DNA of 32,000 nt from NCBI RefSeq assembly GCF_000020025.1, contig NC_010628.1, positions 3,240,001 to 3,272,000 of the forward strand, in the 5' to 3' direction. This document shows positions 1 through 32,000 of the stretch, piece by piece. How positions within the stretch are numbered: position 1 is the first letter of the stretch; every line of letters starts with the position of its first letter. The notes below the pieces were generated by a model. The model saw nothing but the letters and a program-made list of their open reading frames with translations, was not told the DNA's origin and ran no database searches. This stretch comes from Nostoc punctiforme PCC 73102 (GTDB taxonomy: Bacteria; Cyanobacteriota; Cyanobacteriia; Cyanobacteriales; Nostocaceae). The position numbers and the translations under genes were made by a program.

Positions 1-904
1 CTGGCGCGATTTCAATTTCATACTGAGCATCACTAACCCGGAGTTTAGGAATTTTCAACTCAGTGGTAATTTTCTCCAAAATTGTTTGCCCGACCATTGC
101 TTGCACAGATGAACCAGGGACGTTGTTGATTATCCCTAAACCGAGTGCGTAGTTGCGGGTTGATTGTTGCCTGAGCAAGTTATCCATCAAGTCTTGCGAT
201 AACACGGTTTCATCTGGATAGTAGCCATTGAGATCGTAGAATGCGCGTGCGTGCCGCTGCAAATTGTCTATACCATTGGCGTTAGTGGCATCAGTCCAGA
301 TAGCGCTGCCTAAAGTGTTACCAGTCAAAGGGGCCGGGAATAAAGTTGGCTCGGTATTGTATTGCAAGCGAAAGCGGGAACCCGATCGCGTATCGGTAAA
401 GTCGCATAGTCCAGTAGTGACGGTTTGCCACCACAAAACATTAGCGGTTTTCACAACTCTAGGTTGGAGACTGTCTACCGTACCAATTAGCAGATCCACA
501 AAATAGCGGGGCATATTCTGCATTTGCGCCAGTTCCATCATCCGGATCTCATCTTCTTCATTGAAGATGTGGGAGATCGCAATCTTACCGAACGACGAAC
601 CTTCAATTTTGGTCAAGCGACCTGCACGGGTTTGGGGGATTTCTTGACCTGTGGCAATGATAGACGCGATCGCCATGTTCCTTTCGATCATGTATTCCAA
701 CACCCGGAAATCGTCGGTCATTTCCATCGGTGCGTACTCATCAGGGATGATGTATTGGTCAAGCAGTTTCATATCAGGCTGCTTACCTTCGGTTTTGAGG
801 CGAATTTCCTTATTAGGATCGACCAAGAATGCGCTTGTATTGTCAATCAGCGCATCTATCTTGGTTTTAATTCGGGCTGTATTGAGAAATTTTGCAATAG
901 ACAT
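1..904 (-). CDS. Major capsid protein, lambda gpE-like (N-terminal ~301 aa; ORF continues past the left edge)
   Basis: Not in the supplied ORF track because it has no stop in the window. ATG at 904-902, open to base 1: MSIAKFLNTARIKTKIDALIDNTSAFLVDPNKEIRLK...IIATGQEIPQTRAGRLTKIEGSSFGKIAISHIFNEEDEIRMMEL...DAQYEIEIAP. It is the last gene of the head module, after the decoration-like gene. The TGQEIPQTRAG...FGK segment recalls the SGEVIRSRGG...YVKP region of lambda gpE (from memory, not aligned). Confidence 0.6.
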   Translation of the reverse strand, partial: MSIAKFLNTARIKTKIDALIDNTSAFLVDPNKEIRLKTEGKQPDMKLLDQYIIPDEYAPMEMTDDFRVLEYMIERNMAIASIIATGQEIPQTRAGRLTKIEGSSFGKIAISHIFNEEDEIRMMELAQMQNMPRYFVDLLIGTVDSLQPRVVKTANVLWWQTVTTGLCDFTDTRSGSRFRLQYNTEPTLFPAPLTGNTLGSAIWTDATNANGIDNLQRHARAFYDLNGYYPDETVLSQDLMDNLLRQQSTRNYALGLGIINNVPGSSVQAMVGQTILEKITTELKIPKLRVSDAQYEIEIAP

Positions 905-944
905 TTTAGGTTGGGAACTGGGGATTAGGGGCTAGGGATTAAAA

Positions 945-1877
945 TTAACCGCCTGTGTAAATCGGTATGAAACTGAGTCGGGGCATGGACGCAACGATGT
1001 GTCCATCAATATAGGGCAAAGCTAAAGTATTGATTGCTGCCATGTTGTAACCAGCGATCGCGTCTCCCCTATCCTGCCCCTCGTCATCGGTGAGGTAATA
1101 CTCGTGAGTGAGAATACACAGTGGTGTATCGGTGATAGTTCCAATTTTTGTACCAATAACTTGGTTTCCATTAGAACTAGAAGCGGTAATAGTCAAAGCG
1201 CCTACAGGTGTTGTGACTGCTACAACTGCCGTACCTGTACTACCACCAGTACCTTGAGCTACGCTGCTCGTTACGGTAAAAACCGCTCTATTCTGACGGT
1301 GAGTGAAAGTAATCACAGCACCGGCAACAGTGGCATCAATATCAGCCCAACTTGAAGTTTGTGATTTTTGGGCATCGAATGCAGTCTTTAATCCAGTGGC
1401 GACATCACTAGGTACTGTAGTTGTGGCAGTAAATCCAAAAGAAATGCCGTCTGCGGTGAGAGTGAAAATGTTACCGACTGCTGGGGAGGCGATCGTTACT
1501 GTAGTAGTTTGCGGCCCATCTGTGGCAGAAACTGCGGTTACTGTTCCAAAAGCTGCCGCACTTGCGTTTACTACCGCAGCATTTTCAGCAGTGGGAGTGC
1601 TTGAAGGCGTACCAATTACTTTGAGAACATCCCCTGGTTTAAATGCCCAGGGATTATTCACAATCACGGTGGTTGCATCGCTAGCATAAGGACTGATAAT
1701 TTTCGCCCTTGGCAATATGCGGTTAGCAGTAGTCAATATACTGCCAGGTAATATACGCCGATGACCGCCAATTTTAGCGATATCAGTAGGTGTAATATAT
1801 CGTCCATACAGTCTCTCGGTGTTGACGTTGTTGTATAGGACTGGGCGCTCAATTCTGTAACTGTAGCGAGTAAGCAT
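945..1877 (-). CDS. Head-associated beta-rich protein, possibly a capsid decoration protein with a large Thr/Ala/Val-rich insertion
   Basis: 310-aa ORF with an ATG start, immediately upstream of the capsid gene as in the lambda D-E order. The central ~200 aa are T/A/V/G-rich (VTAVSATDGPQTTTVTIASPAVGNIFTLTADG...). The function is positional inference only. Confidence 0.45.
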   Translation of the reverse strand: MLTRYSYRIERPVLYNNVNTERLYGRYITPTDIAKIGGHRRILPGSILTTANRILPRAKIISPYASDATTVIVNNPWAFKPGDVLKVIGTPSSTPTAENAAVVNASAAAFGTVTAVSATDGPQTTTVTIASPAVGNIFTLTADGISFGFTATTTVPSDVATGLKTAFDAQKSQTSSWADIDATVAGAVITFTHRQNRAVFTVTSSVAQGTGGSTGTAVVAVTTPVGALTITASSSNGNQVIGTKIGTITDTPLCILTHEYYLTDDEGQDRGDAIAGYNMAAINTLALPYIDGHIVASMPRLSFIPIYTGG

Positions 1878-1917
1878 GGTTTTGTATTACGAAATATTAA
1901 GACCAATTGGTCTTGGT

Positions 1918-2880
1918 TTATTGGTAGCCGTGGCGAGAACGGTAATTGCTTACAAATTCTTTGCTTTCTTCTTTTTCGTGAGCATCGACATCAATCGTCT
2001 CTACTACCTCTTGTGAGAAGAAAGCGCTGTAGTTTGATGGGCCTGATTGAGCTTTCCAGTTTAAACAAAACTCAACGTTGTCTAAATACTGCGATGGATT
2101 TACGCCACTGTTGTTGCAAAACTGGCAAAACACTGCAACGCTATCTACGTCTTGGCTAAAGTTGGCTGAACGGAGCAAAGAATTACGTTCTGCTGGGGTG
2201 AGTATGTTTCGCTCCTCTAGGCTATCGGCTATTTTTTCAAGTTGGCGCAACCTAAAGCCTACCTCGCGTTCAGTTTGGATAGAGTTGAATTCAGCTCGTA
2301 AATTTTGGACACTTGTGTTGAGCGATTTGTGCTGAGCGGAGTCGAAGTAAGTCGAAACATCAGCAGACATCTCAACTGAGTCGTCGGGCATTGCTTCATT
2401 GTATGCTTCTTGCCCTAAAAGCATAAATTGCTGATAAGCCATCTCATCATCAGAGAGGAAATGGTCAGCGATCGCCTGGGTGACTTCGGGAACTGGGGCA
2501 GCTGCCCCCATTAAATAAGCCTGCACTTCTTCGGGGGTGATATTTGCGACTTCAGAAACTGTAGCAATCCCCTCTGCTGGATCGTCAAAGCTATCATCAA
2601 TGATACCTGAAAGCATCTCGCCAAAGTCAGCACCAGCAGCGCTCGTCATTTCTGGTTCAAATTCAACTTGAACTTCTATATCAAAGATGTCGAGTTGATT
2701 TTGAGCGTGGTCTTCAATAGCTTGTCCGATGGTGGCATCTACATCGCCAGAGTCAACCTGTCCGCCTGCCTCAGCTTCTAAGGCACTGTGGACTAAGGTA
2801 ATAAATTCTACGTAATTATTGTTAAGGTGTTGAATTTCTTCGTAGTCAGAGAGTGATTGTAATTGCTCAAGTACGTCCAT
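1918..2880 (-). CDS. Highly acidic hypothetical head-module protein (scaffold-like?)
   Basis: 320-aa ORF with an ATG start, very D/E-rich in the N-terminal half (DSGDVDATIGQAIEDHAQNQLDIFDIEVQVEFEPE). It lies between the protease-like and decoration-like genes. Confidence 0.6.
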   Translation of the reverse strand: MDVLEQLQSLSDYEEIQHLNNNYVEFITLVHSALEAEAGGQVDSGDVDATIGQAIEDHAQNQLDIFDIEVQVEFEPEMTSAAGADFGEMLSGIIDDSFDDPAEGIATVSEVANITPEEVQAYLMGAAAPVPEVTQAIADHFLSDDEMAYQQFMLLGQEAYNEAMPDDSVEMSADVSTYFDSAQHKSLNTSVQNLRAEFNSIQTEREVGFRLRQLEKIADSLEERNILTPAERNSLLRSANFSQDVDSVAVFCQFCNNSGVNPSQYLDNVEFCLNWKAQSGPSNYSAFFSQEVVETIDVDAHEKEESKEFVSNYRSRHGYQ

Positions 2881-2888
2881 AATTATTA

Positions 2889-2920
2889 GTCATTTGTCAT
2901 TTGTCATTTGTCATTTGTCG
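2889..2920. repeat. Heptamer tandem repeat (CATTTGT x4; GACAAAT on the - strand), STRR-like
   Basis: The sequence gtCATTTGTCATTTGTCATTTGTCATTTGTcg fills the 40-bp intergenic gap between the stop at 2921 and the start at 2880. Short tandemly repeated heptamers are typical of heterocystous cyanobacterial genomes. Confidence 0.85.
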
Positions 2921-3484
2921 TTATCGGCGACTGAAATAAATTGAGGTTGGGCGGCGAGAATAAGCTTCAGTCCGATCACGGGTGAGTAAGTAGCCTGCCG
3001 TGCCAAGGGCTGCCCCAGCTAGAGCATATTTACCTTTATTAGCTCCAAGATGACCTAACACTCCACGCCCAGCCCGCTTGGAAGCAACAGCAATATCACC
3101 ACCAATTTGACGAGCGCCTGTGGCAATATTTCCCGCACCAGCTTTAACGCCTGGGGAGACGATTTTATTGATCGCCCTCTTTGATTGACGTAAACCCTTT
3201 TTAACGATCGCTATTCCACCACGCTTAGTTTTTCTGAGGAAAGTTGGGGCATCTCTAGCGGCTTGTTTTACCTGCTGAGTAATGCTTTTTGAGGCACTAG
3301 AAGCGAATGGATCGGACACTGCCACCGCACCTGCTCCCGGTCTAAATTTGCTGGGCTTTATCGCCACGTTCTCGGCTACCGCCACACCTCCACCACCTCT
3401 AGCACGCCGACGACCCGCCCCTATTTCGGCAAATTCTGCATACTGAGTTTCAATATCCCGCATGGTAAATAAAATTACCGCCAT
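2921..3484 (-). CDS. Basic Gly/Ala/Arg-rich hypothetical protein with a C-terminal hydrophobic segment
   Basis: 187-aa ORF. Its ATG overlaps the upstream TAA (TAATG at 3486-3482), suggesting translational coupling. Contains GAGRRRARGGGG and YALAGAALGTAGYLL. Confidence 0.6.
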   Translation of the reverse strand: MAVILFTMRDIETQYAEFAEIGAGRRRARGGGGVAVAENVAIKPSKFRPGAGAVAVSDPFASSASKSITQQVKQAARDAPTFLRKTKRGGIAIVKKGLRQSKRAINKIVSPGVKAGAGNIATGARQIGGDIAVASKRAGRGVLGHLGANKGKYALAGAALGTAGYLLTRDRTEAYSRRPTSIYFSRR

Positions 3485-4392
3485 TACTTACGCCTCCTTC
3501 TTTTAAGAGTGACAGTGTTGCTTGTAAATTCTGCATTATCGCCCTCATCTTCTGAATACTGCTGCACGTATTCTTGGGGCATCTGCTGATAAGGGTCAAT
3601 TTTAATAGGTTGTGGTTCTTGTATGACCATTTCTGCTGGTTCTTGGTCTAACCCCAATAGTTCCAGCAAATCTGCGTAAAAGTCATCAACCGCTTTTAAT
3701 CTAAGCGCATCAGGAGTGATACCGATCATGTCGTTCCCGTCGGCTGATTCAATGTCACCAATCACGCGAAACAAGATATCAAAGCACTCTTGTGCTTCCC
3801 CCTTGAGACGGGCAATTCTGCCTTGCTGTTCTTTGGCTTCGGCGTAGCTCAAGTTAAAATAAGCGCGACTGCCTCCGTCATCAGCGCGGAATAAAGCAGG
3901 CCCGTGAATTGCTGGGAACGCAACAGAAGACACTTCTGCAATCCGTTCTGTATCTAAATCGATACCTGGGGATAAAGGTTTTATTAATCCTTTGCGTACC
4001 TCGTCAACATAATGGTTGATGTAAAACTTACCAAACATCCCAAATTTGCCAATCAAATCCCGCATTTTGGGATTGGGCAAATCGCGTTCTTGAATAATTC
4101 TCCCCTCTACACGAGAATGGAGTTTACCAAGTTTATTAAATCCACCGTTGGGGTTGACCAAGGTTTTGGCATGGTCGATCATCAAAGGAATTTCTACCCC
4201 AGAGTCAAAAGCCGCATTCGTGTTGTCTGTCAGCTGTTGTACTCTGTGGGATGGGAATTCATGAACCCTTCCTTTATTATCTTTTTGTGTTCCCTCAACC
4301 AAGAGAAGGGCATTCTTAATTAAAAAATCACCCTGCTCGTAGCTGCCAAACGCAACTAACCCACCGGCTGAATCAAAGTAAGCCTTGCTCAT
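3484..4392 (-). CDS. Putative prohead protease / scaffold protein
   Basis: The track ORF 3484-4539 is trimmed to the ATG at 4392 (MSKAYFDSAGG...), because the longer form overlaps the opposite-strand HTH gene. The N-terminal ~200 aa (LVEGTQKDNKGRVHEFP...VEIPLMIDH...SPGIDLD) look like a Mu-I/HK97-type protease. The acidic helical C-terminus ending in RRRRK looks scaffold-like. The position between MuF and capsid fits. Confidence 0.45.
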   Translation of the reverse strand: MSKAYFDSAGGLVAFGSYEQGDFLIKNALLLVEGTQKDNKGRVHEFPSHRVQQLTDNTNAAFDSGVEIPLMIDHAKTLVNPNGGFNKLGKLHSRVEGRIIQERDLPNPKMRDLIGKFGMFGKFYINHYVDEVRKGLIKPLSPGIDLDTERIAEVSSVAFPAIHGPALFRADDGGSRAYFNLSYAEAKEQQGRIARLKGEAQECFDILFRVIGDIESADGNDMIGITPDALRLKAVDDFYADLLELLGLDQEPAEMVIQEPQPIKIDPYQQMPQEYVQQYSEDEGDNAEFTSNTVTLKRRRRK

Positions 4393-4478
4393 ATTAAAAA
4401 CAGATTGAGTTTTCACCAATCTGCTAACAACTCGACTGACAATAGTATTATCTTTTTTATGACAAAGCGCCATACAGT

Positions 4479-4721
4479 ATGACAGATTGCCATATTTTAA
4501 GAAAGTTGAAGCAGGCAAGATTGGATGCAGGATTGTCACAGCTAAAAGCCGGGAAGTTCATCCATTGTTCTCAATCAACGCTTTGCAAAAAAGAGAGAGG
4601 CGATCGCCGCTTCTTTGCTGAAGAACTATTGCAACTTTGTTATCTTTATAAGATATCCCCGAAGGATTTTATAGAAAAACGTAGAAAGAGGTCAAAAAAG
4701 AAATCAGACATTAAAGGATAA
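4479..4721 (+). CDS. XRE-family helix-turn-helix transcriptional regulator
   Basis: 80 aa, ATG start. LRKLKQARLDAGLSQLKAGKFIHCSQSTLCKKERGDRRFFAEELLQLCYLYKISPKDF is an HTH_3-type pattern, followed by a basic tail. It is encoded antisense to the surrounding head operon. Confidence 0.7.
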   Translation: MTDCHILRKLKQARLDAGLSQLKAGKFIHCSQSTLCKKERGDRRFFAEELLQLCYLYKISPKDFIEKRRKRSKKKSDIKG

Positions 4722-7700
4722 TTATGGATTTCTTAGAGATCGCATCTGTACTTGCATCTCTTGAACTTGCCTGTAATCATCCCCAATTTTTTTAACTAAA
4801 TCTACCCTTTTGGCTTGCAAACTATCAATTTCATCAGATAGCTTGATTGCTCGTTGCGACAATCCCCCACCTAGTATTTGCTGCTGTTCTTGCAATCTCA
4901 CTAACTGCTGATTGACGGTTGCAAGTTGAGATTGAGAAGAGGCGATCGCCCCTCTAAATTCTTCAGTACTGCTTTTAAGTTGTTGAATTTGCTGATAGGC
5001 TTCATCACCTAGCTTAAGGTCTTTGATATCTTCACCCACACCCTTCATCTGCTGTCTTGTCTGCTCAAATAAATCTCGTTTTTGGGCGAGTGCAATCTCA
5101 TTTTTAGTTGTACCTTTGCCCTGTTGTTTGAGTAAATCTATTTCTTGATTGAGGTCGTTGATTTCTTTAAAAGTGTTGCGAGATGTGGAATCAAGGGCAT
5201 CTAATTGTTGTTGAGCCTTAACTACTTTGGGGTTAGTTGATACCGCAGGGTTAGTAAATTGTTTGCTGTTAACAAGTCCTTTTAATCGTTCTTGGGTTGC
5301 TTGTAGTTGTTTTTGTAATTCCTCTGCACTGGTAGCTTTACCCTTGAGATCAAAGGTGGGTATGCGGTTAGCGTCATAGCGTAGGCGCTCGTAAATATCC
5401 TTGGCATCTTGATACGCTTGCTCAATAGTTTGGGATTGGTTTACACGAGAGTTACCTAACTGTTGCAGGAAGGTTTCGTTAGCTTGTTGGTATTGGTCGT
5501 AAAGTTTTGTAATGGGTTGAGAGGCGATCGCCCCAGGTTTTGCAGTGCTACCAATTACATCTTGATACCGTTTGCTCCATTCCTCCATATCAAGCAAAGT
5601 TTTCCTTGCATATCCATAAGCATCATCTGGAGAGATTTGGCGGAATAGCTCGGTGAGTGCGGCGTTATCTTTTTTATCAATAGCTTTTTGGATCTCTCGC
5701 TGTAGTTCGGTTAATCGATTGTTTGATGATCCGATGTTGCTGGGGTTGAGAGCGGCGTTTCGTGTTGAAAGCCAGTAGGTTAAATTGTCTTCAGCATTTT
5801 TGAGCAAGTCGTCAAAACCCTGAACTTTGCGGTCTGAGTTGATAAACCTAAACTCAGTATTACGTTTAACAACTTCAATGTTGGCTTCAATCTGTTTCGT
5901 TTTATCCCACAAATCAGATGCCATTTTGCGGATCTGGGCGAGTGACTTGGAAGTTGTGGGAGCGCCGTTAAGAACTAAAGATAAATCGCGGGGGATGTTG
6001 GCAGTATCCCAACCATTGAAACCAAGCAACCATGCCACCGTACCTTCAGGCATTGATTCTAGTTCTCGCATATCGGCTTGGATTTGTGACAATCGCCGCT
6101 CAATTACTGGGGCAGTGTTACCCTCAAAGCCTTGATATTGCTCATCGTAGCGGTTGTAAAAGTTTTCTTGATTGGTGGCACGGTTATTTAAGTTGCGGGT
6201 TGCCGCTTCATCGGCGCGGCGGTAAAGTTTCGCACTGCTTTGCATTCGGCGCTGTACAGTGCGGAGGTCTTTTACAGTGTCGTACTGGGTTCTAAGTTCT
6301 GGTTCTAGCTGATTTTTAGTGACTGGTAGCTTGGAAAGTCGTTGTTGTAATTGCTTTAACTTTTCGGCAGTAGAAGCGATCGCCTGATTTGTTTGTTCAA
6401 TCGTGTTAATAGCACCCCTAGCAGTGTCAATTACTGGGTTGGTGTAATCATTTAACTGGTCTGATACGGTTCTAATTTGGTCGATGGCATCAGACTGCTG
6501 ACGCTTGAGGCGTTGGAGTTCTAGCCATGCTTGGGAGCGTTCCGCACCGGGGGGAAGCCTAGAAACCTGGGATTCTAGAGTTTGGATTTTGGTATTAAAT
6601 TCTTCTAGGTTGGTGCGGAGATTATCAGCAGTTTTTTGGGAAGTGACAGCAGCGCGTTGATTGTTGAGTTTAGTTACTCGCTGCTCTATTGCGTCAACTT
6701 TCTCATTAATTTTGGCAGCATACTTATTATTATTTTCAATCGCTCCATCAATAGTTTTGGTAGCTTTTTGAAGTTGAGCGCGGATTTGGGCGATGCTAGC
6801 GGGCGCTTGTTCAAAGTAGTTGGGCTTGGTGGGGTCAAGTAGGTTTTGGTAATTGTCCTCGACACTGGCTAACCGTCTATCCCATTCAAGTAATTGGTCT
6901 TCTACGGTAGAAACTTGCTGATTGAAACTACGAAAACCATCAACAGTATTTTGAGTGTCACTGGCTTGCTGTTTGAGTGACTTACCAAATAATTCTTTAC
7001 TGTTTAACTGATCGTTGGCAGTTTTGACAGATGCTTGATTGAAGTCGTCAACACCACTCCGAATCCCTGACAGTTCTTGTTTCAAAGGATCGGTTACAAT
7101 TGTTGGCACTTTTTGAGGTATTACTCGCTCCGGTGGTAATCCAGAAGTGGAGTAAGGTAACGGTGCGCGTGGTGAAATAGCATTACCAGCGCTTACATCT
7201 GGTGGTAATAAATCCTCCCCTGCCCCCCTGCCCCCCTGCCCCCCTGCCTCTCTTACTGGTACAGTTTCCTTAACTGGCGAAAATTGCCGAGGGATAACTA
7301 CAGCGCGTTGCTGCATATTCTCAATGGTGCGATCGCCTATACCTTTGCCTTTAAGTCGAGTTTTTAAATCCTCAATATCTTTGAATGAACCTTTTTGCAG
7401 TTCGTTGAATATGGTTTCGGATTGCGATTTGGTCAACCCCAGATTAGCCGCCCATAACTGTGTAGGCGTGCGAATGCTTTTAGGGTCAAGTAAGGGGATA
7501 ATTTGATACCCTTCTGAGAGTTGCTTTAATCGCTCAAAGGTTTTTGCTCCAATTTCGGGGACGTTTTTTAAGTCCTCAATTTTGGTAATTGCTGACTGTT
7601 CCCGGCGCTTGAGGATCGCATTTACTTGGCGGACAGTAAGCGATCGCCCTGGTAATATTTTTTGCAATTCTTCACGAGTCGCGGTATTGATGTCAAGTTG

Positions 7701-8939
7701 CCCTAGTAATACCAAGGGTGTTACTGTTTCCCCTACTTCCTGTTGTTGCTGCGCTTGGGGTTGCTCCGACGCTCGTTCGCGCAGCGTGCCGGAGGCAGGA
7801 CTCGCTACCGCTTCGCTATCAGCAACGGGTTCAGTTACAGGGGCTTTCTCACCAATCTCAGAACGGATTTGAGCAATTGCTTCAGCAAGGGTTATACCCG
7901 CCGCCGCAGTCGTGGTCTGTCCGGCGGCTCGTGCAATGGTTTGAATAGGTGTGATTGTTTTCCCGACTAGTACAGATGCAAGAATTCCAGCAGCCGCCCA
8001 TAAAATTGGGCGCGGGACTAGTTCGCGGTTTTGTACAAAGCGATCGCGATCTTTTAGTTCAGGAGATTTTTTGAGTACTGGACTTAGCACGCAGCGACAT
8101 CGAGGATGAATTGCTGGAGTATTAGCCGCGATCGCTTGCCAATCATTCAACGGAATAACCAAGCCGTGACGAGAAGCGCAAATATTACACCGTCTTTCGT
8201 CAATTATTGTGTAAAATCTAACTGCTTCAACTAATCCAGACTCGCGGTAAGTCTCTAATCGTCCAGCGTTGTAAGCAAAAGTCAACTCAGTACGAGCAAT
8301 GGTTTCAGCGCGTTTTGAATACCTGCCAGATTTAGTGCCTAGCCTTTCCTCAATGCGCTTGAGTAGTTCATTCCTGCTTATGGGTTGCTTGGTGTCGGGC
8401 TGTGGGGTGACTGCTGCGAGTAAGTCTTGCTGAATCTTTTTGTACTCCGAGTTTGTTACGTCTTGTGCTAACTGGTTAATCCGTCCCCTAATTGCGCTTT
8501 CGGCGGGGATGTTGCGGATTGGTCGGATTTGTACACCTGGTTTTTGTGCATCGTCAAAATAAATCAGGTTAGAGAATGAGTTAAAGTTGACTTTCCTGTT
8601 TGCGTTTTTTACCTCTGTATCGGCGTGGTTACTTCCCGTATTCCAGCCGGATAACCAGATGGAGTACAGCGATCGCTTGAGTGCAGATAGCATATATTCC
8701 TTTACTTGTAGCGGGTTTTTCTGGTTCTTTTTTAGTCGGGTATTTCCGTCATCTGCGGTCGTGGTTTGCAACAAATCTTTATCAATAAATGCTCTTGCTG
8801 CATCTAAAGGAATGTTTGCTAACAACAAAGCACCTTTGGCTTCTAAATTATCTAAATCAGCTAATACTTTCTTTTCTCCCAAAATCAATTTATCGTTGGG
8901 GAATTGGGGAGCGAAAGCACTAAAAACTGAATCAAACAT
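4722..8939 (-). CDS. Giant (1405 aa) minor head protein: MuF/SPP1 gp7 domain + hydrophobic helix + ComEA-type HhH modules + ~800-aa coiled coil
   Basis: MuF motif at aa ~208-288: RAETIARTELTFAYNAGRLETYRESG...IIDERRCNICASRHGLVIPLND...IHPRCRCVLSPV. Hydrophobic segment PILWAAAGILASVLVG. HhH: LDINTATREELQKILPGRSLTVRQVNAILKRRE...IEDLKNVPEIGAKTFERLK, plus a second weaker copy (IEDLKTRLKGKGIGDRTIENM). From aa ~620 to the end the protein is Q/L/N/K/E-rich with heptad-like character. Confidence 0.8.
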   Translation of the reverse strand: MFDSVFSAFAPQFPNDKLILGEKKVLADLDNLEAKGALLLANIPLDAARAFIDKDLLQTTTADDGNTRLKKNQKNPLQVKEYMLSALKRSLYSIWLSGWNTGSNHADTEVKNANRKVNFNSFSNLIYFDDAQKPGVQIRPIRNIPAESAIRGRINQLAQDVTNSEYKKIQQDLLAAVTPQPDTKQPISRNELLKRIEERLGTKSGRYSKRAETIARTELTFAYNAGRLETYRESGLVEAVRFYTIIDERRCNICASRHGLVIPLNDWQAIAANTPAIHPRCRCVLSPVLKKSPELKDRDRFVQNRELVPRPILWAAAGILASVLVGKTITPIQTIARAAGQTTTAAAGITLAEAIAQIRSEIGEKAPVTEPVADSEAVASPASGTLRERASEQPQAQQQQEVGETVTPLVLLGQLDINTATREELQKILPGRSLTVRQVNAILKRREQSAITKIEDLKNVPEIGAKTFERLKQLSEGYQIIPLLDPKSIRTPTQLWAANLGLTKSQSETIFNELQKGSFKDIEDLKTRLKGKGIGDRTIENMQQRAVVIPRQFSPVKETVPVREAGGQGGRGAGEDLLPPDVSAGNAISPRAPLPYSTSGLPPERVIPQKVPTIVTDPLKQELSGIRSGVDDFNQASVKTANDQLNSKELFGKSLKQQASDTQNTVDGFRSFNQQVSTVEDQLLEWDRRLASVEDNYQNLLDPTKPNYFEQAPASIAQIRAQLQKATKTIDGAIENNNKYAAKINEKVDAIEQRVTKLNNQRAAVTSQKTADNLRTNLEEFNTKIQTLESQVSRLPPGAERSQAWLELQRLKRQQSDAIDQIRTVSDQLNDYTNPVIDTARGAINTIEQTNQAIASTAEKLKQLQQRLSKLPVTKNQLEPELRTQYDTVKDLRTVQRRMQSSAKLYRRADEAATRNLNNRATNQENFYNRYDEQYQGFEGNTAPVIERRLSQIQADMRELESMPEGTVAWLLGFNGWDTANIPRDLSLVLNGAPTTSKSLAQIRKMASDLWDKTKQIEANIEVVKRNTEFRFINSDRKVQGFDDLLKNAEDNLTYWLSTRNAALNPSNIGSSNNRLTELQREIQKAIDKKDNAALTELFRQISPDDAYGYARKTLLDMEEWSKRYQDVIGSTAKPGAIASQPITKLYDQYQQANETFLQQLGNSRVNQSQTIEQAYQDAKDIYERLRYDANRIPTFDLKGKATSAEELQKQLQATQERLKGLVNSKQFTNPAVSTNPKVVKAQQQLDALDSTSRNTFKEINDLNQEIDLLKQQGKGTTKNEIALAQKRDLFEQTRQQMKGVGEDIKDLKLGDEAYQQIQQLKSSTEEFRGAIASSQSQLATVNQQLVRLQEQQQILGGGLSQRAIKLSDEIDSLQAKRVDLVKKIGDDYRQVQEMQVQMRSLRNP
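7217..7248. repeat. In-frame octamer tandem repeat (TGCCCCCC x3 on +; GGGGGGCA on the coding strand), G-quadruplex-type motif
   Basis: Sequence cccc tgcccccc tgcccccc tgcccccc tgcc. The coding strand reads GAGGCAGGGGGGCAGGGGGGCAGGGGGGCAGGGG and encodes EAGGQGGRGAG inside the giant ORF. Confidence 0.9.
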
Positions 8940-8947
8940 AATATTTT

Positions 8948-10306
8948 ATGACAACTATTGAAAACTCAAGTAAGCTAATTCCTTTATACGCCACAGAGTT
9001 AGCGCCGTGGTTAGATGAGCTTGATACTGATTTTGTAAGAGAACTTCCAGAAACAGGGGAGACTTACACCCTAGAAGATTTGATCAAGATGATCAAAATC
9101 TGCGTGGTAAATAAAGCGGCGATCAACTTAAAAACCATGAGAGCGGCGGCGGCGGTTGGACTTTACTCCCATAATGACCCTACCCCATATCCTACTGCGA
9201 CAGGCCCGCAAACAATTCAAGAATGGATGCGCGGGAATTTTGACTCCATGAAAGGAAGTCTCCCCGCAGTAGTACGGAAGATGATTAAGCAAGCTTATAG
9301 TCTGGGAACTTCTTGCGGTGAGATTAGATGGTATAAGCGCAAAACTAGTCTGGGTTCCGAGTGGCGATTAAAGTCAATCCCTGTACTTAACCCTCTGCGG
9401 TATTCGTTCGCTGGAGTTAAGGGTAGGGTAGATCGGATTATTTACCGCCCATTGCATGATTCTTCAAAAGCTATACCCTACGCAAAGCTACTTCACATTT
9501 ATTCACCATCACTTGAAGAGCCGGAAGATCCACGGGGCGATCCGGCGGCGGCTTCTGCTTTGCCATTTTACAAATCGCGGCAGATTATGTACAAGCAGTG
9601 GACGCAAGCCGGACAAAGACAGGCCACTGGATTCACAATAATCAAAGCTCCCAGCGAGAAAACAGTAACAATTTTAGGGTCTAATGGCTTACCGCTAAGA
9701 AACGACGATGGTACAATCAAAACTCAACCAGCGCTTTATGCAGCTGTTTCATCAGCCAAAAATATTGAAAATGGCAGCGTTTTCGGAACCGATAAAGAAA
9801 ACGATGTGATTAATGTTCCGGGTGGTGGTGGGGAAGGATTTTTTAATCTTTCACTTACTCACTACGAAAAAATGATTTTCTATGCTTACGGCGTGCCATC
9901 AACAATTTTTAATGACACGGCATCAGGTATTGGGAATTCCGGGATTAATGCCGGACACCGACTAATACTTGATACCCAAATTGAGGATATTGTGAATGAT
10001 TTAAGGGATGAGCTATTAGAAAAAATTGTACGTCCTTTGCTCATGGCTAACTTTGGCCCCAAATTTGAGGATAATTTGGGTGAGTTTAAATCAGATAAGT
10101 TCCTTGACCCGTCACTAGCGGCGACTAGAGTTAGTAATTTGACTATAGCAATGTCCTCTGGGACAATTGACGCAAACGACCTTGAAGCAACTAATAGACT
10201 GCGTGAAGATTTGGGATTGTCGCCATTTACTAAAGAACAATTTGACCAGCAGCAGCTTGCAAAACTATTGGCACAGCAAGAGCAGCAATATGGCGAAGGG
10301 TATTGA
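8948..10306 (+). CDS. Phage portal protein (Mu gp29/DUF935-like, tentative family)
   Basis: 452 aa, ATG start, the size and position expected for a portal next to a MuF gene. Acidic/Q-rich C-terminus (QFDQQQLAKLLAQQEQQYGEGY). No decisive motif was seen, so the family call is tentative. Confidence 0.6.
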   Translation: MTTIENSSKLIPLYATELAPWLDELDTDFVRELPETGETYTLEDLIKMIKICVVNKAAINLKTMRAAAAVGLYSHNDPTPYPTATGPQTIQEWMRGNFDSMKGSLPAVVRKMIKQAYSLGTSCGEIRWYKRKTSLGSEWRLKSIPVLNPLRYSFAGVKGRVDRIIYRPLHDSSKAIPYAKLLHIYSPSLEEPEDPRGDPAAASALPFYKSRQIMYKQWTQAGQRQATGFTIIKAPSEKTVTILGSNGLPLRNDDGTIKTQPALYAAVSSAKNIENGSVFGTDKENDVINVPGGGGEGFFNLSLTHYEKMIFYAYGVPSTIFNDTASGIGNSGINAGHRLILDTQIEDIVNDLRDELLEKIVRPLLMANFGPKFEDNLGEFKSDKFLDPSLAATRVSNLTIAMSSGTIDANDLEATNRLREDLGLSPFTKEQFDQQQLAKLLAQQEQQYGEGY

Positions 10307-10471
10307 TTGGAATTATGTAAAGTCGTACTAGAAGCATAGAAGCATGAGATTTTTGTGTTTTAAAAGTTGAGAAGGGGCGATCGCCCCCTAACTTGTAGGA
10401 AAAATATTATGAAATGAGAATCCTCTAAACTTAATCCATCTCTTTGGTGGCAATTAAATCTCGATGGTGGA

Positions 10472-10714
10472 ATGCTGAATGTTTTTATTCAACACAAACC
10501 AGATGGATACTACGCCTTTATTGGCACTGGTATGCGCGTACAAGTGATGAAATTTCACACTTTACCTGAAGCCAAAGCGTGGTTGTTAAAACAGTTAAAG
10601 CTTTCACTTGATAAAATGCAATCCGAAATGCAACCGGAGATCCCTTGGCTATTGTGGGGATGCCTTGGGGGAGCTTTTGCCCTTTTAGCAACGTGGAGAA
10701 TGTTAATTTTCTAG
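10472..10714 (+). CDS. Hypothetical small protein with a C-terminal TM helix
   Basis: 80 aa, ATG start. C-terminal WLLWGCLGGAFALLATWRMLIF. Confidence 0.5.
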   Translation: MLNVFIQHKPDGYYAFIGTGMRVQVMKFHTLPEAKAWLLKQLKLSLDKMQSEMQPEIPWLLWGCLGGAFALLATWRMLIF

Positions 10715-10722
10715 TTAATAAA

Positions 10723-10956
10723 ATGCCTGCACCAAAATATACTCATTGGAAAAATTCACCATCAAAATATGCGGCTTGTGGTACTCCCAACCCAAGAACA
10801 GGAACTTGCGAGAAGTTGCAAGTAACTTGTCCTCGGTGTTTGAGAATTGTGGAAAGAAGCGATCGCCTCAATGCTCTGCCTCAGCAATGCTACGAGTCTG
10901 TAATTAAAAAAACTGAATCTTGGCTTGCCAAGTTGGGAAGATTTACCAGAGCATAG
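10723..10956 (+). CDS. Hypothetical small Cys-containing protein
   Basis: The track ORF 10645-10956 starts at TTG and overlaps the previous gene, so it is trimmed to the ATG at 10723 (MPAPKYTHWKNSPSKYAACGTPNPRTGTCEKLQVTCPRCLRIV...). Confidence 0.45.
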   Translation: MPAPKYTHWKNSPSKYAACGTPNPRTGTCEKLQVTCPRCLRIVERSDRLNALPQQCYESVIKKTESWLAKLGRFTRA

Positions 10957-11022
10957 CCGATTGCTTTATCAAATCGATGTTATGCAAAATGCTGAAAAAT
11001 TATTGTAGAGGGGCGATCGCCT

Positions 11023-11325
11023 ATGAACAAAGATATAACTATAGTTCCCGCAGATTATCATTTTGAGATTCCTGAAGAAATTGCTAAATGTCCATACTGT
11101 GAGACAAAACTTCATGTTCAAGTGCATGGGTGGACAGAAGAAGATGACGGATGGGTTGCTGATTCGATAGAAATGGTATGCGAATCTGAGCCAGATATTG
11201 ATGACGATGCGTGGGATGATTTCAATGAATCCCATAGCGAAATGCCTTATGTTTATTTGCTGCCAGTGCAAAACACAGTACAGGAGTGGATTAACAATAA
11301 TTTTCGGTTTGATATGGAGCAATGA
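11023..11325 (+). CDS. Hypothetical acidic protein with a CxxC motif
   Basis: 100 aa, ATG start. Contains CPYCETKLHV and an acidic stretch EPDIDDDAWDDFNESH. Its stop overlaps the next start (ATGA at 11322). Confidence 0.55.
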   Translation: MNKDITIVPADYHFEIPEEIAKCPYCETKLHVQVHGWTEEDDGWVADSIEMVCESEPDIDDDAWDDFNESHSEMPYVYLLPVQNTVQEWINNNFRFDMEQ

Positions 11326-12194
11326 AATACGCTAAAAGTTTGCTCTACGGAATAATTGTAGATGCTGTTACTTCCGATTACCAAGATTACGCAAACTGGC
11401 AATTAAGATGCCCCAAATGCGGGGAGCCAGTTCACTTGATTGGTGCATCAGAGCGAGTTGAACACGTAAGATTAGCGCCAAAATCAAAGCAGATAGTTTT
11501 GGTAAGTAGTGCCAAAATCAGTGCATCATTTGCTCATTTCAAGGGATTAGCCGATGAAGCTTGTGAAAACTTCAATTCCCAAATATCTAAGAACTATATT
11601 GAAAAATTTGAAAGAATAAATAGAGAGCAAAGGCTCAAGGTATATAATCAAAGATTTTTAGAAATAGTTGGCTATAACAAAAGTATGAAGGGATGCTTTT
11701 TTGATAACTTTAAAAAAGTAAATAAAATTAATAACAAAGTTGCTAAAAGTATTGAGCAAGATGCAGCAAAAGATTTTTACTCAACAGTATCACAATTAAC
11801 TAAACTTGCAGGTGGGGCAAGAATTTTATTAGAAGGCATAAAATCTGATAAGTACCCATTAAATCGTTTTGACACAAGTCGAGCTAAAGATGAGGAGGTT
11901 AAACAGTTTGTTCGGTGGGTACAAGAAGTTGACATTGATAGACAAATGATACTTCTTGAAGAAGCAATTGCCTTTTTAAAAACTCGCGCAGCGAGGGCGA
12001 TCGCCTTACAGCTACTTGAATTATGTTTTTCTAGATTAATCTTCCATCGCCCAGGTACGATTGATTTAATCAAGATTTCAGGCAACTCCATAGCCGAAGA
12101 AGATAGCAAATACAGGGAGTTAATCGAGCGATGTGTTACCGAATTAGTGCAAATATTTGCGCTTACCGATTGGGCAGGTGCGGTAGGAAATTGA
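11322..12194 (+). CDS. Hypothetical protein with an N-terminal CoiA-like Zn-finger motif (tentative); AT-rich accessory gene
   Basis: 290 aa. RCPKCGEPVHL...SFAHFKGLADEACENF resembles the CPxC...HFAH...C N-terminal signature of CoiA-type proteins. The central part (about 11560-11960) is markedly AT-rich and HIP1-free. Confidence 0.55.
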   Translation: MKYAKSLLYGIIVDAVTSDYQDYANWQLRCPKCGEPVHLIGASERVEHVRLAPKSKQIVLVSSAKISASFAHFKGLADEACENFNSQISKNYIEKFERINREQRLKVYNQRFLEIVGYNKSMKGCFFDNFKKVNKINNKVAKSIEQDAAKDFYSTVSQLTKLAGGARILLEGIKSDKYPLNRFDTSRAKDEEVKQFVRWVQEVDIDRQMILLEEAIAFLKTRAARAIALQLLELCFSRLIFHRPGTIDLIKISGNSIAEEDSKYRELIERCVTELVQIFALTDWAGAVGN

Positions 12195-12215
12195 AGTTGA
12201 ATAGAGGTTAAAACC

Positions 12216-12380
12216 GTGAAAGTATCTCTGGAATATCTTTACCATTACAGTTGTGACCACTGCCAGAAATGGTGGACAATTGGCGACATCAAGCCAGATA
12301 TAAATAGCCAAGCGTTATGTCCACACTGCGGTAAAACAAGTTTAATTGTAGAAATCGTTCAATTTCAAACTAAGATATGA
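12216..12380 (+). CDS. Small Zn-ribbon protein (GTG start), not in the ORF track
   Basis: VKVSLEYLYHYSCDHCQKWWTIGDIKPDINSQALCPHCGKTSLIVEIVQFQTKI*. Two CxxC pairs. It fills the gap between neighbouring + strand genes. Confidence 0.4.
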   Translation: MKVSLEYLYHYSCDHCQKWWTIGDIKPDINSQALCPHCGKTSLIVEIVQFQTKI

Positions 12381-12414
12381 CAGGTTTTTGTATGAAGAAG
12401 TAGAGGCGATCGCT

Positions 12415-12675
12415 ATGAGCGAATATAAATTAGTTATCGAGTTCATCAACGAATCAAAGGATTTTGCATTGGGTTTTGAGTCAGGCAAAGTTTACGAGCA
12501 GATGAAAAATCAAATTCCTGAGATTGAAGGAGTGTTTGGTTCTGAAAACTTTGAGCAATTTAAACTGATGTCGCAAGCGATGAACTATTCAATTACTCAA
12601 ATAAATAACCTCAATAACTCACAAGAGTTTCCTAATGATTATTTGTTGCTCAAGTTCGTATTTCAACAAGGCTAG
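12415..12675 (+). CDS. Hypothetical protein
   Basis: The track ORF starts at TTG 12388. The first ATG is at 12415 (MSEYKLVIEFINESKDF...). Confidence 0.5.
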   Translation: MSEYKLVIEFINESKDFALGFESGKVYEQMKNQIPEIEGVFGSENFEQFKLMSQAMNYSITQINNLNNSQEFPNDYLLLKFVFQQG

Positions 12676-12721
12676 CCAATTATATGCTGAGGGGGATTAG
12701 TAATTTTGATATACTGCCGAC

Positions 12722-12742
12722 AGGTGTCGCCGGAGGTGTCGC
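12722..12742 (+). promoter_or_regulatory. Direct repeat AGGTGTCGC (x2, 12-bp period) immediately upstream of the double-HTH gene
   Basis: cAGGTGTCGCcggAGGTGTCGCacgTTG. The second copy ends 3 nt before the TTG start at 12746. Possible regulator binding site; its function is untested. Confidence 0.3.
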
Positions 12743-12745
12743 ACG

Positions 12746-13240
12746 TTGTCGGAATTAAACAAGCAAGAGGCTTTAAAGTATTTAGGGGTAAGCGATCGCA
12801 CCCTGGAGAGATGGGTGAAAAAGTACAAAATCGCTGTGAGGTATGAAAATACTGATAGGGGGCGATCGCCTTTCTTTGACATATCAGAATTAGATAGGGT
12901 AAAGCTTGAGCGCGACCCCACTTATCGCCCTGCAATTTCGACGGGACTAGTGCCAGTTACTGTTACTCAAGAGGAGCGATCGCTTGCTGCAATTGCTGAA
13001 AGCTTAAAAACAATTGCTTGCGCCACCTCAAGCATTACTGCCTATTATCAAGTAGCAGCTATTTTAGCAAAGAAGTCTTTGAGCATAAGAGAAGCTGCGA
13101 TAATGTCAGGTTTATCTATAAACTTTTTGAAATACCATTTAAAAACGGGTAACTTAGTAGGCAAGAAATTAGGTAGGTCTTGGAGAATTTGCCCTCAAAG
13201 CTTTGAGCGTTTTATGGTAGATATTTTTAAAGAGACATGA
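12746..13240 (+). CDS. DNA-binding protein with two MerR/excisionase-type HTH domains (candidate excisionase/RDF or small terminase-like)
   Basis: The only in-frame start is TTG at 12746. N-terminal LNKQEALKYLGVSDRTLERWVKKYKI and C-terminal LSIREAAIMSGLSINFLKYHLKTGNLVGKKLGRSWRICPQSFERFM both fit the HTH_17/excisionase pattern. Confidence 0.6.
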   Translation: MSELNKQEALKYLGVSDRTLERWVKKYKIAVRYENTDRGRSPFFDISELDRVKLERDPTYRPAISTGLVPVTVTQEERSLAAIAESLKTIACATSSITAYYQVAAILAKKSLSIREAAIMSGLSINFLKYHLKTGNLVGKKLGRSWRICPQSFERFMVDIFKET

Positions 13241-13530
13241 ATTATTTTTGGTTATTTACATTTAGATTTGCTTGCATATCAATGTTTCGTTTGATAGGCA
13301 CGATTGAAAGCCGATTGCTTGAGCTACGCGAAAAAGAAAATATTGAATATACTTTTAGTTTTGTAGGAGAAAACCTTTACCAGCTTATTCCCTGCCCTAG
13401 CAATTTTAGAATCCTTGAAAATTTATCTAATGTAGTTTGGACTCGGAAAGAAGGCGATCACTTGCTAATTAAAATGGAAACACTTACAGCGATTGAAGAC
13501 CTGGTAATTAGTTTAAATAGCACACACTGA
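13237..13530 (+). CDS. Hypothetical protein
   Basis: 97 aa, with an ATGA overlap onto the previous gene. It is the last gene of the + strand block. Confidence 0.5.
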   Translation: MNYFWLFTFRFACISMFRLIGTIESRLLELREKENIEYTFSFVGENLYQLIPCPSNFRILENLSNVVWTRKEGDHLLIKMETLTAIEDLVISLNSTH

Positions 13531-13563
13531 CGGATTGTATTCTGAGTAGAATTTGCGGTGGCC

Positions 13564-13622
13564 GTAGCGTTCTTTAAGAGGGGCGATGCTTACGGCGAGC
13601 TTTGCTAACGCTACTCTATCGA
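13564..13622 (+). repeat. Short MITE-like dispersed repeat, copy A (shorter variant)
   Basis: gtagcgttctttaagaggggcgatgcttacggcgagctttgctaacgctactctatcgac. It shares AAGAGG(G)GCGATGC..ACGGCG and the CTATCGAC end with copy C (25769-25848). It is self-complementary (GTAGCGTT...AACGCTAC) and intergenic. Confidence 0.6.
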
Positions 13623-13797
13623 CTTGCTCCATACGTTCTGGTACGTGTTGGGATGCGTTTCACTATATCAAATAACAGTATGGAAAGCTAAAGGCAGTAA
13701 ATTTTCCATTACCTTTCCTCAAAATACTGGCACGATTCACAAGGGTCACATCCGCCAGCAGTCCCGGAGTGCAGCGCTGGGATTGCCACAATGCAAG

Positions 13798-14184
13798 TTA
13801 TTCTGAATACAAAAGTTGATATCCCAAGCTTAACCGCCTAACGAATTCTTCAGTATTTCGATTGCCCCAGACTGGATTTTTATGATCGATAAGCCAGTTT
13901 TGGGAATTGTGACAAATCTGTGTGTGGCATCTTTCGCATGTTGGAAACCAGTTGCTTCCTAAATTATTTTTACCGTAACTGGTATGGTGTAACTCATTAT
14001 ACTTTCGTCTCAAACAGCAGCAACACAAGGAATCATACTTTTCAAGAAACTGACGAGCGATCGCACACTCTCTACTGTAATTGTTGCCGTAGCGCACCGA
14101 GTAATCTAATTGCGGTTTAGTAGGTACTCGTGCAGTAGTTCTACTTGTTTGCTGCTTGGTGCGTGTCCCATCATTTCTTCCCAT
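13798..14184 (-). CDS. HNH-superfamily (Cys/His) nuclease-like protein
   Basis: 128 aa, ATG start. CCCCLRRKYNELHHTSYGKNNLGSNWFPTCERCHTQICH fits the C..C...HH.tY....CxxCH pattern. It overlaps the 3' end of the ATPase gene by 79 nt and is paralogous in layout to 18801-19172. Confidence 0.6.
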   Translation of the reverse strand: MGRNDGTRTKQQTSRTTARVPTKPQLDYSVRYGNNYSRECAIARQFLEKYDSLCCCCLRRKYNELHHTSYGKNNLGSNWFPTCERCHTQICHNSQNWLIDHKNPVWGNRNTEEFVRRLSLGYQLLYSE

Positions 14185-15791
14185 TTTTCTTTGATTAGGT
14201 CTGGTGTCGGCACATTCAAGAGTTGGTCTGCCCAGGCAACTAAATCTTTGTGCCAGTCGGTTTGAATATCCTCTGGAGATGCTAAAGGAATAGTTAGAGG
14301 AAGTTGGTTGATTTGTCGCAGTCCTTTTGGCTTATTGCCCTTTTTCTTAAATTGCTTGTAAGTGTGGTGGGTGGGATGTATGGCCAAGGATTCGGGAACA
14401 GCGCCACTGACAATGCAGCTGTAGGCTAATTCGTCAACGTGTTTCTTTCTGGGGTCATCCTTTTTCCATTGTTTAGCTAACTGTCTTGCAGTGGCATTGA
14501 GAGCTATTAGGAGATAGTTATTCCTCATTTGTGCCGAAATATTTAAATCGTTGGCGTTAGACGACTGGTTTAAGGCAATGAAAATTATTTTGTATTTTCT
14601 ACCTTCTGAACCTAATCGTCTCAGTGCTAGTTCAATAATTTCTTTGTTTGAGAAGCTATCTAGGCAGGCATTAATCTCATCACCAAAGACAATGATTGTC
14701 GGTTCTAAATCTAGCTGCTGTTTATTAAGTTCTCGCCGGGAATCGAGTAGCTCAATCAGTAGAATTAATTGCTGTTCAATTAGCGCGAAATCAGCGATCG
14801 CATGGATGCCTAGTTCACCCCACAAGACATTGACATTGGCATGAGGGTCAAGAGCTAAAACTTGTGCTGGCTCATCTTTGGTCAACCACCCTGCGACCCA
14901 AACCGCCACGGAAGTTTTACCACTACCAGAATTACCAGCAACAATAATCCCTACTGCATCATCAACTAAATCCCGCCAGTCGTAGAATTCAAGCTCACCC
15001 ACTTTTCCGGGACATAAAGCTTCGTAATCAATTTCTTCGGTCAACTCCAAAGGAACAGGGACAGCCGATAAAAGCCTATTTGCTTCACTCCTGTGCTTTG
15101 CTTCTTCTGCCTCACATTTAGCTATCTCTGCCTTAAATTTAGCCAACTGTAGCAAACGCTGATACTCAGCTAATTGATTGTGCTTTTCAGCCTGCTCTCG
15201 GTCAAACTCGCGCTCACCTTCACTCTTATCCTTGATGCGAGTAATTTGGTCGTTGCGAGTTACCCGATCCTTTATGTACTCAGTTTCAACAGCGATCTTG
15301 TGTGTAGTGATTTCGCGCTGTTGTTCGTTAAGTTGAATTTCTTGATTTAAATCAGTTTTCAACTGCTCAAAATACGCTACAAACTCTTTTTTGTAGCGTT
15401 GCAATCGCTTTGAGGTCAGCAGTGTGCTACTGGACAATAAAATTAAACTTGCCATTGCCCAATTCTTAGCAATAGGATTTGTAGCCGGAATTGTCCGCAG
15501 CCGCGTTGCTTTGTCAGACAGAATAAAAGTTCCTTGCGGTTGAAAACGCGGATTAGTGGGTACGTAGTTTTCTTGTCTCCAATATCCTTCTGGGATAATA
15601 TACTGCTTGTCTTGAGTGCAATACTTAACAGCGCGATTATTATTTTTTTTGGGCTTAAAGCAGAATTCAATCACATCATATTTAGTGCCAGACATTGAAT
15701 AGACTGACAATCCTAAGCCCGTCAAAGACAGAGCGATCGCCAGCCCAATGCTGAATTGATTCTGTTGTTTGAACAACTTCAACCAATCCAT
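14106..15791 (-). CDS. Membrane-anchored FtsK/TraB/HerA-type P-loop ATPase (putative DNA translocase)
   Basis: The track start at 15794 is TTG. The ATG at 15791 overlaps the upstream TGA (TGATG). Two N-terminal TM segments (FSIGLAIALSLTGLGLSVYSM; WAMASLILLSSSTLL), a charged coiled coil, Walker A GIIVAGNSGSGKTS, LALDPH, Walker B-like TIIVFGDEINA, and KIIFIALNQS (compare FtsK ILATQRP). Confidence 0.7.
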   Translation of the reverse strand: MDWLKLFKQQNQFSIGLAIALSLTGLGLSVYSMSGTKYDVIEFCFKPKKNNNRAVKYCTQDKQYIIPEGYWRQENYVPTNPRFQPQGTFILSDKATRLRTIPATNPIAKNWAMASLILLSSSTLLTSKRLQRYKKEFVAYFEQLKTDLNQEIQLNEQQREITTHKIAVETEYIKDRVTRNDQITRIKDKSEGEREFDREQAEKHNQLAEYQRLLQLAKFKAEIAKCEAEEAKHRSEANRLLSAVPVPLELTEEIDYEALCPGKVGELEFYDWRDLVDDAVGIIVAGNSGSGKTSVAVWVAGWLTKDEPAQVLALDPHANVNVLWGELGIHAIADFALIEQQLILLIELLDSRRELNKQQLDLEPTIIVFGDEINACLDSFSNKEIIELALRRLGSEGRKYKIIFIALNQSSNANDLNISAQMRNNYLLIALNATARQLAKQWKKDDPRKKHVDELAYSCIVSGAVPESLAIHPTHHTYKQFKKKGNKPKGLRQINQLPLTIPLASPEDIQTDWHKDLVAWADQLLNVPTPDLIKEKWEEMMGHAPSSKQVELLHEYLLNRN

Positions 15792-16363
15792 CAATATCTC
15801 CTAATCATCTTCCAAAGAACTGGTAATAAGGCCAAACCTAAAGATGCTCCCATCACAATCTGCAATTGCAAGTTGATAGTCAGTCCATCGGTAGGCTGTA
15901 CTTTGATTTCGTAGTTTTTTACTTCAACTTCAAAAGCTTGAATTGATTCATTGGCATATTGCATAAGCTGTCTGTATTCCTTAGTGGTATTCCATGAAAT
16001 ACCAGCAGAAGCTATTAACTTACTACAGCCAAATACTACTCGTGAAATATCTCGTACTTTGTACTCGTTTGAAAGGTCAATTCCAGCTTCTCCGATGTCA
16101 ATCATGGCGGGAATGGAGCCAAGAGAAAATCCCAACAATCCCGCGCTCATTGCTCCTAAGCCCAAATCAATGGCTAGGAGACATAGAGTTATGTTGGCAG
16201 AATTCGCAGTCAATGTAAGTAAAAAATTACGAATTAGTGTAAACGTCGCACAAGCAGATAAATAATCTTTCTCTAGACGATCTAAATAATCTTGATATTC
16301 ACGAGGCAGTTGACTTGCTTGGGAGTCCTCCTGCTGGTCTATAACGTCCGTTTCAAGTAACAT
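15791..16363 (-). CDS. Polytopic membrane protein, translationally coupled to the FtsK-like ATPase
   Basis: 190 aa, ATG start. Hydrophobic stretches LLAIDLGLGAMSAGLLGFSLGSIPAMI and MGASLGLALLPVLW. Confidence 0.65.
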   Translation of the reverse strand: MLLETDVIDQQEDSQASQLPREYQDYLDRLEKDYLSACATFTLIRNFLLTLTANSANITLCLLAIDLGLGAMSAGLLGFSLGSIPAMIDIGEAGIDLSNEYKVRDISRVVFGCSKLIASAGISWNTTKEYRQLMQYANESIQAFEVEVKNYEIKVQPTDGLTINLQLQIVMGASLGLALLPVLWKMIRRY

Positions 16364-16386
16364 TGGTTTATCAAGAAAAAATTTTT

Positions 16387-16427
16387 ACTACCCACTGCAA
16401 TCTGACGTGATTGCAGTGGGTTTTATT
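16387..16427. terminator. Bidirectional rho-independent terminator-like hairpin
   Basis: Perfect 12-bp stem CCCACTGCAATC (16391-16402) / GATTGCAGTGGG (16409-16420) with a 6-nt loop. TTTTATT follows on the + strand, and an A/T run sits on the other side. It lies directly after the stop of gene 16426-17079. Confidence 0.65.
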
Positions 16428-17079
16428 AAATACCTAAAGCGTTTCGTAGTCGCCGGATTATCCCCATTGGGCTTTTTACCTCTGCTTGATAATCGCGTTT
16501 GTGAATTAGAGATAAATCAGCGTTGTCTCCATGCTCTAAAAGATGTTCAGCCACTTTAAGTTCATAGTTTTGGTTTTCCTGCAACTGCTTTAGCTGGATA
16601 CGCGAACCTTGTTCAAGCAGGCGAACTCGTCCTTCAACATCTTGGATTACCATGTCAGCAAACAGCTTGGCTCTGTTGTAGTCAATTGCCCAGCTATGCC
16701 TTCCTTTTTCCATCTCAAGTGAGGCTTTGAACTGTTCCCGCAGTTCATCCATATCATCCAAGTATTTGATGTTGGCAAAGCTAGCTTGACGCTGGGCTTT
16801 TTGAATATCCACCTCGGCTTTGCTGCCACTGGCAACAAATTCACCCAAGAATTTATTCCAGTCGCTCTCATTCTTAATTTTCGTTTTTACCGTTTCCGTA
16901 ATTGCAGGCATGAGGGCGGCAGCCATTTTCCCCTCTTGATACATCGACCCCAGTTTTTGAAGCGTGGCTTGATCGCCTGTCAATGCCTTCTGTAATTCCG
17001 CCACAGATACACCAGCAACCCTTTGTGCTGCCTTACCTGCCTTGGTTCTGGTATTGATACGGGTTTTGATGTGTTTCAT
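16426..17079 (-). CDS. Hypothetical alpha-helical protein
   Basis: 217 aa, ATG start, followed by a terminator hairpin. No motif recognised. Confidence 0.6.
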   Translation of the reverse strand: MKHIKTRINTRTKAGKAAQRVAGVSVAELQKALTGDQATLQKLGSMYQEGKMAAALMPAITETVKTKIKNESDWNKFLGEFVASGSKAEVDIQKAQRQASFANIKYLDDMDELREQFKASLEMEKGRHSWAIDYNRAKLFADMVIQDVEGRVRLLEQGSRIQLKQLQENQNYELKVAEHLLEHGDNADLSLIHKRDYQAEVKSPMGIIRRLRNALGI

Positions 17080-17216
17080 AGAAAATTCCTTGAGTTACAA
17101 ACAACACAAGTGGAGTCAGCAACAACAGCAATAGCAAATTGAATTTATGCTGTTGACGATACTCTGCGAAAGTGTCCACCGGGGAGTATCCCCGTGGCGC
17201 ATTTCGCGCTACTTGC

Positions 17217-17777
17217 TCAACTAGGGACTTTGAAGAGGTTGAGAATTTTTGCTTCTGTGGTGCGAAATTTGTCTCTAGCTTCTTCTATGCGACCAGAGAA
17301 AGCTGTAGCCTTGCTATTGAAGTGTTGGTTGGCTTCTTGTAGGCGCGTGACTAGATACTGTTCCACCTCTTGCATCATTTCATCAGTCTGTTGCAAATCT
17401 TGGTCAACTTGGTAATCAACCCAGGCGACGATCGCGGATTTGATGCGATCCTTGAGCGAGGCGCGATCGCTTAATACCCAGTCCATTTTTTGGCTAATCG
17501 ACTGAACTTCTTCAACCGATAAACTCACTTCTAAAGTGGAAGCAACTTGTTGAATTAAAGTTTGTTTTTGGGTATGACTCAATTCATCATTTGTACTTGC
17601 TGGAACTATTTCACTTGAGCCTGACAGTTCATCAACAATCTTAGATATCAAATTCTCTGTAGGTTCAACGTCGGCGTAGTTGCTGACAATAATATGCTTT
17701 CTGATTTGGTCAAGAGTAAATCTTTTACCCCGGTTTTTTAGTCGAGTTTGAATTACTTTAATTTTATTTTGGTTCAT
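17217..17777 (-). CDS. Hypothetical protein
   Basis: 186 aa, ATG start, 2 nt after the stop of the upstream gene. No motif recognised. Confidence 0.6.
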   Translation of the reverse strand: MNQNKIKVIQTRLKNRGKRFTLDQIRKHIIVSNYADVEPTENLISKIVDELSGSSEIVPASTNDELSHTQKQTLIQQVASTLEVSLSVEEVQSISQKMDWVLSDRASLKDRIKSAIVAWVDYQVDQDLQQTDEMMQEVEQYLVTRLQEANQHFNSKATAFSGRIEEARDKFRTTEAKILNLFKVPS

Positions 17778-17779
17778 GG

Positions 17780-18172
17780 TTATGCAAATAATTTGTACAA
17801 AACTTCTCCTAACTCAGCAATAGAATAAGTACCGTCGTTTCGATAACTTATGTCCATGCTTCTAAACGCTCGATAAAACTTATGTTTCGATAAAGACGGA
17901 CACTTTTTGTAGATGTAATCCTTGATAACCGCGCCCTTAACAGAGCCATTTAGATCGGTGGCTGACTCTACCACCAAATTCAATACATGAGATGCGATCG
18001 CCTTCCTTGGTGCGACCCTTTTACACTTAGCGACAAACCGCAAATTATCAATGGTGAGCGGCAACCGAGCATTCACTAACTGATTTTTTAGCTCTTGCCA
18101 TTGGTAAGCACGGACTGACTTCCCTAAGCAAGTTTCATAAATTATTCTTGTTCTCTCCTTCTGTAGGGGCAT
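17780..18172 (-). CDS. Hypothetical protein (first gene after the 18173-18418 motif array)
   Basis: 130 aa, ATG start. A 12-bp palindrome lies 22 bp upstream of the start. Confidence 0.6.
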   Translation of the reverse strand: MPLQKERTRIIYETCLGKSVRAYQWQELKNQLVNARLPLTIDNLRFVAKCKRVAPRKAIASHVLNLVVESATDLNGSVKGAVIKDYIYKKCPSLSKHKFYRAFRSMDISYRNDGTYSIAELGEVLYKLFA

Positions 18173-18418
18173 ATTCTCTCCTTTTTAAAAACTCAGTTGC
18201 AACTGACATTTAGTGCAACTTCTTATGCTGTAAGCGCTGTGAACAATTACAAGAGATTTAGTCAACACTTAATGCAAGAAAAGTTGCAGTGCGCTGTCAA
18301 ATACACTTTTTAGCATCCGTGTGGTGCAACGAAGAAATGAAATAATTAATGGTGCGGGTGCTTTGCACGTTATGCAGGCAGATAGTGCAACGACGGATTT
18401 AGAACAGATAATGCAAAG
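18173..18418. promoter_or_regulatory. 246-bp non-coding region with an array of (A/G)GTGCAAC / GTTGCA and ATGCA(A/G)G motifs (operator or iteron array)
   Basis: CAGTTGCAACTG perfect palindrome 18194-18205. AGTGCAAC 18212-18219 and 18384-18391. GGTGCAAC 18323-18330. GTTGCAG 18283-18289. The longer variants cATTTAGTGCAAC 18207-18219, GATTTAGTCAAC 18255-18266 and GATTTAGAACAG 18396-18407. AATGCAAG 18271-18278, TATGCAGG 18371-18378, AATGCAAAG 18410-18418. Confidence 0.55.
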
Positions 18419-18808
18419 CTAAATTGTAAAATCTGAACAATATTGAGGTAATTCAGGATGAACTGCACAAGGTAAATAATTATTAGCAGAGTAATAGATA
18501 CACCCATTGCAGTGATGTTTTGTTTCTAGTTCAGCAATCATTTGTTCTACTTTTGCTTCTGCTAACTTGTCTGACACTGCTTGAGAAATTGCCGCCACGC
18601 TGATTGTGCATAAACCGATAATTCCAGCATTACCTCCATAAACCACCATCTTTTCAATAGTTAACTCATGAGGTTTTAAGGCATCAGCAAGCCGTGTAAC
18701 TACTTTGCCTGATAGCCCTAGTATTAAAATCCCAGCGCCTATTGTAGTTACGGTTAATCCCAATCCTCCTAGTGCGGTGGGAATAAGGTTAGATAACTTT
18801 TCACGCAT
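18419..18808 (-). CDS. Membrane protein with a C-terminal Cys-rich domain
   Basis: The track ORF is trimmed to the ATG at 18808 (MREKLSNLIPTALGGLGLTVTTIGAGILILGL...). A second TM is GNAGIIGLCTISVAAI. C-terminus HHCNGCIYYSANNYLPCAVHPELPQYCSDF. Overlaps the upstream gene by 8 nt. Confidence 0.6.
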   Translation of the reverse strand: MREKLSNLIPTALGGLGLTVTTIGAGILILGLSGKVVTRLADALKPHELTIEKMVVYGGNAGIIGLCTISVAAISQAVSDKLAEAKVEQMIAELETKHHCNGCIYYSANNYLPCAVHPELPQYCSDFTI

Positions 18809-19172
18809 ACTTTTTACGCCTTGTGCGTTTAGGTTTCGACGGCAGTACAAACCAAATAACTGCCCAAAATATTAAAAGTGATCGCAACAAGAAATTAACC
18901 CAAGGGCGTAACGGAGTTTTCCAAAATATCCACCAATGAATAATCCAGTGTGCAAACTTAGACAATGGAACCGTGTCACGTAATGGCATTTCTTTTTGGA
19001 AATTACGATAAGTCAAATGATGCACGTTCAGACTCTTTGCCCACGGGAATACGACACAGTGATATTTTGTCAATGCGTGGCATTTCTTACACTTTTCACG
19101 CCATTCATCTGAATTGATGTAGACATAATACTGAGGCGATGCCTTCGGCAACCCCTTCGGGGAACGGCTCAT
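18801..19172 (-). CDS. HNH-like N-terminal domain (degenerate) fused to a Trp-rich membrane tail
   Basis: YINSDEWREKCKKCHALTKYHCVVFPWAKSLNVHHLTYRNFQKEMPLRDTVPLSKFAHWIIH has the same layout as 13798-14184, but the second CxxCH is replaced (SKFAH). C-terminus WVNFLLRSLLIFWAVIWFVL plus a basic tail. Confidence 0.5.
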   Translation of the reverse strand: MSRSPKGLPKASPQYYVYINSDEWREKCKKCHALTKYHCVVFPWAKSLNVHHLTYRNFQKEMPLRDTVPLSKFAHWIIHWWIFWKTPLRPWVNFLLRSLLIFWAVIWFVLPSKPKRTRRKKYA

Positions 19173-19402
19173 GCTTTTGCCACCTCAGCTAGCGATTGAG
19201 TTAGTACTTTGGCTGCTTGCAATAACTTGTCCGGCTCCTCTGCGCTTGATGCAGCCGTCAACAACAGATCGCTAGCCTCGTGTATTGTTTCAATGAGTTT
19301 GTTGATAATTGCTTTCTGGTTTTTAATCTTGGCGATTAATTCGCTTTGGTTATAGACAGGATTGTTGTTGAACTGGGTTTCTAAGTCTTTGAGCGTGTCC
19401 AT
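19169..19402 (-). CDS. Small helical hypothetical protein
   Basis: 77 aa, ATG start, with an ATGA overlap onto the downstream gene. Confidence 0.55.
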   Translation of the reverse strand: MDTLKDLETQFNNNPVYNQSELIAKIKNQKAIINKLIETIHEASDLLLTAASSAEEPDKLLQAAKVLTQSLAEVAKA

Positions 19403-19405
19403 ATT

Positions 19406-19783
19406 TCAAGAATTAAATAAATTCAGTTGTCCAAGGTATTCGCGTTTCAGCATTTTCTTGTGTGCCATTGCTTTCAAATCCATCCGACAGTGACACACGG
19501 AACATAATGCTTTTAGATTGCAGCGCGTACAATCCTCTGGAATATGGTTCAAGTGAGCGGTCGTCAGTACAAATCGAGTAGGTTTAGCATTAATTTCGTG
19601 CAGTAAGTCACAGGAGTCTGTGCAATGAACTTTTGGCACAACTCGGTCAATGAACTCACTCAGAGTTTCCCCAACTTTCCTGCACTCCCGCCCACACTCT
19701 TCGCATTTCCAGTTGGCTTCGGTTTTGACTTGTAGGGCTATCTCCTGCCAACGGGAGGGATAGCGATCGCGCTGCATCGGCAT
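19406..19783 (-). CDS. HNH endonuclease
   Basis: WKCEECGRECRK...VLTTAHLNHIPEDCTRCNLKALCSVCHCRMD is the classical HNH layout (CxxC ... H-N-H ... CxxCH). Confidence 0.75.
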   Translation of the reverse strand: MPMQRDRYPSRWQEIALQVKTEANWKCEECGRECRKVGETLSEFIDRVVPKVHCTDSCDLLHEINAKPTRFVLTTAHLNHIPEDCTRCNLKALCSVCHCRMDLKAMAHKKMLKREYLGQLNLFNS

Positions 19784-20008
19784 TTAGTCATCCTGCTTTG
19801 TTCTTTTGTGTAAATTTGCAAATGCGGGTGATTCGTGTTCTCTCTCAAGAATTTGCCTAAGTAGCGTGGCCATCGGGATCTTTTTCCACTCAGCCACAGC
19901 TTGAAATTCTTCGTAAGCCTTCTCCGAAAGGGTGATGGTCATCTGAAATCTATCTTTGTCTTTGTCTGCCATTGGCTGTAAACCGTGTAATTCCATCACA
20001 TTATCCAT
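19784..20008 (-). CDS. Ribbon-helix-helix (CopG/Arc-like) DNA-binding protein, first gene of an operon
   Basis: The track start at 20032 is TTG. The first in-frame ATG is at 20008, with alternatives at 19996 and 19972. RFQMTITLSEKAYEEFQAVAEWKKIPMATLLRQILERE fits a beta-strand plus two helices RHH pattern. Confidence 0.6.
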   Translation of the reverse strand: MDNVMELHGLQPMADKDKDRFQMTITLSEKAYEEFQAVAEWKKIPMATLLRQILEREHESPAFANLHKRTKQDD

Positions 20009-20070
20009 GCATTTGCATCTCCATGCACTCAATAGCTTAAGAATTTTCTAAAACAAAGCATAACACATTC

Positions 20071-20095
20071 ATCACAATTGCGTGGTAATTGTGAT
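20071..20095. promoter_or_regulatory. Perfect inverted repeat ATCACAATT-N7-AATTGTGAT, candidate operator upstream of the RHH gene
   Basis: Arms at 20071-20079 and 20087-20095, located 63-87 bp upstream of the ATG at 20008 on the - strand. Confidence 0.45.
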
Positions 20096-20206
20096 GGATA
20101 TGAGAAGACAGTATGATAAAACAATGGCAGCAATGATTAAACCAAAATTCCAAGTAGGCGATCGCCTTTGCTAACGCCAGCGATCATAAAAAGTGACCTT
20201 TCAGGC

Positions 20207-20241
20207 AAAAGCCCTCCTGAATAACTTTTCAGGAGGGTTTG
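20207..20241. terminator. Bidirectional terminator-like hairpin
   Basis: AAAAG CCCTCCTGAA (20212-20221) taactt TTCAGGAGGG (20228-20237) TTT. Confidence 0.55.
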
Positions 20242-20320
20242 CTGATAAGAGAACTGCTGACTTCGGGGGTATTCAAGGGAAGCAAAGCCACATACATCTG
20301 AGCGATCGCAGATGGTGAGT

Positions 20321-20358
20321 TAAAAGTTGTTTGGGGCTTCTTCATCACCCCAAACAAC
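20321..20358 (-). terminator. Rho-independent terminator of the lysis/FHA operon
   Basis: Perfect 11-bp stem GTTGTTTGGGG (20326-20336) / CCCCAAACAAC (20348-20358). On the - strand the stem is followed by TTTTA. It lies 80 nt downstream of the stop at 20439. Confidence 0.6.
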
Positions 20359-20438
20359 CGTAAAACAACGAACTGCCATGAAAGGAGCGATCTCCCTTAT
20401 TCAAGAAGGACTAGCAAAATTAATCAAAATTATCTAAC

Positions 20439-20957
20439 CTATAGCGAAGTTGATTGAATTTTCTCAACATCAGCTTGGAGTTTTCCTAGTTCCGAGCGCA
20501 TATTAGCGATCGCCAGTACAATCTCACCCTGCTTGGTAATCACAGCTAGCGCCGCCCCATGCTCTGCTAGCTTGTCTTTGTTTTCAAATATTTGGTCATA
20601 CAATCTGCCAATATCCCCTTTATTAAAATTGCTTTGCTCTTTCAAGGAAGTTAACTGCTGGTGAATCAAGTTTAGTTGTTGATCGTGTACTGAATCGCGC
20701 CGATCGCTATCCGCCTCAACTTTGCCGATCGCTTCTTCCAATCCTTTACTGACACTAGCGATCGCCCCTTCAATCTTGCTTTCCCTAGAATCTTGAACCT
20801 GCCAAGCTGCGATCGCTAAAGCAGCAATTCCAATATAATTTCCAGTATCGCTGGGTTTAAACGAGAATGGCATCCCATGAAAAAATAGAATGACAATTAA
20901 CCCAGCAATCAATATTAATAAAAATTTATTCTTGAATATTAGTTGAAAAAGTCCCAT
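20439..20957 (-). CDS. Membrane protein (2 TM) with a cytoplasmic/periplasmic coiled coil
   Basis: 172 aa, ATG start. FLLILIAGLIVILFF and YIGIAALAIAAW, then a helical Q/E/L-rich region. Overlaps the FHA gene by 32 nt. Confidence 0.6.
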   Translation of the reverse strand: MGLFQLIFKNKFLLILIAGLIVILFFHGMPFSFKPSDTGNYIGIAALAIAAWQVQDSRESKIEGAIASVSKGLEEAIGKVEADSDRRDSVHDQQLNLIHQQLTSLKEQSNFNKGDIGRLYDQIFENKDKLAEHGAALAVITKQGEIVLAIANMRSELGKLQADVEKIQSTSL

Positions 20958-21318
20958 CTTCTTTAATATCTGTTATTTCATTTAAAAAGATAGCTTTAGG
21001 ATATTGGCGCGGGCCAAAAGTAATCGTGTCTTGATGCTTTAAATCAGCTTGACTTACTCTAGTTCCGTTAATCCAAACCCCGTTGGTGCTTTTGCTTTCT
21101 GGAATCATCAGCAACCCATCTATTACGAGGTAATAGGGGGTCTTTTTGCCCCTATTTGGCGGCATCAATACAAAGGTACAATGTTGGCGAGAAACAAATC
21201 TATCAATGACCAAAATGTCGCAGCTAGAGTGTTTTCCCAGGACGTAAATAGATAAATTTAAATCGTAGGTGATAGGAGGGAGATCGTTATCTAAATAAAT
21301 TAATAGCTGATAACGCAT
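20926..21318 (-). CDS. FHA (forkhead-associated) domain protein
   Basis: 130 aa: YVLGKHSSCDILVIDRFVSRQHCTF...VIDGL...SKSTNGVWINGTRV...LKHQDTITFG matches the G-R...S-x-x-H...S-x-N-G...N-G FHA signature. Confidence 0.75.
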   Translation of the reverse strand: MRYQLLIYLDNDLPPITYDLNLSIYVLGKHSSCDILVIDRFVSRQHCTFVLMPPNRGKKTPYYLVIDGLLMIPESKSTNGVWINGTRVSQADLKHQDTITFGPRQYPKAIFLNEITDIKEDGTFSTNIQE

Positions 21319-21358
21319 AACAAGAAATTAACATTACCTGTTCATGGTAACGATACTG

Positions 21359-21622
21359 TTATTTTTTTGGCGGGTCTTGGATTGAATCAATATTGACATT
21401 GCCCCTGACATTTGTAGAATCACTGCTACCACCCCTTGCTAATCCTCCGGCTGCTGCGATCGCTCCTACTCCTGCATTTATTACCAATGCTTGATTTGCT
21501 GAGTTTATCCCAGGCGCGATCGCCGCAACAATAATAATAAAAAGACCAGTCAACGCCAGAAAACCGGGGGTGCTGGCCTGAATAATCTCAGGGTTCCATC
21601 GAGCGGAGTCGAGATGTTTCAC
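21359..21622 (-). CDS. Holin-like small membrane protein
   Basis: 87 aa. GTG start overlapping the TGA of the hydrolase gene (GTGA). Two hydrophobic helices (GFLALTGLFIIIVAAIAPGI; ALVINAGVGAIAAAGGLA) and a polar tail. The function is inferred from position. Confidence 0.45.
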   Translation of the reverse strand: MKHLDSARWNPEIIQASTPGFLALTGLFIIIVAAIAPGINSANQALVINAGVGAIAAAGGLARGGSSDSTNVRGNVNIDSIQDPPKK

Positions 21623-22431
21623 AGCTTGTCACCAGAGATAATGGTCGTCAAGAAAACATAGTTATCGTTGGCTTGATAACGCAGGTCAGATTTCACGACT
21701 TTCATAAATTCCAAATGCCCAACAGTCTGCTGCCCAACCAAGCACCCAGCACTAGCACCATCTACGTGAGCCATATCATAACCCCAGTGCTGGTTAACGG
21801 CGTAGTCACTCCCCTGTACAACGCGATCGCCTGTTCGCATTCCGTCTTTATTTTTATCCCTATACCCGACAATTTCCCCACACTGCACCAAAGCTTCATG
21901 GGTTTTGTGCCACCCTACTCGCCAAGCTTTGTATTGCCCAAAGGCGATTCTGAAAGCGCCATCAGGGTTAAGAGGAGCATTGGTGTATTTTAATCCGGGT
22001 TCGGTGGTGGCTACCCATTTGTGGGCGATCGCGGGGATATTTTTATTTACTACAAGGATTAATCTTAAATCGTTCCACTCGTTCATGGCATCGGCGTTGG
22101 GCGTGCCATCAGGATCGCACCCCTCTGCATACACAATATTAGGGTGATTCTCGTCAATCCAATAGTCTTGAGAAAGCATATACTTGGCGATCTTGCTTGC
22201 AAAATCACCTTTACTCAAATCGAGTTGTGGCTGTGGAAGAGATTTTAGTTGCAGGAGTTCGTCTGTTACTTCAATGCTTTTTGTGATGTGCAAGAGTTCG
22301 GCGATCGCCCCAATGGTTTGTGGACCAACTTTACCGTCAGCCACACCAGAGAGTAATTTTAAATTAATTAGTAGTTGCTGTACTTGCACTGCTAACTTGG
22401 TGTCAGCAGCAATTTCAGAAATAGTTGTCAT
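21619..22431 (-). CDS. Peptidoglycan-binding cell-wall hydrolase (putative endolysin)
   Basis: The N-terminus VQVQQLLINLKLLSGVADGKVGPQTIGAIAEL is a PG_binding_1-type motif. The C-terminal domain has NQHWGYDMAHVDGASAGCLVG, an H...SxGC motif reminiscent of YkuD-type active sites (tentative). Confidence 0.55.
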   Translation of the reverse strand: MTTISEIAADTKLAVQVQQLLINLKLLSGVADGKVGPQTIGAIAELLHITKSIEVTDELLQLKSLPQPQLDLSKGDFASKIAKYMLSQDYWIDENHPNIVYAEGCDPDGTPNADAMNEWNDLRLILVVNKNIPAIAHKWVATTEPGLKYTNAPLNPDGAFRIAFGQYKAWRVGWHKTHEALVQCGEIVGYRDKNKDGMRTGDRVVQGSDYAVNQHWGYDMAHVDGASAGCLVGQQTVGHLEFMKVVKSDLRYQANDNYVFLTTIISGDKL

Positions 22432-22526
22432 ACGCCACCAAGCTTACAATTAACTTGGCGCTCTCCCGCGCTTGCTTGATTGTGGCTTCTGGTATTTTTT
22501 TTTACCACTGCAAGTTCACTGAAAGC

Positions 22527-22554
22527 AAAAAGACAGGGATTTCCCTGTCTTTTG
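22527..22554. terminator. Bidirectional terminator-like hairpin
   Basis: AAAA GACAGGGA tt TCCCTGTC TTTT, downstream of the - strand gene ending at 22739. Confidence 0.55.
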
Positions 22555-22580
22555 GTATTTGTACTGGAATAAGCTAAAAT

Positions 22581-22658
22581 CAATACGCGTAGGCGTTCGC
22601 GCAGCGTCTCGTAGCTTGCCGCCGCAGGCATCGCTTTTACCCTACAAAATGCGTATTG
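22581..22658 (-). repeat. MITE-like small dispersed repeat, copy B (with 8-bp terminal inverted repeats)
   Basis: CAATACGC (22581-22588) ... GCGTATTG (22651-22658). The reverse complement aligns with copy C through GCGATGCCTGCGGCGG and CTACGAGACGCTGCGCGA(A/T)CGCCT. It creates the spurious ORF 22428-22631 (..YETLRERLR..). Confidence 0.7.
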
Positions 22659-22738
22659 TGGGCGGACAGGGATCGCCCTAAAGATTCCTTACCTGCCCCA
22701 TCGGGACATGACACAGATATTGACTATTTCGGCATCAC

Positions 22739-22933
22739 CTAATCCAGTGGTTTCTGGTGAATTGTAGCTTCTACAACTTCTATTAATTTGTGAGCAATAT
22801 TCCTGATAAAGATAATTCTTGGGTGTTGGCTATTAAGCAAAATCTCTTCATCTGTTGTGTAACCATAATGCTTGGCTTGAATCGTTAAAAAGCTTATTAA
22901 CAAATCCTCTTTTTGCTTGTAGCTGAATTTCAT
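22739..22933 (-). CDS. Hypothetical small protein
   Basis: 64 aa, with an ATGA overlap onto the HAD gene. Confidence 0.5.
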   Translation of the reverse strand: MKFSYKQKEDLLISFLTIQAKHYGYTTDEEILLNSQHPRIIFIRNIAHKLIEVVEATIHQKPLD

Positions 22934-23481
22934 GAATCACCTCCAAATTCTTTGCGCCAATTTTCAGCCCACATGAATTTGCATTCCATAGCCGAAGCAC
23001 ATTCCAAATCTTCAGGGCGATCGCCCACCATAACCATCTCCTCAACATCTTCACCACCATCCTCTACAAACAGTTTCACAAGTTTAAGCATTCCTGCATT
23101 TGGTTTGCGAAATTCCCCAATTAATTGCATTTCTCTATCACTAGTTTCGTAGGCATCAAACTGAGAAACTTTCCAGCAATCGTTACCTTCAAAATCGGGA
23201 CAAAAATAAATTGCTGTTAATTGGGGCAGTAGTTCAAGGGTGAATTGCATCTCAGCGATAGTGCCCTCAATTGTTTTGCGAGGTTTACCTGTTTCTGGAT
23301 TAATTGCAGCACATCCGCCTTGATTAGAGATTCCCACAATTAGCCATCCCAACGCAGCAAAGTGCGCGATCGCCTTATCTGCACCATCAATTATTTTTAC
23401 ATCAGTTGGCGACTGCTTAAAAGTGTGTCCACTGATGGTTTCTGTTAAAGTTCCGTCAATATCGACAAATAAAATGTTCAT
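22930..23481 (-). CDS. HAD-IIIA family phosphatase (GmhB / HisB-N / polynucleotide 3'-phosphatase-like)
   Basis: All four HAD motifs are present: FVDIDGTL, VGISNQGG, FRKPNAGM, MVGDRPEDLE. Confidence 0.75.
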   Translation of the reverse strand: MNILFVDIDGTLTETISGHTFKQSPTDVKIIDGADKAIAHFAALGWLIVGISNQGGCAAINPETGKPRKTIEGTIAEMQFTLELLPQLTAIYFCPDFEGNDCWKVSQFDAYETSDREMQLIGEFRKPNAGMLKLVKLFVEDGGEDVEEMVMVGDRPEDLECASAMECKFMWAENWRKEFGGDS

Positions 23482-23577
23482 CCTATTAACCTCAGTAGCT
23501 ATAAAACAACACGAATTTTAAACTTTAAAAGAAAAACCCACAGATGATAAATATTAGCCTCATCAAAAAACTTTGAT

Positions 23578-24177
23578 TCAGGAGGGAATACCTCCAGCGC
23601 AACTATCAGACGGAAAAATTGAAGCAGGAGTAATATTGATTGGCGTTAACAAATCCGAATAATTACGTAAAATGCCTCCAATTGTAACTGTCTTTACATT
23701 AGGTACTCTTTGAGATAATTGCAAAATAACTGCTTCATTTGAGCAATATTTCGCAGATTCAGATATTAAACCTATCAATAAATCTTGCTCAGGGTTTAAT
23801 CTTTTTACACTTACAGTTGGACTATAGTCAACCCTTAAAGACCGCTGCCACACTTCAGCCCATTTCTTTTGCGATAAATACCCGTGACCAAAATACGAAG
23901 CTTTCACTATCATTAAAATATGAAAGCAAGGGCGAATATTACCACCACATCTTTGAGTCACCTCAACAAACTTAATCCACCCTATTCCTGGGAAAATTTT
24001 AAGCTTAACTAACCTACGAAGTGATTCGTTCATCAAATCTAAAGTTGTTCGTAACAATTCATCGGATGAACAGTCATTCGCCAGAAGAGTCAAAGATACC
24101 CACCGCGCATTGGAATAATCAGCCAAAATCTGAGGTAAAATTCTATAAATTTTATTTTTTGCATGAGACTTTACCAA
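23578..24177 (-). CDS. Rolling-circle replication initiator-like protein (pC194/pUB110 Rep_1 type), N-terminally short with a non-ATG start; possibly a pseudogene
   Basis: Motif 1 WVSLTLLAND (compare FLTLTxxN). Motif 2 RPCFHILMIV (compare HPHFHVLI, with Cys in place of the first His). YF..GYLSQKKWAEVWQRSLRVDYSPTVSVKRL. Motif 3 ESAKYCSN (compare ExxKYxxK). The only possible starts are TTG 24177 or CTG 24180. It is in the same frame as the upstream ORF, separated from it by TAG-GAA-TAA. Confidence 0.55.
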   Translation of the reverse strand: MVKSHAKNKIYRILPQILADYSNARWVSLTLLANDCSSDELLRTTLDLMNESLRRLVKLKIFPGIGWIKFVEVTQRCGGNIRPCFHILMIVKASYFGHGYLSQKKWAEVWQRSLRVDYSPTVSVKRLNPEQDLLIGLISESAKYCSNEAVILQLSQRVPNVKTVTIGGILRNYSDLLTPINITPASIFPSDSCAGGIPS

Positions 24178-24189
24178 CAGCGTTTATTC

Positions 24190-24732
24190 CTATTTTTTGC
24201 TAACCAGCCATTCTTTTTTATGGTCGCCAATCATGAGAAAAACAAAGTTCCCATACCTAAAATAACCATCTTTGCAAGTCGGTAATCTTTTGTAATCTAA
24301 TATTTTTAACACAACGTCTCTTGGTAAAATTACTCTGCCAGATGACATCTTCTCCAAGAAAGCATAACCAGCAAGCCATTTAGCTAGCCTTGGCAGGTTT
24401 TCATACTCACAAGTAATATACAGCAAGTCAACTGTAGTCAGAGGGAATAATCCTGTGCTTTCTGCTAATTCCATCTGTTCACTTTTAATTGAATCAGTTG
24501 GATGGATTGATTGGATGGATTGATTGGATGATTGATTAATTGGATAGTTTAATTCATGGGCGGATCTATCCAAAACACCTAATTGGTACATTCTAATGAA
24601 AGTCTTGCGTCCTTCCTTGAAACTATTCACACCAGCATTTTCAAGAAATTTGTTTAAGGTTGTACGGCTTTTAATGCCGTAACGAAGCATAACGTCTTCA
24701 GTGCTGACTGACTGTAAATCTAAAGTATCCAT
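24190..24732 (-). CDS. HTH-containing hypothetical protein upstream of (and in frame with) the Rep-like ORF
   Basis: The track start at 24744 is GTG; an ATG is at 24732 (MDTLDLQSVSTEDVMLRYGIKSRTTLNKFLENAGV, HTH-like). Contains a Q/S/N low-complexity linker encoded by a 13-bp tandem repeat. Confidence 0.55.
   Translation of the reverse strand: MDTLDLQSVSTEDVMLRYGIKSRTTLNKFLENAGVNSFKEGRKTFIRMYQLGVLDRSAHELNYPINQSSNQSIQSIHPTDSIKSEQMELAESTGLFPLTTVDLLYITCEYENLPRLAKWLAGYAFLEKMSSGRVILPRDVVLKILDYKRLPTCKDGYFRYGNFVFLMIGDHKKEWLVSKK
24498..24535. repeat. Imperfect 13-bp tandem repeat inside a CDS (TTGGATGGATTGA x2 + TTGGATGATTGA)
   Basis: Read directly from the sequence. It encodes NQSSNQSIQSIHP on the - strand. 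Confidence 0.8.
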
Positions 24733-24753
24733 CCATTCATCCACCCAGTTAGT

Positions 24754-25665
24754 TTATCGTGTTTTGTGAATATCTGGAAATTTTCTCACTTGTAAATCTT
24801 CTGGAAACTCTGAAATATCGCCACCTTTGCGATCGCTCGTTTTAAATTGGTAATCGGTGCTTGGTACGCCAGCGATATAAGGCAATGATTCGATACAATT
24901 ACTGCCCAACTGTTTTACAAAAACTGGAACCTCAGCAGCTTGACACTGCCTAGTAAGCGATCGCACCCAGTCGATGTGGCAAACTCTTGCATCTTTCCCT
25001 GACTCACCACCAACGATGACCCAATCTGGTGATGATTCCCACCTTGACCCTACTTTTAAGGCAAATTTACCTTCCTCATATTCATACAGCCCAAATACCT
25101 CAGATAAATCGATTTCTTCTAAAAGCGGTTCACAACTAAGAAAACGCACCTTAGCAGGAATTTGCAATAGAATAGGAATGCGTTTGTCTGCCATTTCTTG
25201 ATTTTCACAAGTTACTCCAAACCACACATTTTTAAGTGGGAGTTCTGGCTTACAAACTAGATTTCCAGCATCTTTAATTCTTTGCGCTAAATTAAAATTC
25301 TGAAAATACTTCAGAGCGTTCAATGGACGTTTAGTTAAAACCTGGAATATGTGCCAGTGCGCTGCTGCCATTATTCCGAAAACGCGATCGCGCCACTGGT
25401 CTGGCACGTTTTCATGGAATAAATCGCTCATTGAGCAAACAAATATTCGTTTAGGCTTCTTCCATGACAAAGGCTTGAGTAGTGCCGATTCTGCAAATTC
25501 TACAGTTCCATTCCAATCTTTTACTTTTTGGTATTGTGGAAATTGTTGCAGTCTTGCGGATGCTGCTGCTGTGGATGCATAGCAATTTTGACATCCTGCG
25601 GAAATGCGAGAACACCCAACTATCGGGTTAATAGTCTCATCTGTCCAAGAAATATTTGTACTCAT
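24754..25665 (-). CDS. Phage Gp37/Gp68 family protein (DUF5131)
   Basis: The N-terminus TNISWTDETINPIVGCSRISAGCQNCYAS, FVCSMSDLFHE, FQVLTKRP, WFGVTCENQ, FLSCEPLLE and DWVIVGGESG form the characteristic pattern of this family. Confidence 0.8.
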   Translation of the reverse strand: MSTNISWTDETINPIVGCSRISAGCQNCYASTAAASARLQQFPQYQKVKDWNGTVEFAESALLKPLSWKKPKRIFVCSMSDLFHENVPDQWRDRVFGIMAAAHWHIFQVLTKRPLNALKYFQNFNLAQRIKDAGNLVCKPELPLKNVWFGVTCENQEMADKRIPILLQIPAKVRFLSCEPLLEEIDLSEVFGLYEYEEGKFALKVGSRWESSPDWVIVGGESGKDARVCHIDWVRSLTRQCQAAEVPVFVKQLGSNCIESLPYIAGVPSTDYQFKTSDRKGGDISEFPEDLQVRKFPDIHKTR

Positions 25666-25768
25666 TTTTCTTCTTTAACTAAGTATTATTTGCTGCATCT
25701 TCATCAAGGCATCGACTAACCCATCGATAGACTGCATCAGATTCACTCATCCCTTGAGCGATCGCCCT

Positions 25769-25848
25769 TAATACATTTTGTTCGTAAGAGGCGATGCCTG
25801 CGGCGGGCTTCTCTACGAGACGCTGCGCGATCGCCTGCGCCTATCGAC
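25769..25848 (+). repeat. MITE-like small dispersed repeat, copy C
   Basis: taatacattttgttcgtaagaggcGATGCCTGCGGCGGgcttctCTACGAGACGCTGCGCGATCGCCTgcgcctatcgac. It creates the N-terminus of the spurious ORF 25778-26122 (..YETLRDRLR..). Intergenic. Confidence 0.7.
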
Positions 25849-25889
25849 CTCTCATCATCCTCTTGAAAAGGCGATCGCTGTATCCTGTG

Positions 25890-26582
25890 CTAGACATCAA
25901 AATTTTTCTGCAACTTCCCTACAAAATCCAACAATTCTGCATCAGTTAAAAGGCTTCGCCCTACCTTGCTATAATTTTTTAACAGGTATTCTTTGCCTTG
26001 AGAAGCGCTCCAGTTCAAGTCAGCAATCAGGCGATCGCTCTCTGCTAGTAACGTTTCTCGTGAGGCTTTTGGTGGTTGGCTCTTTACCAAAGAGGGGGGA
26101 GCGTTATTACCCTCAAGCCTAGCTTTAGTATCCTGGATAATTCCCGCCCAGTCAGCGCTAGGGTTCCATTCTGCTTTTACTCTAGATTTAGTCGTCGCGT
26201 CATAAACGCGACAAAAAACCACGTTTTCTTCACCAGCAGCGCAGCCAATAATTAGAGGTTTAGTAAGGTCTTCAACGAGGGCGATCGCAAGTAGAAATGT
26301 TTTTGCAAAGTTGGTTTCAACGCCAGTACGGATAATATAGGTTTCGTTGGAGTTAATAACGATATCAAGCTTGACGTTTTCTTTGCCCTTGAACTCCCTA
26401 GATGTTAACCGCAACTCCGATAAATAGCCGCACAGCCCCGTATTGTATTCGGGCGTTATTTTTTCTTTGTCAAAGTCGTAGTAGTACCATGTGTAACCGT
26501 TGCCTTCCATCTCTCCACTTTTGATGTAGAGATATATTGGTTCAGGCGCTTTACAAAACCCTAATTTAATTTCAGTCGTCAT
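25890..26582 (-). CDS. Hypothetical protein
   Basis: 230 aa, ATG start, within the early leftward operon. No motif recognised. Confidence 0.6.
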   Translation of the reverse strand: MTTEIKLGFCKAPEPIYLYIKSGEMEGNGYTWYYYDFDKEKITPEYNTGLCGYLSELRLTSREFKGKENVKLDIVINSNETYIIRTGVETNFAKTFLLAIALVEDLTKPLIIGCAAGEENVVFCRVYDATTKSRVKAEWNPSADWAGIIQDTKARLEGNNAPPSLVKSQPPKASRETLLAESDRLIADLNWSASQGKEYLLKNYSKVGRSLLTDAELLDFVGKLQKNFDV

Positions 26583-26653
26583 ACTTTTTTAAACTCCACA
26601 ATCCATAGGACGGGTGCGATCGCCAATTGAGTTAAAAAGCGATCGCCCTTGAA

Positions 26654-27244
26654 TCAAGAAAGTTGTTCCATCAACAAACCTATTTCTATTACTTGATTTT
26701 CTAGAAGTTCATTGCTGACAACAAACTGTTCATAATTGAAAAGCAAGTCTTTATAAAATTCGTACTGCTCTTTTCCCCATAGTTCAGGGGATTGAGAGTA
26801 ACACCTAATATTGTGCAATTTGTCAGCAATACTGACTCGAATTGCTGAGTTAGAAAAGCAGCAAACTGATTCAATATAACGGGACTTGCGCTCTTTTTTG
26901 GGAAGCGCTTTATCCTCACTCAACTCTTGGACAATTTTGCAAACATTTTCCCCAAATTTTTCAATGATTAACCGGGGTTCAACCTGGACATCCTCAATTG
27001 CATCGTGAAGGAGAGCAGCGATCGCCTCATCCTCATTTCCACCAGCTTCTAATACCAAACTGGCAACTGCTAGTAAATGCGAAATGTAAGGTGCTTTTGT
27101 ACCACCTTTGCGGACTTGATGAAGGTGCGCTTGATGAGCGAATACTAAGGCTTCGGAGAAGCGATTTGTGAGAATTGGTGAATCAGTGAAATTTGCCATA
27201 TTATGTTTGAATTTGAATAGTTGTGTTGAGCGTAGCAGAAACAT
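26654..27244 (-). CDS. HD-domain small alarmone hydrolase (SpoT/RelA-type (p)ppGpp hydrolase domain only)
   Basis: ALVFAHQAHLHQVRKGGTKAPYISHLLAVASLVLEAGGNEDEAIAALLHDAIEDV matches the H..Q.R..G.PYI.H...VA......G.D...I.AALLHD..ED signature. An alternative ATG lies at 27199. Confidence 0.75.
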   Translation of the reverse strand: MFLLRSTQLFKFKHNMANFTDSPILTNRFSEALVFAHQAHLHQVRKGGTKAPYISHLLAVASLVLEAGGNEDEAIAALLHDAIEDVQVEPRLIIEKFGENVCKIVQELSEDKALPKKERKSRYIESVCCFSNSAIRVSIADKLHNIRCYSQSPELWGKEQYEFYKDLLFNYEQFVVSNELLENQVIEIGLLMEQLS

Positions 27245-27250
27245 ACGGTT

Positions 27251-27287
27251 TAGTGAGATCGCCCGTTTTAAAAGGGCGATCTCACTA
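27251..27287. terminator. Perfect 14-bp-stem hairpin between two co-directional genes (terminator/attenuator or RNA processing site)
   Basis: TAGTGAGATCGCCC (27251-27264) gttttaaaa GGGCGATCTCACTA (27274-27287). There is no clear U-run on the - strand, so the terminator function is uncertain. Confidence 0.35.
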
Positions 27288-27290
27288 GAC

Positions 27291-28175
27291 TCAGGAAAGT
27301 TGTTTCATTAATTGTTTTTTAAATCTAGTTCCACTTCCCAAACAAGGGCCGCAATCTGGCCCACCATTATTTTGGGGCGTATATTCTGCAACGGCAGTGC
27401 ATTCTACATCTCGCCTACCATCACCCCTGTTGCAGATTTCCTTGGCATGGATAGGCATCATACATTGGGCGACTAGAGCTATACCTAGTGCTGCCGATGC
27501 ACAAAACTTCATGATGCTCATGCTCACAAGGGGCTTTTGGCAAACGAGTAGCGCCGATTCATGCAAATCCGCCACTGCTTCTTGGGGAGTGGCAAACGTA
27601 GTGAAGCTTTGATTATGCTCCCAAAAACACTGCCAAGTCATTTTGATTTCGCCCATTGGAATGCCATCATCAAGCACGTTCCAAGCGGCGACGTAATCAC
27701 CACCAACCTGAATGCATCGAAGTAAATAATTACCTATAAAATGGCTATCCCCAACTTTGGGCTGATTGTCCGCTGGCAAATCTTCATGGAATAAGTAATC
27801 ATCAACCTGCTCCGGTTGAGGGCTTGGCAAGGTTCCCTGCTTATAATGCCAGCGCACGTAATCATAGCAGCGTGCCCAGGTAGCGTTACGGTGTACCTCT
27901 ACTCCTTCGATTTTGACTACCCAAGGCTGGGTTAATTCTTCGTCATTGGTGATGGTGGCGATCGCCTTCCCTTCAACCAAACAGGTATCGCCATCCATTT
28001 CTACTAATGGTTTCGGCGCAACAACTGGTTGAGGCTGTTTAGCTAAAATCGCTTCAATCCAAGATTGCTTAAGGCGCTTGTCTTGGGCTGCTGCACCTAA
28101 TTGGGAGGCGATCGCCTTTAATTCTTGGAGGGTTTTGCCTTCTAACCGTTGCTGTGTATAAAGATGCTGTGTCAT
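27291..28175 (-). CDS. Hypothetical protein with an N-terminal Rho_N/SAP-like motif and a C-terminal signal-peptide-like plus Cys-rich tail
   Basis: The track ORF is trimmed to the ATG at 28175 (MTQHLYTQQRLEGKTLQELKAIASQLGAAAQDKRLKQSWIEAIL). The C-terminal 76 aa are MSIMKFCASAALGIALVAQCMMPIHAKE...PDCGPCLGSGTRF. Confidence 0.6.
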   Translation of the reverse strand: MTQHLYTQQRLEGKTLQELKAIASQLGAAAQDKRLKQSWIEAILAKQPQPVVAPKPLVEMDGDTCLVEGKAIATITNDEELTQPWVVKIEGVEVHRNATWARCYDYVRWHYKQGTLPSPQPEQVDDYLFHEDLPADNQPKVGDSHFIGNYLLRCIQVGGDYVAAWNVLDDGIPMGEIKMTWQCFWEHNQSFTTFATPQEAVADLHESALLVCQKPLVSMSIMKFCASAALGIALVAQCMMPIHAKEICNRGDGRRDVECTAVAEYTPQNNGGPDCGPCLGSGTRFKKQLMKQLS

Positions 28176-28267
28176 GATAGTTTGTACCTGATGTTTGTAT
28201 AAGGTTCCAAGAGGCGATTGCGTGCCGTGGTAAGTAGGCGATCGCCTTTTTGGTTGTCTGTATCTAA

Positions 28268-28322
28268 TGTAATGCCACAATCATGCTACTGTCAATACCA
28301 AAAGCATTACACTTGTCATTAC
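28268..28322. promoter_or_regulatory. Candidate operators in a divergent promoter region: TGTAATGC / GCATTACA inverted repeat plus a third half-site
   Basis: TGTAATGC at 28268-28275 and GCATTACA at 28304-28311 (8-bp arms, 28-bp spacer). GTCATTAC at 28315-28322. The sites lie between the divergent starts at 28175 (-) and 28360 (+). Confidence 0.45.
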
Positions 28323-28359
28323 GTTCAGATATTGCTAATTTGAGGGTATTGATAAGGGT

Positions 28360-28629
28360 ATGATCATGGCAAAAAGAGACAGGACGTTTGTTCAAGTACA
28401 AGTAGATCCGGATAAAAAGAACAGGTTTGCCGAGAAACTGGAGGGAGAGGGCAAGAAGATAACGGATATCATCAATCAGTGGATTGATGAATATCTTGGT
28501 GAATCACCCGCTGATGTCGATGTGACGGAATTAAAAAACAATGTTGCTCTGCTACAAGAGCGCTTATCTGTTCTAGAGCAAGCTTTTCAGACAAAGGAGA
28601 AAGAATACCAGGGGGAATCCGTCGCCTGA
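28360..28629 (+). CDS. Ribbon-helix-helix-like regulator with a C-terminal coiled coil (candidate lysogeny/immunity regulator)
   Basis: 89 aa, ATG start. RTFVQVQVDPDKKNRFAEKLEGEGKKITDIINQWIDEYL has an RHH-like pattern, followed by LKNNVALLQERLSVLEQAFQTKEKE. It is divergent from the early leftward operon. Confidence 0.55.
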   Translation: MIMAKRDRTFVQVQVDPDKKNRFAEKLEGEGKKITDIINQWIDEYLGESPADVDVTELKNNVALLQERLSVLEQAFQTKEKEYQGESVA

Positions 28630-28689
28630 GAGACGAGAACGCATCTCTCAGGCAAATACACGAAAAACTTAAAGAACTGCTTCATGAAA

Positions 28690-28720
28690 AACCCGCCAAC
28701 GATTTGGCGGGTTAATTTTT
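28690..28720 (+). terminator. Rho-independent terminator
   Basis: AACCCGCCAA (28690-28699) cgat TTGGCGGGTT (28704-28713) AATTTTT. Confidence 0.75.
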
Positions 28721-28768
28721 GGTGTAGCATGGCAATGGTATTACAAAACCATGATTGAATTATGAACA

Positions 28769-28972
28769 ATGGGCAAAAGAAAATTAAAGCCTGGCGATCG
28801 CGTTGTTTTTGAGTCTCACGATGAGCAGTGTAAGCCATTTCAGCAATTTGGTACTGTAAAACACTATGTTTATCCAGATTTTCACCCAAATGGATACATT
28901 GAGGTGGTGGATAGTGATGGCGACACAATTCTTTATGGTAATGCAGGTAAAGGAATTCAGAAAGTCAAATAA
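28769..28972 (+). CDS. Hypothetical small protein
   Basis: 67 aa, ATG start (MGKRKLKPGDRVVFESHDEQCKPF...). A competing - strand ORF was rejected. Confidence 0.5.
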   Translation: MGKRKLKPGDRVVFESHDEQCKPFQQFGTVKHYVYPDFHPNGYIEVVDSDGDTILYGNAGKGIQKVK

Positions 28973-28990
28973 CAAAAACAGAAAATTGCT

Positions 28991-29131
28991 ATGAAATATA
29001 TCAACGAAATAACACGACAAATTTGCATTTTGATAGAGCGCACTATGGCAATAGCACCTTATTCCTTGGTTGAATATTCCGATGGTACCCGCAAGCTCGA
29101 ACACTGCGCTAATTTAAAAAGATTGGAGTAG
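28991..29131 (+). CDS. Possible small ORF (46 aa), not in the track
   Basis: MKYINEITRQICILIERTMAIAPYSLVEYSDGTRKLEHCANLKRLE*. It is co-directional with its neighbours, but there is no supporting motif. Confidence 0.25.
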   Translation: MKYINEITRQICILIERTMAIAPYSLVEYSDGTRKLEHCANLKRLE

Positions 29132-29241
29132 ATATTTTGTCTAAGCTACAAAAACTGACTTTCGTCCAATATATAAAATTTTATTAAGTGGAAGTAGTCG
29201 CTTTTGATAAAAGTATTTTTGTACTATAAAAATTTAAAATA

Positions 29242-29421
29242 ATGACAGTTGAGGAATTAATTACTGAATTACAATCTTTTCCTTTAGATATGGAAGTACA
29301 GATCCGCGCCTCACGTAGCCAGTTAGAAATTGATTCAATCCATGTAGATAGTATAGGCAAGATAGTAGAGATAGACATTGGGGATATAGATATCGGTCAT
29401 GAATATGACGATGAATATTAA
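29242..29421 (+). CDS. Small acidic hypothetical protein (59 aa), not in the track
   Basis: MTVEELITELQSFPLDMEVQIRASRSQLEIDSIHVDSIGKIVEIDIGDIDIGHEYDDEY*. Preferred over the two overlapping - strand ORFs, which have odd low-complexity translations. Confidence 0.4.
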   Translation: MTVEELITELQSFPLDMEVQIRASRSQLEIDSIHVDSIGKIVEIDIGDIDIGHEYDDEY

Positions 29422-29511
29422 GTGACGAAATACTAATTATGCCGCCCTGACAGAGGCGGAAAGCAAGCCTTTGCATTTATCAGGGCAATCCCATTGTACT
29501 AAATAGGAATT

Positions 29512-29718
29512 ATGACTGAAAACTATCCACTTTATATAAAGCTTTCTGTTCAGAAGTTAAACCAGATTACGGCAACCGACGACTACGATCCAACAGACAA
29601 TCTAGACCATGAGGGCTACACAAATCGCCCAGAGTGCCCAAACTGCGGTTCTCATGATATTGTCTGGGATGAAATGGAGGAAGCCAATCGATGTGAGGAA
29701 TGCGATTGGTTTGGCTAA
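29512..29718 (+). CDS. Small Zn-ribbon protein
   Basis: 68 aa. CPNCGSHDIVWDEMEEANRCEECDWFG (two CxxC pairs). Confidence 0.55.
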   Translation: MTENYPLYIKLSVQKLNQITATDDYDPTDNLDHEGYTNRPECPNCGSHDIVWDEMEEANRCEECDWFG

Positions 29719-29747
29719 TTGGAGCCACCAGAAGACAAAATGGAATT

Positions 29748-29969
29748 ATGACTCACAGATTTGATGATGATGGCGGTGATAATTACAACGGTGACGATGA
29801 CTGGGAACCTGGATCGCACAATAACCCTTGCCAACTGTATGATGATTGTCTTAGGGTTTGCCCTTTCTGCCACGGCAAAGGCAAGAGTCGCAGTTTATTT
29901 GATTATAAAAATTTTGATGAATTCATTTCAGAGAAATGCACACCTTGTAATGGATCTGGGTATCGTTAA
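29748..29969 (+). CDS. Small protein with two DnaJ-type CxxCxGxG zinc-finger motifs
   Basis: The track ORF is trimmed to the ATG at 29748 (MTHRFDDDGGDNYNGDDDW...). Contains CPFCHGKG and CTPCNGSG. Confidence 0.55.
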   Translation: MTHRFDDDGGDNYNGDDDWEPGSHNNPCQLYDDCLRVCPFCHGKGKSRSLFDYKNFDEFISEKCTPCNGSGYR

Positions 29970-29992
29970 GTGCAAAATGGAGATTTTGACAA

Positions 29993-31333
29993 CTAAATTT
30001 TAAAAAGTACCGAACTAACCACTCCGTCTTTAATAATCACTTTTTCTATCAACGCCCGAAATATTACCCGCTTTTCATCATCTGGCAGCGTATGCCAATA
30101 CAAAGGATCGGGGAACGATTTGAGCATATCAATTCTAGAATCAGTTTCAACTTGGCGATCGCCCAAGCTATAAACAAATTCATTGATGCGTCGCTGTAAC
30201 TTGGTTTTTGCATCCTCAATGTCTGGATCGTACCCTAATTGAGATAAAGCAGTTAGGCGCGATCGCAGTTGCATCAACTCTTGGGGTTCTATGGTGGTGG
30301 CGGTAATACCGGCAAAATTAACAATTTCCCTAGATTTTTTGACCAACATTGAAATCACTGCATCTTCCACGATTTCAATACGCGGCGTGCGTCGTTGTGA
30401 ACAAGTTTGAGATTGAATGCGCTGTTTGCGGCGGCGACAATAAACATAGATTCTTTCATTAGGGGCAGTTCCCCCGTGTGCCACGGTCATCTTAATTTGG
30501 CATTCGCCGCAGAACATCAACCCCCCCAAAGGATACTGTCTAGCGATGCGGTTTTGGCCCCAGTACTGTTTGTTATTTTGGAAAATCTCACAAATGACCC
30601 GATATTCAATTTCAGTCATCACCGCTTGATCGGAATGGGTATTGTGAATTATGGTTTCCCATTGTTCGTAGGTGCGATTATAGGGTGTGTGTCCTCGGAG
30701 CGTGGGATTAAGCAACCAGCGCCGCAAACCGTTGGCCGTCCACTGCTTACCATATTTCTCATCAATTAATCGGCAAGCGCCTTGGAGCGATCGCACCGCC
30801 AAAAATGCCTCAATTTGACCACGGGCGTTGACTTTGGGGTCAAGTTGGTATTTTTCATCTACTCGAATGTAGCCGTAGGGTGGCTTAGGATTAGCTTTTA
30901 CCTTTTCACGGAAGTATTCAAACCCCTTTTTAATCCTCATACTCAGCATTCGGCTTTCAAATTCGGCATTTAGCCCAGCTTGACTGCGCTGTAGCCATTG
31001 ATAGGGATTAGCAAGGTCAATCAGTCCGCCAGCATCTAATATCTCTAGCTGCACTTCACACCGAAAAAATGTTTCTAAGATTTGCAAAGTTGTGATTCCC
31101 CGCCTTGTAATGCGATCGTCACGGGTAATGCACACACAACTTACTTGGCGCGATCGCACCAATGCCATCAATTTTTCAAATTCAGGTCGGTCATCATCAC
31201 TCCCTGATTGAATATCAAAAAATATTTCTTGGCAGCCAGCACGCTCTAGTCGGTTAATTTGTTGGGCAGCCGCATGAGTACAATCAGCTTGCTCGTTTGT
31301 CGAAACCCTTCCGTAACCTAGTTTTTGTTTCAT
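29993..31333 (-). CDS. Large serine recombinase (integrase), XisF/SpoIVCA/phiC31 class
   Basis: 446 aa. The N-terminus KLGYGRVSTNEQ is the catalytic Ser motif of the resolvase domain, with ITRDDRITRRG. The recombinase domain and Zn ribbon (FCGECQIKM...YVYCRRRKQ) and a C-terminal helical region follow. It is the last gene of the element. Confidence 0.9.
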   Translation of the reverse strand: MKQKLGYGRVSTNEQADCTHAAAQQINRLERAGCQEIFFDIQSGSDDDRPEFEKLMALVRSRQVSCVCITRDDRITRRGITTLQILETFFRCEVQLEILDAGGLIDLANPYQWLQRSQAGLNAEFESRMLSMRIKKGFEYFREKVKANPKPPYGYIRVDEKYQLDPKVNARGQIEAFLAVRSLQGACRLIDEKYGKQWTANGLRRWLLNPTLRGHTPYNRTYEQWETIIHNTHSDQAVMTEIEYRVICEIFQNNKQYWGQNRIARQYPLGGLMFCGECQIKMTVAHGGTAPNERIYVYCRRRKQRIQSQTCSQRRTPRIEIVEDAVISMLVKKSREIVNFAGITATTIEPQELMQLRSRLTALSQLGYDPDIEDAKTKLQRRINEFVYSLGDRQVETDSRIDMLKSFPDPLYWHTLPDDEKRVIFRALIEKVIIKDGVVSSVLFKI

Positions 31334-31370
31334 TTGCCGTTTTAACTCTCACTACAGTGAAGCCTTAGAT

Positions 31371-31931
31371 ATGATGGGAGTTGCTCTCAGTAATAAATGT
31401 AAATATGAAGTTGATAATCATCCTTGGCAAAATCCAATTACTACTGTAGGTATAACTGTGTTACCTAAAGGCGATTTATTGCATCACAAATTTGGTGTAA
31501 TAGATAGCCAAACAGTAATTACAGGTTCTCATAATTGGTCAGACGCTGCCAATAATGGTAACGATGAGACACTTGTAGTAATTGAAAATCCCATAGTTGC
31601 GGCTCACTATGTGCGAGAATTTGCTCGTCTTTATGCCAAAGTTAAACCCGGCTTACCACCAGCAATTCAAGAAAAGGTGAAATTAGAACAAACACGCTGT
31701 CCCCAGATCAAAAGTTCTTCATCAAGTGAACTACAAGCAATTAAACAAATAAATATTAATATTGCAAGTTTGCCAGAATTAGAAACTCTCCCTGGCGTGG
31801 GTAAGAAGTTAGCACAACGGATAATTCTTAGCCGTCAACAGCAAAAGTTTACATCTTTACAAGACTTAGAAAGAGTTCCAGGGGTTAAGGCGAAGACATT
31901 GGAAAAATGGCGCGATCGCGTGGTTTGGTAG
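31371..31931 (+). CDS. 3' portion of an interrupted host gene: PLD-family (HKD) nuclease domain fused to a ComEA-type HhH DNA-binding domain
   Basis: The HKD motif LLHHKFGVIDSQTVITGSHNWSDAANNGNDE starts at residue ~36 of the ORF, which is too close to the N-terminus for a complete PLD fold. C-terminus LPELETLPGVGKKLAQRIILSR...LQDLERVPGVKAKTLEKWRD. The frame stays open upstream to 31317, inside element sequence. Confidence 0.65.
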   Translation: MMGVALSNKCKYEVDNHPWQNPITTVGITVLPKGDLLHHKFGVIDSQTVITGSHNWSDAANNGNDETLVVIENPIVAAHYVREFARLYAKVKPGLPPAIQEKVKLEQTRCPQIKSSSSSELQAIKQININIASLPELETLPGVGKKLAQRIILSRQQQKFTSLQDLERVPGVKAKTLEKWRDRVVW

Positions 31932-31952
31932 CAGTTTTTGTTTAAAAAATAA

Positions 31953-31983
31953 GATCCCCGACCTCTCAAAGAAGTCGGGGATC
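31953..31983. repeat. Host-type hairpin repeat GATCCCCGAC-N11-GTCGGGGATC (possible terminator of the PLD/ComEA gene)
   Basis: Arms at 31953-31962 and 31974-31983, located 22 bp after the stop codon. This palindromic unit is, to my recollection, a common intergenic repeat in Nostoc/Anabaena-type genomes. Confidence 0.6.
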
Positions 31984-32000
31984 TGGGGCACACAAATTAA

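Follow-up and report, generated by a model that had tools for sequence, protein, structure and literature searches.

The window analysed here, a 32,000-nucleotide stretch of the Nostoc punctiforme PCC 73102 genome, carries a prophage of a Nostoc-like cyanobacterium, inserted there by a large serine recombinase. Its head module includes a giant MuF gene at 4722..8939 on the minus strand, which comprises 1405 codons plus a stop codon at 4722-4724 and begins with ATG, a start backed by the MxDSVF N-terminus that is common to the whole family in the alignment. The length of the product (1405 aa) and the reading frame reported in the initial annotation are borne out, but the strand is corrected to minus. 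As in SPP1 gp7 and Mu gpF, the gene adjoins the portal gene (8948..10306, plus strand), a member of the Portal_Mu family (Pfam PF06074, 29.6 bits against a cut-off of 23.9) and the partner on which the MuF domain presumably docks. The two genes are divergent, start-to-start and 8 bp apart, an arrangement that recurs in L001, L002, L005 and L022 and differs from the described order in which MuF lies immediately downstream of the portal gene (PMC5576092). On its other side the giant MuF gene lies upstream of protease/scaffold and capsid genes, the nearest being a putative prohead protease/scaffold gene (3484..4539, minus strand) with a weak match to the head maturation protease family phrog_976 (E 1.7e-4), which may provide the head module with a scaffold of its own. 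Syntenic genes of 287-301 aa occur in L004 and L022, followed there by further genes of ~190, 306-318 and 306-330 aa. The position beside the portal gene, with the same setting in relatives, upholds the earlier placement in a head module.

The giant MuF ORF is one genuine, intact gene of the MuF/SPP1-gp7 minor head protein family. The initial annotation had raised the concern that a frameshift might artificially fuse several genes, and the unusual length, truncated or split versions elsewhere (P0005, and P0028 in L070) and an 8-bp tandem repeat that could cause frameshifts would fit an error in assembly or annotation, or a pseudogene in decay, joining MuF, ComEA-like and tape-measure or coiled-coil genes. 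We regard this as extremely unlikely: a corresponding single full-length ORF is found in no fewer than 10 independent assemblies, one of which is a finished chromosome, dN/dS is ~0.1 overall (~0.04-0.12 in each structured module) indicating purifying selection along the entire length, relatives hold separate tape-measure genes, and the C-terminal part never occurs as an independent intact gene. To the extent that sequence data can decide, the artefact reading is refuted.

As a whole the observation made in the initial annotation is confirmed, including the domain order that it read, namely a MuF core, a hydrophobic helix, a linker, a ComEA-like helix-hairpin-helix (HhH) unit, a second HhH unit and a long helical C-terminus, all encoded on the minus strand. 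The MuF core is preceded by an N-terminal helical region (aa 1-140; 8520..8939) with invariant W95, L96, G98 and G102 in the alignment and AF2 helices of moderate confidence at aa 22-59 and 76-98. The core itself (aa 141-300; 8040..8519) bears out the proposed MuF signature, with Pfam Phage_Mu_F matching aa 189-285 (E 9.7e-15, 55.7 bits against a cut-off of 29.6), PHROG 115/595/4728/241 (minor head/head morphogenesis) matching aa 183-300 only, and an invariant C251-x2-C254 ... H278-x2-C281-x-C283 motif. In homologues this core can be interrupted by inteins, either directly before C251 (P0004) or before C281 (P0035, P0038). The N-terminal 300 aa thus resemble SPP1 gp7 and Mu gpF in holding the MuF core and Cys/His motif (PF04233). 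Unlike these proteins as described, the giant MuF protein extends the usual small portal-binding MuF protein by three further parts: a hydrophobic helix, explicit DNA-binding-type HhH modules and a helical module of 780 aa, the last of which is new.

The conserved hydrophobic helix PRPILWAAAGILASVLVGK (aa 307-326; 7962..8021) follows directly. The earlier description of it as TM-like is supported by a Kyte-Doolittle 19-residue maximum of 1.8 at aa 307-325, the only peak of at least 1.6 in the protein, and by invariant W314, A317, L320, A321 and L324 in the alignment; most members of the family have an equivalent helix 30-100 aa past the HxxCRC motif. With ~15-17 apolar residues it is short, rich in Ala and Gly, and in the P0008 clade it is shorter still and below the usual TM threshold, and for these reasons its role could lie in packing against other protein parts and not in anchoring to a membrane. 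Its position straight after the portal-binding domain, a slightly higher positive charge on its N-terminal than its C-terminal flank (read from the sequence) and the tight start-to-start coupling of portal and MuF genes might point to a tether in the producing cell. During lytic growth the helix would insert into a membrane of the lysogen, cytoplasmic or thylakoid, and MuF would recruit the portal there, so that head assembly begins on the membrane, as in membrane-associated portal initiation in T4, with the HhH and helical modules lying across the membrane or serving as spacers. We consider such a tether doubtful, firstly due to the lack of a signal or insertion machinery context and a helix that barely suits SRP targeting and in one clade falls below the threshold, and secondly because it leaves unexplained two DNA-binding modules and a 780-aa module of pLDDT 86 with dN/dS ~0.08. 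We know of no MuF protein that acts in this way.

The helix leads into an acidic, disordered linker (aa 327-409; 7713..7961; pLDDT 25-39, pI 4.6), rich in A, T, Q and E in agreement with the low-complexity linker described earlier, and 21-35% identical among Nostoc homologues against ~90% in the flanking domains. The first (HhH)2 module (aa 410-478; 7506..7712) is of the ComEA type claimed previously, matching Pfam HHH_3 at aa 414-472 (E 1e-10, 42 bits against a cut-off of 27) and Geobacillus ComEA in the PDB (8dss, E 8e-5). It has a degenerate first hairpin (LPGRS) and a canonical second one (EIGAK; G464, K466 and T467 invariant among close relatives in the alignment), a dN/dS of 0.04-0.10 and a pI of 9.6. 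The second, (HhH)2-like module (aa 488-556; 7272..7478), suspected earlier as a weaker unit, aligns with the first in hhalign (95.3% probability, E 2.2e-8), carries the hairpins NLGLTK and GKGIGDRT with invariant W496 and G501, and evolves at a dN/dS of 0.04-0.06. Its Pfam HHH_6 match is sub-threshold here (aa 501-543, E 0.004), with E 1e-4 to 8e-4 in the relatives P0026, P0037 and P0038, and P0037 also matches Pfam HHH (E 3.7e-6, 26.9 bits against a cut-off of 24). The protein thus has two tandem ComEA-type (HhH)2 modules of basic pI with putative DNA-binding function. A second disordered linker (aa 557-625; 7065..7271; pLDDT 31-36) is rich in Pro (17%) and Gly (14%); the G-rich repeat noted earlier is a short GGQGGRGAG patch in this linker, and four perfect tandem copies of an 8-bp DNA unit at 7217-7248 encode it.

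In membrane-anchored Gram-positive ComEA, the anchor comes first, a linker second and an HhH DNA-binding domain last, on the C-terminal side. The giant MuF protein has the same order, with its hydrophobic helix in the place of the anchor, and shares the (HhH)2 HHH_3 domain with ComEA structures (PDB 8dss, 8dfk). Its HhH part differs from ComEA in being embedded in a phage structural protein away from any com-gene context and in its tandem duplication with a degenerate first hairpin, and Pfam and PDB searches matched no part of ComEA outside the HhH domain.

The remainder of the protein is a C-terminal all-alpha module (aa 626-1405; 4725..7064) with a dN/dS of 0.06-0.11. The continuous coiled coil proposed in the initial annotation proves to be all-alpha but not one coil: the AF2 model of its 780 aa (mean pLDDT 86.2) is segmented into ~20 helices of 20-82 residues folded back on one another, with turns and two tiny beta-hairpins. 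Conserved non-helical motifs include LLDPxxPNYF, WLLGFNGW, NIGSxNNR and FDxxGKA, and no hydrophobic segment is found (maximum Kyte-Doolittle value 0.45). Foldseek searches of PDB and BFVD with the model returned no match at E<=0.001, and the weak top BFVD matches include tape measures and minor tail proteins (best E 0.011, TM ~0.1); with no informative structural neighbour, any role for the module is a guess. A profile search of 1.84e9 representative proteins gave 56 matches, and in all the long, strong ones the module forms the C-terminus of a MuF protein. The initial annotation asked whether it also exists as a separate gene; no independent intact gene was present among the 56, and apparent stand-alone matches are a split gene (P0028 in L070) or a contig-end fragment. 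The module represents a new MuF-associated domain family, known solely fused to MuF.

Long and helix-rich like tape measures (PF10145 PhageMin_Tail), the giant MuF protein nevertheless lies in the head module and not between tail chaperones and distal tail genes, and it matched no tape-measure family in Pfam or PHROG. Related elements carry separate PhageMin_Tail tape-measure genes of 1741, 2641 and ~2714 aa, and the protein is for this reason not a tape measure; the possibility raised earlier of a tape-measure gene fused by annotation failed to refute the MuF reading.

An elongated, highly charged all-alpha module resembles scaffolding and core proteins, and one fragment match bears a faint Phage_scaffold Pfam flag. 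Together with a gene located directly upstream of the protease/scaffold gene and HhH modules that could bind packaged DNA, this would suit a protein that docks on the portal and stays in the head, its helical and HhH parts organising DNA without being ejected, as an inner body, spool axis, auxiliary scaffold or size determinant ('ruler'). Such a capsid-resident role seems rather unlikely to us, since the next gene downstream already offers a separate protease/scaffold candidate, a protein confined to the capsid would have little use for a conserved hydrophobic helix or for the enzymatic cargo seen in relatives, and MuF proteins, at 1-2 copies per capsid (PMC5576092), are too scarce to form a scaffold or inner body.

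Full-length homologues at 31-77% identity occur in independent Nostoc and Nostocales genomes and in metagenomes, among them Nostoc sp. ChiSLP01 (77%), CHAB 5836 (74%), the complete chromosome of Nostocales HT-58-2 (50%) and metagenome homologues down to 31%. All named sources of C-module proteins are cyanobacteria, and prophages of filamentous cyanobacteria share the design. No full-length relative was found in cultured phages, whose MuF proteins match only ~aa 49-312 of 1405. The middle cargo varies among relatives between HhH, alpha/beta-hydrolase (Abhydrolase_6) and ART-PolyVal-like domains, the L005 relative carries a HEAAH-containing (HExxH-motif) extension, and one relative, from a Synechococcus MAG, has the classic MuF-ART architecture.

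This variation recalls MuF polymorphic toxins and polyvalent proteins, in which a MuF handle likewise precedes C-terminal cargo and the setting is a temperate phage, and the ART-PolyVal-like, alpha/beta-hydrolase and HExxH parts of relatives are like those of polyvalent proteins (Iyer et al. 2017), where metallopeptidase (MPTase) and ART are hub domains (PMC5512222). The C-terminal extension could on these grounds be an unrecognised injected toxin or host-takeover domain, as in MuF polymorphic toxins (Jamet et al. 2017): it far exceeds 100 aa, two thirds of MuF extensions have no known domains (PMC5576092), and relatives include hydrolase and ART-PolyVal-like domains and the MuF-ART fusion. 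We judge this very unlikely, because the C-module is not polymorphic but conserved at full length across the family under purifying selection, and 780 aa of helical hairpins are unlike known compact toxin domains. Moreover, the cargo is not a recognisable toxin or enzyme, no toxin domain was found with Pfam, PHROG or Foldseek in PDB/BFVD, and none of the Pfam polyvalent-protein families scored on the protein. The ORF listing contains no small co-directional immunity-type ORF downstream, and the adjacent 80-aa ORF encodes an XRE HTH protein on the opposite strand.

We posit, at roughly even confidence, that the giant MuF protein is a DNA-binding pilot or ejection protein, anchored at the portal and packaged in the virion, and a member of the MuF-fusion ('polyvalent') class; it would probably sit in the capsid and assist delivery of the phage DNA. 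The variable domains of relatives (alpha/beta-hydrolase, ART-PolyVal-like, HExxH extension) suggest a virion-delivered, cargo-carrying 'polyvalent' MuF fusion. MuF is accepted as a handle by which effectors are packaged and delivered along with DNA, and the link drawn earlier to MuF proteins with variable C-terminal cargo agrees with this literature (PMC5576092, PMC5512222). By analogy with SPP1 gp7, which is portal-bound, low-copy, DNA-binding and capsid-internal and promotes the start of infection (PMC6316719), we infer a capsid-internal ejection protein and propose the following mechanism. The MuF domain would bind the portal, as shown for SPP1 gp7, and thereby take the remaining polypeptide into the procapsid in few copies. 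Once packaging is done, the HhH modules would retain the double-stranded phage DNA close to the portal, whatever its sequence. During infection the protein would exit via portal and tail, before or with the DNA, its long helices and flexible linkers fitting transit through a narrow tube. The hydrophobic helix may then anchor it in the host cytoplasmic membrane, resulting in a ComEA-like membrane-tethered DNA-binding unit that could capture the genome as it arrives or ratchet it across the thick envelope of the cyanobacterium, with the C-module as the conserved structural body of the pilot protein. Several points weigh on the other side: the MuF core contains a Cys/His motif and beta-strands and would need to unfold unless it remained behind, the hydrophobic helix could bring the protein to membranes of the producing cell by mistake, and the first HhH hairpin is degenerate in a module whose DNA binding is putative. 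The initial interpretation as a capsid-internal ejection or 'molecular ruler' protein is in this respect partly supported, its ejection half corresponding to the pilot reading and its ruler half to the rather unlikely capsid-resident one.

T7 gp14-gp15-gp16, P22 gp7/gp16/gp20 and phiX174 H are large, mostly alpha-helical proteins, stored at the portal or in the capsid, that leave ahead of or together with the DNA and become associated with membranes of the host. In the pilot protein phiX174 H, a TM helix and a long coiled coil occur together. These proteins offer a functional analogy to the giant MuF protein, with no sequence or fold similarity detected (PHROG; Foldseek in PDB/BFVD). Unlike short-tailed T7 and P22, the phage group of the giant MuF protein has long tails and its own very large tape measures, and unlike T7/P22 core proteins a low copy number is expected; 1-2 copies of gp7-type proteins per capsid (PMC5576092) argue against a multi-subunit channel.

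A further HhH domain lies in the flanking host gene, a PLDc_2+HHH_3 ORF at 31371-31931 that is 5'-truncated relative to the Pfam profile. Identity to the giant MuF HhH is 37% over 59 aa, which does not indicate recent capture from the host gene, and coincidence, as the initial annotation allowed, stays the simplest reading.

The giant MuF gene is a single open reading frame of 1405 codons that runs from an ATG at 8939 down to 4722 on the minus strand, which amends the strand reading of the initial annotation. Its start can be regarded as fixed because the N-terminus of the product, MFDSVF, is nearly invariant across all relatives. Judged from its sequence, the product is a genuine MuF protein, as evidenced by a Phage_Mu_F domain (PF04233) at aa 189–285 (55.7 bits against a gathering score of 29.6, profile positions 13–111 of 112), by matches to PHROGs 115, 595, 4728 and 241 (minor head/head morphogenesis) that cover only aa 183–300 (E 1e-15 to 2e-21), and by a Cys/His motif (C251, C254, H278, C281, C283) that is invariant in the 16–21 family members aligned. 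The sole Kyte-Doolittle peak of at least 1.6 lies directly behind this core at aa 307–325 (1.8; PRPILWAAAGILASVLVGK) and is followed by an HHH_3 domain (PF12836) at aa 414–472 (42 bits against a cut-off of 27) and a Pfam match to HHH_6 at aa 501–543 that stays below threshold. The MuF signature, TM-like helix and ComEA-like helix-hairpin-helix (HhH) pair that had been read by eye are thus correct at the residue level according to Pfam, PHROG and Kyte-Doolittle analyses. The protein belongs to the known group of C-terminally extended MuF proteins, whose extensions mostly contain no recognised domain (PMC5576092). A structural model of its N-terminal 600 aa was poor (pLDDT 55.7), and a Foldseek search with that model was uninformative.

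A search of 5.8 billion proteins recovered 25 relatives, including full-length homologues in Nostoc genomes (74–77% identity), a homologue on the complete chromosome of Nostocales cyanobacterium HT-58-2 (50% identity), a metagenome homologue with 31% identity over 98% of the length, and a clade of ~1477-aa proteins with ~35% identity by local alignment. Module order is identical throughout an alignment of 16 sequences, in which W314, A317, L320, A321 and L324 of the hydrophobic helix, W496 and G501 of the second HhH unit, and F709 and L871 of the C-terminal all-alpha module (C-module, aa 626–1405) are invariant. Nei-Gojobori comparison with the two closest Nostoc homologues gave dN/dS ratios of 0.04–0.12 for the structured parts (MuF core, the two HhH units and the C-module in thirds), and higher values (0.2–0.3 or saturated) for both linkers, all of them rough because dS is ~1.3. 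The initial annotation had allowed for an artificial fusion of genes by a sequencing or assembly frameshift; this is rejected by the retention of a single open reading frame in independent genomes and by low dN/dS along its length. A decaying pseudogene is likewise excluded as far as sequence data allow. With tblastn against a phage GenBank collection only the MuF core was matched, at no more than 30% identity, and the full architecture was present in no cultured phage. What is new is the conserved order of hydrophobic helix, tandem ComEA-type HhH units and a novel 780-aa helical domain, so far found only in cyanobacterial sources.

A sequence search of the PDB with the giant MuF protein retrieved only the ComEA HhH domain, apart from spurious globin matches at E >0.01, and the first HhH unit (aa 410–478) matched ComEA structure 8dss at E 8e-5. 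Its second hairpin is canonical (EIGAK), with G464, K466 and T467 invariant among close relatives, and its first hairpin is degenerate (LPGRS). A weaker second HhH-like unit had also been proposed, and profile-profile comparison confirmed it: aa 488–556, with hairpins NLGLTK and GKGIGDRT, match the first unit with 95% probability (E 2e-8, 42 columns), and the second unit is therefore a tandem duplicate. Both units have a pI of 9.6–10, and the linkers are acidic. ComEA shares the HHH_3 (HhH)2 domain with the giant MuF protein but is a stand-alone protein encoded in a competence-gene context, whereas the units described here are embedded in a prophage head protein, which is not a ComEA orthologue. 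With 37% identity over 59 aa, the HhH of the flanking PLD-HhH host gene gives no indication of recent capture. In one related element (L004, 22229–22705), the genes 3' of the head genes include one for a separate HHH_3 protein of 158 aa.

The region between the MuF core and the C-module varies among relatives. Many carry HHH_3 modules there, while homologues P0032 and P0034 have one or two alpha/beta-hydrolase domains (Abhydrolase_6), and a GYSSGG nucleophile-elbow motif was recognized by eye in P0030 as well. P0032 also contains an ART-PolyVal-like domain below the cut-off (26.3 against 31.2 bits), and a 1803-aa IMG/VR variant (locus L005, 12290–13318) bears an extra C-terminal extension with a HEAAH motif and no Pfam match. 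Phage polyvalent proteins (Iyer et al. 2017) combine several effector or enzymatic domains in a single virion-packaged polypeptide, with hubs such as MuF, ART and MPTase; the giant MuF protein joins MuF to DNA-binding-type modules and has no enzymatic domain in Pfam. Most family members possess the hydrophobic helix 30–100 aa past the MuF core, with a shorter, sub-threshold version in the clade of P0008. Several relatives have inteins within the MuF core at two different sites, directly before the Cys aligning with C251 (CxxC) in P0004 and directly before the Cys aligning with C281 (CRC) in P0035 and P0038. P0034 is also intein-bearing in its MuF-core region. For actinobacteriophages, earlier work has reported inteins in minor capsid proteins of the MuF type (bioRxiv 10.1101/2025.01.02.630785).

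The C-terminus had been described as a continuous coiled coil of ~800 aa. An AlphaFold2 model of aa 620–1405 based on a 20-sequence alignment (mean pLDDT 86.2) upholds its all-helical character but not its continuity, as it comprises ~20 helices of 20–82 residues with short turns between them and two small beta-hairpins. As modelled, the C-module is a helical assembly folded back on itself rather than a single continuous coiled coil. A specific fold is also argued for by conserved non-helical motifs (LLDPxxPNYF, WLLGFNGW, NIGSxNNR and FDxxGKA). Hydrophobic 3.5-residue periodicity is raised only in patches (aa 617–728, 799–896, 1107–1120 and 1317–1330), and the C-module contains no hydrophobic segment (maximum Kyte-Doolittle value 0.45). 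Foldseek searches of the PDB and BFVD with the C-module returned nothing at E<=0.001; the weak top matches (best E-values 0.04 and 0.011, respectively; TM about 0.1) were unspecific long-helix proteins, among them SMC arms, designed bundles and tape measures.

A profile of the C-module is matched by very few proteins, with 56 matches at E<=1e-3 and 13 at E<=1e-30 among 1.84 billion representatives. In all long, strong matches, which are proteins of 1371–2434 aa, the module forms the very C-terminus, and every one of them has an N-terminal Phage_Mu_F domain. Two candidates for a stand-alone gene were rejected, the first being a fragment at a contig end and the second the 3' part of a gene that is split, its N-terminal part lying directly upstream. 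The C-module therefore defines a new and rare MuF-associated domain family, and every named source is cyanobacterial (Nostoc, Nostocales, Kastovskya and Trichocoleus). Identity to the Nostoc homologues is 78–84% with dN/dS of 0.06–0.11, and the full-length alignment of the module holds down to 23% identity. The possibility that it is a tape-measure gene fused by annotation was also rejected, given its position in the head module, the lack of a match to tape-measure profiles, and the presence in related elements of separate genes for tape measures of 1741 and 2641 aa (PhageMin_Tail), alongside an unannotated gene of 2714 aa.

An unrecognised toxin is a further reading of the C-terminus, as MuF polymorphic toxins are defined by an extension of at least 100 aa (Jamet et al. 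2017) and that of the giant MuF protein measures ~1100 aa. It departs from this class in the other three of the four features tested. Firstly, no C-terminal toxin domain was found in Pfam or PHROGs, nor any structural match; secondly, the C-module is conserved rather than polymorphic among close relatives; and thirdly, the place of a small co-directional immunity ORF downstream is taken only by an opposite-strand ORF of 80 aa with an XRE-type HTH (4479–4721, plus strand; HTH_31, E 4e-7), situated between the MuF gene and a prohead-protease/scaffold candidate. We disfavour a toxin because the C-module is conserved and an immunity-type ORF is absent downstream. The stop codon of the HTH ORF directly abuts the MuF stop codon, and the head module of L004 has a similar antisense HTH_3 ORF.

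By the usual definition, a MuF gene directly follows the portal gene (Jamet 2017; PMC5576092). Here the Portal_Mu gene (8948–10306, plus strand) does adjoin the giant MuF gene, but the two genes diverge, with 8 bp between their starts. This new arrangement recurs in related loci L001, L002, L005 and L022, with a gap of 0 bp in the first three, and implies that the promoter and ribosome-binding site of each gene lie inside the other. A promoter and terminator scan showed no difference from shuffled sequence. An invertible segment behind the divergent portal gene was rejected, as no flanking inverted repeats were found beyond HIP1-type palindromes. The more distant relatives L003 and L027 do show the co-directional order, the gene directly preceding MuF encoding 465 or 429 aa; in L004 the portal and MuF genes share a strand and the MuF gene comes first. 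Downstream of the giant MuF gene, the weakly supported prohead-protease/scaffold candidate (3484–4539, minus strand) is followed by three more minus-strand ORFs, all syntenic with genes of related elements.

MuF biology is largely uncharted: the one member that several experiments have addressed is SPP1 gp7, and the part of it that binds DNA is unmapped. SPP1 gp7 has been characterised as a DNA-binding protein that is dispensable for assembly, although the infectious fraction of virions without it is only about 25% (PMC6316719). In the published view, a MuF domain is a handle by which cargo at the C-terminus enters the capsid and is delivered together with the DNA (PMC5576092; PMC5512222). We posit that the giant MuF protein would be loaded into the capsid via its MuF domain, keep hold of phage DNA through both (HhH)2 modules and be released with the DNA on infection, whereupon the hydrophobic helix could tether the ComEA-like DNA-binding unit to the host membrane, with the C-module as the structural body of the delivered protein. 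The main caveats are that the hydrophobic helix is of marginal length, that the first HhH hairpin is degenerate, that MuF proteins are expected in low copy number and that the C-module has no informative structural neighbour in the PDB and BFVD. Alternatively, the protein could be a capsid-resident core or scaffold, or a producer-cell membrane tether for portal-initiated assembly. The family is a natural construct with a separable portal handle, membrane-type helix, DNA-binding domains and large helical body modelled with confidence, and hypotheses on MuF cargo in genome delivery are therefore directly testable with it.

Linker 2 contains a perfect tandem repeat, (CCCCTGCC)x4, at 7217–7248 (coding strand GGCAGGGG; aa 564–574). 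Gain or loss of one 8-bp unit leads to a predicted stop at aa 583–585 and hence to a predicted product with MuF core, helix and both HhH units but without the helical module. Three imperfect copies of the octamer occur in Nostoc sp. ChiSLP01 and none in two other homologues; the tract could be a site of slipped-strand switching or simply an STRR-like repeat. A bolder version of the delivery model, which we consider rather improbable, combines this switch with a phage that carries its own DNA-uptake receptor, a mimic of the natural-transformation DNA receptor. A portal-stored protein would exit the capsid and plant its hydrophobic helix in the host cytoplasmic membrane, and its two ComEA-type (HhH)2 modules, now periplasmic, would act as a Brownian ratchet pulling the genome from the tail across the thick envelope of filamentous cyanobacteria. 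The 780-aa helical module would serve as trans-periplasmic body, and the fourfold 8-bp repeat might switch between the full-length protein and a MuF-TM-HhH form of 583–585 aa.

The element belongs to a hardly explored group of temperate phages of Nostoc-type cyanobacteria. It ends with a large serine recombinase gene (Resolvase, Recombinase and Zn_ribbon_recom domains; 29993–31333) adjoining a 5'-truncated PLDc_2+HHH_3 gene that extends up to 31931. In heterocyst-forming cyanobacteria, the genes listed as carrying interrupting DNA elements include one for phospholipase D (PMC4874684), and the interruption element in the phospholipase-D-type gene here looks like a whole prophage. Its early region encodes a PNK3P/HAD-type phosphatase (22930–23481), a Rep_1 rolling-circle protein (23578–24177; E 3e-35) and a DUF5131 protein (24754–25665; E 3e-81), all on the minus strand. 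HIP1-type palindromes (GCGATCGC), which are typical of cyanobacterial chromosomes, occur in the prophage at 8032–8061 (inside the MuF gene), 10376–10390, 11003–11030 and 12856–12875.

What the first reader, a model, noticed from the sequence alone, without database searches (positions are those of the whole stretch)
13798..16363. Membrane protein + membrane-anchored FtsK/TraB-like ATPase + overlapping HNH inside a prophage with no recognisable terminase
Seen: a 190-aa polytopic membrane protein is translationally coupled (TGATG at 15793-15789) to a ~561-aa protein. That protein has two N-terminal TM helices, ~130 aa of charged coiled coil and a C-terminal P-loop NTPase (GIIVAGNSGSGKTS; LALDPH; TIIVFGDEINA; KIIFIALNQS). 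An HNH-like ORF overlaps its 3' end by 79 nt. Established: a TM anchor, linker and FtsK/HerA-type motor is the layout of FtsK/SpoIIIE, Streptomyces TraB and type IV coupling proteins. In actinomycete integrative conjugative elements (e.g. pSAM2), one FtsK-like Tra protein, a rolling-circle Rep and an integrase suffice for transfer. Inference: together with the Rep_1-like ORF (23578-24177) and the serine integrase, this element may combine capsid genes with an AICE-like dsDNA transfer function. Alternatively the ATPase may be an unconventional packaging, segregation or exclusion factor. I could not recognise a terminase large subunit anywhere in the 31 kb that holds the portal, MuF, protease-like and capsid genes.
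Basis: partly seen in the sequence, partly recalled or inferred. Interest (0 to 1): 0.65.

Follow-up and report, generated by a model that had tools for sequence, protein, structure and literature searches.

The report
Membrane DNA-pump cassette in cyanobacterial prophage
The three genes are real and belong to an uncharacterised six-gene cassette, built around a membrane-anchored FtsK/HerA-type ATPase and a small HNH nuclease, that prophages and plasmids of filamentous cyanobacteria carry; it is not the phage's missing packaging motor, because an ordinary terminase lies just outside the window.

Summary
All three ORFs exist as described. The 190-aa membrane protein is coupled to the ATPase through TGATG. 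The 561-aa ATPase has an N-terminal membrane anchor, a helical hairpin and a P-loop core. The 128-aa HNH ORF overlaps the ATPase's 3' end by 79 nt. The HNH ORF is conserved, always in the -1 frame, in nine loci, although gene callers usually miss it. The AF2 model (pLDDT 82.5) matches the conjugation coupling protein TcpA, FtsK and EssC best, and no terminase. The 'no terminase' premise is a window-edge artefact: one contig links the window to a canonical TerS and TerL (phrog_2, E 1.4e-21) 9.6-12.7 kb to its left. The host is Nostoc punctiforme. The trio is the 3' half of a conserved cassette, g130-g186-g217-membrane protein-ATPase-HNH. The cassette survives in decayed prophages. Relatives sit on plasmids, including pCC7120delta of Anabaena PCC 7120 and a 12.6-kb Pseudanabaena plasmid. 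Every named culture or plasmid host is a filamentous cyanobacterium. No Pfam family and no paper describes it. My best reading is inferred, not shown: a TraB/TcpA-like membrane DNA translocase that moves the element between cells. Exclusion/defence and segregation remain live rivals. The Rep_1 link (the AICE idea) is not conserved.

The parts
17780..18172 (-). g130: first gene of the conserved cassette. A small basic protein with no family match.
   Evidence: Homologues stand at the same position in all long-form loci. There is no Pfam or PHROG hit.
17217..17777 (-). g186: second cassette gene. A helical, coiled-coil-like protein with a weak KfrA_N-like N-terminus.
   Evidence: It matches phrog_33840 (unknown function) at E 1.1e-7 and Pfam KfrA_N only weakly, at E 0.053. 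It is conserved in all long-form loci.
16426..17079 (-). g217: third cassette gene, a helical protein. It has a homologue on plasmid pCC7120delta.
   Evidence: It is 217 aa in every long-form locus. A profile of it matches the 223-aa protein of pCC7120delta at E 1.7e-16.
16390..16421 (-). Perfect 13-bp stem-loop in the 62-nt gap between g217 and the membrane-protein gene. It may be an attenuator or an RNA-stability element.
   Evidence: Found by the terminator scan. The predicted energy is -23.8 kcal/mol, and a hairpin of different sequence stands at the same place in six other loci. Four of the 9 consensus pairs show compensatory changes.
15791..16363 (-). mem190: polytopic membrane protein, translationally coupled to the ATPase.
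   Evidence: Hydrophobic segments lie at about residues 47-88 and 169-187, and the junction is TGATG. It is conserved in all long-form loci. A profile of it matches the 192-aa protein of pCC7120delta at E 8.6e-10.
14106..15791 (-). Membrane-anchored FtsK/HerA-superfamily P-loop ATPase. Layout: TM1, small beta domain, TM2, helical hairpin, RecA-like core (residues 265-470), family-specific HPTH segment, C-terminal three-helix bundle.
   Evidence: The AF2 model has pLDDT 82.5. Foldseek gives TcpA at 7.6e-6 and FtsK and EssC at 2e-4. Invariant residues include G281, K292, D315, H317, E372, R392, E396, R398, K399 and H472-P473-T474. A profile search found 1042 cluster representatives at E <= 1e-3.
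13798..14184 (-). Small HNH-type nuclease gene. It overlaps the last 79 nt of the ATPase gene in the -1 frame.
   Evidence: The invariant residues are C54, C57, H66, H67, N78, C83, C86, H87 and H92, and they are also kept in a Symploca locus whose ATPase is only 30% identical. The frame relation is the same in nine loci. The AF2 model is weak (pLDDT 52.7) but shows beta-beta-alpha at residues 65-91. The four best Foldseek matches are all HNH nucleases, but they are not significant (E 0.4-1).

Best explanation
Shown. The three ORFs are the downstream half of a conserved six-gene cassette: g130, g186, g217, a hairpin, the membrane protein, the ATPase and the HNH gene. The cassette lies at the distal end of the early/replication arm of a temperate tailed prophage of Nostoc punctiforme. 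That prophage has its own canonical TerS/TerL, so the cassette is not the packaging motor. The ATPase is a new subfamily of the FtsK/HerA superfamily. It has no Pfam family and, as far as named hosts show, occurs only in cyanobacteria. It is anchored in the cytoplasmic membrane and is paired with a small polytopic membrane protein. Related genes sit on plasmids as well as in prophages. Inferred, and my commitment. The ATPase assembles at the membrane as a ring-shaped dsDNA translocase of the TraB/TcpA/FtsK kind. The coupled membrane protein serves as its channel or anchor. The upstream helical proteins (g186, g217) act as DNA-binding or scaffold partners. The HNH enzyme nicks or cuts the element's DNA to give the motor a substrate or to release it. 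The biological role would be virion-independent movement of the element's DNA across a membrane or septum into a neighbouring or contacting cell. This would be the cyanobacterial counterpart of Streptomyces TraB plus Spd proteins. The direction and purpose of the DNA movement are not shown.
For: Fold and motifs. The best PDB fold matches are TcpA (the FtsK-like conjugation coupling protein, which by my own knowledge has two N-terminal TM helices), then FtsK and EssC. The 'EGRK...NQS...SAQM.N' segment aligns with HerA's 'EGRK...SQRP...LSQM.N'. Distant members hit FtsK_SpoIIIE (1.3e-8), DUF87 (7.5e-8) and TrwB_AAD_bind.

Membrane coupling. The start and stop codons overlap with a polytopic membrane protein. 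Of 146 family members with a recognisable Walker A, 94 have a hydrophobic N-terminal segment. In most variant loci a small membrane protein stands directly beside the ATPase.

Not the terminase. A canonical TerS and TerL belong to the same element.

Independence from virion production. The cassette is intact in a decayed prophage (L029/L061), where the lysin gene is broken and only tail-gene fragments remain before host genes. It also sits at the element edge next to host genes in L010 and L060.

Plasmid carriage. Twenty-one PLSDB plasmids match, from Planktothrix, Nostoc, Annamia and Pseudanabaena. One is a 12.6-kb plasmid that holds little beyond a CyRepA1 replication gene and this gene cluster. 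On pCC7120delta, homologues of g217, mem190 and the ATPase stand in the same order. A 26.6-kb Fischerella contig carries a family member together with a Mob_Pre relaxase and a NikA-like gene.

Host range. All 16 cyanobacterial genera named in these results are, by my own knowledge, filamentous: Nostoc, Anabaena, Aulosira, Tolypothrix, Rivularia, Richelia, Halotia, Scytonema, Fischerella, Calothrix, Dendronalium, Planktothrix, Phormidium, Pseudanabaena, Symploca and Annamia. The only other names are three metagenome bins, labelled Synechococcus, Merismopedia and Obscuribacterales. This parallels TraB in mycelial actinomycetes (PMC4447253).
Against: No experiment or expression data bear on function.

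No relaxase or T4SS gene stands near the cassette in the prophage loci. MOB-suite types 17 of the 21 carrier plasmids as non-mobilizable, although it would not recognise a TraB-like system.

I found no clt-like 8-mer repeat array near the cassette.

The lytic-looking 147-kb Nodularia phage kac65v162 encodes a protein of the same architecture, and its kac65v161 counterpart is a remote Foldseek match. Transfer by cell contact makes little sense for such a phage.

An ATPase paired with a nuclease, kept in prophage remnants, is also the signature of a defence system.

The partner proteins of the long-form and short-form loci are not detectably homologous.

The host-range pattern may reflect sampling.
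Confidence: 0.38

Rival explanations
1. Superinfection exclusion or defence. The membrane-anchored translocase sits at the entry point of foreign DNA. Together with the HNH nuclease it captures and degrades incoming phage or plasmid DNA, which protects the lysogen or the plasmid host.
For: ATPase-plus-nuclease pairs are typical of defence systems (my own knowledge). The cassette stays intact in decayed prophages and at element edges. Its neighbours include anti-defence and accessory genes: AcrVA2-like, ArdC-like, and Acb2/Tad1-like. A lytic-type Nodularia phage encodes a protein of the same architecture.
Against: No PADLOC model matches convincingly; only mad8 appears, at E 1.3e-4 with no stretch that passes on its own. 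The cassette is co-directional with a long early operon rather than being a stand-alone island. Its presence on a 12.6-kb plasmid that holds little else is unusual for a defence system. HNH is missing from most short-form loci.
Confidence: 0.22
2. Maintenance or segregation of the element. An FtsK/SpoIIIE-like pump keeps copies of the plasmid or excised phage genome from being trapped or lost at closing septa, or tethers replication to the membrane. The helical proteins would act as KfrA-like partition helpers.
For: The fold is FtsK-like. g186 has a weak KfrA_N resemblance. Family members occur on plasmids next to actin-like (ALP_N) partition genes in L072, and the protein upstream on pCC7120delta looks ParM-like to me. 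The named hosts are filamentous cyanobacteria.
Against: An integrated prophage needs no such system. A nuclease partner is not expected for segregation. Adjacency to partition genes was seen in only two cases.
Confidence: 0.15
3. Unconventional packaging ATPase. An FtsK/HerA-type motor plus the HNH nuclease act as a split terminase for this phage.
For: There is a weak PHROG hit to phrog_2666 'terminase large subunit' (E 6e-5). By my own knowledge, HNH genes often accompany terminases, as with HK97 gp74. Viral fold matches include A32-like packaging ATPases. No TerL lies within the window.
Against: A canonical TerS (phrog_51, 5e-27) and TerL (phrog_2, 1.4e-21, with Walker A and B and a nuclease-like 'GLDVGDGGD' segment) are on the same element. 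The protein is membrane-anchored and coupled to a membrane protein. The cassette is not next to head genes in other loci, and it occurs on plasmids without capsid genes. No terminase structure appears among the top 50 fold matches.
Confidence: 0.03
4. Protein export rather than DNA transport: an EssC/T7SS-like ATPase that secretes small phage- or plasmid-encoded proteins.
For: EssC domains are among the fold matches. An FHA-domain gene lies upstream in the same operon. Small secreted or membrane proteins follow the ATPase in many short-form loci.
Against: There is one ATPase domain rather than EssC's three. The FHA domain is not fused to it. No WXG100-like substrates were recognised. The conserved nuclease partner and the C-terminal helical bundle point to DNA.
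Confidence: 0.05

Closest known systems
TcpA, the FtsK-like type IV coupling protein of Clostridium perfringens plasmid pCW3 (PDB 6o1w/6o1x)
   Same: It is the best structural match (E 7.6e-6, TM 0.46 on the target). By my own knowledge it has the same overall layout: two N-terminal TM helices followed by a single FtsK-type motor domain, carried on a mobile element.
   Different: Sequence identity is only 15-18%. No Tcp-type partners (a VirB4-like TcpF, a VirB6-like TcpH) and no relaxase stand next to the cassette in the prophage loci. The long helical hairpin, the HPTH segment and the HNH partner are absent from TcpA.
Streptomyces TraB with Spd proteins (pSVH1, pIJ101, pSAM2-type AICEs; PMC4447253)
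   Same: A single FtsK-like translocase plus small membrane proteins, carried on plasmids and integrated elements of multicellular, filament-forming bacteria. The ATPase here has a C-terminal helical domain where, by my own knowledge, TraB has its clt-binding winged helix.
   Different: No sequence-level relationship was shown. No clt-like repeats were found. Here the carrier is a complete tailed prophage. The Rep_1 association is not conserved. The HNH partner has no TraB counterpart. Transfer itself is untested.
FtsK/SpoIIIE chromosome translocases (PDB 2ius, 6t8b)
   Same: The motor domain has the same fold, at E 2e-4. The membrane anchor, linker, motor order is the same. Three distant family members reach Pfam FtsK_SpoIIIE.
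   Different: The window protein itself has no PF01580 hit. It has two TM helices rather than four (FtsK figure from my own knowledge). No alpha domain was recognised. It is encoded by a mobile element.
HerA-NurA and other HerA-nuclease pairs
   Same: An FtsK/HerA-superfamily ATPase is encoded next to, and here overlapping, a nuclease gene. HerA is the best PDB sequence match, across the arginine-finger and sensor segment.
   Different: The match is only E 0.26. HerA is soluble and has, by my own knowledge, a HAS barrel domain. The nuclease here is HNH, not NurA.
HK97 gp74-type phage HNH proteins that assist terminases; Gme HNH (PDB 4h9d)
   Same: A small (about 120-aa) HNH protein with CxxC and CxxCH zinc-ligand pairs, in a tailed phage. 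4h9d is the top fold match, though not a significant one.
   Different: By my own knowledge those genes lie beside TerS/TerL. This one overlaps an FtsK-like ATPase gene about 24 kb from TerL (window 13798 versus TerS at about -9600 and TerL at about -11000) and travels with that ATPase in loci without head genes. There is no Pfam HNH hit.

Membership tests
FtsK/HerA superfamily of P-loop pumping ATPases | Walker A (GxxGxGK[ST]) and Walker B (hhhhDE) in a RecA-like core | tested here: met
   GNSGSGKTS (G286-S294) and IIVFGDE (D371, E372) are invariant or nearly invariant in 47 homologues. The model shows a RecA-like beta-alpha core at residues 265-470.
FtsK/HerA superfamily of P-loop pumping ATPases | Conserved arginine-finger segment and polar sensor residue after the strand that follows Walker B (FtsK 'ATQRP', HerA 'SQRP'; recalled from my own knowledge) | tested here: met
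   R392, E396, R398, K399, Q409 and S410 are conserved. 'EGRKYKIIFIALNQS' aligns with HerA 'EGRKFGVGLTIVSQRP', but that alignment as a whole scores only E 0.26.
FtsK/HerA superfamily of P-loop pumping ATPases | Fold closer to FtsK, HerA, VirD4 and A32 than to other ASCE ATPases | tested here: met
   The top nine PDB matches are TcpA, FtsK or EssC chains. Named viral matches are A32-like packaging ATPases and 'DNA translocase FtsK'. RecA, KaiC, Vps4 and NSF score lower.
FtsK/SpoIIIE family proper (Pfam PF01580) | Match to the family profile above its threshold | tested here: not met
   The window protein has no PF01580 hit at E <= 0.1. Only 3 of 42 distant relatives match it.
FtsK/SpoIIIE family proper (Pfam PF01580) | C-terminal gamma winged-helix domain that reads polar DNA motifs | tested here: inconclusive
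   A C-terminal three-helix bundle (residues 513-559) is predicted. It was not compared on its own, and no repeated 8-mers were seen nearby.
Type IV coupling proteins (VirD4/TrwB/TcpA) | Two N-terminal TM helices followed by a nucleotide-binding domain | tested here: met
   TM1 is at residues 14-32. TM2, at about 108-130, is supported by homologues and by the model. TcpA is the best fold match.
Type IV coupling proteins (VirD4/TrwB/TcpA) | Encoded together with a relaxase and a mating-pair-formation (VirB4) system | tested here: not met
   No relaxase or VirB4 Pfam family is on record within 10 kb of the cassette in the long-form loci examined. Only one distant member, L070, has Mob_Pre and NikA-like neighbours.
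Streptomyces TraB-type conjugation / AICE (pSAM2-like) | Element made of an integrase, a rolling-circle Rep and an FtsK-like Tra, travelling together | tested here: not met
   All three gene types are in the window. But Rep_1 has no homologue near the cassette in L005, L006, L010, L011, L028 or L029, and the element is a tailed prophage with head and terminase genes.
Streptomyces TraB-type conjugation / AICE (pSAM2-like) | Transfer of double-stranded DNA that depends on the ATPase | not testable with these tools
   This needs mating and spread assays.
Terminase large subunit | Terminase-type ATPase fused to an RNase H-like nuclease, encoded with TerS and the portal | tested here: not met
   No terminase structure is among the top 50 fold matches. 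There is only a weak phrog_2666 hit. The real TerS and TerL were found elsewhere in the element.
HNH (beta-beta-alpha-Me) endonucleases | Catalytic His-His/Asn...Asn motif flanked by CxxC and CxxC/H zinc ligands | tested here: met
   C54-x2-C57 ... H66 H67 ... N78 ... C83-x2-C86 H87 are invariant in eight sequences, including the Symploca one. The same pattern was picked up by the motif scan.
HNH (beta-beta-alpha-Me) endonucleases | Profile or fold match to known HNH domains | tested here: inconclusive
   There is no Pfam hit and no PDB profile hit. The AF2 model has pLDDT 52.7 and shows beta-beta-alpha at residues 65-91. The four best Foldseek matches are HNH nucleases, but at E 0.4-1.

The most novel reading that the evidence does not exclude
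Prophages and plasmids of filamentous cyanobacteria, most of them typed 'non-mobilizable', carry a TraB-like single-motor system. It would move their double-stranded DNA directly from cell to cell, along a filament or between touching filaments, without virions and without a type IV secretion system. This would be a second, independent origin of Streptomyces-style conjugation and spreading in a multicellular bacterium.
Probability: 0.18. Interest if true: 0.85.

Novelty: new variant of a known kind. Interest (0 to 1): 0.55.

Why it matters
Natural DNA exchange among cyanobacteria is poorly understood. The only conjugation machinery recognised in their plasmids is the MPF_C type, as on pCC7120alpha (PMC8600333).

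This cassette is an unannotated FtsK/HerA branch carried by mobile elements. A profile search found 1042 cluster representatives. It has no Pfam family and no tblastn match (E <= 1e-3) in 50,697 GenBank phage records.

It is present in two genetically tractable model strains: the N. punctiforme prophage and pCC7120delta of Anabaena PCC 7120. Whether filamentous cyanobacteria have a TraB-like transfer or spread system, or a new membrane-based exclusion system, can therefore be tested directly.

There is also a practical annotation point. The overlapping HNH gene is missed by most gene callers.

Tried and rejected
1. Terminase substitute. Rejected after I walked left of the window and found TerS and TerL.

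2. g290 (window 11322-12194) as a hidden terminase ATPase. Rejected: it has no P-loop, only a zinc-ribbon-like CPKCGEP.

3. Programmed -1 frameshift that would fuse the ATPase to HNH. The frame relation is conserved. But no conserved slippery heptamer exists, and each locus has its own start codon in the HNH frame. Not supported.

4. An inovirus-like module (Rep_1 plus a pI/Zot-like ATPase). Rejected: the topology is the reverse of pI (by my own knowledge pI has its ATPase N-terminal to its TM helix; here the TM helices come first), the upstream proteins have no TM helices, and Rep_1 is not linked to the cassette elsewhere.

5. A known defence system. PADLOC gave only a marginal mad8 hit.

6. 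Cultured-phage homologues. tblastn of three family members against INPHARED found nothing. The Nodularia phage gp140 shares the architecture but is only a marginal profile hit (E 0.014).

7. Homology between the partner proteins of long-form and short-form loci. hhalign found none, so the recurring 'helical protein, small membrane protein, ATPase' layout is only an analogy there.

8. clt-, cos- or att-like repeats in the 268-nt gap after HNH, and inverted repeats flanking the inverted portal segment. Nothing beyond chance and HIP1 palindromes.

9. Rfam. No family reaches its threshold anywhere in the window.


Full report
**1. The observation**

On the minus strand, the ORF listing gives three ORFs: 15791-16363 (190 aa), 14106-15794 (562 aa from a TTG; 561 aa from the ATG one codon later) and 13798-14184 (128 aa). 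The junction reads ...AGA TAT TGA TGG..., so the stop codon of the first ORF overlaps the ATG of the second. The quoted P-loop strings are all present.

Hydropathy finds several hydrophobic segments in the 190-aa protein and a strong one at residues 14-32 of the ATPase. The second membrane helix (about 108-130) is weaker in this copy. It scores 1.9-2.1 in two homologues and is helical in the model. The HNH ORF overlaps the ATPase gene by 79 nt.

**2. What the ATPase is**

The protein has no Pfam family above threshold. Its best PDB sequence match is HerA (E 0.26). The aligned stretch covers the segment after Walker B: 'EGRKYKIIFIALNQS...ISAQMRN' against 'EGRKFGVGLTIVSQRP...ILSQMTN'.

A search of 5.8 billion proteins found 81 relatives. 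All named ones are cyanobacterial. Thirty are full length, and about fifty share only the core of about 240 aa. In an alignment of 47 of them, the Walker A lysine, D315/H317, the Walker B glutamate, R392, E396, R398, K399 and an H-P-T motif at 472-474 are invariant.

AlphaFold2 on that alignment gave a confident model (pLDDT 82.5). It shows an N-terminal helix, a small beta domain, a helical hairpin of about 130 residues, a RecA-like core and a C-terminal three-helix bundle.

Foldseek against the PDB puts the pCW3 coupling protein TcpA first (E 7.6e-6), followed by FtsK motor domains and EssC. No terminase is in the top 50. Against viral models, the named matches are A32-type packaging ATPases, 'DNA translocase FtsK' proteins of siphoviruses, and an uncharacterised Nodularia phage protein.

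A profile search of 1.84 billion cluster representatives found 1042 members at E <= 1e-3. Some of the most distant reach Pfam DUF87, FtsK_SpoIIIE or TrwB_AAD_bind.

I conclude that this is a new subfamily of the FtsK/HerA superfamily that is usually membrane-anchored. Of 146 members with a recognisable Walker A, 94 have a hydrophobic N-terminal segment.

**3. The HNH ORF is a real gene**

Gene callers skipped it in most contigs, and only seven database proteins match it. Even so, tblastn finds it downstream of every long-form ATPase at 45-86% identity.

It always lies in the +2 (that is, -1) frame and overlaps the ATPase's last codons in nine loci. A Symploca locus whose ATPase is only 30% identical has a homologous ORF just downstream. 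That ORF keeps C54, C57, H66, H67, N78, C83, C86, H87 and H92.

Profile and fold evidence is weak. There is no Pfam hit and no PDB profile hit. The model has pLDDT 52.7 but shows a beta-beta-alpha unit where the motif lies. The four best Foldseek matches are all HNH nucleases, at non-significant E-values.

I found no conserved slippery site that would suggest a frameshift fusion.

**4. The trio is half of a larger cassette**

Homologues of the three upstream genes (130, 186 and 217 aa) precede the membrane protein in every long-form locus. In the loci aligned at sequence level the set is g130-g186-g217-mem190-ATPase-HNH. These are the window, two Nostoc MAGs, two IMG/VR contigs, a Tolypothrix prophage and an ENA contig. 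The same gene sizes and order are seen in Aulosira and three more contigs. One of those, L064, has an 87-aa DUF5754 gene in place of HNH.

A strong hairpin stands between g217 and the membrane-protein gene. Its sequence differs from locus to locus, and four of the 9 consensus pairs show compensatory changes.

**5. The terminase**

Nothing in the window is a candidate. g290, which has weak AAA-like hits, has no P-loop. I extended the element leftwards with contigs that encode the window's 310-aa protein. These contigs carry the major head protein (phrog_29), a neck protein and more structural genes.

A further step used the 183-aa protein at the far end of that contig. The step showed that the host is Nostoc punctiforme. 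It also gave a 15.3-kb contig (L066) that physically joins the window's 310-aa gene to a Terminase_2 small subunit. After a 71-aa ORF and an RNase H/Rv2179c-like gene comes a 543-aa protein. It matches phrog_2 'terminase large subunit' at E 1.4e-21 over residues 31-502 and has Walker A 'GTGKS', Walker B 'LLIEDEAD' and a nuclease-like 'GLDVGDGGD' segment.

In window coordinates, TerS lies at about -10190 to -9600 and TerL at about -12680 to -11050. 'No recognisable terminase' is therefore an effect of where the window was cut, and the packaging hypothesis falls.

**6. Where the cassette and its relatives live**

The cassette is never next to terminase or portal genes in the other loci.

In Nostoc sp. 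S62 and Aulosira FACHB-615 it sits at the edge of the element, 1-4.5 kb from host genes (AcrB; two-component sensors). In L029/L061 the neighbouring lysin gene is broken into two out-of-frame pieces. Only tail-gene fragments remain before host metabolic genes, yet all six cassette ORFs are intact. This points to selection independent of virion production.

Short-form relatives occur in many IMG/VR contigs and genomes. They usually stand beside a small polytopic membrane protein, with a helical protein upstream and often a secreted protein downstream. Those partners are not detectably homologous to the long-form ones.

Relatives are also on plasmids. Twenty-one PLSDB records match, from Planktothrix, Nostoc, Annamia and Pseudanabaena. 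One is a 12.6-kb Pseudanabaena plasmid that holds little more than a CyRepA1 replication gene, small membrane proteins and a family ATPase (profile E 2e-138).

On pCC7120delta of Anabaena/Nostoc PCC 7120, homologues of g217 (E 1.7e-16), mem190 (E 8.6e-10) and the ATPase (N-terminal domain 42% identical) stand in the same order with a 4-nt overlap. A Fischerella contig combines a distant member with a Mob_Pre relaxase, a NikA-like gene and a protelomerase.

The 16 cyanobacterial genera named across these results are all filamentous by my own knowledge. The only other names are three metagenome bins, labelled Synechococcus, Merismopedia and Obscuribacterales.

**7. Interpretation**

Shown: this is an accessory module, borne by mobile elements, with a membrane-anchored FtsK/HerA-type ATPase at its centre. 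It is not the packaging motor.

Inferred: it is a DNA translocase working at the membrane. The coupled membrane protein would be its channel or anchor, and the HNH enzyme would process the DNA.

I favour a TraB/TcpA-like role in virion-independent movement of the element between cells. Four things point that way:
- the best fold match is a conjugative coupling protein;
- the family is shared by plasmids and prophages, including very small plasmids;
- it persists in dead prophages;
- its named hosts are multicellular filaments, as with TraB and the Spd proteins in Streptomyces (PMC4447253).

This is not demonstrated. An exclusion or defence function fits the nuclease partner and the persistence in remnants about as well. 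It would also better explain the protein of the same architecture in the 147-kb Nodularia phage kac65v162, which has its own TerL. A segregation role is also possible.

The Rep_1 gene does not travel with the cassette.

**8. Novelty**

I found no paper describing this cassette. The recognised cyanobacterial conjugation system is the MPF_C type of pCC7120alpha (PMC8600333). MOB-suite types most carrier plasmids as non-mobilizable.

I rate it a new variant of a known kind: an FtsK/HerA membrane translocase with a distinct partner set and host range. It is of moderate interest now. It would be of high interest if cell-to-cell DNA transfer were shown.

Noticed in passing
window 16390-16421: A perfect 13-bp stem-loop lies in the 62-nt gap between g217 and the membrane-protein gene. 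A hairpin stands at the same position in six other loci with different stem sequences, and four of the 9 consensus pairs change on both sides. It may attenuate read-through, or it may be an RNA-processing or RNA-stability element. No Rfam family matches.
   Followed up: partly
window 19406-19783 (-): A second, unrelated HNH-type ORF of 125 aa (CEEC...HLNH...CSVCH) lies upstream in the same operon. Homologues occur in two Planktothrix loci that also carry a family ATPase (L020, L022), and on pCC7120delta, where it is annotated as an HNH endonuclease.
   Followed up: partly
window 31371-31931 (+), next to the serine recombinase at 29993-31333 (-): This ORF starts 37 nt from the recombinase gene. 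It holds only the C-terminal two-thirds of a PLD/Nuc domain (Pfam profile positions 66-131 of 132, with the HxK...D motif) plus a ComEA-like helix-hairpin-helix. It looks like a host gene interrupted by the element. A phospholipase D gene is listed among genes interrupted by recombinase-bearing elements in heterocyst-forming cyanobacteria (PMC4874684). The other half of the gene was not reached.
   Followed up: partly
window 8948-13530 (+) versus 4722-8939 (-): The portal gene and six small downstream genes are transcribed in the opposite direction to MuF, the protease-like gene and the capsid genes. The portal and MuF genes start only 8 nt apart. If this segment were inverted, the portal would lie directly after the ATPase-HNH pair. 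No flanking inverted repeats were found, only HIP1 palindromes.
   Followed up: partly
L067 826-3905 (about window -12680 to -9600): TerS and TerL are separated by a 71-aa ORF and a 187-aa Rv2179c-like exonuclease gene that also matches a PHROG 'RNase H' family (phrog_2259, E 1e-56). They lie downstream of the head and neck genes rather than upstream of the portal, which is an unusual order for a packaging module.
   Followed up: no
L007 8209-8532 (about window -5620 to -5300): A 107-aa protein with an Acb2/Tad1 hairpin domain is embedded among the neck and tail genes. By my own knowledge, such proteins are sponges for anti-phage signalling molecules.
   Followed up: no
window 4722-8939 (-): A 1405-aa protein fuses a MuF domain (residues 189-285) with helix-hairpin-helix motifs (414-472) and a long SbcC-like coiled-coil region. 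A fragment of its N-terminus survives downstream of the cassette in IMG/VR locus L028.
   Followed up: no
window 20926-21318 (-): A free-standing FHA-domain protein lies in the early operon. FHA genes also lie near the cassette in the Tolypothrix prophage (L005) and are annotated in the Nodularia phage (gp085).
   Followed up: no
L074 7222-7626 (pCC7120delta); L013 5029-5304; L014 9445-9735: A small protein family with the N-terminal motif 'KPLGYF...LEQ.YGS.F' precedes the ATPase cluster both on pCC7120delta and in the short-form Rivularia-type loci. It links cassette variants that otherwise share only the ATPase.
   Followed up: no
L064 11665-11928: In one long-form locus the HNH gene is replaced by an 87-aa DUF5754 gene that starts at the end of the ATPase gene. 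Its reading frame, the same +2 frame that HNH uses elsewhere, is open across the ATPase's last 31 nt.
   Followed up: no

Follow-up and report, generated by a model that had tools for sequence, protein, structure and literature searches.

In the genome of Nostoc punctiforme PCC 73102, a gene for a large serine recombinase and a short ORF resembling the end of a nuclease gene start back to back, with 37 bp between their initiation codons (ATG at 31333 and ATG at 31371 of the 32,000-nt stretch analysed here, hereafter "the window"). Both ORFs lie where the original prediction, made from the letters of the DNA, had placed them. That prediction saw in them one junction of an element that splits a host gene and restores it by excision in terminally differentiating cells. 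The locus raises the questions of whether the host gene is truly split, whether the element leaves it precisely, and whether excision is confined to such cells.

It is very likely that the window contains the attR junction and the right 31 kb of a temperate-phage-type element of about 72.7 kb, which is integrated by a serine recombinase and excises precisely; our reading of its role is offered below as a proposal. The 186-aa and 446-aa products and the HTH protein at the far end of the element are ACC81192.1, ACC81191.1 and ACC81120.1 of N. punctiforme PCC 73102, and this protein identity confirms the supposed heterocyst-type cyanobacterium as the host.

A listed element and its recombinase

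The element is already known, as entry "#1" for Nostoc punctiforme PCC 73102 in Hilton, Meeks & Zehr 2016 (PMC4874684). The entry in Table B of their S1 File gives a phospholipase D/transphosphatidylase gene interrupted at gene position 1053, the repeat CTACA, a size of 72.656 kb, and as xis the serine-type Npun_R2637, in opposite orientation and 18 bp from the end. Since repeat, gene position, xis distance, orientation and recombinase type in this entry all agree with the window, the feature is the same one. Those authors define such elements by a recombinase gene at most 3 kb from the element end, a flanking direct repeat and an ORF that is contiguous in orthologues; the present element exhibits the contiguous ORF, the direct repeat and a nearby recombinase. 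The passages of PMC4874684 concerning element #1 contain no evidence of excision, no remark on gene content and no link to comEA. Beyond that paper, we found nothing in the literature on excision of an N. punctiforme prophage, on the locus tags or on the run accessions. Relative to the listing, the recovery of all four att sites, the rebuilt 543-aa ORF, the attP dyad, the phage head and Rep genes of the element and the probable identity of the target gene as comEA, all described below, are additions.

Profile searches identified the 446-aa protein as a large serine recombinase, as proposed from its motifs. It exhibits a Resolvase domain (Pfam, E-value = 7.1e-24, residues 5-142, with YGRVSTNEQ at residues 7-15), a Zn_ribbon_recom domain above the Pfam cut-off (E-value = 1.4e-11), and a Recombinase domain that just clears its cut-off (21.7 bits vs 21.1). 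The NCBIfam equivalog model recomb_XisF (NF041201) matches over the full length with 470.1 bits (cut-off 375). The name XisF overstates what is implied about function, because the element does not reside in fdxN. No close relatives of the recombinase were found in IMG/VR. A spacer of 18 nt separates its start codon from the att core. Sigma-70-like sites in the host DNA facing the gene occur at chance level (one found, 1.6 expected).

Features of the window (positions in window coordinates)
Feature	Position	Strand	Basis and remarks
Right-hand 31.35 kb of the element	1..31351	.	Identity with contig L002, phage-type genes; whole element about 72.7 kb, left end outside the window
Mu-F-like minor head/head-morphogenesis protein, 1405 aa, with internal ComEA-type HhH	4722..8939	-	Pfam, PHROGs
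Mu-type portal protein	8948..10306	+	Pfam Portal_Mu, 5.7e-07, above cut-off
Possible terminase large subunit (weak)	14106..15794	-	PHROG 2666, 6e-05
Phage protein with endolysin-like similarity	21619..22431	-	phrog_3000, 4.6e-29; phrog_33083 (endolysin), 2.4e-14
Rep_1 rolling-circle replication initiator	23578..24177	-	Pfam Rep_1, 2.6e-35
Large serine recombinase, XisF family (Npun_R2637, ACC81191.1)	29993..31333	-	Pfam and NCBIfam profiles
Half-site P of attR, phage-derived, TCATTTGCCGTTTTAACTCTCACT	31330..31353	+	17/24 positions symmetric with P' across AC in attP
Common core CTACA, 5 bp	31352..31356	+	Present in attL, attR, attP and attB
Half-site B' of attR, host-derived	31356..31379	+	att alignment, symmetry
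3' part of the host comEA-like PLD gene	31357..31931	+	Core to stop; annotated ORF 31371-31931, ACC81192.1
Terminator-like host hairpin, 15-bp stem and T run	31952..31984	-	Between the convergent PLD and glycosyltransferase genes

The split host gene

Of the 132 positions of the PLDc_2 profile (Pfam), the 186-aa product covers 66-131 only, and it has a complete HHH_3 domain besides. As only the second half of the PLDc_2 profile is matched, the product is 5'-truncated. Orthologues of about 540 aa likewise identify it as a fragment and not a full-length protein. Upstream of 31371 the frame stays open to 31317, as had been noted, with a stop at 31314-31316.

The missing 5' half had been expected at the opposite element end, and a public contig (L087) places it there. 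Joined, the two halves give a stop-free gene of 1632 nt encoding 543 aa, and exactly this protein is on record (P0233, five contigs). Its lipobox (LAGC, residues 20-23) marks it as a lipoprotein; two HKD (PLD nuclease) domains follow, and a ComEA-type HhH domain forms the tail (HHH_3, E-value = 1.9e-16, residues 480-541), in agreement with the predicted secreted, competence-type nuclease. The tail also corresponds to the TIGR00426 and TIGR01259 regions and to the ComEA chains 2duy and 8dfk of PDB, so that a ComEA-type HhH domain resides on an exported protein. The insertion point is at codon 352/353, within the second HKD domain. The original prediction was correct in that a 5' part is missing and wrong about its extent, which by its figures would be some 50-60 residues: 352 codons are cut off, comprising the lipoprotein signal, the complete first HKD domain and the first half of the second.

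At the same site the gene is uninterrupted in a relative with 95% nucleotide identity (L004). The best 80 loci of a genome scan, mostly from Nostoc with a few other Nostocales, all carry the intact gene of about 540 aa (80/80), and no interrupted copy was found among them. Neither half of the N. punctiforme gene exhibits decay: there are zero stops, and comparison with intact orthologues gives a dN/dS of 0.11-0.32. Homologues of about 295 aa starting with MWGDG were considered as the full-length form and rejected, the intact gene encoding 540-543 aa. Many database entries for PLD-ComEA homologues are fragments or frameshifted calls; one protein (P0132) reads a shifted frame past MWGD, and L004 belongs to a frameshift-rich assembly. 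P0132 was also rejected as a 5' half from the same strain, because it derives from a lone 996-bp contig of a different sample.

In all probability the interrupted gene is comEA of cyanobacteria. Its putative orthology to Synechocystis ComEA (slr0197) has indirect support: sources name orthologues of the split gene ComE or ComEA, and PMC7292380 gives N. punctiforme a lowered ComEA score (0.9 vs 1.3-1.4 in other Nostocales). The ratio of the scores, 0.64, is close to 355/543. For slr0197, whose ORF exceeds 844 bp, a nuclease role has been suggested.

Attachment sites and precise excision

Public assemblies yielded the complete set of four att sites: the window holds attR, L087 attL, L002 attP (the circle junction), and three contigs (L088-L090) the empty attB. 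L002 is identical to window positions 19993-31356 and thereafter diverges, running from 31356 straight into the HTH gene. In L087, this HTH sequence is followed by the core, a 355-aa 5' PLD fragment and host genes. Comparison of the empty-site contigs with the host flanks gave 100.000% identity on both sides, over 9910 and 9982 bp. Aligned, the four sites place the exchange exactly at CTACA, and the window junction is attR of a gene-splitting element with a large serine recombinase at its edge, as foreseen; aligning the junctions also yielded a clean attB with an intact gene.

Both attP and attB are symmetric about the AC of CTACA, with dyad matches at 16/22 positions in attP and 12/22 in attB. 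From this symmetry we infer that AC (31354-31355) is the crossover dinucleotide. The short dyad TCACT-AC-AGTGA (31349-31360), put forward earlier as a possible part of the att core, is centred on this dinucleotide within the strong attP dyad. Since by our own arithmetic chance alone would produce about 30 such 5+5 dyads in 32 kb, it is meaningful through its position only.

Excision is real, since a scar-free attB chromosome with an intact gene and an attP joining the element ends both exist. The excision product and the rebuilt gene on which the original prediction depended are thus at hand, as attP contigs, attB contigs and the 543-aa protein. PMC4874684, in the parts that deal with elements in genes other than nif genes, leaves open whether these ever excise; for element #1 the answer is yes, as public data hold all four sites. 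Contigs of the attP type account for about 7 of 21 at the HTH end and, at the recombinase end, for about 4 of 23, where each Logan contig represents the dominant path only, so that contig counts are not cell fractions. The excised configuration clusters by sequencing project, and it is the dominant assembly path over contigs of 20-25 kb in several whole-culture runs. Attachment sites attP and attB occur within the same projects, which indicates that the element is retained after excision; head-to-tail concatemers could be another source of the attP junction. Laboratory cultures of N. punctiforme apparently differ in the state of the 72.7-kb element, and this matters for the interpretation of resequencing and transcriptome data.

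Gene content and the possible role of excision

The DNA to the left of the junction is of phage type, as had been supposed, with head, portal, endolysin-like and Rep_1 genes and further PHROGs matches. The 1405-aa head protein exhibits Phage_Mu_F (E-value = 9.7e-15) and HHH_3 (1e-10) domains in Pfam, and matches the head morphogenesis and minor head families of PHROGs (best 2e-21). Across 81-91% of its length, the portal protein as query shares 24% identity with proteins of two Pseudanabaena phages, PA-SR01 and Pam2, and the Pam2 gene is annotated as a portal. The head-packaging genes of a temperate tailed phage are represented by Portal_Mu and Phage_Mu_F, both above cut-off, and by weak terminase and protease matches. 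No tail gene was recognised in the right 31 kb covered by the window, and lysis is represented by the one endolysin-like match. This gene content suggests a prophage of the temperate tailed-phage type. The closest matches of the Rep_1 protein are Rep proteins of cyanobacterial plasmids of 4-5 kb (38-41% identity). A megablast of 25 kb of the element against plasmids returned just a 47-bp match. The available contigs reach about 1.3 kb into the left part of the element, which measures 41 kb, and the left-end sequence has no match in IMG/VR. A further phage signal in the window is a member of the phage family DUF5131/phrog_2045. An HTH_17 protein (12746-13237), 17 kb from the recombinase and near the terminase-like gene, is an excisionase candidate and might equally be a small terminase subunit.

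Many ORFs of the element have no recognisable function, and its HIP1 density is host-like, suggesting long residence or adaptation to the host. Both features would suit an inert prophage remnant in decay, with the gene knocked out for good. That reading is extremely improbable in view of the attP and scar-free attB contigs, the intact recombinase ORF and the intact halves of the gene.

On these sequence features we base the following proposal. The recombinase, predicted to catalyse both integration and excision, would integrate the circle through recombination of attP with attB at the AC of CTACA. Precise excision would be the reverse reaction, attL x attR, and would require a directionality factor. 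In the circle, the gene of the far-end XRE/HTH regulator would sit directly upstream of the recombinase gene and in the same direction, so that integration would part the recombinase from upstream transcription. The circle might persist or replicate through the Rep_1 initiator. [quoted passage not shown] In neither case would excision be restricted to heterocysts.

The fdxN element lies in a gene of the nif cluster; its excision takes place in heterocysts and requires xisH and xisI (PMC4874684, introduction). Like fdxN/XisF of Anabaena/Nostoc sp. PCC 7120, the N. punctiforme element has an XisF-family recombinase at its edge, a 5-bp core repeat and an ORF that is restored. Unlike the fdxN element, it targets a competence-type nuclease gene and has genes for phage heads; Pfam searches of the 31 kb adjoining the recombinase (45 ORFs) detected neither XisH nor XisI. 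The likeness invites the view that excision occurs only in heterocysts or akinetes, the nuclease gene being expressed just there. PMC4874684 raises this option, in a passage on elements in non-nif genes; the host does make heterocysts, the recombinase clears the XisF equivalog model, and both halves of the gene are intact and apparently constrained. We nevertheless hold it to be improbable: no part in N2 fixation is known for the gene, the element brings a phage head module and a Rep of its own, no XisH or XisI domain was seen among those 45 ORFs, and the excised path dominates several whole-culture runs in a project-clustered manner, which is unexpected if a small minority of cells excise and argues against restriction to a few percent of cells. 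Gene interruption and excision, as originally predicted, have stood up; confinement to terminally differentiated cells is unsupported.

In Listeria monocytogenes, the comK prophage (A118/phi10403S) is a serine-integrase temperate phage that splits comK, and its conditional, non-lytic excision restores the gene. There as here, a temperate-phage-type element splits a competence gene that precise excision restores; the Listeria target is the regulator comK, whereas the N. punctiforme target is a putative periplasmic DNA receptor/nuclease. An equivalent active lysogeny would consist of reversible non-lytic excision to a Rep_1 episome, a switched-on ComEA-type gene and subsequent reintegration. The competence-type target, the plasmid-type Rep, the co-occurrence of attP and attB within projects, and the circle that joins the HTH gene upstream of the recombinase, which would help reintegration, are all in its favour. 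We regard it as a speculative and on balance unlikely reading, since a fixed difference between laboratory lineages or ordinary spontaneous induction also fits the data, and since conditional excision, reintegration and a competence phenotype are carried over by analogy from the Listeria-type model. Somewhat more doubtful still is the claim that natural competence in a multicellular cyanobacterium is switched on and off reversibly by the prophage, which would persist as a Rep_1 episome while the rebuilt comEA-type gene is expressed. If true, it would explain why N. punctiforme was scored as lacking the full competence set, with excised lineages or conditions taking up DNA. Strains or conditions with the excised state might be naturally transformable.

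In Bacillus subtilis, excision of SPbeta from spsM by SprA and of skin from sigK by SpoIVCA is tied to the terminal mother cell through directionality factors. The element proposed here to behave as a prophage in growing cultures shares with these systems the edge serine recombinase and a host gene that is split by a prophage or prophage remnant and rebuilt by excision. The tie to the mother cell and the dedicated directionality factors are Bacillus features, none of which was identified for the N. punctiforme element.

For integrases of the phiC31/Bxb1 type, attP is an imperfect dyad of about 50 bp whose central dinucleotide is non-palindromic, attB differs from it in sequence, and int lies beside attP. 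The present system has the same order of resolvase, recombinase and zinc ribbon domains, an attP dyad, an attB that differs in sequence and a recombinase gene adjoining the att core. The relationship to these integrases at the sequence level is distant, and PDB matches to the recombinase are confined to the catalytic domain. The sites recovered here provide a characterised attP/attB pair of a cyanobacterial serine integrase, potentially a tool for genome engineering in Nostoc.

The interrupted PLD gene

The ORFs of the large serine recombinase and the 3' PLD fragment (see the table) were confirmed in coordinates, domains and spacing as the original prediction had described them. By exact look-up in Nostoc punctiforme PCC 73102, the 186-aa protein corresponds to ACC81192.1 and the recombinase to ACC81191.1/WP_012409185.1. 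NCBI names the latter 'fdxN element excision recombinase XisF', and its score against the NCBI equivalog model for XisF (470 bits) passes the cut-off of 375. The 186-aa product matches only PLDc_2 profile positions 66-131 (of 132), followed by a complete ComEA-type HHH_3 domain (Pfam), and its frame is open upstream as far as 31317. The proposed 5' truncation thus holds, given the half PLDc_2 profile and intact orthologues, but more of the gene is missing than first thought.

In an orthologue scan using one genome per species, all of the best 80 loci (mostly Nostoc, with a few other Nostocales) contain an intact PLD gene of ~540 aa with 81-93% identity, whereas protein searches gave no 540-aa orthologue. 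The nearest solved structures are the Zucchini/MitoPLD and Nuc nucleases for the PLD domains and ComEA for the HhH tail. Many database homologues (e.g. P0006, P0130, P0132, P0141, P0150) have one of their ends near the MWGDGPGGKPDS segment, and some are frameshifted there (P0132 reads MWGDRREVSQ); these breaks may be sequencing errors, gene-calling artefacts or real.

Features of the window and domains of the full PLD protein
Feature	Position	Strand	Remarks
Mu-F-like head protein, 1405 aa	4722-8939	-	
164-aa protein	12746-13237	+	N-terminal excisionase-type HTH_17 (3.4e-11)
FHA-domain protein	20926-21318	-	
PNK3P polynucleotide kinase-phosphatase-like protein	22930-23481	-	
Rep_1 rolling-circle replication initiator	23578-24177	-	
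DUF5131/phrog_2045 protein	24754-25665	-	
HD_4 (RelA/SpoT-type HD) protein	26654-27244	-	
Large serine recombinase, 446 aa	29993-31333	-	Pfam Resolvase, Recombinase, Zn_ribbon_recom domains
3' PLD fragment, 186 aa	31371-31931	+	37 bp from recombinase ORF
Full PLD protein, lipoprotein signal			LAGC
Full PLD protein, first HKD domain	motif near residue 200		
Full PLD protein, second PLDc_2 domain	residues 304-444		
Full PLD protein, HhH tail	residues 480-541		

In a relative with 95% DNA identity (L004) the PLD gene is uninterrupted, and similarity to the window starts at ...CGTCC-CTACA-GTGAAGCC..., within the codons for YRPYSEALDMMG, where gene nt 1053 is the first of the core. The element interrupts the gene at codon 352/353, cutting the second HKD domain in its middle. 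Table B of S1 File in Hilton, Meeks & Zehr 2016 (PMC4874684) lists an element 'Nostoc punctiforme PCC 73102 #1' of 72.656 kb (NC_010628 3198696-3271351), interrupting a phospholipase D/transphosphatidylase gene at position 1053 with the repeat CTACA; its xis, Npun_R2637, encodes a serine recombinase and lies in opposite orientation, 18 bp away from the element end. In the window, CTACA occupies 31352-31356, exactly 18 nt past the recombinase ATG. As this spacing and the core position in L004 match entry #1, the feature is already published as a catalogue entry. The passages searched in that paper hold no excision test, gene content or competence link for element #1. The additions made here are modest but concrete: the four att sites, excision in public data, the phage/Rep content and a probable comEA identity.

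Att sites and excision

The recombinase protein is present in contigs from many public runs, most of them with the window's attR (L001, L003). A 26-kb contig from SRR6394271 (L002) is 100% identical to window 19993-31356 and continues, past the final A of CTACA, into unrelated sequence coding for an XRE/HTH_3 protein, ACC81120.1 of N. punctiforme, whose accession number precedes that of the PLD fragment by 72. In L087 and L092, this HTH sequence is linked via the core to a 355-aa 5' PLD fragment ending in ...FAYRPYKDG and a stop, the missing 5' half which had been expected at the far end of the element; beyond it lie counterparts of the host genes that precede the intact gene in L004. Since the HTH sequence is joined there to the 5' PLD fragment and host genes, L087 represents attL and L002 attP, the junction of a circle or concatemer.

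Aligning the junctions to rebuild attB, as had been suggested, and joining the host sides in silico gave a clean 1632-nt ORF (543 aa without stop). The rebuilt protein is present exactly in the searched collection (P0233, five contigs); its contigs L088-L090 contain the PLD gene uninterrupted, with flanks 100.000% identical to the attL flank (9910 bp) and the attR flank (9982 bp). The contigs of all four att types, together with the exact rebuilt protein, demonstrate precise excision restoring the PLD gene, which has already been sequenced, unknowingly, several times. The original prediction of a junction of a gene-splitting element is borne out by attL, attP, attB and the rebuilt ORF. Neither half of the gene is damaged, and pairwise comparison with intact orthologues gave dN/dS of 0.11-0.32, compatible with the element having inserted recently or with the gene having remained in use.

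Sites of large serine integrases usually consist of a dyad with a non-palindromic central dinucleotide. attP has the same layout, being a clear, if imperfect, dyad (TcATTTGCCGttTTAACtcTCaCT / AC / reverse complement of TgATTTGCCGccTTAACcgTCcTT) with 16/22 symmetric positions, centred on the AC of CTACA (window 31354-31355). The attB dyad is weaker (12/22), its best centre, again AC, being tied with one other position. The sequence TCACT-AC-AGTGA (31349-31360) combines the inner parts of half-sites P and B'; the guess that it belongs to the att core was right in that its centre is the same AC, but the dyad alone is not significant.

In the circular form, the recombinase gene directly follows the HTH gene, both reading the same way, and integration puts the two apart. 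Recombinase expression would then vary with the integration state. A promoter search in the host flank facing the recombinase returned a sole promoter-like site, at chance level.

Among contigs covering the HTH end, ~7 of 21 are attP-type and 13 attL-type; at the recombinase end ~4 of 23 are attP-type. Excised forms group by project (attP in SRR6394271 and attB in SRR6394276; attP in SRR12750582/84 and attB in SRR12750589), and the covered runs of the SRR8435xxx, SRR16479xxx and SRR5197xxx series show the element integrated. The element had been proposed to excise developmentally, in terminally differentiating cells such as heterocysts. This is unsupported: assembled contigs reflect the dominant path only, so contigs running 20-25 kb through attB are unlikely to come from a small minority of cells. 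More likely than a heterocyst-restricted event is that the element excises in growing cultures, or that laboratory lineages differ stably and have kept the circle. By analogy, the Listeria comK prophage would offer a testable and more interesting, but so far hypothetical, reading of the element.

Gene content of the element

The Mu-type portal encoded in the window is a distant relative of Pseudanabaena phage portals, terminase and protease matches are weak, and an endolysin-like protein is also encoded. A ComEA-type HhH (HHH_3) domain, the type found in the tail of the interrupted PLD gene, is also present in the Mu-F-like head protein (residues 414-472). The Rep_1 protein is most closely related to Rep proteins encoded by 4-5 kb cyanobacterial plasmids (Crinalium, Planktothrix, Picosynechococcus; 38-41% identity), and such an initiator could let the excised circle replicate. 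A small terminase subunit and a directionality factor are both possible roles for the HTH_17 protein. No XisH/XisI domains were found in the 45 window ORFs searched.

The cyanobacterial HIP1 octamer GCGATCGC occurs 57 times in window 1-31351, at 1.8 per kb overall and as much as 3 per kb at 20-28 kb; the host flanks (L088, 0.83 per kb) are no denser in it than the element, which is host-like in composition. The element is best described as a putative temperate cyanophage or phage-plasmid-like element, host-adapted. Four contigs from different runs, of attP and attL type (L091, L092, L094, L095), all stop at one point, ~1.3 kb past the HTH gene. This suggests that a repeated sequence (IS or similar) ~1.3 kb inside the left end breaks assemblies.

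Identity of the target gene and other breaks

Orthologues of the PLD gene are labelled 'competence protein ComE' or 'ComEA-like' by their sources. In Synechocystis, comEA/comA (slr0197), a long ORF for which a role as nuclease has been suggested, is required for transformation. Nies et al. 2020 (PMC7292380, Table 4) reported a ComEA score of 0.9 in N. punctiforme against 1.3-1.4 in other Nostocales, the sole factor of 13 scoring below 1 in this strain. The score ratio (0.9/1.4 = 0.64) is near the length ratio 355/543 (0.65), as expected if their best match was the 5' PLD fragment. The split gene is thus probably the comEA orthologue, and we infer that the prophage would cause the low score.

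Hilton et al. list one variant only for the PLD gene in the parts of PMC4874684 searched. In a different cyanobacterium with 68% aa identity (JGI metagenome 3300049486, Ga0499989_000100; L101:1880-2000), the gene is interrupted at the N. punctiforme position too, with homology beginning at nt 1053 (...CTATCTAAA/GTGAAGCC). The adjoining element gene encodes a 471-aa IS110-like protein (DEDD_Tnp_IS110, weak), not a serine recombinase, and the nt-1053 site may be a recurrent target. A second break site lies within the second HKD motif in Anabaena lutea (JACJST010000019.1; L102:5940-6060) and Anabaena sphaerica (P0027), with homology beginning at nt 1189. There is no recombinase within 6 kb of it; upstream are unannotated genes and an HTH_3/Peptidase_M78 regulator.
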